Assembly: GCF_004010195.1 (NCBI RefSeq)
Contig: NC_057759.1
Location: forward strand, 4,530,906-4,594,905
Direction: 5' to 3'
DNA: 64,000 nucleotides
From: Chiloscyllium plagiosum
Lineage: Eukaryota
Of this stretch, positions 1 to 64,000 are shown one piece after another (the first letter of the stretch is position 1; every line of letters starts with the position of its first letter). The notes below the pieces were generated by a model, which saw only the letters and a list, made by a program, of their open reading frames with translations, searched no databases and was not told where the DNA came from. The position numbers and the translations under genes are program-made.

Positions 1-280
1 TCTCCCGGGAGCTGATGGTGCTGCGCTTGTTGTAATGGGCCAGGCGGGAAGCCTCCCCCGCGATGCGCTCGAAAATATCGTTGACGAACGAGTTCATGAT
101 GCTCATGGCCTTGGAGGAGATGCCGGTGTCGGGGTGAACCTGCTTCATCACTTTGTAGATGTAGATGGAGTAACTTTCTTTCCTGGACCGCCTCCTCTTC
201 TTACCGCCCTTCGCTGGCGCCCTCTTCACCGTTTTCTTCGCGCCCTTCTTGGCAACTTGACCCTTCTTTTCCTCAGCCAT
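1..280 (-). CDS. H2B: Histone H2B, 3' end truncated by window edge
   Basis: Manual translation from ATG at 280: [93 protein letters not shown]; no stop or frameshift in the visible part. Confidence 0.97.
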
Positions 281-329
281 AGCGCCGCTCACTCTCAGAT
301 ACAGAATAAGGGAAAGCGGGCTCGGAGCT

Positions 330-435
330 CGCTCTTCATAGACTGACGACGTCATCAATGCTAATATAGGATGGTGGAAAGCCTGGTTTCTGATTGGCTA
401 TTTTGTAGCCATGATAATTTCTCTCTGATTGGTTA
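330..435 (-). promoter_or_regulatory. H2B promoter: variant TATA (TATGAAGA), CRE-like TGACGTCG, octamer-like ATTAGCAT (358-365), two CCAAT boxes (~393, ~428)
   Basis: Motifs read directly upstream of the ATG; same order as in the paralogous promoter at 39417-39474. Confidence 0.7.
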
Positions 436-1399
436 GTCAGGATCTGCAATAACATCGGAAACACAAACTGAAATTTTGTGAAGGGATCAAATTCCGAGCT
501 CACTCTAAAATGTGAGATTCTAATTGTAATGTATTCTGTATCTTTTGATAATGGTTTTCTTTTCTCTTCAATTTTAAAATGGCATCACATTTGTTGTCAA
601 GTGAGAAAATGCACTGCAATCTGACAGGGAGTGTGTTTTACTCCTGGAAATGATGGAACTACTTGACAAATGCATCGTGTTGGAGGAAAGTGGGAGTTAA
701 GAAATGTTCTCTTTTGCTTGTGTTTCTTGCTCTACACTCTCTGAAGGTGAAGGACATTCTACCATCATCTACTCTGTAAACTCCTTTCAGTTATCTTTTC
801 CCCTATTCTTCTTCAAATCTCCAATGAGTATCAGCCAAAGTATTCATACATTATTCAGAATAGCTGCCAGTGTGTGTATCATTGTCAGTTCGATTCTCAT
901 TACCTCAATGACTGAAGGGAACTGATGTACTGTGACCTGTGCCTTTTGCTTTCTGCTGACAACATTAATTTTACTCCCTGACTGTTTGGCTCCTCAATCA
1001 GTGTCAGCAGCCTCCTGCCAATATTTCAGTTCCTGAAATCTTACTTTGCACTACATTAGAATACATATTATTTGGTGCATTTCAGTTTCTAGCAGAATCT
1101 TTTTTAATTATGAACTTTGCTATGTGGATTTTCTCTGAACTTTATTTGGTCACAAGTCATTTGTACTCAATCTGAACTGGTCACTGTTATTTCAGGATTA
1201 GTTTGAACATTGTACTTGTGTGAATTTTAATCGTGACAGTTATTTGTTTTATCACGGTGATTCCCTGCTTACACTGTGAGATAGTGTTGTTCAGAATTTC
1301 AGGTTGGTTAAGGGTTAGTTTACCTCTCGTTATTGGATGTGCAAAACAGGAGTACGGTTTTTGATCTGCCCATGTGAGCTTTCGGGAGGTGAATAATTA

Positions 1400-2401
1400 T
1401 TACTCTCTCACAATCTGTCCCTGTCAGTTTCTGCCATCTGAATGTGCGAGTGTAGTCATCAGTCTGTACCTGTCCGTTCTTCCACAGTGATTACGTTAGC
1501 GTAATTAACACAATCCCAGAATGTCTCTGATGTGAGAATGTGTAAGGGCATTTACCATTGCAGTGTCTATCAGTCTTTGCTATGAGACTGTTTGACTGGC
1601 TTTATCAATCTGTACCCGTTTCTTTCTGCTCAATGAATTTGTCTGTGTAATTTTCAGTCTCCCAATATCAGTCTCTGCTATGTGAATGTGAGAATGTTTT
1701 TATCAGTATTACCTTGTCCATTTCTCTGTTGGGAATATGTCAATGTGGTTATCAACATGTACCTGTCAGCTTCTGTTTTGTGAGTAGCTCAGTTTAGTTA
1801 AACTTTTCCACACAGGTTGTGATGTGTGAATATGGCAGTCAAGTCATCAATCTTCCACAGCCATTATGTTTGTGTAATTATCAGTCTATCCTTTAGGTCT
1901 CTGCTGTGAGAATGTGTAATTGTAGTTGTCAATCTGTCCCTGTCAGTCTTTGTTCTGTGAATGTGAGAGTGTATTTACTAATTGGCCCGTGACAGTTTCT
2001 GCTATGTTAATGGGGGTTTTGTTATCCATGTCTTTATGTTCATTTCTGTTATGTGAATATTTGACTGGCATTATCAATCTGTACCTGTCAGTTTCTGCTC
2101 AGTGAATATGTCTGTGTAATGAACAGTCTATCCCTATCAGTCTCTGCTACATGTCTGTGTGAATGCTTTTATCAGTCTCACCTTGTCAGTTTCTGTGTTG
2201 TAAACATGGTCATCAATCTTTACCTGACATTTTCTGGTTTGTGAATATGAGACTTTGGTTATCAATCTGTACCTGTCTGCTTCCGCTTTATGAATATCTA
2301 AATTTGGCTTAATCTGTTCCTGAATGTTTCTCTAGTGTGCATATAGCAGTGTAGTTATCTATCTGTACCAGTCTGTTTCTGTTATGTGAATATGAGGGCA
2401 A
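1400..2401 (+). repeat. Degenerate ~50-bp tandem repeat array
   Basis: Recurring GTTATCAATCTGTACCTGTCAGTTTCTGCTATGTGAATATGAGAGTGTA-like units about every 47-52 bp. Confidence 0.85.
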
Positions 2402-3389
2402 TTATTAGTTTGAATGATTGTGTGGTTTTAAAAGGTGCATTTTGTCCTGTCCACTGTAGTTAACATGCAATGCAATAAAGAAGAAATTGGAATGACTTAA
2501 CTCTCCTGGAAGACTTAACAGAATAATGGATACAGTATCACTTCCTAATTAACTGTTCCAATACAGTAATATCCCATAAACATCCTTGGCAAAAGACAAA
2601 TTCAATAAAATATATAGTCTCACATCTGACTCCAGTAGCAGAAAGAGAATCTGCAGCTTCTGACTGTAACTGAGAGGAAAAAACTAGCTTTCCTGTCTTC
2701 AAGATGCTGACAGTTTTGCTGAAAGCCAAAACTAAAAATGTCATTCTGTGAGAGCTTGACCACACCCATGCAGGCTGCTTCTGTTGTTCCAACTTTAAAA
2801 GGAGCCTCAAACTGTTTACTCTAGTGCAGACTTCTTGACACTTCTGCCATAAAACCTCTCTTCAACAAGAAAGAAAGAACAAAATAAATATCTTCAAGCC
2901 ACAATATCATCAAACCTTCCACTCCTCTTAAAAAGAACCAATCAATATACAGAGATGGCCTAATTTTTAAAAACTCCTTAGCCTTACATTGTTAGTAAAC
3001 AATATGTACACATTTCGTTGACTGTAAGCATGCAAACACTCACTACGACAGTTCATTTTTTCCTGCTATGTATCGCTTCCGTCTTTGTTCATCAAAGTCA
3101 CAACAACACCTTGGCAATTAGGTTCTCTCGTCCTGCCATGTATGTAATTTGCAAATTGAAGACTGCAATAATAAGCTTCATCTAAACAGTCTGTAATTTT
3201 TGTTCTTAAATTTCTCCAAAAACAATAAACTCAAGGTGTCCTTCTCAAACATGAAGTATTTCTGTTGATGAGTCTTCAGCTTTCTGTAAAGATGCCCAAA
3301 CTGTCTGCTCTCATGGCTCAGGGTCTCTGCCTTAAATTTGCTCTTCAAGAACAAAAAGACAAAAACCTGTTAAAGCCACAGTCTCAATC

Positions 3390-4170
3390 TCTCATTTCCT
3401 GCATTGTGGATATGAAAATTCATTTATCGACCTGTACCTGTCCATTCTTGTCACATGAACATGTAAATGTTGTCATTAATGTGTCCCTGTCAGTGATTGC
3501 AATACAAGCGCTTGACTGTTGTTATAAATCTACCCTCTCAGTTTCTGCTGTGTGCATGTGAGTTTAGTTATCAAACTATACCTGTCAGTTCATGTTCTGT
3601 GAAATGGGAGCATTATCAACTTGTTCCTGTCAGTTTCTGCATTGTGAATATGGGAGTGCACTTATTAATCTTTCTAGGACAGTTACTATTGTGCAAAAGA
3701 ATGAGTGTACTTACCTATCTGTCCGTGTCAGTTTCCGACAACTGAATGTAATTTTAGCTATCCTAAAGTACCTGTCAGTTTGTCTTTTATCTCTGGGAAT
3801 GAGAGTGTCACCTTCAGTCTCTACCTGACAGCAATTGAGTTTGGTTATTGATCTGTAATGCCACTTTCCTGATAGGTGAACATTTGAGCACAGTTATTCA
3901 TCTGTAGGTGATACTTTCTGATATCTGAATATGAAAGTGTAGTTGTCAACCCATTCCTGTTGGTATGTGCAATGAAAATAAGAGAGTGTGTGTCACTTTC
4001 TGTCATGTGAATATCTGAGTGTTATGAATCTATCCATGACCGTGCCTGAAAAAGATAGTGTGTGTAACTGCCCTGTTAATACATGTGTCATCATCAATGC
4101 ATTTTTGCTTGTTTCTGCAAAGTGAACGAGTGAACAAAGGTATCAATGCATGCCTGTCAGTTTCTATTTG
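3390..4170 (+). repeat. Degenerate ~50-bp tandem repeat array (continued)
   Basis: Same ATCAATCTGT.CCTGTCAGTTTCTG...GTGAATATG unit. Confidence 0.8.
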
Positions 4171-6169
4171 GTAAAGGGATGTATACCTCTGGCAGCCACT
4201 GATATTTTCAGGGAGGGTGTGATTCGTTATGTGATACTTGTTATGAGGGCGATTGTAGGCAGATCTGTTTCAGTTCGTGAGTGCATATTTTGGACAAGAA
4301 TTCAGCCTTTCCAGTTTCAAAATTGTGCAAATATCACTGAGCTGTGAATGGTGAATTTGTTCAAATTGGACACATGTATATTGTGAACTGTGAGAAAGAA
4401 ACAAACTGATATTTTCTCAATTGTTTGAACATCTCTCTCTCAAACTGAGCTCAATGTGTCGCTGACTCAATTCGCTCTGACAGTGGAAAGAATGTTCTTC
4501 GCCCTGAGTGCACTAACATACCTGCTGTTTGTTAGAAGCAGCTGGTCACACTTGGCTCTGTACCGAGGGAATATTACATTGTCTTGGTCCTTCAAGTATT
4601 TGCCTGGAGGAAGACAGAAGTGAAATCTCGTGTAAATCACCATCAGCCACGTTTGACCATCTTTTACTGATCAATGCAACATTCTGTTAATAATCATGAG
4701 GATATTGTATTTAAAGCCAGGAATTCAAACAGAACAGCAAGTCTGATTCTACTCTTGCTCCATGTCTGGTGATTTTTCTTTTTGTTAATACAATACCAAT
4801 TGACTGAGGTCCAGAAACTAACCAATAACTATACAGCTCCATGAATGGGACTATCCAATGTAAGTGGGTCTGTGAATATGAGTTTAATTATTGAACTATT
4901 CATGTCAATTTCTACTTTGTGAATAACAACCACACTCTCACATTCTGTCCTTCTAAGCCTTGCTTAAATTACTTATGTATTCAAATAACAGTGACTCACA
5001 GCGGCAGATTGATAGAGAACTATAGATCCATTGAAATGACATTGCACATAAGAGGGCCATTTGGCTTATCTTGTACATTCCAACCCAAAGACACCAGATG
5101 GCCATTTAATCCCATCTTCCTGTTAACAGCCCATAACCCTGCAGCTGAGAGTACTGCCTATTTCTGCAATCTGAATTTATTTTTCAATTTGTTCCTGCCA
5201 GTCTCTGTTTCACGGATATGTCAATGTAGCTATCAATTTGGACCTGTCAATTTTTCCTGTATGAATATTTGAATGGAGTTATCCATCTCTACTTTAAATG
5301 TCAAAATACAGTTATAAATACATATTTGTCAGTCTCTACAATGTGAATGTGTGAGTTTATTGAGCAGCCTATCCCTGTCAGTTTCTGGTCTGTTAATCTG
5401 AGAGTGTCAGTAATAACCTGTAACTGTCAGTTTTTGGTTTGTTAATAGATGAATGCATTTTTCAACATATACCTGCCAGTTTCAGTCAGTGTGCATGTGG
5501 GAGTGCTGATATCAATCTGTACCTGTCAGATTTTGCTGTGTGAATGTGACTGTCATTTTCAGTCTCTGTCAATTCTGGCATGTGAATAAGAGAATGTCAA
5601 TCAATGTGTTGCTGTCAGATGCTGCAATGAGAATGTGTGACTGTAGTTATCAATCTGTCCATTTCACTTTTTGCTATATGCATACAGGTGTGCAGTTATC
5701 AATCTGTACCTAACAGTTTCTGCTCTGTGTCTGTGGGTGTATTTATCAATCTATTGCTGTCAGTGTTTGCAATGTGAAAGTAAATTGATCAATCTTTCCT
5801 CATTAGTTTCTGTTCTCTAAATCAGAGTGTTTAATTATCAATGAGTAACTGTCAGTTTTTGGCTTTGTGAATGTGTAAAGGCATTTATCATTCCGTACCT
5901 ATCAGATTCTGCTTTGAGTTTTTCTGAGAGTGTAGTTTAATCTGTCCCTGTCAGAATCTGTAAATGTAATTACCAATCCATACCTGTCAGTTTTCTGGCT
6001 GAATATGTGTGTGAAAATGTCAGTCTATCCCCGACCAATTCCGTTGTGTCAATATGAGAAATTCGGAAGCAATGCTTCCTGTCAGTCTCTGCAATGTGAA
6101 TATGTGAGTGTATTTATCAATATTTCCCTGACAGTTTCAGCTCAGTGAGACAGTGTTGTGATCAATACA

Positions 6170-6274
6170 GGTAGAATCCTGATGAAGGGCTTTTGCTCGA
6201 AACGTCGATTTTACTGCTCCTCGGATGCTTCCTGAACTGCTGCGCTTTTCCAGCACCATTCTAATATAGACTTA
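6170..6274 (+). mobile_element. Short Penelope-derived insertion carrying a hammerhead motif
   Basis: Flanked by 9-bp direct repeat ATCAATACA (6161-6169 / 6275-6283); similar to the terminal repeat at 18710-18840. Confidence 0.75.
6175..6210 (+). ncRNA. Minimal type I hammerhead ribozyme motif
   Basis: AAUC-CUGAUGA-A-GGGC(UUUU)GCUC-GAAA-C-GUC-GAUU: helix I AAUC/GAUU, stem II with one G-U pair, palindromic ACGU helix III. Confidence 0.8.
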
Positions 6275-7689
6275 ATCAATACATTCTGCTCTATGAATAT
6301 TTGAGTGTCTTTATCAAATTATACTTGTCAGAAAATATTTTATGCATATACAGAAGTTTAGCAGTCAGTTTTGTCAATGTGAATATGTAAGCACAGGTTT
6401 GAATCTATGCATATCTGTTTCTGCCAAGTCAAAATGAGAGTGCAGTTTTCAATCTCTACCTGTCAGATTCTGAGTGAAATTGAGTGTACTTATCAAACTG
6501 TATCTGAGAGTTTATGTTAAGTGAAAGTGGAAGTGTTGTTATTAAATTGTACCTGTAATTTTCTGTTATGTGACTAGAAGAGTGTAACTTCCAATCTGTC
6601 CCTGTCAGTGTCTCCTCCATATATCCGAGGAAGTAATTAAATTATACCTGCCAGTTTTTGCTATGTGACTGAGAGTGTACATCTCAACCAATATCTGGCA
6701 GTATGAGTTATGAGAATGAGAGTGTTGCTATCAGTGTACCAGTCAGTTTCTGCTTGGTACATATATCAATCATTCGTTGTCAGAATCTGTGTTGTGAATA
6801 TGTAAATGAGGTTATCAATTTGTAAACCTGTCAGTTTCAGGCATGTACATATGGAAGTATACCTGTCAGATTCTGCTCTGCTAATATGCTGCAGTTATCA
6901 ATATGTCTTTGCTTTGTGAACATCCAAATGTAGTTATTAATATGGACATGTCAGTTTCCATTATGTGAATGCGTATGTGGATTTTCTAACCTACCCCTGC
7001 GAGTTTCTGCTCTCTGTCTATGAGAGTGTTGACATGAACATGTAGCTGTAAGTTTCTGGTTTGGTAACGTTCGAATGCCGTTATCAAAATGTATGTCAGT
7101 TTCTGTGATGTGAATGTGTCAGTCCAGTTATAAACTTATGACTGTAACTTTCTGTTCTGGGAATATGTAAGTGGTGGTTATCATCTGTACCTGTTAGTTT
7201 CTGCTTCATAAATGAATGAGGGTAGTCACCAACCTGTTCCTCTCAGTTTGTGCTGTGAATGTGTCAGTGTAGTTATCAGTCTGCATCTGTCAATTTCTGC
7301 GAGGTGAATGAGAGAGTGTAGTTCCTAATATGTACCTGTGAGATTCTGATCTGTTATGTTTGAATATCATTATCAAACTGTACATGACAGTGTGTTAATC
7401 CCTCTGTGAACTTGGAAGTGTAGTAATAAATATTTATCTGTTCGGTTATGCTGTGGGACAGTTCTTGTCAGTTTCCTCCGAGTGAGTGTAGTTATCCATC
7501 TGTGCCGGTCAGTTTCTGTATGTGAATGTATGAGTGCAAGTATCAATCTGTGGGTCTCAGTTTCTGCTACGTCAATAAGCGAGTGTATATATTAGAGTCT
7601 AGTTATCAACCAGTAACTTTCAGGTTGTAGAGACATAAAGCACTGACCAGATACCCTAAACTAATCAAATCTTATTTGCTAGCATGCAG

Positions 7690-9110
7690 TCATAGAGATT
7701 TTTTAGCATAGAAACAGACCCTTCGGTCCAACCAGTCCATGCCGACCAGATATCCCAACCCAATCTAGCCCCTTCTGCCTGCACCTTGCCCATATCCCTC
7801 CAAAACCTTACTATTCATATACCCATTCAAATACCTTTTAAGAGTTGCAATTGTACCAGCCTCCACCACTTCTTCTGGCAGCTCATTACATATCCGCACC
7901 ACCCTCTGTGAGAAAAAGTTGCCTCTTAGGTCTCTTTTATATCTTTCCCCTCTCACCCTAAACCTATGCCCTCTAGTTCTGGACTCCCCAACCCCAGCAA
8001 AAAGACTTTGCCTATTTACCCTATCCATACCCCTCATAATTTTGTAAACCTCTATAAGGTCACCACTCAGCCTCCGACACTCCAGGGAAAACAGCCACAG
8101 GCTGCTCATCCTCTCCTTATAGCTCAAATTCTCCAACCCTGGCATCATTCTAGTAAATCTTTTCTGAACCCTTTCAGGTTTCACAACATCTTTCCAATAG
8201 GAAGGAGACCAGAACTGCATGCAATAATTCAACAGGGGCCTAACCAATGTCCTGTACAGCCGCAACATGACCTCCCAACTCCTGTATTCAATACTCTGAA
8301 CAATAAAAGAAAGCAGACCAAACACCTTTTTCACTATCCTATCTACCTGTGACTCCACTTTCAAGGAGCTATGAACCTGCAATCCATGGTTCAGCAACAC
8401 TCGCTAGGACCTTAACATTAATTGTTTAAGTCCTGCTAAGACTTGCTTTCCCAAAATGCAGCACCTCGCATTTATCTGAATTAAACTCCATCTGTCACTT
8501 CTCAGCCCATTGGCCCATCTGGTCAAGATCCTGTTGTAATCTGAGGTAACCCTCTTCGCTGTCCATTACACCTCCAAGTTTGGTGTCATTTGCAAACTTA
8601 CTAACTGTACCTCTTATGTTCGCATCTAAATCATTTATGTAAATGACAAGAAGTAGAGGACCCAGCACCAATCCTTGTGGCACTCCACTGGTCACAGGTC
8701 TCCAGTCTGAAAAACAACTCTCCACCCTCTGTCTTCCACCTTTGAGCCAGTTCTATATCCAAATGTCTAGTTCTCCCTGTATTCCATGAGATCTAAGCTT
8801 GCTATGGTTCGACAAGGTTCCCCATGGGGAACCTTGTCGAACACCTACTGAAGTCCATATAGATCACATCTACCGCTCTGCCCTCATCAATCCTATTTGT
8901 TACTTCTTCAAAACATTCAATCAAGTTTGTGAGACATGATTTCCCATGCACAAAGCCATGTTGACTATCCCTAATCAGTCCTTGCCTTTCCAAATACATG
9001 TATATCCTATCTCTCAGGATTACCTCCAACAACTTGCCCACCACCGACATCAGACTCGCTATAGTTCCCCGGCCTGTCCTTACCACCCTTCTTAAACAGT
9101 AGCACCACGT
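7690..9110 (-). mobile_element. CR1-clade LINE, 3' part (RT and 3' UTR), disrupted
   Basis: ORFs 8802-9086, 8495-8725 (SGVPQG..LGPLL..YINDL..KFANDTK) and 7765-8400 (LYRTLVRP.L.YC.QFWSP). Confidence 0.92.
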
Positions 9111-10689
9111 GCAGAGGTGTTGGAAATCCTGGAAAAGGTGAAAATAGATAAGTCCCCTGGGCCTGATGGCATTTATCCTAGGATTCTCTGGGAAGCAAGG
9201 GAGGAGATTGCAGAGCCATTGGCCTTGATGTTTATGTCCTCTTTGTCTACAGGAGTAGTGCCAGAAGACTGGAGGATAGCAAATGTGGTTCCCTTGTTCA
9301 AAAAGGGGAGTAGGGATAACCCTAGTAACTATAGGCCGGTGAGTCTCACTTCTGTTGTGGGCAAAGTCTTAGAGAGAATTGTAAGGGATAGGATTTATGA
9401 ACATCTGGATAGGAATAATGTGATCAAGGATAGTCAGCATGGTTTTGTGAAGGGCAAGTCGTGCCTCACAAACCTTATTGAATTCTTTGAAAAGATGACG
9501 AAGGAGGTTGATGAGGGGAAAGCGGTAGATGTGGTATATATGGACTTTAGTAAGGCGTTTGATAAGGTTCCCCATGGTAAACTACTGCAAAAAATACGGA
9601 GGCATGGCATTGAGGGTGAGTTGGAGGTTTGGACTAGGAATTGGCTGGATGGAAGAAGACAGAGGGTAGTAGTTGATGGCAAAGTTTCTTCATGGAGTGC
9701 CGTCACTAGCGGTGTTCCGCAAGGATCTGTTTTGGGACCATTGCTGTTTGTCATTTTTATAAATGACCTGGAAGAGGGGTTAGAAGGTTGGGTAAGCAAG
9801 TTTGCGGATGATACGAAAGTCGGAGGAGTTGTTGACAGTGAGGAAGCATATGGCAGGTTACAGCAGGATATAGAGAAGCTGCAGAGCTGGGCAGAAAGGT
9901 GGCAAATGGAATTCAATGTAGCTAAGTGTGAGGTGATTCACTTTGGGAAGAATAACATAAAGATGGGGTACTGGGCTAATGGTTGGATACTTGGTAGTGT
10001 GGATGAGCAGAGGGATCTTGGTGTCCATGTACACAGATCTCTGAAAGTTGCCACCCAGGTAAATAGTGCGGTGAGGAAGGCATATGGCGTACTGGCTTTT
10101 ATTGGTAGAGGAATTGAGTTCCGGAGTCCTGAGGTCATGATGCAGTTGTATAAGACTCTGGTGCGGCCGCATCTGGAATATTGTGTGCAGTTTTGGTCGC
10201 CATATTATAGGAAGGATGTGGAGGCACTGGAACGGGTGCAGAGGAGGTTTACCAGGATGTTGCCTGGTATGGAAGGAAGATCGTATGAGGAAAGACTGAG
10301 ACACTTGGGGCTGTTTTCATTAGAGAAAAGAAGGTTTAGGGGTGACTTGATTGAGGTGTACAAGATGATTAGGGGGTTAGATAGGGTTGACAGTGTGAAC
10401 CTTTTCCCGCGTATGGAGTCGGGTATTACAAGAGGGCATAGCTATAAATTAAGGTGGGGGGGGTAGATATAGGACTGAAGTTAGGGGTAGGTTCTTCACT
10501 CAGCGAGTCGTAAGTTCATGGAATGCCCTGCCAGTAGCAGTGGTGGACTCTCCCTCTTTATGGGCATTTAAGCGGGCATTGGATAGGTATATGGAGGCTA
10601 GTGGGTTAGTATAGGTTAGGTGGGCTTGGATCGGCGCAACATCGAGGGCCAAAGGACCTGTACTGCGCTGTATTCTTCTATGTTCTATG
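9111..10689 (+). mobile_element. Young 5'-truncated CR1 LINE with uninterrupted 449-aa RT frame, nested in the - strand CR1
   Basis: ORF 9117-10466 with KSPGPDG, YRPVSLTS, QHGF, DFSKAFDKV, GVPQGSVLGP, FADD; (TTCTATG)n tail ending ~10689; host LINE resumes at 10690. Confidence 0.95.
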
Positions 10690-11300
10690 TATGCCATCCT
10701 CCAGTCTTCCGGCACCTCACCTGTGACTATCGATGATACAAGTATCTCAGCAAGAGACCCAGCAATCACTTCTCTAGATTCCCACAGAGTTCTCAGGTAC
10801 ACCTGATCAGGTCCTGGGATTTATGCACCTTTACATTTCAAGACATCCAGCACTTCCTCCTCTGTAATATGAACATTTTGCAAGATGTCACCATCTATTT
10901 CCCTACAGTCTATCTTCCATATCCTTTTCCACAGTAAATACTGATGCAAAATACTCATTTAGTATCTCCCCCATTTTCTGCGCTTCCACACAAAGGTCAC
11001 CTTGCTGATCTTTGAGGTGCCCTATTCTCTCCCTCGTTACCCTTTTATCCTTAATGTATTTGTAAAAACCCTTTGGATTCTCCTTAATTCTATTTGCCAA
11101 AGCTATCTCACATCCCCTTTTTGACCTCCTGAGTTCCCTCTTACTATTCTAAGGATTCACTCAATTTATCCTGTCTATACCTGACATATGCTTCCTTCTT
11201 TTTCTTAACCAAAACCTCAATTTCTTTAGTCATCCAGCATTCCCTATATCTCCCAGCCTTTCCATTCCCCCTAACAGGAATATACCTTCTCTGGATTCTA
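10690..11300 (-). mobile_element. Upstream continuation of the interrupted CR1 LINE
   Basis: MANRIKENPKGFYKYIKDKR and GEVPEDWR motifs continue the 7690-9110 element. Confidence 0.88.
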
Positions 11301-11900
11301 AATTTGGCACATACCCCTTTAAATCCTTCCTGTTCATTTACCCATTCGGGTTCCTTTTAAATGTTGTAATTGGTCCCACCTTTATCTCTTCCTCTGGAAG
11401 CTCATTCTATATGCACATCACCCTCTGCATGAAAAGGTTGTTCCTCGGGTTATTTTTTGAATCTTTGCCCTCTCACCTTAAACCTGTGCCCTCTATGCTC
11501 CCTCACCCAAGGAAAAAGACCTTGGCTTTTCATCCTATCGATGCCTCTCATGATTTTATAAGCAGCTGTAAAAATCATCCCTCAGCTTCCGATACTCCAG
11601 GGGAAAAAGCCCCAGCCTATTCAGCCTCTCCCAATAATTCAAACCCTCTAATCCTGATAGCATCTCTGTCAATTTTTTGCACCCTCTTAAGATTAACAAT
11701 ATCCTTCCTATAGCAGTGTGACCCGAATTGTACGCAGTCCTCTAAAAGTGCCCGAACCAATGTCCTACGCAGCCCTAACGTGTTGTCCCAGCTCCTAAAC
11801 TCAATGCGCTTACTAAAGGAGACAAGCATGCCAAACACCTTTTTTACAACCTTTTCTAACCGCCATTTCACTTTCAAGCAGCTGTTCTTATGCACCTGAT
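11300..11900 (-). mobile_element. Older CR1 3' fragment
   Basis: ORF 11617-11895 RTLVRALLEDCVQFGSHCYRKD. Confidence 0.75.
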
Positions 11901-13314
11901 GATCTTATACAGTTAATGGTAGGACCATGGGGAGTGTTGCCAAACAATAAGTCCTGCCCTGTTTTGAGCTATGAGAATGTCTCTGTAACTACATTCTCTC
12001 TCTGTCAGCTTCTGCAATATGAATATGTGGGAGCAGCTTCGTCAGTTTCTGCTGTGACTGTGAGAGTGAAGTTCTCAATCTGTATTAATCAGTTTCTACT
12101 CTTGCATACCAATTTGGCTTAATTCCCTGGCAACCACTAATATTTTCCGTGACTGTGATTTATTCCATTGGAGAAGTTATGAGGATGTTGAAATGGGGTC
12201 TTTATCTTAACCTCTAAGCATTTTGTGAATTCTGAGTTTTTGCTTAGTCTGTGGGTTAAGGAAGAGGAGAGCAGACGGGTTCAGAATCCCAGTTATTACT
12301 AAATCTTGTATGCAGAACAGTAAAATAATAGAATGGGATAAATGGCCTGCGTCTGTGCTGTACCAATTCTGTGATTCAGATGAATAAAAGACAATCACAT
12401 CCTATTGTACAGAGTATCAGTATAAAACTATCATGTAGCAATGGACAGATCAGCTTATTTTTTTAAAAAATGCTGGTCCTGTCAATCAGTGTAGAAAGTT
12501 TCCTTGCTTAGGGTTCTGTGTTATCACTGAGACATTTGGTTTCGACTTGAACGTAGACATTGTTGAAGTTTCTTTTGTTTGAAAATGAGATTTATTCTGC
12601 ATTTGTCTATTCATCCTGCATTTTTTTTATTGTTGCACATTATTTAATTATTGTGTCTTCAGTGCCGTTTCCCCTTGCTGTGGAGCATATGAACATTCGT
12701 GAGTCATTTTTCAGCTGTTTCTATTTCTTGAAGTTACACTTTAACACTTGATCAGTTCCGGAGCCACCATTCACGGTGGGATATGAACAGTGAATATTAC
12801 CCCCGGAAACGAAAAAGAAACGTGCCCCCGTCTTTGACTACGAAGAGAAGATGCATCTTACGATTGGCGGTCTAAGTCTTTAGTTCTATGCCTGGTCGAC
12901 TCGAACCTGGATCTCTGGCGCTGTTTTGTCTGATTTCAGATTGCAGTAAATGAGGCTTTCTGCTGTCGGTGAGAGATTTTCAAAATGAAGCGAGATCAAA
13001 CCAGAGCAGCTGCAGGACTGGGATGGCAAATGTGGAGGTTTTGCTGATGTCAGAACTAGTGCCAAAGGGCTGGGCGACATTAAAATATTGTCTAAAGACG
13101 ATTAATATGCTCACCCGGAAGAACGTTCTATGATGTTTAATCAACATACCGGAGTGTTTTTGAAATGTAAAATGAAGAGATTAATTGCATATTGCAGTTC
13201 CTGGCACTTCTTTTGTGTTTGTGCCAATTCTTCAGGTCCAGAAAAGAAACAAAAATGTAGAAAGAGATAGATGCGGTTAGGCAAATGGATGAGCGAGAGA
13301 GATTGTCTGAAGTA

Positions 13315-13510
13315 TGATTTGGAGATGCCGATGATGGACTGGGCTGTACAAAGTTAAAAATCACACAACACCAGGTTATAGTCCAACAGGTTTAATTGAA
13401 AGCACTAGTTTTCAGAGACATCCACCTGATGAAGGAGCAGAGCTCCGAAAGCTAGTGCTTCCAATTAAACCTATTGGACTATAACCTGGTGTCGTGTGAT
13501 TTTTAACTTT
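13315..13510. mobile_element. Palindromic Penelope-derived insertion (family B)
   Basis: ~70-bp inverted arms (13348-13417 / 13443-13512); 12-bp TSD TTGTCTGAAGTA (13303-13314 / 13509-13520); matches the terminus of the Penelope element at 46025-46770. Confidence 0.85.
13423..13457 (+). ncRNA. Minimal hammerhead ribozyme motif (CUA cleavage triplet)
   Basis: CAC-CUGAUGA-A-GGAGC(AGA)GCUCC-GAAA-G-CUA-GUG; palindromic AGCU helix III. Confidence 0.8.
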
Positions 13511-13784
13511 GTCTGAAGTACATATTTGTAACCGAATTAACAAGTATTGATGGATTCTCCTCTGAACAACGTCCTCTTTTTCAATGCAAAACATACCCCG
13601 TTGTTTGTAAATCGGCGGGCTTTTCAAATTGGAAAGAAAGTTGTTGATGATTTGGCGCTGGCTTCAAGAGAAGGGAACGTGCCCTCTCTACTCACTGCCT
13701 CTTGGGAGCATATTAAACACCAGTAAATCTTTTTTTTCTGTTTGCTGCTATTTGCTCAAGTTACTCTCTAATATTTGATTATTA

Positions 13785-16700
13785 GAGAGTACAAGCAGGA
13801 CGGGTTGCACCTGAACCAGAAGGGCACCAATATCCTGGGAGGTAGGTTTGCTAGCACCCTTCGGGGGTGGGAGGGTTAAACTAATTTGGCAGAGGGATGG
13901 GATCCGGACTTGCAGTCCAGCAAGTAGGTTAGCTGTTTTTCAGGATGTCCAAGAAGGTAGGGAGGCTGTGGAGAAGGTAGCACTGACAGGGAATACTTGC
14001 GGACACACAGATGGGCTCAAGTATGTATATTTCAATGCAAGGAGTATCAGAAATAAGGTGGGTGAACTTAAGGCGTGGATCGGTACTTGGGACTACGATG
14101 TTGTGGCCATCATGGAAATGTGGATAGAAGAGGGACAGGAATGGTTGTTGGAGGTTCCTAGTTACAGATGTTTCAATAAGATTAGGAGGGGGTGGTAAAA
14201 AAAGGAGGGGGGTGGCGTTGCTAATTAGAAATGGGTGGCACGGTGGCACAGTGGTTAGCCCTGCTGCCTCACAGTGCTAGAGACCCGGGTTCAATTCCCA
14301 TCTCAGGCAACTGTCTGTGTGGAGTTTGCACCTTCTCTCCGTGTCTGCATGGGTTTCCTCCAACAATCCAAAAATGTGCATGTTAGGTGAATTGGCCATG
14401 CTAAATTGCCCGTAGTGTTAGGTGAAGGGGTAAATGTAGGGGAATGGGTCTGGGTGGGTTTCTCTTCGGAGGGTCGGTGTGGACTTGTTGGGCCGAAGGG
14501 CCTGTTTCCACACTGTAAGTAATCTAACCTAAACGGCTGCAGAAAGGCAGTTCAAGGGGGATCTGCCTTTGGAAGTAGTATGGGCTGAAGTCAGAAATAG
14601 GAAAGGTGCAGTCACCATGTTGGGTGTTTACTATAGACCCCCCAAAAGCAGCAGAGATGTGGAGAAACAGATTGGGAAACAGATTTTGGAAAGGTGCAGA
14701 AGCCACAGGGTAGTAGTCATGGGCAATTTCAACTACCCAAATATTGATTGGAAGCTCTTTAGATCAAGTAGATTGGATGGGGCGGTGTCCAGGAAGCTTT
14801 TCTAACTCAATATGTAGATTGTCCGACCAAAGGGGAGGCCAGATGGGATTTGGTACTTGGTAACGAACCGGGACAAGTGATGGGCTTGTTAGTGGGTGAG
14901 CATTTTGGTGATGGTGACCACAATTCTGTGACTTTCACCTTGGTTATGGAGAGAGATAGGTGCATGCAACAGGGAAGGTTTTACAATTGGGGGAAGGGTA
15001 AATACGATGCTGCAAGACAGGATCTGAGGAGCATAAATTGGGAGCATAGGCTGTCAGGGAAGGATGTCGTTGAAATGTGGAACTTTTTCAAGGAACAGAT
15101 ACGATGTGTCCTTGATATATATGGACCTGTCAGGCAGGAAAGAGATGGTCGTGTCAACCTTGGTTGACGAGGGAGGTTGAATGTCTTGTAAGGAGGCTTA
15201 CATAAGGTTGAGGAAACAAGGTTCAGACAGAGCGTTGGAGGGATACAGGATATCCAGGAGGGAGCTGAAGAAAGGGATTAGGAGAGCTAAGAGAGGGCAT
15301 GAAAAATCTTTGGCGGGTTAGATCAAGGATAACCCCAAGGCCTTTTATGCGTATGTGAGAAACATGAGAATGACGAGAACAAGGGTGGTTCGATCTAGGA
15401 TCAAGTGGGAGACTGTGTATTGAGTCAGAAGAGATAGGAGAGGTCTTGAATGAGTACGTTTCTTCAGTATTTAAAAATGAGAGGGACCGTATTGTTGAAG
15501 AGGAGAGTATGAAACGGACTGGTAAGCTAGAGGAGATACTTGATTGGAAGGAAGATGTGTTGGGCATTTTGAAAACCTTGAGGATAGACAAGTCCCCCGG
15601 GCCTGAGGGGATATATCCTAGGATTATGTGGGAAGCATGAGAGGAAATTTCAAACCATTGGCAATGATCTTTTCGTCTTCACTGTCAATGGGGGTGGTGC
15701 CAGGGGACTGGAGAGTGGCGAATGTGGTGCCCCTATTCAAAAAAGGGAATAGGGATAACCCCGGGAATTACAGGCCAGTTAGTCTTACTTCGGTGGTAGG
15801 CAAAGTAATGGAAAGGGCACTGACGGATAGGATTTATGAGTATCTAGAAAGACACTGCTTGATTAGGGACAGCCAGCACGAATTTGAGAGGGGTAGGTCT
15901 TGCCTTACAAGTCTGATTGAATTCTTTGAGGAGGTGACCAAGCATGTGGATGAGGGAAGAGCAGTGGATGTAGTGTACATGGATTTTAGTAAGGCATTTG
16001 ATAAGGTTCTCCATGGTAGGCTTATTTGGAAAGTCAGGAGGCATGGGATAGTTGGAAATTTGGCCAGTTGGATAGAGAACTGGCTAACCGGTCGAAGTCA
16101 GAGAGTGGTAGTAGATGGTAAATATTCAGCCTGGAGCCCAGTTACAAGTGGAGTTCTGCAGGGATCAGTTCTGGGTCCTCTGCTGTTTGTAATTTTTAGT
16201 AATGACTTGGAAGAGGGAGTCGAAGGGTGGGTCAGTAAATTTGCAGACGATACGAAGATTGGTGGAGTTGTGGATAGTGAGAAGGGCTGTTGTCGGCTGC
16301 AAAGGGACTTAGATATGATGCAGAGCTGGGCTGAGGAGTGGCAGATGGAGTTCAACCCTGTCAAGTGTGAGGTTGTCCATTTTGGAAAGACAAATAAGAA
16401 TGCAGAATACAGGGTTAACGGTAGGGTTCTTAGTAAGGTAGAGGAACAGAGGGACCTTGGGGGTCTATATTCATAGATCTTTGAAAGTTGCCACTCAGGT
16501 GGATAGAGCTTGTAAGTAGGCCTATGGTGCATTAGCGTTCATTAGCAGAGGGATTAAATTCAAGAATCGTGAGGTGATGTTGCAGCTGTATAGGACCTTG
16601 GTAAGGCCACATTTGGAATACTGTGTGCAGTTCTGGTCGCCTCATTTTAGGAAAGATGTGGAAGCTTTGGAGAGGGTGCAGAGGAGATTTACCAGGATGT

Positions 16701-17113
16701 TGCCTGGAATGAAGAATAGGTCATACGAGGATAGGTTAAGAGTGCTAGGCCTTTTCTCATTGGAACGGCGAAGGATGAGGGGTGACTTGATGGAGGTTTA
16801 TAAGATGATCAGGGGAATAGATAGAGTAGACAGTCAGAGACGTTTCCCCCGGGTGCAACAGAGTGTTATAAGGGGACATAAATTTAAGGTGAAGGGTGGA
16901 AGGTATAGGGAGGATGTCAGGGGTAGGTTCTTTACCCAGAGAGTGGTGGGGGCATGGAATGCGCTGCCTGTGGGAGTGGCAGAGTCAGAATCATTGGTGA
17001 CCTTTAAGCGGCAATTGGATAGGTACATGGATGGGTGCTTAAGCGAGGACTAATGTTCGGCACAACAGCGTGGGCCGAAGGGCCTGTTCTATGCTGTATT
17101 GTTCTATGTTCTA
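13785..17113 (+). mobile_element. Near full-length CR1 LINE (end of ORF1 esterase, APE endonuclease, RT), frameshifted
   Basis: YKQDGLHLNQKGTNILGGRFA (ORF1), YFNARSIRNK, GVYYRPP, GNFNYP, GDHN, RT ORFs 15628-16476 and 16574-17053; tail TGTTCTATGTTCTA. Confidence 0.93.
14233..14532 (+). mobile_element. tRNA-derived HE1/V-SINE-type SINE inserted in the CR1 endonuclease region
   Basis: A box GGCACAGTGG, B box GGTTCAATTCC, core TGTGTGGAGTTTGCA, CR1-like tail GGGCCGAAGGGCCTGTTTCC. Confidence 0.9.
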
Positions 17114-18090
17114 TTCCAGGAGCTACAAGCCCCGGTTGGGATGTGAGCCCTGATTGTCACCCCCGGGAAACAGACCCACGGGTAGATACATTACACACTG
17201 ATTTTTCAATTTCCAAAACTCCGCGTGAGTTCTGTTGGGTGGGAATGATGATTGAATGATTTAAATGAGGCTTTCTGCTGTCAGCTAGAGCTTTCAAAAT
17301 GAACGAGGTCAAACCAGAACCAGAACAGTTGCCGGACTGGAATAGTTAATGTGGAGCTTTTGCAATAAAGGAGCACGATATTAAAATAATATCTAAGAGC
17401 GGTGTTCGTTATTAATGCGCTCCCAGCAAAGAACGTTCATGAAATCCTGACAGGGCTGAATGAGGGCATTCGGCCCATCGAGTCTGAACCTTCCCTTTGA
17501 AGGGAATCTCGAATCCTTTAAATAGCTTCTCGACTCAGTACCCTAAAGAAAGGTTGGGTGAACTGGACTTTTATCATCGAAAAACACATTAACGACTAAG
17601 TACGAATGCGTTGTGTCTCTGATCTACATCGCGGCGGGACTTTCAAATGTGAAAGAAAACGGATGATGATTTGGCGCCATGTTTTCCCGCCAGCTTCCTC
17701 AGCAATGGCCATATAGTTACAGCTGGTGGGAACACCAAGGGAGACAATGAGGAGAGAGGAGATTTCATCCGGAATAAACATTCCCCGACCTAACATATTG
17801 TGTGAAAATTACATAACATTCCTGGGAACGTGCTAATCACTGTCGCTGAAAGCCGCGTGTCTTCCGACTAACTCCCCTCGGCTCGGCTAGATTCAAAGTA
17901 TATGTAATACCAACAGAATTGATTTAGTGCGGCGAGAACAAATTAATGCCATGCAATAGATGATGTATTGCATCCTCTGCACCCGATGTGGCCTTCGAGG
18001 AGAAAGTGAGGTCTGCAGATGCTGGAGATCAAAGTTGAAACTTTATTGCTGGAACAGCAAGCAGGTCAGGCAGCATCCAGGGAACAGGAG

Positions 18091-18125
18091 ATTCGACGTT
18101 TCGGGCACAGGCCCTTCTTCAGGAA
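18091..18125 (-). ncRNA. Minimal hammerhead ribozyme motif
   Basis: Reverse strand UUC-CUGAAGA-A-GGGC(CUGU)GCCC-GAAA-C-GUC-GAA. Confidence 0.8.
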
Positions 18126-18143
18126 GGGCCTGTGCCCTTCTTC

Positions 18144-18179
18144 ATTCCTGAAGAAGGGCCTGTGCCCGAAACGTCGAAT
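18144..18179 (+). ncRNA. Minimal hammerhead ribozyme motif
   Basis: AUUC-CUGAAGA-A-GGGC(CUGU)GCCC-GAAA-C-GUC-GAAU; perfect helices I and II. Confidence 0.85.
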
Positions 18180-19699
18180 CTCCTGTTCCCTGGATGCTGC
18201 CTGACCTGCTGTGCTGTTCCAGCAATAAAGTTTCAACCCGATGTGGCCTCCTCTATATTGGGGAGACAGGCCGCCTACTTGCGGAGCGTTTCAGAGAACA
18301 CCTCTGGGACACCCGGACCAACCAACCCAACCACCCTGTGGCTCAACACTTCAACTCCCCCTCCAACTCCACCAAGGATATGCAGGTCTTTGGACTCCTC
18401 CATCGCCACGACACGACGGTTGGAGGAAGAGCGTCTCATCTTCCGCCTAGGAACCCTCCAACCACAAGGGATGAACTCAGATTTCACCAGTTTCCTCATT
18501 TCCCCTCCCCCCACCCTTTTCTCAGTCAAATCCATCGAACTCAGCACCACCTTCCTAACCTGAAATCTTCTTGCTGACCTCTCCGCCCCCACCCCAGTCT
18601 GATCTATCACCCTCACCTTGACCTCTTTCCACCTATCGCATTTCCAACGCCCCTCCCCCAAGTCCCTCCTCCCTACCTTTTATCTTAGCCTGCTGGACAC
18701 ACTTTCCTCATTCCTGAAGAAGGGCTTATGCCCGAAGCGTCGATTCTCCTGTTTCCTGGATGCTGCCTGACCTCCTGCGCTGTTCCAGCAACACATTTTC
18801 AGCTCTGATCTCCAGCATCTGCAGACCTCACTTTCTCCTCAGAGTTTTTCTGGCAATCAACAATAGATTCATGGACATCATTAGACTCTTGGAATATTAT
18901 AGGCTGCCAGACAATTGAGCAACTTTGATAGAGAAGAGTTGAAAGTGACTGGAACTCATTGAGAACTTCAGTCACACAGCAGAAACTGGCATATATAGAT
19001 CAATTCCTAAATTCACCCATGGACACAGCAGAAATTGACATGTATACATCAAGTCCTAAACTCTCGTATGGAAATTGAGTCAATGTGTGTCGAATTCAAT
19101 CTGCTCTCTAACTGTGGAAAGGATGTTCTTTAGTCTGACTGCAGTAACATACCTGCTGTTTGTTAGAAGGAACTGATCACACTTAGCTTCGTGCTGAGCA
19201 CATATCACACTTTCTTGGTCCTTCAAGTAATTGTCTGGAGGAAGACAGAAGAGACATCATCTGTAAATCAACATTAAGTCAATTTAATAATCAGTAGGCT
19301 GTTTTTCCTTCAAGGCAGCAATTCCAACAGGACCACGGGGCTGATTCTCTTCTTGGCCTGAGCTGCTCTTTAGTGATTTATTCAAAGAAACTTACCAATT
19401 TACTGAGAAATAGATACGAACAACACCTCTACAAATGGGATAATCTGATGCCAGTAAGTGTCTGGATATGAAAGTTTCTTTATCTATCCATAGCTGGGAC
19501 AGACTGACAACTACACTCATATATTCACACAGCATAAACCGACAGGTGCAGATTGATAACTGAACTCGTGTATTCACACAGAGGAAGCTGCGAGCGACTG
19601 GTTAATAAATACATTTCGTACATTTTAAATAAATAGGATCAGTCCCTATGTGTTTCTCCGATGTAGATATGAGAGTTTAGTTATTCCAATTTTTTTTTC

Positions 19700-20011
19700 C
19701 AATTACATTCCTACAGTGTGGAAACAGGCCCTTCAGCCCAACCAGTCCACACCGACCCTCTGAAGAGTAACCCATCCAGACCCATTTCCCTCTGACTAAT
19801 GCACCTAACACTCTGAGCAATTTAGCGTGGCCAATTCACCTGACCTGCACATTTTGGACTGTGGGAGGAAACTGGAGCACCTGGAGGAAACCCACACAGA
19901 CAGGGGGAGAATTTGCAAACTACACACAGACAGTCGCCCAAGGCTGGAATCGAACCTGGGATTCTGGTGCTGTGATGCAGCAGTGCTAACCACTGAACCA
20001 CCATGTCACCC
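19700..20011 (-). mobile_element. HE1/V-SINE-type SINE
   Basis: Reverse complement of the 14233 SINE family. Confidence 0.88.
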
Positions 20012-20825
20012 TCAATATATACCTGTTAGTTTCTGCCCAGCGAAAATGTGTGTTACTTACCAATCTGTCCCGAACAGTTTCTGCTGTGTATCTGAGAGTT
20101 GTAGTTATCAACCTGAACCTGTCAGTCTCAGCTATGAGAATGAGAGTTTTGATATTAGTCTCTACCTGTCAGTTTCTGCTGTATGAATATTAAATGCAGT
20201 CATCAATTTGTATCCATCAGTTTATTGTGTCAGAATGTAGATATTGATCTCTACCTGTTAGTTTATTCTATATCAATATGTGAGTGCAATTATCAAACAG
20301 TATCTGTCAGGTTTAGCTATTTGACCCCAGAGTGTCATTGTCAATCTGTTTCTACTGTGTCAATATAACAGTGTAGATACCAATCTGTCCCTGTCAGATT
20401 CTTCCCTGTCAAAACGTGAATACAGTTATTGATCAGTACCCATCAGCCTCTGCTCTGTGAATGTGGCTGTAGGAATCAAACAGTAGCTGTCAGTTTCAGC
20501 AGTGTGAATGTGGGAGTACTCTGCTGTGTGAATACATAAATATAGTTGTCAATCTGTAGCTGTCAGTTTCTGCTTGGTGAATATGTTTGTGTAATTGTCA
20601 ATCCTTCAGTTTCTACTATGTGAATGTGAGAGCTGAGTTTTCACCTGTCGCTATCAGTTTCTGCTTTGTGAATGAGAGAGTTTAGTTATCAATCTTTCTC
20701 TGTTAGGCTCTGTAATGTCAGTGTTTGAGTGTATTTATTAATCTTTTCCTGTCAGTTTGTGACTGTAGTTACCAACTGGTACCTTTCAGATTCTGCTCTA
20801 TAAATATGAGAGTGTAGTTATCCAT
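20012..20825 (+). repeat. Degenerate ~50-bp tandem repeat array
   Basis: Same unit as 1400-7620. Confidence 0.8.
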
Positions 20826-20984
20826 TTGATTTGATCTGATTTATTATTCTCACACACACTGAAGTACAAAGGAAATTACTGTTTTGTGTGCTTTCCAGGC
20901 AGATAATATCATACAAAATGCATCAGGGTAATAGAACAGAATCCGCAATACAGTATTAAAGCTGCAAAGTTTTGGCAGCACTAG

Positions 20985-22095
20985 TGCCGTTTGCCAGCAC
21001 TAGGCCCATATCCCTGTAAACTGTTCCTACTCATGTACGCATCCCGATGCCTTTTAAATGTTGGAATTGTTCCAGCCTCCACCACTCCATCTGGCAGCTC
21101 ATTCCATACACACCACCACCCGCATAAACAACGTTCCCCCTAGGCTTTTTTAAAATCTTGCCCCTCTCACCCAAAACCTATGCCCTCCAGTTCTGGACTC
21201 CCCCACCCCAGGGAAAATACCTTGTCTATTTAGCCTCTCCATGACCCTCCTGATTTTATAATCTCCAAAATGTCACCCCCTCAACCTCCAACATTCCAGG
21301 GAAAACAGACCCAGCCTCTTCAGCCTGTCCCTTTCGCACAAACACTCCAATCCTGGCAACAATCTTGTAAATCTTTTCTGAATGTTTCAAGTTTCACAAC
21401 ATCCTTCCGATAGGAAGGAGATCAGGATTGCACACAATATTCAAAAAGTGGCTGAAGCAATTACCTGTACAGTTGCAACATGATGTCTGAATCCCTATGC
21501 TGTATGCTCGGACCAATAAAAACAGCATACTAAGTGTCTTCTTCATTATCCTATCGACCGGTGACTCCACTTTCAAGGAACTATGAATCTGCACTCCATC
21601 ATTTCCTTGTTCAGCAATACTCGCCAGGACCTTACCATTAAGTGTATAACTCCTGCCTTCATTTGCCTTTCCAAAATGAAGCACCTCAGATTTATCTGAA
21701 TTAAACTCCATCTGCCACTGCTCAGCTCAGTGGCCCATCTGATCACGATCCTGTTGTACTCTGAGGGAACCTTCTTTGCTGTCCACTACATCACCAATTT
21801 TGTTGTCATCTGCAAACCTTTTATGTTCACATTCAAATCATTCATATAAATGATGAAAAGCAGTTAACCCAGCACCGATCCTTGTGGCTCACCACTGCTC
21901 ACAGGTCTCCAGTCTGAAAGGTAACCCTCACCACCACCCTCTGTCTTCCACATTCAAGTAAATTCTGTGTCCAAATTGCTAGTTCTCCCCAATTTTCATA
22001 TGACCTAACCTTATTAACCAGTCTACAATGAGGAAACTTGTCAAGCATCTTACTGAAGTCCATATAGATCACGTCCACCGCTCTACCCTCATCAA
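20985..22095 (-). mobile_element. CR1 3' fragment
   Basis: MEFNSDKSEVLHFGK; DEGRAVDVIYMDFSK. Confidence 0.85.
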
Positions 22096-25000
22096 TCATA
22101 GAGTCAAAGAGAATGTACAGCACGGAAACAGACCCTTTGGTCCAACTTGTCCATGCAGACCAATTAACCCAACCAATCTAATTCCACCTGCCAACACTCG
22201 GCCCATATCCCTCCAAACCCTTCCTATTCATATCCGCATTGAGATGCTTTTTCAAAGTTGCAATTGTATTAGCCTCCACCACTTCCCCTGGCAGCTCAAT
22301 CCATTCATGTACCACCCTCTGCATGAAAACCTTGCCACTTAGGTCTCTTTTATATCTTTTCCATCTCACCGTAAACGTATGCCCTCTAGTTCTGGACTCC
22401 TCCAATCCAGAGAACATACCTTGTCTATTTATCCTATCCATGCCCCTCATGATTTTACAAACCTCTATAAGCTCACCCCTCAGCCTCCGATGCTGCAGGG
22501 AAAACAGCCCCTGCCTATTCAATATTTCCTTCTAGCTCAAATCCTCCAAACCTGGTAGCATCCTTTTCAATCTTGTCTGAATCCTTTCAAGTTTTACAAC
22601 ATCCTTCTGATAGGAAGGAGACCAGAATTGTACTCAATATTCCAAAAGTGGCCTAACCAATGTCCAGTATGGCCTCAACACGTACTCAATATTCTGACCA
22701 ACAAAGGAAAGCATATCAAACATCGTCTTCACTATCCTATCTACCTGCAACTCTATTTTGAAGGAACTATGCACCTGCACTCCATGGTCTCTTTGTTCAG
22801 CAACACTCCCAAGGACTTTACCATTAAGTGTTTAAGTCTTGCTAAGGTTTGCTTTCACAAAATGCAGCACCTCGCATTCATCTGAATTAAACGCAATCTG
22901 CCACTCCTCAGCCCATTGGCCCATCAAGATCCCATTGTAATCTGAGGTAACCTCCTTCGTTGTCCATTACACTTCCAATTTTGGTGTCATCTGCAAACGT
23001 ACTTACTATGCCTCCTATGCTCATATCCAAATCATTTATATAAATGACAAAAAGTAGTGGATACAGCACTGATCCTTGTTGTACTTCACTGGTCACAGGC
23101 CTCCGTTCGTAAAAACACCCCCCACTACCACGTCCTGTCTTCTATTTTGAGCCAGTTCTGTTTCCAAATGGCAAGTTCTCCCTGTATTCCATGAGATCTA
23201 ACTTTGCTAACCAGTCTCCCATGGGGAAATCCTCTTTGTTACTTCTTCAAAAAACTCTACCAAATTTGTGTATCATGGTTTCCCATGCACAAAACCATGT
23301 CCAATGTCCCAAATCAGTGCTTGACTGTTGAAATACGTGTAAGTTCTGTCCCTCAAGATTCCCTCCAATATCTTGCCCAACACCAATGGCAGGCTCACCA
23401 GCCTATAGTTCCCTGACTTTTCCTTATCACCTTTCTTAAATAGTAGTACCACGTTAGCCAACCTCTAGTCTTCCGGCACCTCACCTGTGACTACTGATGT
23501 TAAAAATATCTCAGCAAGGGACGCAACAAAAACTTTCGTAACTTGCCAAAGAGTACTACGGTACACCTGATCAGGTCCTGGGGAATTATTCACCTTTATG
23601 CATTTCAAGACATCCAGTAATACTAGTTTTGTAATATGGACATCTTTCAAGATGTCACCATCCATTTCCCGACATTGTATGTCGTCCACGTCCTTCTCCA
23701 CAGTAAACACTGATGCAAAACACTCATTTAGTACCTTCCCCCACAGAGTCATAGAGATGTACAGCATGGAAACAGACCCTTCAGTCCAACCCGTCCATAC
23801 CGACCAGATATCCCAAGCCAATCTAGTCCCACCTGCCAGCACCCGGCCCATATCCCTCCAAACCCTTCCTATTCATGTACACATCCAAATGCCTATTAAA
23901 TATTGCAATTGTACCAGCCTCTACGACATCCTCTGGCAGCTCATTCCATACATGTACCACCCTCTGCGTGAAACAATTGCCCCTTAGGTCACTTTTATAT
24001 CTTTCCCCTCTCACCCTAAACCTATGCCCTCTAGTTCTGGACTCCCCAACCCCAGGGAAAAGACTTTGTCTATTTATCCTATCCATGCCCCTCATAATTT
24101 TGTAAACCTCTATAAGGTCACCCCTCAGCCTCCGACGCTCCAGGGAAAACAGCCCCAGCCTGTTCAGCTTCTCCCTGTAGCTCAGATCCTCCAACCCTGG
24201 CAACATCCTTTTCTGAACCCTTTCAAGTTTCACAACATCTTTCCGATAGGAAGGAGACTAGAATTGCACGCAATATTCCAACAGTGGCCTAACGAATATC
24301 CTGTATAGCCACAACATGACCTCCCAACTCCTGTACTCAATGCTCTGACAATAAAGGAAAGCATACCAAACGCCTTCTTCACTATCCTATCTACCTGTGC
24401 CTCCACTTTCGAGGAGCTATGAACCTGCANNNNNNNNNNNNNNNNNNNNNNNNNNNNNNNNNNNNNNNNNNNNNNNTTTCCCAAAATGCAGCACCTCGCA
24501 TTTATCTGAATTAAACTCCATCTGCCACTTCTCAGCCGATTGACCCATCTGGTCCAGATCCTGTTGTAATCTGAGGTAACCCTCTTCGCTGTCCATTACA
24601 CCTCCAAGTTTGGTGTCAACTGCAAACTTACTAACTGTACCTCTTTTGCTTGCAACCAAACTATTTATGTAAATGACAAATAGTAGAGGGCCCAGCACCG
24701 ATCCTTGTGGCTCTTCACTGGTCACAGGCCTCCAGTCTGAAAAACAACCCACCACCACCACCCTCTGTCTTCTACCTTTGAGCCAGTTCTGTATCCAAAT
24801 GGCTAGTTCTCCCTGTATTCCATGAGATCTAACCTTGCTAATCAGTCTCCCACGGGGAACCTTGTCGAATGCCTTACTGAAGTCCATATAGATCACATCT
24901 ACTGCTCTGCCCTCATCAAACTTCTTTGTTACTACTTCAAAAAACTCTATCAAGTTTGTGAGACATGATTTCCCACGCACAAAGCCATGTTGACTATCCC

Positions 25001-27425
25001 GAATCAGTCCTTGCCTTTCAAAATACATGTACGTCCTATCCCTCACGAATCATTCCAACAACTTGCCCACCACCGCGGTCAGGCTCACCAGTCTATATTC
25101 TCCCTAGCTTGTCTTTACCGCCCATCTTAAACGATGGCACCACGGTTGCCAACCTCCAGTCTTCCGGCACCTCACCTGTAACCATTGATGTTACAAATAT
25201 CTCAGCAAGAGGCCCAGCAATCACTTCTCTAGCTTCCCACAGAGTTCTTGGGTACACCTGATCAGGTCCTGGGGATTTATCCACTTTTAACCATTTCAAG
25301 ACATCCAGCACTTCCTCCTCTGTAATCTGGACATTTTGCAAGATGTCACCATCTATTTCCCTGCAGTCTATATCTTCTATATCCTTTTCCACAGTAAATA
25401 CTAATGCAAAATATTCATTTAGTATCTCCCCTATTTTCTGTGGCTCCACATAAAGGCCGCCTTGCTGATCTTTGAGGGGTCCTATTCTCTCCCTAGTTAC
25501 CCTTTTATCCTCCTTAATATATTTGTAAAAACCCTTTGGATTCTCATTAATTCTATTTGCCAAAGCTATCTCATGTTCCCGTTTGCACTCCTGATTTCCC
25601 TCTTAAGTATACTCTTATACTCTTCTTTATACTCTTCTAAGGATTCACTCAATCTATCCTGTCTATACCTGACATATGCTCCCTCCTTTTTCTTAACCAA
25701 ACCCTCAATTTCTTTAGTCATCCAACATTCCCTATACTTACCAGCCTTCCCTTTCACCCTAACAGGAATATACTTTCTGTGGATTCTTGTTATCTCATTT
25801 CTGAAGGCTTCCCATTTTCCAGCCGTCCCTATACCTGCAAACATCTGCCTTCAATCAGCTTTCAAAAGTTCTTGCCTAATACCGTCAAAAATTGGCCTTA
25901 CTGCAGTTTAGAACTTCAACTTTTTGATCCAGTCTATCCTTTTCCATTACTATTTTAAAACGAATAGAATTATGGTCGCTGGCCCCAAAGTGCTCCTCCA
26001 CTGACACCTCAGTCACCTGCCCTGCCTTATTTCCCATGAATAGGTGAGGTTTTGCACCTTCTCTAGTAGGTACATCCACATACTGAATCAGAAAGTTGTC
26101 TTGTACATACTTAACAAATTTCTCTCCATCTAAACCTTTAACACTATGGCAGTCCCAGTCGATGTTTGGAAAGTTAAAATCCCCTACCATAACTACCCTA
26201 TTATTCTGAGATCTCCTTGCAAGTTTGTTTCTCAATTTCCTTCTGACTATTCGGGGGTCTATAATACAATCCCAATAAGGTGATCATCCTTTTCTTATTT
26301 CTCAGTTCCACCCAAATAACTTCCCTGGATGTATTTCCGGGAATATCTTCCCTCAACACAGCTGTAATGCTATCCATTATCAAAAATGCCACTCTCCCTC
26401 ATCTCTTGGCTCCCTTTCTATCCTTCCTGTAGCATTTTTATCCTGGAACATTTAGCAGCCAGTCCTGCCCATCCCTGAGCCATGTTTCCATAATTGCTAT
26501 GATAGCCCAGTCTCATGTTCCTAACCATGCCTGAGTTCATCTGCCTTCCCTGTTAGGCCCCTTGCATTGAATTTATTAGTCCTACCTTGTCTCTGCCTGC
26601 CCTGACTGTTTGACTCTCACTTCTCTTCTCAGCTGTGCCCGTCTCAGATCGATCTCTTTGGTCACTATCTTCCTTGGTTCCCACCCCCCCCCCCCCACCC
26701 CCCCTTACAAGTTTAAATCCTCCCAAGCAGTTCTAGCAAATTTCCCTGCCAATATATTAGTCCCTTTCCAATTTAAGTGCAATCCATCCTTCTGGTACAG
26801 GTCACTTCTACCCCAAAAGAGATTTCAATGATCCAAACATGTGAATCCTTCTCCCACACACCAGCTACTCAGTCATGCATTCATCTGCTCTATCCTCCGA
26901 TTCCTGCCCTCACTAGCTCCTAGCATTGGGAGTAATCCAGATATTACTACCCTTGAGGACCTCTTTTTTAAATTTCTGCCTAACTCTCTGTAATCTCTCT
27001 TCTGTGGCTCCACACAAAGGCCGCCTTGCTGATCTTTGAGAGGCTCTAATCTCTCCCTAGTTACCATTTTGTCCTTAATATATTTGTAAAAACTCTTTGG
27101 ATTCTCCTTAATTCTATTTGCCAAAACTATCTCATGTCCCCCTTTTGCCCTCCTATTTTCCCTTTTAAGTATACTCCTACTGCCTTTTCCTCTTCTAAGG
27201 ATTCACTCAATCTCTAATGTATGTTTCCTTCTTTCTCTTAACCAAAACCTCAATTTCTCCATCATCCAGCATTCCCTACACTTCCAGACTTGCCGTTCAC
27301 CCTAACAGGAACAGACTGTCTCTGGAGTCTTCTTATCTCATTTTTGAAGGTTTCCCATTTTCCAGCTGTCCCATTACCTACAAACATCTGCTGCCAATCA
27401 GCTTTTCAAAGTTCTTGCCTAATAT
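22096..27425 (-). mobile_element. CR1 LINE split by a nested younger CR1 (host parts 22096-23743 and ~26999-27425)
   Basis: Host sequence TCATTTAGTA..TCCCC|TCTGTGGCTCCACACAAAGG rejoins across the 23744-26998 insert (compare 10955-11000). Confidence 0.8.
23744..26998 (-). mobile_element. Near full-length CR1 (ORF1 end, APE, RT, 3' UTR) containing a 47-N gap
   Basis: SRVVISGLLP (ORF1), GLYYRPP, GDFNFP, SDHN, RT ORF 24417-25046. Confidence 0.9.
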
Positions 27426-28439
27426 TGTCAAGCCCATTGATATTTTACGCCATTATTCAAGGGGTTTAGACTGAATTGTTACCTGAAATAGATGCCTGGG
27501 AAAGACGTTAAATCTACATTTAATATGACATTTGTAAAGTTAAAATCAAGATGGAAAAGAAAATCAGACCATAACATCATCTCAAAAACCATATACAACA
27601 TAGATGTTAAATACAGAGATAGAAGGAAACCAGACAAAAGTCACCAATTTACTGGATGAAACAGTGTTATTAAGTTTATTAGTGATTAGGCAGGACAGAG
27701 TTAAACCTTGAATGAATGTTTGTCACATACAGAGACATGGCAATTAAATAAAGTGAATTCCAAGCACCCATTGTGTGCCAAAGCCTGACAAATAAAACTG
27801 AAGATGCTAGAGGCTGGAAACAAATGTAGAAATTGCTGGAAACATTCAGCACGTCCGGCATCATCTGTTGTTAGAAAGCAGAGTTAATGCATTGGGACCA
27901 GTGGCTGCTATTCAGAACTGAGTTTCTCCAGGAATTTCTAAATGTTCTTCCTGACAATAGAAAATAATTACTGCAGACACACACAAACAGACACACAACA
28001 ACTGACTGATTCAGCATTAGTTCAAAATACAAACCTCATAACTATTAGTCTTGCTCTGCAGTTATGGAGTTCCATATATACTGCAGCCAACAGGAAATGA
28101 TCCAATCGAGATGAATATCACTCTCATGTGGAGTCATTGTGGTCTGCAGCAGTCAGAGACATCCAGCTAACAATTCTATTCCCATTCAGACAGCATTCCA
28201 TTTCCATCGATGTATCATGGTGGCAGAGGAGCTGCCTTTAGCACATCATTCTCCATTTCTCCAACTTGCAGGAACAGATTTTCTGTATGACTCTGTCTTC
28301 ATCAAAAAGGCTTTTTGTGCCATTGTTTCAAATTAACTTTCATTTTCTACAAGTAGCCCTGCATTCCCATGAAGTCTGATATTAAATACAAGAAAACTCA
28401 ATACCATTTTCTCAAATAATCAATGCAACACATTTTCAG

Positions 28440-29850
28440 CTAAATCCCATCTGGCCCAGGGCATTATCTATTTTCATACTTCCCAGAATTGCTAACCCTT
28501 GTGAACCTATATTCCATCTAGTCCAGTAGCCTGTAACTCAGTATTCTCTTCAACAACATTGTCTTTTTCCCCGTGTGAATACCGATGAAAAATATTCATT
28601 TCGCACTTGTCTGACTTCCCACTCCTGCCTTTGATTGGTCCGGAAGGTAATCTAGTCATTCTTTTATTCCTGATATAGCGATAGAAAGCTTTAGGGTTTT
28701 TCTTGATCCTATCTGCCAAAGACTTCTCTTGTCCCCTCCTGGCTCTCCTTAGTTTGCTCTTCAGGTCTTTCCCGGCTAGCTTGTAAGTGCTGCGCCTTCA
28801 CGTCTCATCGTAACATAAGCCGCCTTCTTCCTTTTGACAGGAGATCAACTTCCTTAGTAAACCATGGCTCCCTCACTCGTCCACTTCCTCCCTGCCTGAC
28901 AGGTACGTGTTAATCAAGGATACGCAGTAGCTGTTTTTGAATAAGCTCCATGTTTCAATTGTGCCATCCCTGATGTTTTCCTTTCCCATCCTATGCATCA
29001 TAAATCTTGCCTAGTCGCACTATAATTGTCTTTTCCCCCAGTTGTAAATCTTGCCCTGTGGTATAAACCTATCCCTTTCCTTCGCTAAAGTAAACCTAAC
29101 TGAATTGTGGATACTCTCACCAAAGTGCACACTTACCTCCAGATCTAACACCTGGCCAGGTTCATTACCCAGTACCAAATCCATTGTTGCCTCGCCCCTG
29201 GTTGGCCTGTCTACATACTGTGTCAGGAAACATCGGACAAAAACTGATATCTGAAGTACTCCTAGTATAGTATTTCCAGTCAATATCTTTCAAAGGTAAA
29301 GTCTCCCATAAACTACAACCCTGTTACACTCGCTTCTATGCAGAATCATCTTTACAATCCTTTTCTCTACGTCTCTGTAACTATTCTGAGGCCTATAGAA
29401 AACTCCCAACAGAGTGACCTCTCCTTTCCTGTTTCTAACGTCAGCCCTTCTGCCTTTCTCCTCCCCTCCGTTGAGCTACACAAGTGTCCCAATGATGCTG
29501 AGCACCATCACAATACAGTGCAGGATAATTAACACCTACCTTTTGACACCTACCTCATTAGATGAGTCCTCAAACATCCTTTCTGCTACAGTAATACTGT
29601 CCTTGACTAACAATGCTACACTTCCCCCTTTTTTACCATCTTCTCTGTTCTTACAGAAGCATCGAAATCCCGGAACCTACGACAACTATTCCTGGTTCCT
29701 GCTCGATCGAAGTCTCTGAAATGGCCACAACATCAAGGTCCCAGGTACCAAACAGTGCTGCAAGTTCACACACTTATTCTGGATGCTCCTGCAGTTGAAG
29801 TAGACACACTTCAAACCACCTTCATGCTTGCCAGTGCACACTTGCGACAC
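28440..29850 (-). mobile_element. Degraded CR1 ORF2 (APE and linker)
   Basis: KCVYFNCRSIQNK, QYVDRPTRGEATMDLVLGNEPGQV, DRIKKNPKAFYRYIRNKR. Confidence 0.85.
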
Positions 29851-29859
29851 TGAAACCAT

Positions 29860-30141
29860 ATGCCACTGCTGCCTCACAGAACCAGGGTCCCAGGATCAAT
29901 TCCAGCTTCGGGCGACTGTCTGTGTGGAGTTTGCACATTCTCTCTGTGTCTGTGTGGGTTTCCTCCGGGTGCTTCAGTTTCCTCCCACAGTCCAAAGGTC
30001 AGGTGAACTGGCCATGCTAGATTGCCCATATTGTTAGGTGCATTAGTCAGAGGGAAATAGATCTGGGTCCCTGACTCTTCGGAGGGTCAGTGTGGACTAG
30101 TTGGGCCAAAAGGGCCACACTGTAGGGAATCTAATCTAATC
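29860..30141 (+). mobile_element. HE1/V-SINE-type SINE
   Basis: Core TGTGTGGAGTTTGCACATTCTC and (AATCT)n tail. Confidence 0.85.
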
Positions 30142-30319
30142 AAAAGGTAGGTGTTAATTACCGATTGTGACGGCGCTTACCATCATAGGGACACTTGTGT
30201 TGCTCTATAGAGGGGAGGAGGAAGGCAGAGGGACTTTGATTTTGTCTCATGCAATGGAGGAAATTGAAACAGCCAAAACTAAATTTTTTTGAAGAATGAA
30301 ACGTTTGAACACTTCTTGT

Positions 30320-31140
30320 AAAAAGATAAATGAGCAGCTTTCGGAATCTATGTTATCTTGTGAGGAATTACCAAGAGATAGTCACACATCAGAGAGAAGA
30401 ACAAAGGCCAATGAGTAACTGTCAGGGACTGAAAGGGAACCAGCAGACAGTGCAGGGATCCCCTGTGGCCATTCCCCTTAATAACAAGTATATAGTTTTG
30501 GATACTGTTAGTGGGGGGGTGGAGGAAACATATCAGCGATAAGCCACACGGTACAGGCATCTGACACAAAGTCTGTCTCTGGTGCTCAGAAGGGATGGGG
30601 GGAGAGGAAGAGTGCATTCGTCATTGGGTTCTCCATAGTTAAAGGGACATATAGGAGGTTCTGTGGGAACGATAGAGACTCATAGTTGGTGTGTTACTTT
30701 CTCGATGCTAGGGTTCATGATGTCTCACATTGTGTTTTCAGGATCCTTGAGGGGGAGGGGAGCTGCCCCAAGTTGTGGTCCACATACGCACTAACAATGT
30801 AGGTAGGAAAAGGAATGCGGATTTTAGGAAGAAAGTCAGGGAACGAGGGTGGAAGCTTGGAGCTAGAACAAACAGAGTTGTTATCTCTGGTTTGTTGCCC
30901 GTGCCACATGATAGCGACAGGAGAGAGAGGGGTTGAACACGTGACTAAAGGGATGGTGTGGGAGGGAGAGGTTTGTATACCTGGATAATTAGGGTAGATG
31001 AGACTTCTAAAAAATGATGGTCTACACCTGAAGCAAAGTGATACCAATATCCTGGGGATGTTTGCTAAAGCTCTTCGGGAGGGTTTAAACAAATTCTGTA
31101 GGGGCACGGGAATCTAAATTGTAGTTCCCGTGTCCAGAGG
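30320..31140 (+). mobile_element. Degraded CR1 ORF1 (SGNH esterase-like) fragment
   Basis: GSPVAIPLNNKY, VIG.SIV, RVVISGLLPVP and DGLHL...TNIL motifs readable in mixed frames. Confidence 0.7.
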
Positions 31141-31229
31141 TTGAGCTAACCACTGAGCCACCGTGCCACCTCTTCAACTTTACTTCAACAGTCTTCAAAT
31201 AATTATATCACTGAAAAAAAACTACTTCT

Positions 31230-32755
31230 GACCTTGATCAGGTGGGTCAGTGGGCCAAGAAGTGACAGATTCAGTTTCCTTTAGATACATGTGAGGTGTT
31301 AGATTTTGATAAGACAAACCAGGCTTATAATGGTGGGTCCTTGGCGAGTGTTACTGAACAAAGAGACCAAGGGGTGTAGCTGCATATTTCCTTGAACGAA
31401 GAGTCACAGGTAAACAGGGCAGTGAAGAAGGCATTTGGCATGCTTGCCTTCATTGGTTAGAACATTGAATGTAGGAGTTGCGATGTCATCTGGTGGCTTA
31501 CAGGACATTAGTGATGCCACTTTTATGAGATTGTGTACAACGCTCATCACCCTTCTCCAGAAAGGATGTTGTTAAACTTGAGATGCTACAGAAAAGATTT
31601 ACAAGCACGTTATAGAGATATAGAGTCATACAGCATAGAAACAGATCCTTCAGCCCACCATGTCCAACAAACAGCAAACTGCATTCATCCTATTTACCTG
31701 CACTTGGCCCATAGCTGACTATGCCCTGATTTCTTAAGGGCACATTCAGATGCTAGTAAAATGCTGTGAGAGTATTCCATAACACACTCAGGCAGCATGA
31801 TCCAAACTTTACCCACCCTCTAGATCAAAATATTTTTCTCCAATATCCTCTAAACTGCTTTCCCCACACCTTCAAATTCTCTGGTCTCAGACACATCTGC
31901 CATGGGGAGAAAGACTTTCACAATTTACTCTGTTTGCATCTTTCATTGTTTAGTATACCTCAGTCAGATCCTCCCTCAACCTCCTCTGCTCCAAAGATTC
32001 CAAACCCAGCTCATACATTCTCCCCTTTTGAAGAAGACTTTCCAACCCACTGCATCCTCTCCAGTCAATTCCATCCTTCTAATTGTGTAGCAATCAGAAC
32101 TGCACACAGTATTTGATCTGTTTTATAAAGTTGTAATAAGGCTTCCTTGCTCTTATATTCGACAGCTCCGGTATGCCTTCTTCAGTAGCCTGTCTGCCTG
32201 TGCTGACATTTCTGGGATCTACACCAAGGCGCCTTTGTTTCTCAGTACTGCCGAGGGATCATTCCTTCAATGTGTAATTCTTTCCCTGATTAGATCTTCT
32301 AAAATGCATTACCTCACATTTGTCAGGATTTCCTTCCATCTGTCTTGCAGTGCCCAATGTCCTCATACTGTAGTCTGAGACCATCCCCCACACTGTCAAC
32401 AACACCACCGACTTTCATGTCATAGAGCAAAGAACAATACAGCACAGGAACAGGCCCTTTGCCCTTCAAGGCTGCACTGAAACATTTAATACTTCCACAC
32501 AAAAAACGTAATCTGCACGCCTACTAATTATACATTCTACATTTCCATCCAATTGTTAATATGTACATAACAAGCAGCAAGGGTCCCAGCAGTGATCCCT
32601 GTGGTACACCACTGGTCACAGGCTTCCAATCACAAACACAACCCTCTACAATTATAGTTTGAATCCTATCTGCAAGCTCATTTCGGGTCCAGTGTGCGTG
32701 AGACTCCCAAGAGCTGAGTTTGGACCAGTCTTTTATATGGGACTTTGTCAAAGGC
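31230..32755. mobile_element. Old CR1-clade fragments in both orientations
   Basis: WKPVTSGVPQGSLLGPLL (ORF 32524-32808); tail-to-tail fragments meet near 31610. Confidence 0.7.
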
Positions 32756-33933
32756 TGTAGGGGTGGCCTGTACCTGGCCAGAATAGAGGGGCTCATGTCT
32801 GTTAACACAAACTAACCTTTAAGAATTAAACAACAGGATGTGAATCTACGCCAAGCAGCCTACTCACAGTACGGCCGAATGATACCATTGAACAAGCCAC
32901 TGCGAGGACAGTAAAAATGACTCAGCCTGTTTCCATTTGAAACAGTTCTGACAAGCGGACCTAAGGTTGAATAAATAAGTAACTCCAGTCACATTAAGTG
33001 AACGGGTAATTGCCCCAGTTAATGAACAGCCATGAGGTGATAGTTACAGCTCATTAATCCCTGAAAACAGCTAAAGTTATCTTATAGTACTCAGTTTCTT
33101 GAAATAAGTTCGAATATTAAGTATTAGGTTCTCGTAAAGAGACATAACATCATCACAGTAGTTTTCAGCATAGAAATTAGGTGCATAATACCAAAGCATC
33201 AAGGGGAAAAGAAGCATTTAAACCTGGAAGTGAAGGTTAGTTAGCTTTAGGTAACTTCTCTTACACCCAGAACACAACAAATTGCTCATAGCCCATTAAT
33301 CACAACGTGCTAATAGTTAGGATAACTAAATTACTTTACACCTTGTACCTGAGATTTTATAACAGAAAATTACAAGTCTATGGCAAGTAAGTCAAAACAA
33401 ACTGTCCTTTTGTTTTTTCTTCATATATTCCCCACTGTGCTAATTATATCACTATAAAATGGAATACCATGAATAACAATATTCAAGCTGTCCTGAGAGA
33501 GAAGCTAGCCTGAGAGAAACCCAAAGGTGTACAGCAAATAACTTTGAAATGTGAATGAATAGGATGCATAGAAAGACTGCAAGGCGTAGAGATTACAGTG
33601 TCCTCTAAACTCTGAGAGGTTAGGGGATCCTGGAGCTGTCCATGGAAACGCCCATCATTGATGAGGTGCCTCATTGAATACAGTATGCAAACTAAGAGGG
33701 ACGAAAATCATAATCAAGTTGTATGTGATTGTTATCAGAAAATTTATAAATAATACTGCTTTTTATTGTAAAATCAGAGTGCATCATGAACTTCTCTTCT
33801 GAGGCCAGTCTCGGGAGAAGATCATTTGGCCCTCTCCCTGCACTAATCCATTTCTGCTTGAATAAACACCTACCACTTGCCTGAATGCTGCCTGCTGAGC
33901 CTTTCATCCTCGGTCGGGGGTTATGCTTCGACA
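32756..33933 (+). mobile_element. Solo LTR (~1.18 kb) with 5-bp TSD, inserted in a CR1 fragment
   Basis: TG...CA ends, TSD AAGGC (32751-32755 / 33934-33938), AATAAA at 33861; host CR1 sequence rejoins across it. Confidence 0.8.
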
Positions 33934-34354
33934 AAGGCCTTACAGAAGTCCATGTAAACCACGTCAACTGCACTACTCTCATCAAGATGTTTCATTGCCA
34001 GGACTGGAGTTTTAGGGAGAGGCTGTTGCTTTGTTCCATGGACTGTCGGAGAATGAGATGTGACCTTTGTACAGGTTGAGAAAATCATGATGGGCATATG
34101 TCTATAGCCAAGGTCTTTTTCCGAATGTGGGTGAATGCAAAAATAAAGGGCACAGGTTTGAATTGTGGAAAAAGATTTATAAAGGATCTATGGGGTTACT
34201 TAATCACAGAGGGTGGCGGTTGTATGAAATGAGCTACCAGAGGAGGTGGAGGTGGTGGGTACAATTACAACCTTTTATAGGCACCTGGATATATACAAGA
34301 ATAGGAACAGTTTAGAGGGATATGCACCAAGTGCTGGCAAGTGGGACTAGACGT

Positions 34355-34540
34355 GATGTGGAGGTACCAGTGTTGGTCTGGTGTGGACAAAGTTAAGAAT
34401 CACACAATGCCAGTTTCTCAGACAACAGGTTTATTTGGAAGCACTAGCTTTTCAGAGTGCTGCTCCTTCATTGCGCTGAAAGCTAGTGCTTCAACATAAA
34501 CCTGTTGTACTATAACCTGGTGTTGTGAGATCTCCAACTT
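34355..34540. mobile_element. Degenerate palindromic Penelope-derived insertion (family B)
   Basis: Same arms as 13315-13510 with decayed hammerhead core; duplicate at ~59180-59362. Confidence 0.7.
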
Positions 34541-36374
34541 AAATGGGACAAGGTCAGATTCGGATCTCTGGTCAGCATTAACAACTTGAACAAAAGGATC
34601 TGTTTCTGTGCTGTATAACTGTATGACTCTCTGAAGGCCACACCTTGATATCATTACTCCCAGTTAGACACTGCACTATTGGAGTTGCAAAGGTCCATTG
34701 CTTTTACCTCTTTGTCTCAGAAAAGATCTGTGCTGTTCTTCAGAGTCAATGTGTTGTGGTTTCACTTACCAGTGAATCTTTCAGACACAAACAGTCAAAG
34801 AAAATAAGGTCTTTCCCATTCACTTCAGGAAACATGAACTGAAAACTCTCTCGATTGATAATTGACTGTCCACTTTACAGCAAGCATTTAAACTGCTCAG
34901 TAACCCAATGCAGGAGGATTGAAGCAGGATCAAGTGAGTGTCGGCATCCTTCCTATATTATAATAACTATTCCGTTCAAAAATGTTTTTTATACATAAAA
35001 TCAGTGCATGAACACAATATCCCGAGTAGTCAACATTAAATTTTAGTTTCCAAGTTTTATCACTGGACAACATGACTCTAATCTGTTGACTGTCTATCAC
35101 ATCTGAGCAGAGTTTTGACGGACAATGAACCATATCCAAAGTCCCATTGAATAGCACAGACTGACAGGTAGAAAGTACTTTCTGAGTACACAAACCATAC
35201 AAGTAAATGGAAGAAACAAGATTAGTTCTGTACTCACAGAAGAAGAAACAGTTGCAGACTGCACCAGTTATTGTCCTTATTCATGTAAGGAACGAGTTGA
35301 AGGAAACTGATATAATTTCTGGACAGGACAAAGAGTGAGATGGTGCCAATACACAGTGAGTACATAATTACTTGCAGTGTACAGAAATACTGTCAGGTTA
35401 TTAGGTCTATAGGCAAAAATAGAAAAGTCATGACCTCAAAGATGTCACAGTTGGGAGAACTAGCATTTCATTAAACAAGTTATCCAGGAAGTGTGAGAGT
35501 GAAGTATGTCAGTCCCAGTTTACAAGTGAGCATCCTATAGGTATCACCTTGGTCAAAAAGTAAATTCTACTTGTTTATTAGAAAATACTGAACCTATTGC
35601 ATGTTCACAATGTATTTCACTTAAGTAGGTAAAGAAGGAAATAAAAATTCTGACTAATTATACATCCAATTATTTCACCATAGCTTGAACTTCCTGTCTG
35701 ATTCTCTGACTGTATGTAATTCATGTATCAATTCTTTTTATCCAGACTGGAGGAATTAAATAGCAGCCAAGCATCGGATTGAAACAAATATTGCAATTTA
35801 AGTTGTTTCCACAAAAAAAGTAGAACAAATCTCAGATGAAATAACTGAATAAATACTTTGTTTTCAAGTAGTCCAAAGGAAAATCAAACATTTACATGAA
35901 AAGGTACACATTCAGACAGATACCCAGAGATTATTGGGCACAAAATGAAGAAACTCTTATACTGGTCTTGTTATAAACATGTGAACAATAAATCCAAAGT
36001 ATACATTCAAACTAGAGACTGACCAATCCAGAAAACAACTTACAATCATAAGCAGTACATTTGAATAAAGGTTGTGGAAATTATCCAACCTGCTTTAGAG
36101 GGCCAGAGACTGACAATAGTATGAAAAGTCTCACTTTCATTTACAGTACAGACTTCCTCCAGTACAGGTAGAGGTCATTCGGCCCACAGGTTTGCAACAA
36201 CTTGCCAAAGCACATCCCACTCATCTGAGACCCCTACTCCCATAACCACATCTTTAACATAGTTAATCCACCTAGTCTGAACATTGCAGAATATTACAGG
36301 GCAATTTACCATGGCAAATCCAGCTAACCTGCTTGTTTGGACTGTGGAAGGATACTGGAATACCCAGAGGAAAC

Positions 36375-37035
36375 TAATATGTGAGTATAACTACCTTTAA
36401 GCCAGTTGAACAACTGGAGAGCACCAAGTGTTCTGAAAAAAGAGTAACCTTTGGTCAAACAACTCAAGTAGCTGCTTGCCTGGAGACAAAAACAAAATTG
36501 AATTCAACCAATCAGTTTAAATTATATCCCGAAAATACCAAATTCCAATCCAGTTTGAATTGAGTATATTGACAATCTTATAAGCCAATGACACAGTCCG
36601 ATGCTCTGGAGGTACAAGACCGGAAAACAATGAACAGTTGGGAGGAGAATTGCCAAGCCACCAGCATGTAAACAGACTGCCTGAAAAATAGCTCTCTTAA
36701 AGGTACCTTTATTGATCTGTGACCTGTGAAGCGCAATCCCCAAGAAGAACAAAAGACAGGAATACAGAAAAGAACTGAAAGCTGCCTAGTTTTGATGTAT
36801 GAAGTTTTGTTTTGTAAATCTTAATCAGGAGTTCTATTGGACTAGTATTATAGAAGATAGGTTCGAGGAAGGGGTTATAAATATTTGTTAGTTAATCACT
36901 CTCTGTTATACTTCTATAAATAAAGCTATTAATCGTTAACTAGTTCTTGGCCTATTGAATTTTCACAGATTACTGCATGGAATAAATCTTTTCTGTGTTG
37001 CTGGATTTAAATTAATAAAGAGGTTTGTTGTAACA
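36375..37035 (+). mobile_element. Solo LTR inserted in a - strand SINE
   Basis: Ends TGTAACA; AATAAA near the 3' end; SINE GAGGAAAC|..GCAGACA rejoins; better preserved TG..CA copy at 57136-57824. Confidence 0.7.
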
Positions 37036-37249
37036 AAATCAATGCAGACATGGGAGCATACCTGTGTGCAGTTTTCACAATGAGCCAAGGGTGGAATTGA
37101 AACTGGGTCCCTGGCACCAGTGTGCCACCATACTACCCTGACATGGATGGCAATAGATAAAATCTTTTGTATGTTGAGCAACAGATATTTGAAGTAAAAA
37201 GCGCTCCTGCAATTTGTGGCAAGTGTCATGTTAAACAGAGACAAATATG

Positions 37250-37480
37250 GTAAGTACACTCATTTATTCACAGAGCACACACTGAAAGGTACAGATACTT
37301 TCAAACGCACTCATTCATTCATATAGTTGAAACTCAGGTACAGATTGAAAACTGTACATAAACATTCACATTGCAGAAACTGACAGGTATAGATTTAAAA
37401 CAATGTTCTCATATTCATTTTTTAAAAACTGACAGGTGCATTTTGATAGCACTCATATTCTCAGAGCTGAGTATATACAG
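37250..37480 (-). repeat. ~50-bp repeat units in reverse orientation
   Basis: CAGAAACTGACAGGTATAGATT-type units, ~2 kb upstream of the + strand H2B. Confidence 0.7.
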
Positions 37481-38793
37481 GCAGATAAAAATGTCACAGA
37501 ATTCTCATTTTTCTTTATATCTTCTGCTTTGAGACATTTAAACTGACAGAATCTTGAAATAAATGAATAACCGTAGTGTATACCCCGCAATTGCATGACA
37601 GAAATGGGAGGCAACATTTACCTTTAACTTTATCTCTAACTTATTGTGTGTGCTCACAGACCACATACTGACAGATTCAATTACAAGTCACCGTAACATA
37701 ACAGGGTTGGAGTTAAAAAAAAGTTCATTTCATCTGAAAATTAGAAATGTTGAGATATTTGCTCTCTCACATGCCAGTGATTGACAGAAACTGAGTAAAA
37801 ACAAGATTAGAATCAACAAACTGGCAGTTACAGAATGAAATACGGAGTCAGTTGCAAAGCATTATATTGTTAGGATACAATGCAACTATCCATTGGCGGG
37901 AAACTGACATGAACAGTGTAACATCAGCAGTAAAATTGTTATTGCCAATTTCTGCATTGTACAAGATATTGCCTCTTGCCAAATGCTGCAGTTATAAATA
38001 CAAACTTACTGTCAAATCGAAGAAGTTGATTGTAAGGATTTGCTGCGGAGGGGAGGGAGTCCTACCTAAGACTGTCTAAAGTGGTGTTTGGTCACACTCA
38101 AAATTGTAGATACTAAATGAGACACATTCTTATGTTAATGACTGACACCTACAGAATAAAAAACAACAGGTTACACTTCAGAAGGTTTGGGTTACAGTCC
38201 AGTAACATACTGACATGTAAGGACTGTGAAATAGGGTAAACAAAAATGCTTTAACACAGATTGGAGGGACATTTTCAAGTGGCAGGCAAATGGTGTAAAG
38301 TGTTACCGCTTCCATCAGTGTTTGGTGGATACAGAATAAAACCTGTCTTGAATAACACTAATTGACTATTACACAGAGGACCAGAGTCTCAATGGACAGG
38401 TGTTGAATTCATGCAAAATGTCTAAATAAGGACTCGATAGATACAAAGTTAATGTGAAACATATATAGCATGCTAACGGTTGTTGGTTAACAGGCATTCG
38501 TATGAGACTGAGAAATGCTCTAAATTTCTGCGTGAAAGTTCAATACTCCGAAATAAAAACGTGGTTCTGATACACTGCAGTTACTTGCAAAGTACACGGT
38601 TGCAGATCGGTCTCTGGGCCCACAGTTAGCAATCAAGTTCTCTATGACTCTATAAGTATATTAATCCCACAGTCAGGACAGACATTTACAACCCGTGACT
38701 CAAAAAACGTTTTAAATAGGGACTTTTTTTCATCTCTCTCCAACTCCGTGCAGTTGAGAACGAGTTCCATCAACCCCAAACCTAGAAACCACT

Positions 38794-39116
38794 CTTAGAA
38801 TCCCTACAGTGTAGAATTAGGCACTTCGGCCCAACAAGTTCACACCGACCCTCGGAAGAGTAATCCACCCAGACCCATTCCCCATTATTCTGCATTTACC
38901 CCTGATTAATGCAGCTAATCTACACATGCCGGAACATTATGGGCAGTTAGCATGGCCAATTCACCTCCCTGCACGTCTTTGAATTGTGAGAAAAACAGCA
39001 CCCGGAGGAAACGCACTCAGACACGGGGAGAATATGCAAAATCCACACAGACAGTCGCCCGAAAGTGGAATCGAAGCAGGGTCCCTGGCGCTGTGAGGCA
39101 GCAGTGCTAACGACTG
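38794..39116 (-). mobile_element. HE1/V-SINE-type SINE
   Basis: Reverse complement of the SINE consensus seen elsewhere in the window. Confidence 0.88.
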
Positions 39117-39416
39117 AGAAAAGTGGCAAACGCAGTGTTAAATCCAGCGCAGAGAGAGGACCAGAAACAGACATGCGGAGCTAGAAACACACCCTTCCAC
39201 TCCCACATCAGCACAACAACGAGCAAAAGGAAACCGAGTCAATACCACAGTCACTTTCTGTGTGACAGACACAAAACAAATCTCCCTCAGTCAGACTGAC
39301 AGGAACAAAATCACTATCCACTTCACATTTTGTTGCAGATTCTGACAGATCCACATTGGATCCTACTCTAACAATCACAGAGACTGAGTGTTTGGGAATG
39401 ATTCCGTGTAAACTAC

Positions 39417-39474
39417 CCAATCAGGCTTTCCCCCATCCCTCTTTGGCATTGATGACGTCGTCAGGCTATAAAAA
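39417..39474 (+). promoter_or_regulatory. H2B promoter: CCAAT (39417), CRE-like TGACGTCG (39453), TATAAAAA (39467)
   Basis: Motifs lie directly upstream of ATG 39527. Confidence 0.8.
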
Positions 39475-39526
39475 GGGAGCTCCGAGCCCGCTTTCCCTTA
39501 TTCTGTGTTTGACAGTGAGCGGCGCT

Positions 39527-39893
<367 letters not shown>

Positions 39894-39937
39894 AGGACCG
39901 CACTGCACTGAGACAAAACACACATCCACAACTCAAA

Positions 39938-39976
39938 GGCTCTTTTAAGAGCCACCCACAACTTTTGAGACAGCTG
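39938..39976 (+). terminator. Histone 3' stem-loop and putative U7 downstream element
   Basis: GGCTCTTTTAAGAGCC (39938-39953) followed by ACCCA, then purine-rich GAGACAGCTG. Confidence 0.93.
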
Positions 39977-40324
39977 AGCCATTTCTTTAACCATTTTGTT
40001 TTAGTTTGCATGTGATTTTATAAGTTTAAATTTTCGTACTACATTCGCTTTTATAATTGCTTTGCAATTTGATATTCTTGACGCGATATTTTTAGTCACA
40101 TTTGATTTTCAGTGCTTTGCAAATTGACTGGGGGTGGGGGGGAGCGACGTCATAAACAGTATCTTCCCTATGTGTAGAGAGAGAGAGCAGATTACACGTC
40201 AGGGGGTCATTTTTCATCTCATTTGTTCAACTTACTAAAAGCCCTGGTGGAATGTTATAACAGTTGTTTTCATCCTAGCAAACTAAAGCGAAGTGCCCAG
40301 TTTTCAGTCATACGGATTGATGTA

Positions 40325-41300
40325 TTTTACCTCCAGTCTGAAAATGAACCCTCCACCACCACCTTTGAGCCAGTTCTGTATCCAAATGGCTAGTTCTCCC
40401 TGTATCCCATGAAATCTAACCTTGATAATCAGTCTCCCATGGGGAACCTTGTCGAACACCTTACTGAAGTCCATATTGTGAGAAACAAAGCTCACTCACT
40501 TCAATAATTTCTGTCCGAGACAAGATCTGAAGCAATCAGTATGTTTATTATACGGTTGCAAGCGTGGTGCCTGAGGTAAGGCACATAGAGTTCAGCAAAT
40601 ACATATCTTATATAGGATTCACTACTTCAAACCCGGCGCCCATTACTATTGTTTATCTCTTGCCTTATCTGGCCTTGTGCATAACAAAGTACAAGTTTTA
40701 CTCGTCCATTTCACCACATCCTGCTGTGGCCCATTGTTAGGTATATCCTTCTTCATGATTATCTATTCCCCCACCCCCCCTTGTGCCATTTCCTCCCTTT
40801 CCCCAACCATATTGATCCTTATGACCTTTTAATTGGGGTTTGTTTTTGTGTTTTTGCAAAAGTGGGAAATAGATGCTTAGAACTACTGCTTGTACAAGCA
40901 TATCTGACTTAACCTACATCCTCACAGCACCTTATCTATTTGTCTCCCATTGTTAGCAGGCACGTTTCATTCTTGCATTCACATTTTAGCTAATACAAAA
41001 ACAATTATATATTTCTTCCACATAGTTTTCATTCTTGTTGACTCAGCTCTTGGTTGAAACAATTATACACTGGTGTGAGTGCATATACCTTGCATAAGTA
41101 ATTATAATTGCAGAAGTAACACTACTTTACCTATATCCCACAATATAGATCACATCTACTGCTCTGCCCTCATCAATCTTCTTTGTTACTACTTCAAAAA
41201 ACTCTATCAAGTTTGTGAGACATGATTTCCCACACACAAAGCCATGTTGTCTATCCCGAATCAGTCCTTGCCTTTCCAAATACATGTACATCCTGTCTCC
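40325..41300 (-). mobile_element. CR1 RT fragment split by a solo LTR
   Basis: MDFSKVFDKVPHGRL (ORF 40304-40495); continues after 41143. Confidence 0.85.
40477..41142 (-). mobile_element. Solo LTR (666 bp) with 4-bp TSD
   Basis: TGTGAGA...TCCCACA ends; TSD ATAT (40473-40476 / 41143-41146); TATATAAG and AATAAA on the - strand near the left end. Confidence 0.85.
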
Positions 41301-41822
41301 CTCATCCTGTTTTTTTTTTACATGGTCAATGCGCGGGTTTAATCCGATTTTTCAGAATGCAAAAAGCAAAGCACTTTCTGCTGTTGGTGAGAGGCTTTCA
41401 AAACAGTTACCGGGCTGAAATGTGAAATATGGTGATTTTTGCTGAATCTTATCGAGATCAATAAAGGAGGACGACTCTAAAATATCGACTAAACACCGTG
41501 TTCGCCATTGAAACTGAGCTGGAAGAACTTTGTGTGCTGCTTTATCAACATGCCGGGGTGATACTAAAATATGAAAAGACAGTTTGCAGACTGCAGTGTT
41601 TAGCCTGTTTTGTTTCAGCTTCGTCGCAAAGTTTAGAAAATTGCCCATTCTCAAGATCAGAAATAGACAGAAAGTGGTGGGCAAATGAGGGAGAGACGGA
41701 TCGTGTCAAGGATACATTTGTAAATAAAAGTATATTAACATAAGAGTAGTGAGTGCTAATAAACATCCTCAGTTTTTTTTTGTATTTCATTTTTCAATCT
41801 AAAACATATTCCTTTGTTTGGA

Positions 41823-42019
41823 AATTGGCAGGCTTTTCAAATTGGAAAGAAGGTGGTTGATGATTTGGCGCTGGTACTTTCCGCCCTCCTCCCCGTGCCC
41901 TCTCCGGATTGGGGAATGAGGCAGATATCTGATTGGGAATTGGAACAACATTAGGAGGGGCTGGACAATAGGACTAATCAGAAACGGCCGATCCACCATT
42001 CCTCCCAAAGGTATAAGAA
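41823..42019 (+). promoter_or_regulatory. H2A upstream region: E2F-consensus TTTGGCGC (41864-41871), inverted CCAAT boxes, TATAAGAA (42012)
   Basis: Motifs read directly; the two proximal CCAAT-like boxes look mutated (ACAATAG, CTAATCAG). Confidence 0.6.
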
Positions 42020-42100
42020 AGGCCGCAATGTGGATTGGGGTGGGGTGGGGGGGGGGGGGGGTGAGTGAGTGCAGAATTCTCTGTGAAAATGCTTGTGAGA

Positions 42101-42490
<390 letters not shown>

Positions 42491-42520
42491 AGAGACCATT
42501 CTTGAATCTGACAACCCAAA

Positions 42521-42562
42521 GGCTCTTTTAAGAGCCACTCACAGCATCTGTGAAAGGAGCTG
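42521..42562 (+). terminator. Histone 3' stem-loop and putative U7 downstream element
   Basis: GGCTCTTTTAAGAGCC at 42521-42536; GAAAGGAGCTG at ~42552. Confidence 0.93.
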
Positions 42563-44069
42563 AACTTTCTTTCAGATTGATTATTTTCCTTTTAATGTGG
42601 AGATTCCTCGCCTTTGTGCCAGACATCAATAAATTCCACGCTCCATTTAATTGGATACTGTCACTGTCTTTGGGAGCAGAGGAAGAATTTGTCATAAAAT
42701 GCGATTGGAAGAGTGTCCTGAACGACAGGATTTTTTATTGAACGGTCACTGCCTGAGTGATGTGGTTTGTTATAATGTCCTATGAGTTTAGGATGTCCCC
42801 GATCTGATTTGATCTCACATTAGATTCACATTTCCTTTAAGTGCAGTAGGAAGAGCTGGGTTGACCCAGTGCAGTAACGGGTTAGTCGCTGCAGAATACA
42901 GTAAGGAACGGTCCCTGACCCTCTGCGCTTTATTCTCTGCTCGGTTCATATTCAGTCTTTTATCCCCTGCCTCTGGAGAGAGAGAGAGAACAGATTGAAC
43001 ACCAGTGAGGCATATTTTTCAACTGTAAAGGCGGGAATGAGGTAAAGTGAGATTTTCTGATCATTAATTTCGTAATCGAAAAAACAATCAACGTGTACGT
43101 ACTGATGTATTCTCCGCTGTAAAGCTTGCTGCTTTTATACGTGATGGCGGGCATTTTCAACTTTGAAAATAAGCTGTTGGTCTCTTGGCGCCATTTTTTC
43201 CCTTTTCTCTCCTGCCTCCACCTCACCACAAGCCATGTTATCGCAAAGGGAGTCAATGAGGAGATGGGGTTTTTCCAGAAATATCTAACCCAATACCAAA
43301 ATTTGATGTTAAAATCACACTTATTACTATATTTTTAAAATAAATTCTGCAATCTATGATTGAAGATCTTATCAGTTGCAAATTCACTGCCGCTGCCTGC
43401 CGTTTTTGTTTCTAACTAACTTCCGATAGAAATACTGTACTAATGTCCCCTATCACTTCCTGAAGTCTCTGGAAGAGCAACCGAACTTGTATCCGCCGTG
43501 AATCAATCGAAAGCCCGCCGATTGAAACATCTTAAAAGCTAACACAGTGTACATCGACAAAATTACAAAACCATACTTCAATAGATTCCTATCTCATGCA
43601 ATTTGTAGTCGCTGCCTGAACGGGCAGATGAAAATAACGCGCTATTAAGACATCCGTAGGCTCCCAGATACAAAACTGAGCAGAGTGTGATGCCTGGGAA
43701 ATATGAATACTGCAATATGTAACATTATGTCTGCAATATGTCTGGATTCCAAAATAAATTAAAACAAATTATTATTCATGGCATGGACAGCCAAGTACAC
43801 ATTGATATTATTACTGAGATAGACAGGTATTCACGAGAGATGATCGAAGGTTACGGGGATCAGGCGCAAGAAGAAATATCAGCCATAATTGTAGAACAAA
43901 CTGGATGGGTAAAATGGCGTAATGCTGCTGCGATATCTTACAATTACAAGTCACGATGCAATTCAGAGTCCACCAACTCGCAGAACACGGTATTAGTACA
44001 TTTTCAGGATTGACATAATTTTATAATCGCGATATATGTAAAATTACCGTCAACAGTACGCTATCCCCT

Positions 44070-45390
44070 CTCTATGTGCTGCCTTCCCCGTCCTCAGGTC
44101 TCCGCTCTCTATCCGAGGGTTTGGGTGGCCAACCTTCAGTTTTCCGGCACCTCACCTGTGACTATCGATGATACAAATATCTCAGCAATGGCCCCAGCAA
44201 TCACTCCCCTACTTCCCACAAAGTTCTAGGGTACACCTTATCAGGTCCTCGGGATTTATCCACTTTTATGCATTTCAAGACATCCAGCACTTCCTCCTCT
44301 GAAATATGGACATTTTGCAAGATGTCACCATCTATTTCCCTACATTTGATATCTTCCATGTCCTTTTCCACAATAAATACTGATGCAGAAGGCCACCTTG
44401 CTGATCTTTGAGAGGCCCTATTCTCTCCCTAGTTTGTCTCCCCATTTGTCCTTAATGTGTTTGTAAAAACCCTTTGGAGTCTCCATAACTCTACTTGCCA
44501 AAGCTATCTCATGTCCCCTTATTGCCCACCTGATTTCTCTCTTGAGTATACTCCTAATGCATTTATAATCTGAGGATTCACTCAATCTATACTTGACATA
44601 TGTTTCCTTCTTTTTCTTCACCAAACCCTCAATTTCTTTAGTCATCCAGAATTCCCTGTACCTATCAGCATTTCCTGACAGGAATACACTTTCTCTGGAC
44701 TCCTGTTATCTAATTTCTGAAGGCTTCCCATTTTCCAGCCGTCCCTTTACCTACAAACATTTGTCTCCGATCAGCTTTTGCAAGTCCTTGCCTAATACTA
44801 TCAAAATTGGCCTTCCTCCAATTTAGAATTTCAACTTTTAGATCTGGTCTATCCTTTCCCATCACTATTTTATAACTAATAGAGGTATGGTTACTGACCC
44901 CAAAGTCCTACCCCATTGACACCTCAGTCACCTACCCTTCCTTATTTCCCAAGAGTAGGTCAAGTTTTGCACCTTCTCTAGTAGATACATCTACATACTG
45001 AATCAGAAATTTGTTTTCCTCTCCATGTAAATCCTTAACACTATGGCAGTCCCAGTCTGTGTTTGGAAAGTTAAAATCCCTTATCATAACCACCCTATTA
45101 TTGTTACAGGTAACTGAGATCTTCTTACAAATTTGTTTCTCAATTCCCCAATGACTATTATGGGGTCTATACTATAATCCCAATAAGGTGGTCATTCCTT
45201 TCTTATTTCTCAGTTCCACCCAAATAACTTCCCTGGATGTAATTGCAGGAATATCCTCCCTAAGTACAGCTGTAATGCTATCCCTTATCAAAAACGCCAC
45301 TCCCCCTTCTCTCTTGCCTCTCTTTCTGTCCTTCCTGTAGCATTTGTGTCCTGGAACATTAAACTGTCAGTCCTGTCCATTCCTGAGTCA
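44070..45390 (-). mobile_element. Degraded CR1 ORF2 (APE and linker)
   Basis: MTKEIEGLVKKKKETYVKY...ETPKGFYKHIKDK; similar to 25100-26500. Confidence 0.85.
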
Positions 45391-45394
45391 CGGT

Positions 45395-45850
45395 TCTGTA
45401 GTTTCCTGTGGTGATGTCATTTCCTGTTCTTTTTCTCAGGTGATGGCAAATGGCATCGAAGTCAATGTGTTTGTTGGTGGAGTTCCGGTTGGAAACCCAT
45501 GCTTCTAGGAATTCTCGTTCATGTCTCTGTTTGGCATGTCCTAGGATGGCTGTGTTGTCGCAATAAAAGTGGTGTCCTTCCTCATCTGTATACAAGGATA
45601 CTAGTGAGAGTGGGTCAAGACATTTTGTGGTAGGTGATGTATATGTATCCTGGTGGCTAGTTTTCTGCCTGTTTGTCCAATGTAGTGGACTCGTAAATAG
45701 AAAGCAGGCCATACCACCAGTGCTTCATCCGGAGTCTCACTGATTATGTTACTTAGTATGGTGACAAAACGTCTGAAAACGAACCTTCCAGCTCAGCGAG
45801 CAAAGCTAGATCCAGAACTTCAACCTGAGCTACAAATCTTCTCAAAACTT
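45395..45850. mobile_element. Penelope-like fragment (third family): inverted endonuclease C-terminus plus terminal repeat with decayed hammerhead
   Basis: - strand EEGHHFYCDNTAILGHAKQRHEREFLEAW..N; + strand TCA-CTGATTA-T-GTTAC...GTGAC-AAAACGTC-TGA at ~45737-45777. Confidence 0.65.
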
Positions 45851-46024
45851 TCTAGACTTCCATTACGTCTCCCCTCGGTCTCTGCTGCTTAGAAGAAAAC
45901 TACCCGGGTGTTTCTAGCTTCTCTTTATACTTCATACCCTCTAATCTGGACAACATTCTGGCAAACCTCTTCTGCATCCTTTCTAAATCCTCCACATCTT
46001 TCCTGTAATGTGCCGACCACAACT

Positions 46025-46770
46025 AAACTGAACTAAGTTTAAAATCACACAACATCGGATTACAGTCCAACAGGTTTATTTGGAAGTACGAGCTTTCACA
46101 GCGCTGCTCCTTGATCAGGTAGCTATGAAACAGGATCATAAGACACAGAATTTATAGCTAAAGCTTACAGTGGCATGCAACTGAAATGATATATTGAACA
46201 AACCTAGATTATTGTTCAGTAATTCATCTTTTAGAACGGATTGCAGTTAATTAATATATACATCCCAGGACTTATTTTACGTCACATTGTCAAGATGACT
46301 TAAGATTTTATTTTAAAAAGGGTGACATCTCAGATCAGACAATGTATTAAAGGTGTAAGGTTAGAGTCTGACTGTATCCCAATCTTGAGTAAGACTGTTT
46401 CTATTTCCAAAGTAGGAATTTATAAAATATTACATGGATTGAGCAAAATAGAATGTTTCTGCAAATGCAAATTCACTCCAGTCACTTATGTGTGAGTGCA
46501 TGTGAGTGTGAGTGCATCTGAGAATGTGTGTGTTTGTGTATGCTTGGTAAAGTGTGTGTGTGAGTGTGATGGAGTATAAGCCATGGAGGGTGCGCGCATG
46601 GGTGTGTGTGCGCCCGCATGGGTGTGTGTGTGTGTGTGTGTATGCATACATATGAGAGGAAGCGTATGGAGGAGAGAGGTTGTGCATGTGAGAGAGTGTA
46701 CAGTGTATTGGGGACACCTGTAGTGTGACAGGAACCCTAGGTCCCGATTGAGGCCGTCCTCATGGGTTCT
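46025..46770 (-). mobile_element. Penelope-like 3' end (family B) with internal (TG)n tract
   Basis: KFRTHEDGLNRDLGFLSHY (GIY-YIG C-terminal GLN motif); terminus matches the 13315 element. Confidence 0.75.
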
Positions 46771-47259
46771 GAACTTTAGAATGGATACTTTTAACATTAC
46801 AATCGAGGTGAACAAAGAGACAATGCTGGTAGCTTGAGCAACCATATATGAAGTAGATAGTGAGTACAGATATTGAAAGAAACATTTCAGATATCAGTAA
46901 CTGAGAAGGACAGAGTTAATCTTTTGTCACAATACTCTAAGTACAGTCTTATAAAGCTGCAATGACATCCTGACTCTTGTACTCAATTCCCCGACCAATA
47001 AGGCAAGCATGCCATACGCCTTCTGCTAGATACCATCTTGTCTCCTTGTGTGGCCACGTTCAGGGAGCTATAGACTTGAACCCCAAGATCCTTCAGTACA
47101 TCAAAGATGTTCAGAGTCCAGCCATTTACTGTATACCTTCCCTTAACATTTGATCTCCCAAAGTCCAACATCTTACACTGTGCCAGATTAAACTCAATCT
47201 GCTATTTCTCCACCCATGTCTGCAATTGATCTATATTCTACTGTATCATTTAACAAGAT

Positions 47260-47579
47260 TATATTAGATTGCCTACAATGTGGAAACAGGCCATTCAGCC
47301 CCACCAGTCCACACAGACCCTCTGAAGAGTAACTCACCCAGACCCATTTCCCTCTGACTAATGCACCTGACATTATGGGGCAATTTAGCTTGGCCCATCC
47401 ATCTGACATGCAAACATTTTTGAATTGAGAGGGGAAACTGGCGCACCCGGAAGAAACTCATGCAGACACGGGGAGAACGTGCAAACTGCATACAGTCAGT
47501 CGCCTGAGGCGGGAATTGAACCCGGGTTCCAGGCGCTGTGAGGCAGCAGTGCAAACCACTGTGCCTCCGTTCCGCCCAC
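47260..47579 (-). mobile_element. HE1/V-SINE-type SINE
   Basis: Reverse complement of the SINE consensus. Confidence 0.88.
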
Positions 47580-47758
47580 CACGTTGAAAGAAACATTTCA
47601 GCTATCATTAAATGAGAATGACAATTAATCTTTTGTCACATACATAGACACAGCAATCAAAGAATATGAATTCCAAAGGCACTTTGTGTCAAAGCCTGAC
47701 AGAGAGAATGATTAATGTGTAGGTACGTGACCACACATTCATTCCCCACCCCCCCCCA

Positions 47759-47786
47759 CCACACACACACACACACACACACACAC
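47759..47786. repeat. (CA)n microsatellite
   Basis: Direct observation. Confidence 0.9.
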
Positions 47787-48119
47787 TCGCTCTCTGACTT
47801 ACGATGAGTTTTAAAAACATACACCATCCTGACACAGTACAATGTCTAACAGCCATGCAGTTCCATTGATATTGCAAGTAACAGAAAATGTTAGATTCAA
47901 AATGATTTCTCCCCACAGATCCCTTGTCAGACAGGCCTACAGCTGGGCCTACAGCCCTTGAAAACTTATGAGTCAGCACCGATCAGAAGCAACCAGCTAA
48001 CAATTTTCATCTTGATCAGCTAGCATCTGTTTGCCTAATTGTATCATGGTAACAGAGGAGCTGCCATCCCCATCTTTATCAAAACATTTCTTCACGTTGT
48101 AGGAGAAGACTTTGTTTTG

Positions 48120-49260
48120 TCTGTTTCAAGAGTGTGGTGCTGGAAAAGCTGAGCAGGTCAGGCAGCATCTGAGAAGCAGGAAAATCAAGGTTTTGGACAA
48201 AAGCCCTTCATTAGGAATGAGGCTGGGAGTCTTGGAGGTGGAGATATGAGTTGGAGGGAATTGGGGCTGGTGATAATTTAGCTGAGACTGCAACAGATGG
48301 GGGTAAAGGTCGGAGTGGAGGGTGGTGCTGATAGATGGAAAGGAAGATGGTCAGATGTGATAGGTCATGAGGACGGTGCTAAGCTTGAGGTTTGGAACTG
48401 GGGTTAGGTGGTGAATGGGAAATGAGGAAACCGGTGAAGTCCACATTGATGTCATGGGGTTGGAGGGTCCTGAGGTGGAAGATGAGGCATTCTTCCTCCA
48501 GGTGTCAAGTGGTAAGGGAATGGCGATGGAGGAGGCCCAGGACCTGCATTCCTCAGCAGTGGGAGCGGTTAAGTGTTGGGCCATGGGTCGGTGGGGTTGG
48601 TGGGGTAGGTGTCTCAGATGTTCTCTGAAGCGCTCGGCGTCCCCAATGTCAAGGAGTTTGCATCGGGATCAGTGGATACAGTAAATGATGTGTGGAAGTG
48701 CAGGGGAAACATTGATGGATGTGGAAGGCTCCTTTGGGGCCTTGAACGGAGGTGAGGGGGGAGGTTTGGGCGCAGGTTTTGCAATTCCTGCTGTGGCATG
48801 GAAGGTGTCGGGACGGGACGGTGGGTTGCTGGGGGGCATGGACCTGACGAGGTAATCGTGGTTTGAGCAGTCTTTACGGAAAGCGGATGGGGTGGGGAGG
48901 GAAATATATCTCTGGTGATGGGATCCGTTCGTGGGTGGCGGAAATGGCGGAGGATGATGTGATGTATACAGAGGTTAGTGGGGTGGAATGTGAGGACCGG
49001 TGGGGGGGGGGGTTCTGTCCTTGTTCTGGTTGGAGGGGTGGGTTTCAAAGGCAGAGGGGCGTGAAATGGATGAAATGCACTGAAGGGCATCCTCAACCAC
49101 GTGGGAGGAGAAATTGCAGTCTTTAAAGCGGGAGGCCATCTGGCGTGTTCTGTGATGGAACTGGTCCTCCTGGGAACAGATACGGTGGCGGTAGTGGAAG
49201 AATTGGGATAACGGACATTTTTGCAGGAGGAGGTGTACTCCAGGTAGGTGTGGGAGTTGG
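48120..49260 (-). mobile_element. Degraded Penelope-like element (family A)
   Basis: SQF..YRHRICSQEDQF, PVLTFHP, and endonuclease region matching 18250-18840 in reverse. Confidence 0.8.
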
Positions 49261-50919
49261 TGGGTTTGTATCATCTGCAGTACTCATTTTCGCCTTTGTG
49301 TGTTTCAGTCCAACCAGAAACTTTGTTTTAGTTAGTTATGTACTACTTTTAAAATTTGTTGCAATTTACTACAAAGAGCTCTGCATTCCTCCTTCCTTTC
49401 CCTCGGATGTATCATGAAAAAAAAAGAAATCTTGCTGCAATTTTCACAATGCATCAATGGAATCTAATAACCCTTCAAAGCAGTGGAGAAAGGGGGAGAA
49501 AAAAGTCAAAATTAGTAGGTTTATAAAACTGTGCATTTTATTTTCAAGCAGAGCAGAAAGTGTTGATCATTCCATAAATTCAATTTGGCAGTTTACACAT
49601 TTTGTACTGCATGACAAAAAAAAAAGCCTTTTTCCTTTCCTCCTTCCTACTATAGAGCAACGCAAGAGTACAGCATGCATCATCACACGACAGAGCAATG
49701 TAATATTCTGTCTACATCAGAAAATAGAAGTGAACGAGTCTGTACAAGGAACATTATGGTCAGTCAGCTCCAATGCAGTTGAATTGTTTGTCACCCTTTT
49801 ACTTAGTTGCAAATGTTTACATAGATTGTTACTTCACCAAATTCATAAAAGAACATCACTATGCACTGAAACAAAAACTGATGGCTTTCTGACGACCAAC
49901 ATTTTATATCATTACTCTGTTAGATTCCGCATTGTACAAAATACAAAAAGTCTAATTGTTTTTCCTATCTTGACGCTGACGAACAGCATAGAATCCTTTC
50001 TGTTGCAGTGTGTTACGCTTTCACTTGCACATGATTCCTACAGGCACTAACAATTAAAGAACTTCGGCTGTTTCAACACAGGAGACATGAACTGAGATAC
50101 AGACTGGCAGCACAAGAGTAAACTCACTCTGACTCAGTCACTGGATGCTGAAAGGAAAAGAATAAATTTTGGCCTCTATTTCCAGATGTGAATTGACTCT
50201 CAACATCACTTATCACAGTTGAGGATATACAGTGCCCAGCAGTGCCTGATAAAGTCTACTATACATGCACACACGCACAATGTAAAAATAAACAGACTGA
50301 AATGCAACACAATTAAGCATCATCGAAAAGAGTTTATTAACAGAGTTTATGCTACATTCAGACACAAACCGCAACTGAACATAGGTGAATGAGATCCAAT
50401 GAACCCTCTCCAGAGCTTGAAGATCCTTCCTTAAGTAAGGTGACCAGAACTGAACACAAATGTGATCTGACCAACCAAGAACTACATTTATTAAAAGTCA
50501 GATGTCTACAGAATTGATGTCAAAGTGTGCTTTCCATATGGACACTGGCAATGAGTGGATGAAGTTCACATTCCCAACAATTACTGCAGAACTGATGTAT
50601 AAGAGAATGTCCCAGTACAGACACAATGGGCTGAATGGTCTGTTTCTGAGCTGTACCATATCAGTGATTCTGATTTTGGTGAGAAAGGAGATGACATGCT
50701 GTCGTGTTACATATTGGTACAAAAAATATCACACAGAAATGGACTGACATGCAGAATAAAAACACCAACAATGTCTGGGTACAAATTGAAACTAAATGTC
50801 TCAGTGGTACCACAGATCCCAGACTCTCTCCCCGAACAGGAAATGTGTGACCATAATTCAAAATGGTTCTCAGAATAAAGCAGTTTCCCTTCTGCCATTG
50901 AGGAACTACGTCCCCTCAA

Positions 50920-51208
50920 GAGATTACTTTACAGTGTGGAAACAGGCCCTTCGGCCCAACAAGTCCACACCGCCCCGCCGAAGCGCAAACCACCCAGACC
51001 CCTACATTTACCCCTTTACCTAACACTACGGGCAATTTAGCATGGCCAATTCACCTGACCTGCACATCTTTGGACTGTGGGAGGAAACCGGAGCACCCGG
51101 AGGAAACCCACGCCGACACGGGAAGAACGTGCAAACTCCACACAGTCAGTCGCCTGAGGTGGGAATTGAACCCGGGTCTCTGGCGCTGTGAAGCAGCAGT
51201 GCTAACCA
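50920..51208 (-). mobile_element. HE1/V-SINE-type SINE
   Basis: Well-preserved copy with CpGs largely retained. Confidence 0.9.
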
Positions 51209-51427
51209 AGGGGCCTCTTGGTTCGATATCGGTCAAATGAATCGACAAATGTGGTCTATTCATAAAGCAAGGTTCATTAATTCCTTGGATTAAGCTACCT
51301 TGACACAATTCTATCCAGCAACACAGAGATTGAAGCTTCCGTGATCCGGGGTGAAGCTGCGCAATTACATTTATATGTTTTTCAATAAATAGTACAGCCT
51401 TAATTACAAGAAATACCAATCACATAT

Positions 51428-51573
51428 GGGCGGCACGGTGGCACAGCAGTTAGCACTGCTGCCTCACAGCGCCAGAGGCCCGGGTTCAATTCCCGCCTCA
51501 GGCGACTGACTGTGTGGAGTTTGCACGTTCTCCCCGTGTTTCCTCTTTCAACACTGTAAGTAATCTAATCTAA
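51428..51573 (+). mobile_element. Internally deleted HE1/V-SINE-type SINE
   Basis: tRNA-like head joined directly to an ACACTGTAAGTAATCTAATCT tail. Confidence 0.85.
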
Positions 51574-51953
51574 TAACGTGACGTGATTTGCAGCAAGTTA
51601 AGAAGGATGTCTAATTTACGTACATTGTCATGCCATATATTAGTTCAAGGTTAGTTCAAATGGTCAATTAATGTGTCAGTATTCATCTTATGAAAACTCT
51701 GTTGTCCTCTTATCTTTGAACTGCAAGTTAATTCTGCAAATCAGCAGTATGTTCAGCAATATGGTTTACAGGCTATTTTATAGCATTCTTTTAAATTGAG
51801 AAACCATTCTGAACAAATAAAAATCGACATATTTTGTTGCCTAAATTCCAATTTTAGATCCTCATCCCCATCCCCATCTCACCCCTCCCCCTCACCCCCC
51901 CCCCCCACCCCCCTTGGCCATCTTATGACCACACCATAAAGGTATAGATCAAA

Positions 51954-52715
51954 TCAATTCAATTCAACAGCAGCAAGAGACTGCCATAGTTCCTCTTCCT
52001 CCGAAGGGGAACTAAAGTCAGGCAATGGCGTTTCCTCGTCTTCATTTAAGTAAAGAAGCATTTTCAGATTGGAGCCAATGTTGTCAATAGAAATTAATGT
52101 TTTAGCAATAATACTCTTAGCTATAGCAATGCTAACAAAAAGACAAATTGAAACAATAGCACCATACAAAGACATATTAAGTAATCAGTTGTACCATGAG
52201 CCAAACCCCAATCTTCCCATCCCACACCTTCGTTCATTTGGTTGACAAAAGTGTGAATATTATCAATATGTCTCGTAATGTTTTCGAAAGGATCAGTGAC
52301 CCTCATAATGCATTTTCTTTTAACTATAACGCAACATCCACCTTCCTTCACAAGCATGTAATCAGTTTTGTTGGGCAAATAGGCACAATTCTGAAAGCAT
52401 TTCTAATTTCTATTAAGGTAGCAGTTGTCTCATTTCCCAAAATTGTGAGTCCACCAATGAGATAATTATGGGTTTTGATGACTAATAATTCTTAATGACT
52501 CTACTAATGAAAGAACACTAAGAGCTGCATATGTCAATGAGTGTGTTTTACTTCTTGATATGGTCTTTGGATTCTTCTATTCTGTGCAAAAGTCAGGAGA
52601 AACTTTATGTTTAAAAGGGAAATTATGATTTCATTGCCAGGTGATTGGACAGGGAACAGGAGTTGGAAATAGTGTTCCCACAGCTACGACTTGCTCTATT
52701 CAGGACAAGGTAGTT
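51954..52715 (-). pseudogene. env: Endogenous retrovirus env remnant (end of SU and TM subunit)
   Basis: Across frames: NYLIGGLTILGNETTATL..MLSELCLFAQQN*..DYMLVKEGGCCVIVKRKC..ENITRHI..GWEDWG..hydrophobic LYGAIVSICLFVSIAIA and tail; followed by polypurine AAGGGGGG (51908-51915). Confidence 0.8.
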
Positions 52716-52716
52716 C

Positions 52717-52919
52717 GCTGAAAAATGTGTTGCTGGAAAAGCACAGCAGGTCAGGCAGCATCCAAGGAGCAGGAGAATCGACGTTTCGGGCATAAGCCCT
52801 TCTTCAGGTGCCCGAAACGTCGATTCTCCTGCTCCTTGGATGCTACCTGACCTGCTGCGCTTTTCCAGCAGCACATTTTTCAGCTCTGATCTCCAGCATC
52901 TGCAGTCCTCACTTTCTCC
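52717..52919. mobile_element. Palindromic Penelope-derived insertion (family A) with a hammerhead core on the - strand (52776-52810)
   Basis: Inverted arms around 52800; - strand CUGAAGA-A-GGGC(UUAU)GCCC-GAAACGUC. Confidence 0.85.
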
Positions 52920-53230
52920 GATAAAAAAGGAACACCACTCATCTAAATCTGAATTATCATTGTCGTCCTCATTAAAACTAAGGCCAACCATCGAATTGCG
53001 CAGTTCTGTTTGTTTACCAGTCACTTGTGACTTCTCCTTGTGTTTCTGTATTTATTTTGCTCGAGCAATTCACTTTTAAGAACCTCAACAGACTTCATAG
53101 CACCATTTGCAGTTAATTCAATCCCCAATTTGGTGGCAGTATCCTGCCACGAGCGCAAAACTGATTTTTTGTGCCTCTCATCACAAAACTGTCACAGTAG
53201 TCCAATTAACTCTTTCGTTCCCACTCCCAT
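52920..53230 (-). pseudogene. Possible gag N-terminal remnant
   Basis: MGVGTKELIGLL*QFCDERHKKSVLRSWQDTATKLG...; Met-Gly start and position upstream of env on the same strand; no diagnostic motif seen. Confidence 0.35.
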
Positions 53231-53522
53231 GTTATGTTGCTAAATCAATTGCTGAGCTGATTTAACCAACTGAACAACTTAGGAACTCCTAATGATATTC
53301 TTCATCACCCAATGTTTTGTTTAGATTCCATACAGTTTTCCAAAGGCCTCAGACCTTTCGGAAAATTTTCACATAATTTCACTAACGTTGATGAAATTAC
53401 TCACGATCAATCTTCCACAGATGCTAATCAATTTCACAAACCTTTTTATTAAAAAAAACTTTCATTATAAAATATTGTGTTTTTTTAAAAGAAATTTATT
53501 ATATCAATAATAACCTATAATT

Positions 53523-53758
53523 AAATACCAGGAACCTCTTGCTCCCTATAACTTCAAATATCAAGAGCCTCATGCCCCCTGTTACCTCAAATGCCAGGGG
53601 CCTCTTGCCCCCGTAACCTCAAATACCAGGGGTCTCTTACCCCCTGTAACATTAAATATCAAGGCCCTCTTGCCCCCTGTAACATCAAATTCCAGGGGTC
53701 TCTTGCCCCCTGTTACCTCAAATACCAGGGGCCTCTTGCCCCCTGTAACCCCAAATAC
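53523..53758. repeat. 33-bp minisatellite, ~7 copies, with internal hairpin
   Basis: Unit AAATACCAGGGGCCTCTTGCCCCCTGTAACCTC at 53523, 53556, 53589, 53621, 53654, 53687 and 53720. Confidence 0.92.
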
Positions 53759-53906
53759 GAAGTGTTAATAATTTCCTATATTGAAAGCGTTGAGGGCAAC
53801 AGTCTTCAAAACCAGCTGAAAATACAAGCATCCGATCTTTTTAGAACCTGGGAATAAAAAAAATTCAAACAACCTCAAAGTTTTTTTTAAACTTAAAAAG
53901 GAAGAC

Positions 53907-54744
53907 TGTGAGAAACAGAGTTCACAATATAATAATTTTCAGTCTGAGTCAAATTCTGAAGCAACAAATTTTATTGAAACGTTCTTGCAAGACAGGTGTC
54001 TAACAAATAGGCACCCTGATCCAAAAATTACTCCACAATTTACACAGTTTAATTGAGTCTTTCTTGGTACTTCCCCATTTACCTCATTGGCCTAACATAT
54101 TACTTGATTACTTACAGTGTGGCCCAACAAGTCCAAACCGATCCTCTGAAGAGCAACTCACTCAGATCCATTCCCCTACATTTACCCCTCCACCTAACAC
54201 TGCAGGGAATTTAGTATGGCCAATTTACCAAACCTGCACAGTTTTGGACCATAGGAGGAAACTGGAGCACCCGGAGGAAACCCACACAGACACGGGAGAA
54301 TGTGTAAACTCCACATAGACAGTTGCCTGAGGCAGGAATTGAACCCAGGTTTCTGCCGCTGTCAGGCAGCAGTGCTAACCACTGTGTCACCGTGTCAAAC
54401 CTATCACTATTCCTTATTGTGTTCTGCCCCTGCTGAGCTGTGCTCCGCCCTTGTTTATTTCTCCACCTGCTCCAAGCCGGGCGACCCTTACTCTTCTTTA
54501 TCCTATCCCTTATTTGCAGCTAACTTAACTCGTTTTAGTGCCTATATGGGGGCAATATGCCGAGTTGGCATAATGTTCTTTCTACTCCTTATCTATTTGT
54601 TTGTAACATTTGTTTGCAGGCATGCTCCATTTTAACTAACTCAGTTCTTTGCTGAAACAATTAGAGACTGGTGTAGGTTAGTTCATTTACCTTGCAAAAG
54701 CAATTATTATTGTAGAAGTAACACTACTTTACCCACATCCCACA
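53907..54744 (-). mobile_element. LTR related to 40477-41142, containing a SINE (54103-54393)
   Basis: Shared ends TGTGAGAAACA.AG.TCAC and AGAAGTAACACTACTTTACC...ATCCCACA; no TSD found. Confidence 0.7.
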
Positions 54745-55881
54745 TCGAAGTTTTTTCAATTAAAAAAAAACGAAGTTCAAACCGTTGCATTTTTGTTAAA
54801 ACGATAAAAAAAACGAATTTCAAATGAACGAAGTTTTTTTAAAGAAACGAAAACAGCCCCAGCCTGTTCAAACGGTCGGAGTTTTTTTTTAACAAAAATA
54901 ATCGAAGTCCAAATAATCGGAGTTTTTTTTTATAAAAGCCGAAAATAAACGAAGATAAAATGACACGAACCCAAAAAAAAACGAGGTTAAAGCAGTCGGA
55001 GTTTTTTTAAATCGAGAAGTAACTAAGTTAACACAACCCGAACCCGAAAATAAATGACGTTTAAGCAATCAAAGTTTTTTTTTAAACAAGAAAGCACCGG
55101 AAAATAACAAATCTCGGGACATCGATTTTTTTTTTACTTCTGCAGTCAACGAAGCTCGGGAGAAAGAATTATTTTAAAACTAAAAATTAACAAAGCTTGG
55201 GAATTCAGATTTCAACACTCCCCTCAGAGTTCAGCAATTTTCGAAGACCAATGTGGGATTTAGATAAAACACTGTTACTTAGAGTCATAGCGATGTACAA
55301 GCATGGAAACAGACCCTTTGGTCCAACCCGTCCATGCCGACCAGATATCCAAATCCAATCTAGTCCCACCTGCCAACACCCGGCCCATATTCCTCCGAAC
55401 CCTTCCTATTCATATACACATCCAAATGCCTCTTAAATGGTGCAATTGTACGAGCCTCCACCACATCCTCGGGCAGCTCATTCCATACACGTACTACCCT
55501 CTGCGTGAAAAAGTTGTCCCTTAGGTCTCATTTATATCTTTCCCCTCTCACCCCAAACCTCTAGTTCTGGACTCCCCGACCCCAGGGAAAACACTTTGTC
55601 TATTTATCCTATACATGCCCCTCATAATTTTGTAAACCTCTATAAGGTCACCCCTCAGCCTCCGACGCTCCAGGGAAAACAGCCCCAGCCTGTTCAGCTT
55701 CTCCCTGTAGCTTAGATCCTCCAACCCTGGCAACATCCTTGTAAATCTTTTCTGAACCTTTTCAAGTTTCACAACATCTTTCTGATAGGAAGGAGATCAG
55801 AATTGCACGCAGTATTCCAACAGTGGCCTAACCAATGTCCTGTACAGCCGCAACATGACTGCCCAACTCCTGTACTCAATA

Positions 55882-56107
55882 GGTAAAAACAATGACTGCA
55901 GATGCTGGAAACCAGATTCTGGATCAGTGGTGCTGGAAGAGCACAGCAATTCAGGCAGCATCCGACGAGCATCAAAATCTACGTTTCGGGCAAAAGCCCT
56001 TCATCAGGCATATTCCTGATGAAGGGCTTTTGCCCGAAACGTCGATTTTGATGCTCGTCGGATGCTGCCTGAATTGCTGTGCTCTTCCAGCACCACTGAT
56101 CCAGAAT
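55882..56107. mobile_element. Near-perfect palindromic Penelope-derived insertion
   Basis: 94-bp arms 55915-56008 / 56015-56108 with one mismatch; TSD TCCTGTACTCAATA (55868-55881 / 56107-56120). Confidence 0.9.
56012..56047 (+). ncRNA. Minimal hammerhead ribozyme motif
   Basis: AUUC-CUGAUGA-A-GGGC(UUUU)GCCC-GAAA-C-GUC-GAUU; mirror copy on the - strand with a GUA triplet. Confidence 0.8.
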
Positions 56108-56524
56108 CCTGTACTCAATACTCCGACCAATAAAGGGAAGCATACCAAATGCCTTCTTCACTACCTGAAGTCTCTCTACCTGCGACTCCACTTTCAATGA
56201 GCTATGAACCTGCACTCCAAGGTCTCTTTGTTCAGCAACACTCCCTAGGACCTTATCATTAAGTGAATAAGTCCTGCTAAGATTTGCTTTCCCAAAATGC
56301 AGCACCTCGCACTTATCTGAATTAAACTCCATCTGCCACTTCTCAGCCGATTGGCCCATCTGGTCCAGATCCTGTTGTAATCTGAGGTAACCCTCTTCAC
56401 TGTCCACTACACCTCCAATTCTGGTGTAATCTGCAAACTTACTAACTATACCTCTTATGCTTGCATCCAAATCCTTTATGCAAATGACAAAAAGTAGAGG
56501 GCCCAGCACCGATCCTTGTGGCAC

Positions 56525-57024
56525 NNNNNNNNNNNNNNNNNNNNNNNNNNNNNNNNNNNNNNNNNNNNNNNNNNNNNNNNNNNNNNNNNNNNNNNNNNNN
56601 NNNNNNNNNNNNNNNNNNNNNNNNNNNNNNNNNNNNNNNNNNNNNNNNNNNNNNNNNNNNNNNNNNNNNNNNNNNNNNNNNNNNNNNNNNNNNNNNNNNN
56701 NNNNNNNNNNNNNNNNNNNNNNNNNNNNNNNNNNNNNNNNNNNNNNNNNNNNNNNNNNNNNNNNNNNNNNNNNNNNNNNNNNNNNNNNNNNNNNNNNNNN
56801 NNNNNNNNNNNNNNNNNNNNNNNNNNNNNNNNNNNNNNNNNNNNNNNNNNNNNNNNNNNNNNNNNNNNNNNNNNNNNNNNNNNNNNNNNNNNNNNNNNNN
56901 NNNNNNNNNNNNNNNNNNNNNNNNNNNNNNNNNNNNNNNNNNNNNNNNNNNNNNNNNNNNNNNNNNNNNNNNNNNNNNNNNNNNNNNNNNNNNNNNNNNN
57001 NNNNNNNNNNNNNNNNNNNNNNNN
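56525..57024. other. Assembly gap (500 N)
   Basis: Run of N; a second gap of 47 N lies at 24430-24476. Confidence 1.
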
Positions 57025-57135
57025 CCATGTCAGGGTAACATGGTGGCACACTGGTGCAGGGACCCAGTTTCAATTCCAGCCTTGGCTCATTGTACAAATT
57101 GCACACAGACATGTTCCCCATGTCTGCATTGGTTT

Positions 57136-57824
57136 TGATACGACATGGGGTAAACCCCTTTGCTAATTTAAAACCAGCAACACTGAAAAGATTTATCTCA
57201 TGCAGTAATCTGTGAAAATGTGACAGGCCTAGAACCAATTAAAATAAAGATTAACAGCTTTATTTATTAAAATATAACAGAGAGTGATTAACTAACAAGT
57301 ATTTACAACTCCTTCCTCTAACCTATCTTCTATAATACTCGTCCGAGAGAAGTCCTGATAAAGATTTACAAAACAAAACAGTTTATCTCAAAACCAGGCA
57401 GCTTTTGGTACTTTTCTGTATTCGGGTTGTCTTTTGTTCTTCTTGAAGATTGTGCTTCACAGGTCACTGATCGATAAAGTACCTTTCAGAGAGCTAATTT
57501 TCAGGGAGTCTTTTTACATGCTTGGTGGCTTGGCAATTCGCCTCCTAACTGTTCAATTTTACCCAGTCTTATACCTCCAGAGCTTCACATGTATCATTGG
57601 CTTTTAAGATTGTTAATATACTCAATTCAGACTGGATTGGAATTTGATATTTTCGGGATTCAAACATTTGGTTGAATTCAAATATTTTTGTCTCCAGGCA
57701 AACAACTACTTGGGTTGTTTGACTAAATGTTACTTTGTCTTTTTTCGGAACACTTGGTGATGTCCAGTAGTTCTACTGGCTGATAACTTTCTTAAAGGTA
57801 CAGTACACCCACATCTTCATAACA
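57136..57824 (-). mobile_element. Solo LTR (duplicate of 36375-37035)
   Basis: - strand TGTTATG...CGTATCA with flanks GAAC/AAAC, inside a SINE. Confidence 0.75.
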
Positions 57825-58362
57825 GTTCCCTCTTGGTGCTCTAGTTTCCTTTCACAGTCCAAACATGTGCAAGTTAGCTGGATTAGTCATTGTAAATTGC
57901 CCTGCAATATTCAGCAATGCTCAGACTAGGTGGGTTAACTATGGTAAAGATGTGGTTATGGGGGTAGGGTGGGGTCTATATCTGGGTGGGATGTGCTTTG
58001 GCGAGTTGTTGCAGGCCGATGGGCTGAATGACCTCTATCTATACTGGAGAAATTCTACGTACTGTAAATGAAAATGAGACTTTTTAGACTATTGTCAGTC
58101 TCTCACACTCTAAAGCAGTTTAGATAATTTCCACAACTTTTATTCGATGGTAAGTTCTGTGAGTGCAGAACTCATCTTGTTTCTTCCATTTACTTATACG
58201 GTTTGTGTATTTGTGAAGTATTCTCTACCTGTCAGTCTGTGCTATTCAATAGGCCTGTGAATACAGCTTATTGTCCTTCAAAACTCTGCTCAGATGTGAC
58301 AGACTGTGAACAGATGAGAGCCATATTGACTAGTGAGGAACTTGGAAACTAACATTTAATTA

Positions 58363-58741
58363 GGAGAAAGTGAGGACTGCAGGTGCTGAAGACCAGAGTT
58401 GAAAAATGTGATGCTGGAAAAACACATCAGGCCAGGCAGCATCCGAGGAGAGTGTGGAAACAGACCCTTCAGCCCAACAGGTCCACACCGACCCTCTGAA
58501 GAGTAACGCACCCAAGCATCTTTTCCCTCTGAACTACGCACCTAATTGACAACTTAAGCATGGCCAATTCACCTGACCTGCACATCTTTGGACCGTGGGA
58601 GGACACCGGAGCACCCGGAGGAAACCCACGCAGACACAGGGAGAATGTGCAAACTCCACGCAAATAGTCACCCGAAGTTGCAATCGAACCCGGGACTCTG
58701 ATGCTGTGAGGCAACAGTGCCAACTACTGAGCCACTGTGCC
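58363..58741 (-). mobile_element. Penelope terminal fragment abutting a HE1-type SINE, specific to the right arm
   Basis: Absent at the paralogous position ~34990-35040. Confidence 0.8.
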
Positions 58742-59795
58742 AAAAGATTTTTGAAAGAAACAGTTGTTATGATACAGGAAGGATGCCCACACTCGATTAA
58801 TCCTGCTTCAATCTTCCTGCATGGTGTTACTGAGCAGTTTAAATGTTTGCTGTCAAGTGAACAGCCGGTTAGCAAAGGAGAGAGTTTTCAGTTCATGTTT
58901 CCTGAAGTGAATGGGAAAGATCTTATTTTCTTTGACTGTATCTGTAGGATTCACAGACAAGTGAAACCTGAACACAATGTGCTGGTTCTGTGCTGTTCTT
59001 CAGAGTCAAGGAGGTAAAAGCAATGGACTTTTGCAACTCCGATAGTGCGGAGTCTAACTGGGAATAATCAAGGTGTAGCCTTTAGAGAGTCACACAGATT
59101 TACAGCACAGAAACAGATCCTTTGGTGCAAGCTGTTATTGCTGACCAGAGATCCTGATCTGACCTAGTCCCATTTAAATTAAGATCTCACGACACCAGGT
59201 TATAGTACAACAGGTTTATGTGGGAGCACTAGCTTTCAGAGCGATGAAGGAGCAGTGCACTGAAAGCTAGTGCTTTCAAATAAACCTGTTGTCTGAGAAA
59301 CTGGTGTTGTGTGATTTGTAACATTGTCCACCCCAGTGCAATGCTGGCACCTCAACATCATGACTAGTCCCATTTGCCAGCACTTGGTGCATATCCCTCG
59401 AAATTGTTCCTATTCTTGTACATATCCAGGTGCCTTTAAAAGGTTGGAATTGTACCTACCATCTCCACTTCCTCTGGTAGCTCATTCCATACAAGCAACA
59501 CCCTCTATGTGATAAACTAACACCTTTTTAAATCCTTTCTCCTCAAATTAAACCTGTGCCCTCCATTTTTGCACGCACCCATACTCGGAAAAAGACCTTG
59601 GCTATCACCCTATCATGTCCCTCATGATTTTCACAACCTGTACAAAGGTCACACCTCATTCTCCGACAGTCCAGGGAACAAAGCAACAGCCTGTTCAGCC
59701 TTTCCTTATAACTCAAAACCCCCAGTCCTGGCAATGAAGCATCCTGATGAGAGGAGAGCAGTTGATGTGGTTTACATGCACTTCAGTCAGGCCTT

Positions 59796-61004
59796 TGTCG
59801 GAGCATAACCCCCAACCGGGGATGAAAGACTCAGCAGGCAGGCAGTATTCAGGCAAGTGGTAGGAGGTTCGTGCAGGCAGACGGCCTCCGAGAGGACAAA
59901 AGACTGTCCTCCGAGACTGGCCTCAGAACAGAGGTCTATGACACACTCTGATTTTACAATAAAAAGCAATATTTTTAATAAACTTTCTGATAACAATCAC
60001 ATACAACTTTATTACGATGTTCCTCTCTCTTACTTTGCATATCCTATTCAATGAGATACCTAATCAATGATGGGCATTTCTATGGACTGCCCCAGGATCC
60101 CCTGACCTCTCAGAGTTTAGCGGACATTGTAATCTCTTGGCTTTGTGATCTTTCTATGCATCCTATCATTCTTATTCCAAAGTTATGTGCGAAAAACCTT
60201 CAGGTTTCTCTCAGGCTAGCTTGTCTCTCAGGACAGTTTGAATGCTGTTATTCATTGTATTCCATTTTATCAAGTTCAATTGCTCCTCTGATATAATAGG
60301 GCAGTGGGGAATATATGAGGAAAAAACAAAGGACAGTTTGATTTGACTTACTTGCCATAGACTTGTAATTTTAATTTTTATTATAAAAAGTTAGTTACAA
60401 AGTGTGAAGTAATTTATTTGCCCCAACTGTTAGCACTTTGTGATTAATGGGCTGTGAGCAATCTATTGTGATCTGGGCATAAGAGAAGTCATTACCTAAA
60501 GTAACTAACCTTCACTTCCAGGTTTAAATGCTTCTTTTCCCCTTTCTGCTTTAGTATTATGCACCTAGTTTTCATGCTGGAAACTGCCGAGTTAATGCTA
60601 CGTCTCTTTACGAGAACCTAATTCTTAATATTCCAACTTATTTCAAGAAACTACATACTTTAAGATACCTTTAGCTGTTTTGGGCATTAATGGGCTGTAA
60701 CTAGCACCTGGTGTCTGTTCAGTAACTGGGACAATTACCCTTTCATTTAATGTGGCTGGAGTTACTCATTTACCGGACCTTCGGTCTGCTTGTCAGAACT
60801 GTTTCAAATTGGAACAGGCTGGGTCCTTGGAATGGCTTTATCAATGGTATCATTTTACCTTATTGTGTGAGTGCGCTGTAAAGCTTAGATTCTGCCTGCC
60901 ATTCTGTTTCACAAACTGCTGTTTAATTCTACTTTACACTTACATACCAGTTTGTGTTAACAGACATGGGCTACTCTATCTGGCCTGGTACAGGCCACCC
61001 CGAA
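59796..61004 (-). mobile_element. Solo LTR (duplicate of 32756-33933)
   Basis: Flanked by GCCTT at 59791-59795 and 61005-61009. Confidence 0.78.
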
Positions 61005-62594
61005 GCCTTTGACAAAGTCCCATATAAAAGACTGGTCCAAGATTGGCACTTGGAGTCTTAAGCAAACTGGATCTGAAATGAGCTTGCAGACAGGATGCAA
61101 ACTATGATGGTGGAAGGTTGTGTTTGTGATTGGAAGCCTGTGACCAGTGGTGTATCACAGGGATCAGTGCTGGGACCCTTGCTGCTTGTTATGTAAATAT
61201 TAACAATTGGATGTGAATGTATAATTAGTATGCCTGCAGATGACTTTTTCATGTGGAAGTATTAAATGTTTCAGTGCAGTCTTGGTGTACAAAGGGCCTG
61301 TTTTGTGCTGTATTGTTCTTTGCTCTATGACATGAAAGTTGGTGGTGTTGTTGACAGTGAGGGGGATGGTCTCAGGCTACAGTATGAGGACTTTGGGCAC
61401 TGCAATGACAGATGGAATTTAATCCTGATAAATGTGAGGTAATGCATTTTGGGAGGTCTAATAAGGGAAAGAATTACACAATGAAGGATTGGTCCCGAGG
61501 TAATACTGAGGAACAAAGGTACCTTGGTGTACAAGTCTATAGATCACAGAAGTGGTCAGCACAGGCAGACAGGCTGCTGAAGGCAGCATACAGAATGCTT
61601 CCCGGAGCTGTCAAATATAAGAGCAAGGAAGTCTTATTCCACATTTATAAAACAGATCAAATACTGTGTGCAGTTCTGATTGCCACACAATTAGAAGGAT
61701 GGGATCGACTGGAGAGGATGCAGTGGGTTGGAAAGTCTCTGTTAAAAGGGGAGACCGTATGAGCTGGGTTTGGTTTCCTTGGAGCAGAGGACATTGAGGG
61801 AGGATCTGACTGAGATATACTAAATTATGCAAAATGCAGACAGAGTAGATTGTGAGAATCTTTCTCCCGTTAGTAGATGTGCCGAAGACCAGAGGGTAAA
61901 AGTTGAAGTTGTGGGGAAAGCAGTTTAGAGGATATCTGAGAAAAATATTTTGACCTAGCTGGTGGGTAAAGTTTGTAATATGCTGCCTGAGAGTGTGATG
62001 GAATACTCTCACAGCATTTAAGCAGCATCAGGATATGACCTAATGAAACCAGGGCATAGTCAGCTCTTGGCCAAGTGCAGATAAATAGGATGAATGCAGT
62101 TTTTGGTGTTTGTTGGACATCATGGACATGGTAGGCTGAAGGGTCTGTTTCTATGCTGTATGACTCTATATCGCTATAACATCCTTGTAACTCTTTTCTG
62201 CAGCATCTAAAGTTTAACAACATCCTTCCTGGAGAAGGATGATGAGCGTTGTATGCAATCTCATAAGAATGGCATCACTTAATGTCCTGTACAGCCACCA
62301 GATGACATCCCAACTCCTACACGAAATGTTCCGACGAAGGAAGGAAAGCTTGCCAAACGCTTTCTTCACCGTCCTGTCTACCTGTGGCTCTACTTTCAAG
62401 AAGATCTCCCAGGTGCAATGGTTCAAGCTGCAACCCTCGGTCTCTTTGTTCAGCAACACTTGCCAAGGCCCCACCATTAAGTGTATAAGTCCTGCCCTGG
62501 TTTGTCTTAATCAAAATCTAACACCTCACATGTATCTAAATGTATCTGTATCTGTCACGTCTTGGCCCACTGACCTACATGATCAATTGGTGAG

Positions 62595-63495
62595 CTGAAA
62601 GAAGACAGAGGGTGGTAGCTGATGGGAAATGTTCATTCCTGGAGTTCAGTTACTGGTGGTGTACCGCAAGGATCTGTTTTGGGTGAGGGTGTAGAAAGAT
62701 GGATTTGCAAATTTGTGGATGATACTAACGTCAGTGGAGTTGCGGACAATGCTGAAGGTTGTTGCAGGTTACACAGGTACATAGATAAGCTGCAGAGTTG
62801 GGCTGCGAGGTGGCAAATGGAGTTTAATGTGGAAAAGTGTGAGATGATTCACTTTGGAAGGAGTACTGGTCTAATGGTAATGTTCTTGGTAGTGTAGATG
62901 AGCAGAGAGATCTCTGTGTACATGTACATAGATCCTTGAAAGCTGCCACCCAAGTTGATAGGGTTGTTGAGACGGCATACGGTGGTTAGCTTTTATTGGG
63001 AGAGGGATTGAGTTTTGAAACCATGAGGTCATGCTGCAGCTCTACAAAACTCTGGTGTGGCCGCACTTGGAAAGTTGCATCCAGTTCTTGTCCCCACATT
63101 ACAGTAAGGATGTGGAAGCTTTGGAAAGGGCTCATAGGTGATTTACTGGGCCGTTGCCTGGTCTGGATGGAATGTCTTATGAAGAAAGGCTGAGGGACAT
63201 GAGGCTTCATTAGAGAGAAGAAGGTTGAGAAGTGACTTCATAGAGACACACAAAATAATCAGAGGGTTAGATAGTGTGGGCAGTGAGAGCCTTACTCCTC
63301 CGATGGTGATGGCTAGCACCAGTGGACATCACTTTAAATTGAGGGACGATAAATATAAGACAGATGTCAGAGGTAGTTTCTTTACTCAGAGTAGTAGAGG
63401 CATGGAACGTTCTGCCTGGAACTGTAGTAGACTCACCAATTGTATGGACATTTAAATGCAATAGTATACTGCACTGTCATGTTCTATGTTCTATT
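62595..63495 (+). mobile_element. Degraded CR1 3' fragment
   Basis: VTGGVPQGSVLG..KFVDDT..WQMEFNVEKC; TGTTCTATGTTCTA tail. Confidence 0.85.
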
Positions 63496-64000
63496 ATCTC
63501 ACTAAAGTGGAGCTTATTCAAGGAACAGCTACTGCGTGTCCTTGATTAGTATGTACCTGTCAGGCAGGGAGGAAGTGGATGAGTGAGGGAGCCGTGGTTT
63601 ACTAAGGAAGTTGATCTCTTGTCAGGAGGAAGAAAGCTTATGTTACGATGAGATGTGAAGGCACAGTTAGGGCGCTCAGAGTTACAAGCTAGCCAGGAAT
63701 GACCTAAAGAGAGAACTAAAAGGAGCCAGGAGGGGACAAGAGAAGTCTTTGGCAGACAGGATCAAAGAAAATCCTAAAGCTTTCTATAGCTATATCAGGA
63801 ACAAAAGAATGACTAGAATTAGATTCGGGTCAATCATGGACAGGAGTGGGAAGTTGTGCATGGAGTCCTAGGAGATAGGAGAAGTGCAAAATGAATACTT
63901 TTTAAAATCGGTATTCACACTGGAAAAAGACAATGTTGTCGACGAGAATACTGAGTTACAGGCTACTAGACTAGATGGGAGATAAGTTCACAAGGAGGAC

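What the first reader, a model, noticed from the sequence alone, without database searches (positions are those of the whole stretch)
55868..56120. Short palindromic hammerhead-ribozyme insertions sharing one architecture across several Penelope families
Seen: at least five independent ~200-240 bp insertions (13315-13510, 17995-18235, 34355-34540 with its duplicate at ~59180-59362, 52717-52919, 55882-56107) from sequence-distinct families share one design: a ~35-nt unpaired element terminus, then 70-94 bp inverted arms whose axis lies at or just 5' of a hammerhead core. Three have 12-14 bp TSDs. This copy has 93/94 matched arms and a hammerhead on each strand. Established: Penelope-like elements carry minimal hammerheads in their terminal repeats and often show inverted 5' repeats. 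Inference: the fixed inversion point suggests either that reverse transcription switches template at the ribozyme fold, or that these are non-autonomous ribozyme-bearing hairpin mini-elements mobilised as units. Transcription from either side would give a long hairpin RNA.
Basis: partly seen in the sequence, partly recalled or inferred. Interest (0 to 1): 0.8.

Follow-up and report, generated by a model that had tools for sequence, protein, structure and literature searches.

The report
Penelope stubs end at RNA start
This 226-base mirror-image insertion is two stumps of the ribozyme-bearing end of a known Penelope-type jumping gene joined head to head in a shark-like genome, likely made when both cut strands of the target DNA copied the first 95-130 letters of the element's capped RNA, so it is probably a footprint of how these elements integrate rather than a new ribozyme mini-element.

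Summary
The palindrome is real: 97-bp arms, 2 mismatches, no spacer, 33-nt one-sided tail, 14-bp target duplication, and a minimal hammerhead on each strand. The five insertions come from two families, not five. Family A is a Neptune-type Penelope-like element (PLE). Each insertion is a tail-bearing end plus a tail-less end, both 5'-truncated: the published 'inverted pLTR + tail + TSD' layout with no ORF. All 10 inner breakpoints lie at -8..+18 of the CUGA core and none at the cut site (+28). All five centres differ, so nothing shows unit mobilisation. In public contigs from two organisms, non-inverted copies pile up at the same -4/-3 edge, preceded by a G the template lacks. Some joints fit a tail-only arm inverted against the body. 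Best reading (0.6): run-off at a capped RNA start plus priming from both target ends, not fold-back at the ribozyme. No genome was held, so there is no census of inversion points. This scan had already reported the same reading many times, in this genome and in other sharks.

The parts
55868..55881 (.). Left copy of the 14-bp target-site duplication
   Evidence: Exact repeat; the empty site is seen in other copies of the host repeat at 24261-24410 and 8212-8367
55882..55914 (-). 33-nt 'tail', present on one arm only; its outer end is the likely first RT start
   Evidence: the tail end matches the pile of 3' ends at 18838-18840 of the long copy
55915..56011 (-). Tail-side arm: element end read on the minus strand, 5' end at -4 of the CUGA core
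55980..56007 (-). Minimal hammerhead core on the minus strand (triplet GUA because of the 55980 difference)
56012..56108 (+). Tail-less arm, 5' end at -4; outer end at the likely second RT start, sharing 2 nt with the TSD
56016..56043 (+). Minimal hammerhead core: CUGAUGA 56016-56022, helix II 56024-56035, predicted cut after 56043
56107..56120 (.). Right copy of the TSD
17996..18237 (.). Family A palindrome, 14-bp TSD, inserted into the GIY-YIG coding part of an older family A copy; inner ends -3 and -4, with a helix II hop in the centre
17963..18839 (+). Long non-inverted family A copy: GIY-YIG C-terminus, 3' UTR, hammerhead (CUGA at 18714), tail; reference for both read lays
52717..52919 (.). 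Family A palindrome, inner ends -1 and +16, no TSD found
13315..13512 (.). Family B palindrome, 12-bp TSD, inner ends about -8 (uncertain) and +18
34354..34540 (.). Family B palindrome, inner ends +4 and about +16, no intact CUGA box
59176..59363 (.). Duplicate of the 34354 insertion inside an inverted segmental duplication; 12-bp TSD
6174..6258 (+). Non-inverted tail-less family A stub, which reads as a G followed by the -4 start
48125..49270 (-). Long decayed family A copy with RT thumb region, CX4CxxC linker and GIY-YIG
58363..58450 (-). Tail-bearing family A stub truncated downstream of the hammerhead
46028..46200 (-). Non-inverted tail-less family B copy that appears to run upstream of the hammerhead

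Best explanation
The insertion is two 5'-truncated copies of the terminal repeat of a Neptune-type Penelope-like element joined head to head, likely written at integration from both cut target strands off an uncut, probably capped RNA whose first base is predicted to be the -4 edge of the hammerhead. Shown: the tail-plus-arm and tail-less-arm anatomy, the TSD, the family, and the pile of 5' ends at -4/-3. Inferred steps: (1) The pLTR's internal promoter starts RNA at -4. (2) The endonuclease nicks both strands about 12-14 nt apart. (3) One target end primes RT at the tail end (about +126), the other at the internal site (about +90) with 2-4 nt of microhomology. (4) Each cDNA runs off the RNA 5' end after 95-130 nt. 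(5) The two cDNA ends are joined with 0-22 nt of loss or short template hops, so every centre is unique. The ribozyme would mark the spot only because it begins where the RNA begins. In the finished palindrome it is predicted to be silenced by the hairpin.
For: Window: 10 of 10 inner breakpoints in 5 independent events lie at -8..+18, 0 of 10 at +28/+29, and all centres differ. Tail-less arms stop at one family-specific site, sharing 2, 2 and 4 nt with the TSD in the 3 of 3 unduplicated TSD-bearing palindromes. Contigs: the largest listed 5' loose-end rows with long, unlike flanks (agreement 0.31-0.37, median length 134-255) are 18710 = -4 (X3 195, X9 217, X15 41 contigs) and 18711 (X3 162, X15 24). 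True 3' ends give the same signature. No row is listed at the cut site; the smallest listed rows are 99, 106 and 23. The consensus letter next to 18710 is G in 3 of 3 runs with data, where the template has C. 7 of the 8 listed joints into 18710 end in G (P = 5e-4 if independent). An extra G marks capping in full-length L1 insertions (PMC11702581, passages). 4 of the 5 listed opposite-strand joints link 18705-18719 to 18803-18809; their longest short sides (37, 36, 32, 31) never exceed the distance to the tail end and equal it in 3 of 4, as L1-style twin priming on one RNA would give. In vitro the Anolis PLE protein cuts and extends both strands, starts RT at two sites that bound the tail, and uses uncut RNA (PMC11167929, parts 1-2 of 4). 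D. virilis Penelope has an internal promoter in its pLTR (PMC2377424, passages).
Against: No genome was held, so there is no census of inversion points. The contig piles are non-inverted ends, and only 1 listed joint (18713/18747, -1/+34) looks like a palindrome centre. The lay tables show only top rows (442 loose-end rows hidden; 159 joints and 2052 loose-end rows hidden), so no fraction can be given. The direction of the tail-boundary joints is inferred; they could instead be tail-less copies inserted into the ATT site of another copy. No RNA 5' end was mapped: X21 showed no place where many molecules begin or end, and X22 laid 0 reads. The focal copy shows no clean extra G at its centre. 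1 of the 8 joints ends in A, and the rows may share ancestry. The G could belong to a subfamily with a different upstream sequence, although the loose consensus is AT-rich and unlike the C-rich 3' UTR. Family B was not tested outside the window. The two arms share subfamily variants, which fold-back would also give.
Confidence: 0.6

Rival explanations
1. Fold-back or self-priming: one cDNA stalls at the hammerhead, snaps back and copies itself, or an antisense RNA self-primes (the proposal in PMC3846280).
For: Arms are 98% identical in the focal copy. The 17996 centre holds a sense-to-antisense hop through helix II with 2-4 nt overlaps. Breakpoints do cluster at the ribozyme.
Against: It does not explain why the second arm always stops at the tail boundary with target microhomology, why non-inverted copies end at -4 with a G, or the joints whose inverted arm seems to be tail only. 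The focal centre has no loop. A structural stall would be expected at the 3' foot of a helix, not at the 5' strand of helix I (general RT knowledge).
Confidence: 0.17
2. Two-ended priming is right, but the -4 boundary is not a capped start: it is the head-to-tail junction of tandem or circular templates, or the point where subfamilies diverge upstream.
For: 8 of the 24 listed between-letter rows join downstream positions back to 18710, so head-to-tail units exist. The two long copies are only 68% alike upstream, so the depth step is confounded.
Against: Loose ends at 18710 are long, AT-rich and unlike each other, which fits unique flanks rather than one other subfamily. A processed or circular RNA would be expected to break at the cut site (+28), not at -4.
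Confidence: 0.13
3. The palindromes are non-autonomous hairpin mini-elements (retrozyme-like or MITE-like) mobilised as units.
For: Similar size and layout, TSDs, and one centre seen twice (34355/59180).
Against: That pair is a segmental duplication. The five independent centres all differ. Both cores are buried in the hairpin: P(unpaired) at most 0.001, 28 kcal/mol to open. One event has no intact core. Described animal retrozymes are tandem repeats (10.64898/2026.07.22.740005, part 1 and passages).
Confidence: 0.05
4. Hammerhead self-cleavage defines the template's 5' end and thus the axis.
For: The core is conserved and helix II is kept in 7 of 7 aligned family A copies.
Against: 0 of 10 window breakpoints lie at +28/+29 and all lie upstream of it. 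No listed contig pile at 18742. Cleavage is not needed for insertion in vitro (PMC11167929).
Confidence: 0.05

Closest known systems
Insertion units of endonuclease-bearing PLEs with inverted pLTR, one-sided 30-40-bp tail and TSD (Pen2a_Av, PMC3846280; Fig. 2 of PMC8557442; D. virilis Penelope, PMC2377424)
   Same: Head-to-head inverted 5'-truncated copy, tail on one end only, short TSD, palindrome at the junction.
   Different: No ORF and no direct pLTR pair: only 95-130 nt per arm. Inner ends pile at the hammerhead's 5' edge, which the passages read do not describe.
Minimal hammerheads of metazoan PLEs (PMC4209133)
   Same: CUGANGA, extra base before helix II, G-C first pair, minimal palindromic helix III, short helix I. 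That paper already notes dual motifs 100-700 bp apart on opposite strands in Schistosoma.
   Different: Here the two cores are about 10 nt apart, back to back, and predicted to be sequestered.
Anolis Poseidon PAc in vitro (PMC11167929)
   Same: Both strands cut and extended, two internal RT starts bounding the tail, uncut RNA used.
   Different: Family A has the Neptune-type linker. The parts read do not derive palindromes from the two starts.
L1 twin priming and cap-derived G (PMC11702581)
   Same: Discrete 12-18-bp TSD, second priming by microhomology, extra G at a full-length 5' end.
   Different: In L1 the two cDNAs cover adjacent parts of the RNA. Here they usually overlap almost fully, giving a palindrome.
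Animal non-LTR retrozymes (10.64898/2026.07.22.740005)
   Same: ORF-less, derived from PLE pLTRs, type I hammerhead.
   Different: Those are head-to-tail tandem arrays. These are head-to-head pairs with unique centres.

Membership tests
EN+ Penelope-like element | RT plus C-terminal GIY-YIG ORF linked to the same terminal repeat | tested here: met
   The family A end follows a GIY-YIG fragment in two long copies. The 57-aa piece scores Pfam GIY-YIG at E 0.031, below cut-off, and is 59% identical to P0003, a 902-aa RVT_1 + GIY-YIG protein. Not tested for family B.
EN+ Penelope-like element | Inverted 5'-truncated copy and a 30-40-bp tail at one end | tested here: met
   5 of 5 palindromes
EN+ Penelope-like element | Short TSD | tested here: met
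   Exact 12-14 bp at 4 of 5 events, none at 52717
EN+ Penelope-like element | Tandem or partial-tandem pLTR-ORF-pLTR full unit | not testable with these tools
   No full element in the window and no genome held; head-to-tail joints into 18710 exist
Neptune clade | CX2-5CxxC linker between RT and EN (PMC8557442) | tested here: met
   CX4CxxC in the 48125-49270 copy and in P0002 and P0003; no tree was built
Minimal type I hammerhead | Conserved core, helix II, NUH triplet | tested here: met
   4-bp helix II kept in 7 of 7, two one-sided changes, no two-sided change; Rfam gives no hammerhead hit
Minimal type I hammerhead | Helix I of 4-5 bp | tested here: inconclusive
   By eye, 4 bp in the 17996 subfamily but a U-U mismatch in the focal copy; RNAalifold did not predict it
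Minimal type I hammerhead | Self-cleavage | not testable with these tools
   No end pile in X21 reads, a library ill suited to show one; folding predicts sequestration in the palindrome
Non-LTR retrozyme | Head-to-tail tandem units, each with a hammerhead | tested here: not met
   Arms are head to head
MITE-like unit element | Identical whole-unit copies at unrelated sites with terminal inverted repeats | tested here: not met
   Five different centres, asymmetric ends; window only

The most novel reading that the evidence does not exclude
PLE reverse transcriptase makes 'strong-stop-like' run-off cDNAs from the capped first 95-130 nt of its RNA, primed from both ends of one staggered cut at two fixed RNA sites. 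The tail-only inverted joints are the L1-like case where the first cDNA stops at the second primer. The shark palindromes would then be a very large natural record that explains PLE head-to-head repeats without an antisense self-priming step and places the transcription start on the first base of the ribozyme.
Probability: 0.55. Interest if true: 0.65.

Novelty: new variant of a known kind. Interest (0 to 1): 0.4.

Why it matters
How PLEs make head-to-head inverted ends is open: PMC3846280 proposed self-priming on an antisense template and left it unresolved, and the parts of PMC11167929 read stop short of it. These stubs give sharp tests: a capped start at -4, two primed target ends, and independence from ribozyme cleavage. 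They may also be a source of perfect 95-bp hairpin RNA in shark transcripts. The layout itself is known, and this scan has reported the same reading repeatedly.

Tried and rejected
No whole genome was held. Exact family A patterns found nothing in viral, metagenome or prokaryote contigs. Rfam gave only histone stem-loops and sub-threshold miRNA hits on the hairpins. No RNA holder was listed for the stretch. X22 laid 0 reads. The raw-read depth step across the hammerhead edge in X21 (267, 729, 1408, 1670 per 21-nt bin, against about 40-130 in the coding and UTR part upstream of 18640) was not used as evidence, because subfamilies diverge upstream (68%). A-to-I editing: X21 lists more A>G places (55) than DNA runs X3 and X8 (18, 17), but also more of most other changes, on a multi-copy stretch without matched DNA; inconclusive. 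Circular and small RNAs could not be tested. A 3' splice site at -4 was rejected, since no AG precedes it. An assembly artefact is unlikely given the TSD, the tail asymmetry and the arm mismatches, but no reads were laid on the focal copy, which lies about 400 bp from a gap. Pfam on the 149-aa frame running through the insertion gave only a sub-threshold DUF hit. Literature: searches found no paper stating the run-off plus two-ended model; the library lacks most subscription papers, and no supplements were read.

Full report
OBSERVATION. The focal insertion spans 55882-56107. Arms 55915-56011 and 56012-56108 differ at 2 of 97 positions and have no spacer. A 33-nt tail sits outside the left arm. 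A 14-bp exact direct repeat brackets the unit, and the two flanks match uninterrupted copies of the host repeat elsewhere in the window, so it is a true TSD (the host looks like a CR1-type LINE, a label I recall and did not test). A CUGAUGA-helix II-GAAAC core lies on each strand. Nearby inverted 20-mers number 126 against 0 in each of 20 shuffles. The nearest named protein relative of the family's coding part is from Chiloscyllium punctatum at 93%, so the genome is shark-like; the species was not determined.

FAMILIES. 34355 and 59180 lie in an inverted segmental duplication of about 6 kb and are one event. The window also has five non-inverted copies (6174, 17963-18839, 48125-49270, 58363, 46028). 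In two of them the family A end follows a GIY-YIG coding fragment. It scores only E 0.031 in Pfam, below cut-off, but is 59% identical to a 902-aa RT + GIY-YIG protein. The CX4CxxC linker marks Neptune type (criterion from PMC8557442, passages). Family B has no coding part in the window; I treat it as a PLE from its layout and core only.

ANATOMY. Every palindrome is one end with the tail and one end without, joined at their 5' truncations. With the C of CUGA as +1, the inner ends are -4/-4 (55882), -3/-4 (17996), -1/+16 (52717), about -8/+18 (13315; the -8 letters may be filler) and +4/about +16 (34355). So 10 of 10 lie within 26 nt and 0 of 10 at the predicted cut (+28). All five centres differ. 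The 17996 centre contains a sense piece (+7..+20) and an antisense piece (+2..+12) linked through helix II, which shows that hops at the fold can occur during joining. The tail-less ends share 2, 2 and 4 nt with the TSD start in the three unduplicated TSD-bearing copies.

OUTSIDE THE WINDOW. No genome was held and three collection scans were empty. I laid 7 different runs of the 24 listed on the long family A copy, where -4 is 18710 and the cut follows 18741. In one search the 5' loose ends with long, unlike flanks are 18710 (195 contigs in X3, 217 in X9, 41 in X15) and 18711 (162 in X3, 24 in X15). The other listed 5' rows (18757) are short, alike and due to reference mismatches. Six rows per run are shown and 442 are hidden; none shown is at the cut site, and the smallest shown are 99, 106 and 23. 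X3 and X9 carry different organism codes. These ends join unique flanks, so they are not inversions: the boundary is shared by inverted and plain copies. The consensus letter adjoining 18710 is G in all three runs with data, while the reference has C. Of the 24 shown rows of between-letters (192 hidden), 8 lead into 18710 and 7 of those end in G (P = 5e-4 if independent; they may not be). In one search, 5 of 15 shown joints change strand (159 hidden); 4 link 18705-18719 with 18803-18809, with longest short sides 31, 36, 32 and 37 against distances to the tail end of 31, 36, 35 and 37. I read these as a tail-only arm inverted against a body that starts at the hammerhead edge; the direction is inferred, and insertion of a tail-less copy into another copy's ATT site is an alternative. 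One shown joint (18713/18747, in X3 and X9) looks like a palindrome centre at -1/+34. RNA reads of X21 lie on both strands, 91% run on into unlike sequence, and show no sharp start or end. X22 laid nothing.

MECHANISM. The simplest account joins three published facts to these data. The Anolis PLE protein cuts and extends both strands, starts RT at two internal sites that bound the tail, and does not need ribozyme cleavage (PMC11167929, parts 1-2 of 4). Penelope has an internal promoter in its pLTR (PMC2377424, passages). An extra G marks copying of a cap, and twin priming leaves a 12-18-bp TSD with microhomology in L1 (PMC11702581, passages). If RT starts in the 5' pLTR of a transcript, it runs off after 95 or 130 nt; two such cDNAs on the two target ends, joined with some loss, give this unit. 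The six bases around -4 resemble an initiator consensus (recalled, not tested). The run-off and cap idea came from earlier notes of this scan; the contig evidence above is my partial test of it. Confidence 0.6. Fold-back (0.17), a non-cap boundary (0.13), unit mobilisation (0.05) and cleavage-defined ends (0.05) are the rivals.

RNA CONSEQUENCE. A read-through transcript in either direction folds at -192 kcal/mol, with the core paired (P unpaired at most 0.001) and 28 kcal/mol needed to open it. The antisense arm is transcribed first in both directions, so the ribozymes in the palindrome are probably idle. Palindromic repeats are heavy ADAR targets in frog, and Penelope is heavily edited in lizard (PMC5625713, passages); editing here was inconclusive.

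WHAT IS KNOWN. The inverted pLTR, one-sided tail and TSD are the 'typical Penelope structure' (PMC3846280, passages; PMC8557442, passages; PMC8969392, passages). Opposite-strand hammerhead pairs were noted in Schistosoma (PMC4209133, parts 1-2 of 4). Animal retrozymes are tandem (10.64898/2026.07.22.740005, part 1 of 5 and passages). Nine searches found no paper giving the run-off plus two-ended model; supplements and subscription papers were not seen. The scan itself holds many notes with this reading, in this genome and others; nothing was listed near this window.

VERDICT. A real feature with a known layout and an ordinary identity. Its value is as a testable clue to PLE integration. Interest 0.4.

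Noticed in passing
window 18815-18845 and loose ends at 18838-18839: The family A tail ends in a branch-like motif and pyrimidine run, and the loose-end consensus after it begins AG or CAG in most listed rows across the four runs, like a 3' splice acceptor at the first RT start. No canonical donor was seen in the 130 nt upstream, and family B's tail does not look like this.
   Followed up: partly
window 17981-18249: A family A palindrome inserted into the GIY-YIG coding part of an older copy of its own family, splitting the CxxC before the YIG motif.
   Followed up: yes
window 31234-37146 vs 57025-62586: Inverted segmental duplication, 82-85% identical, on either side of the histone genes.
   Followed up: partly
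window 39266-40015 and 41978-42561: H2B-like and H2A-like histone genes (recognised by eye) with frameshifts, each followed by a histone 3' stem-loop (Rfam Histone3).
   Followed up: no
window 6165-6215: The 11 bases before the core pair with the bases after the cut site, giving a long helix I; this may be a subfamily trait, a templated patch or chance.
   Followed up: partly
window 34390-34540 and 59184-59315: The tail arm and tail-less arm differ by the same multi-base block in both duplicates, so the difference predates the duplication; it could be an old mutation or two different RNA templates.
   Followed up: no
window 51116-51206 and 51449-51539: A 96% inverted pair of a short repeat 242 nt apart, SINE-like by recall and unrelated to the Penelope ends.
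   Followed up: no
window 56044-56108: In the focal subfamily the bases just after the cut site pair with the bases ending exactly at the tail-less end, a stem that may position the second RT start.
   Followed up: no
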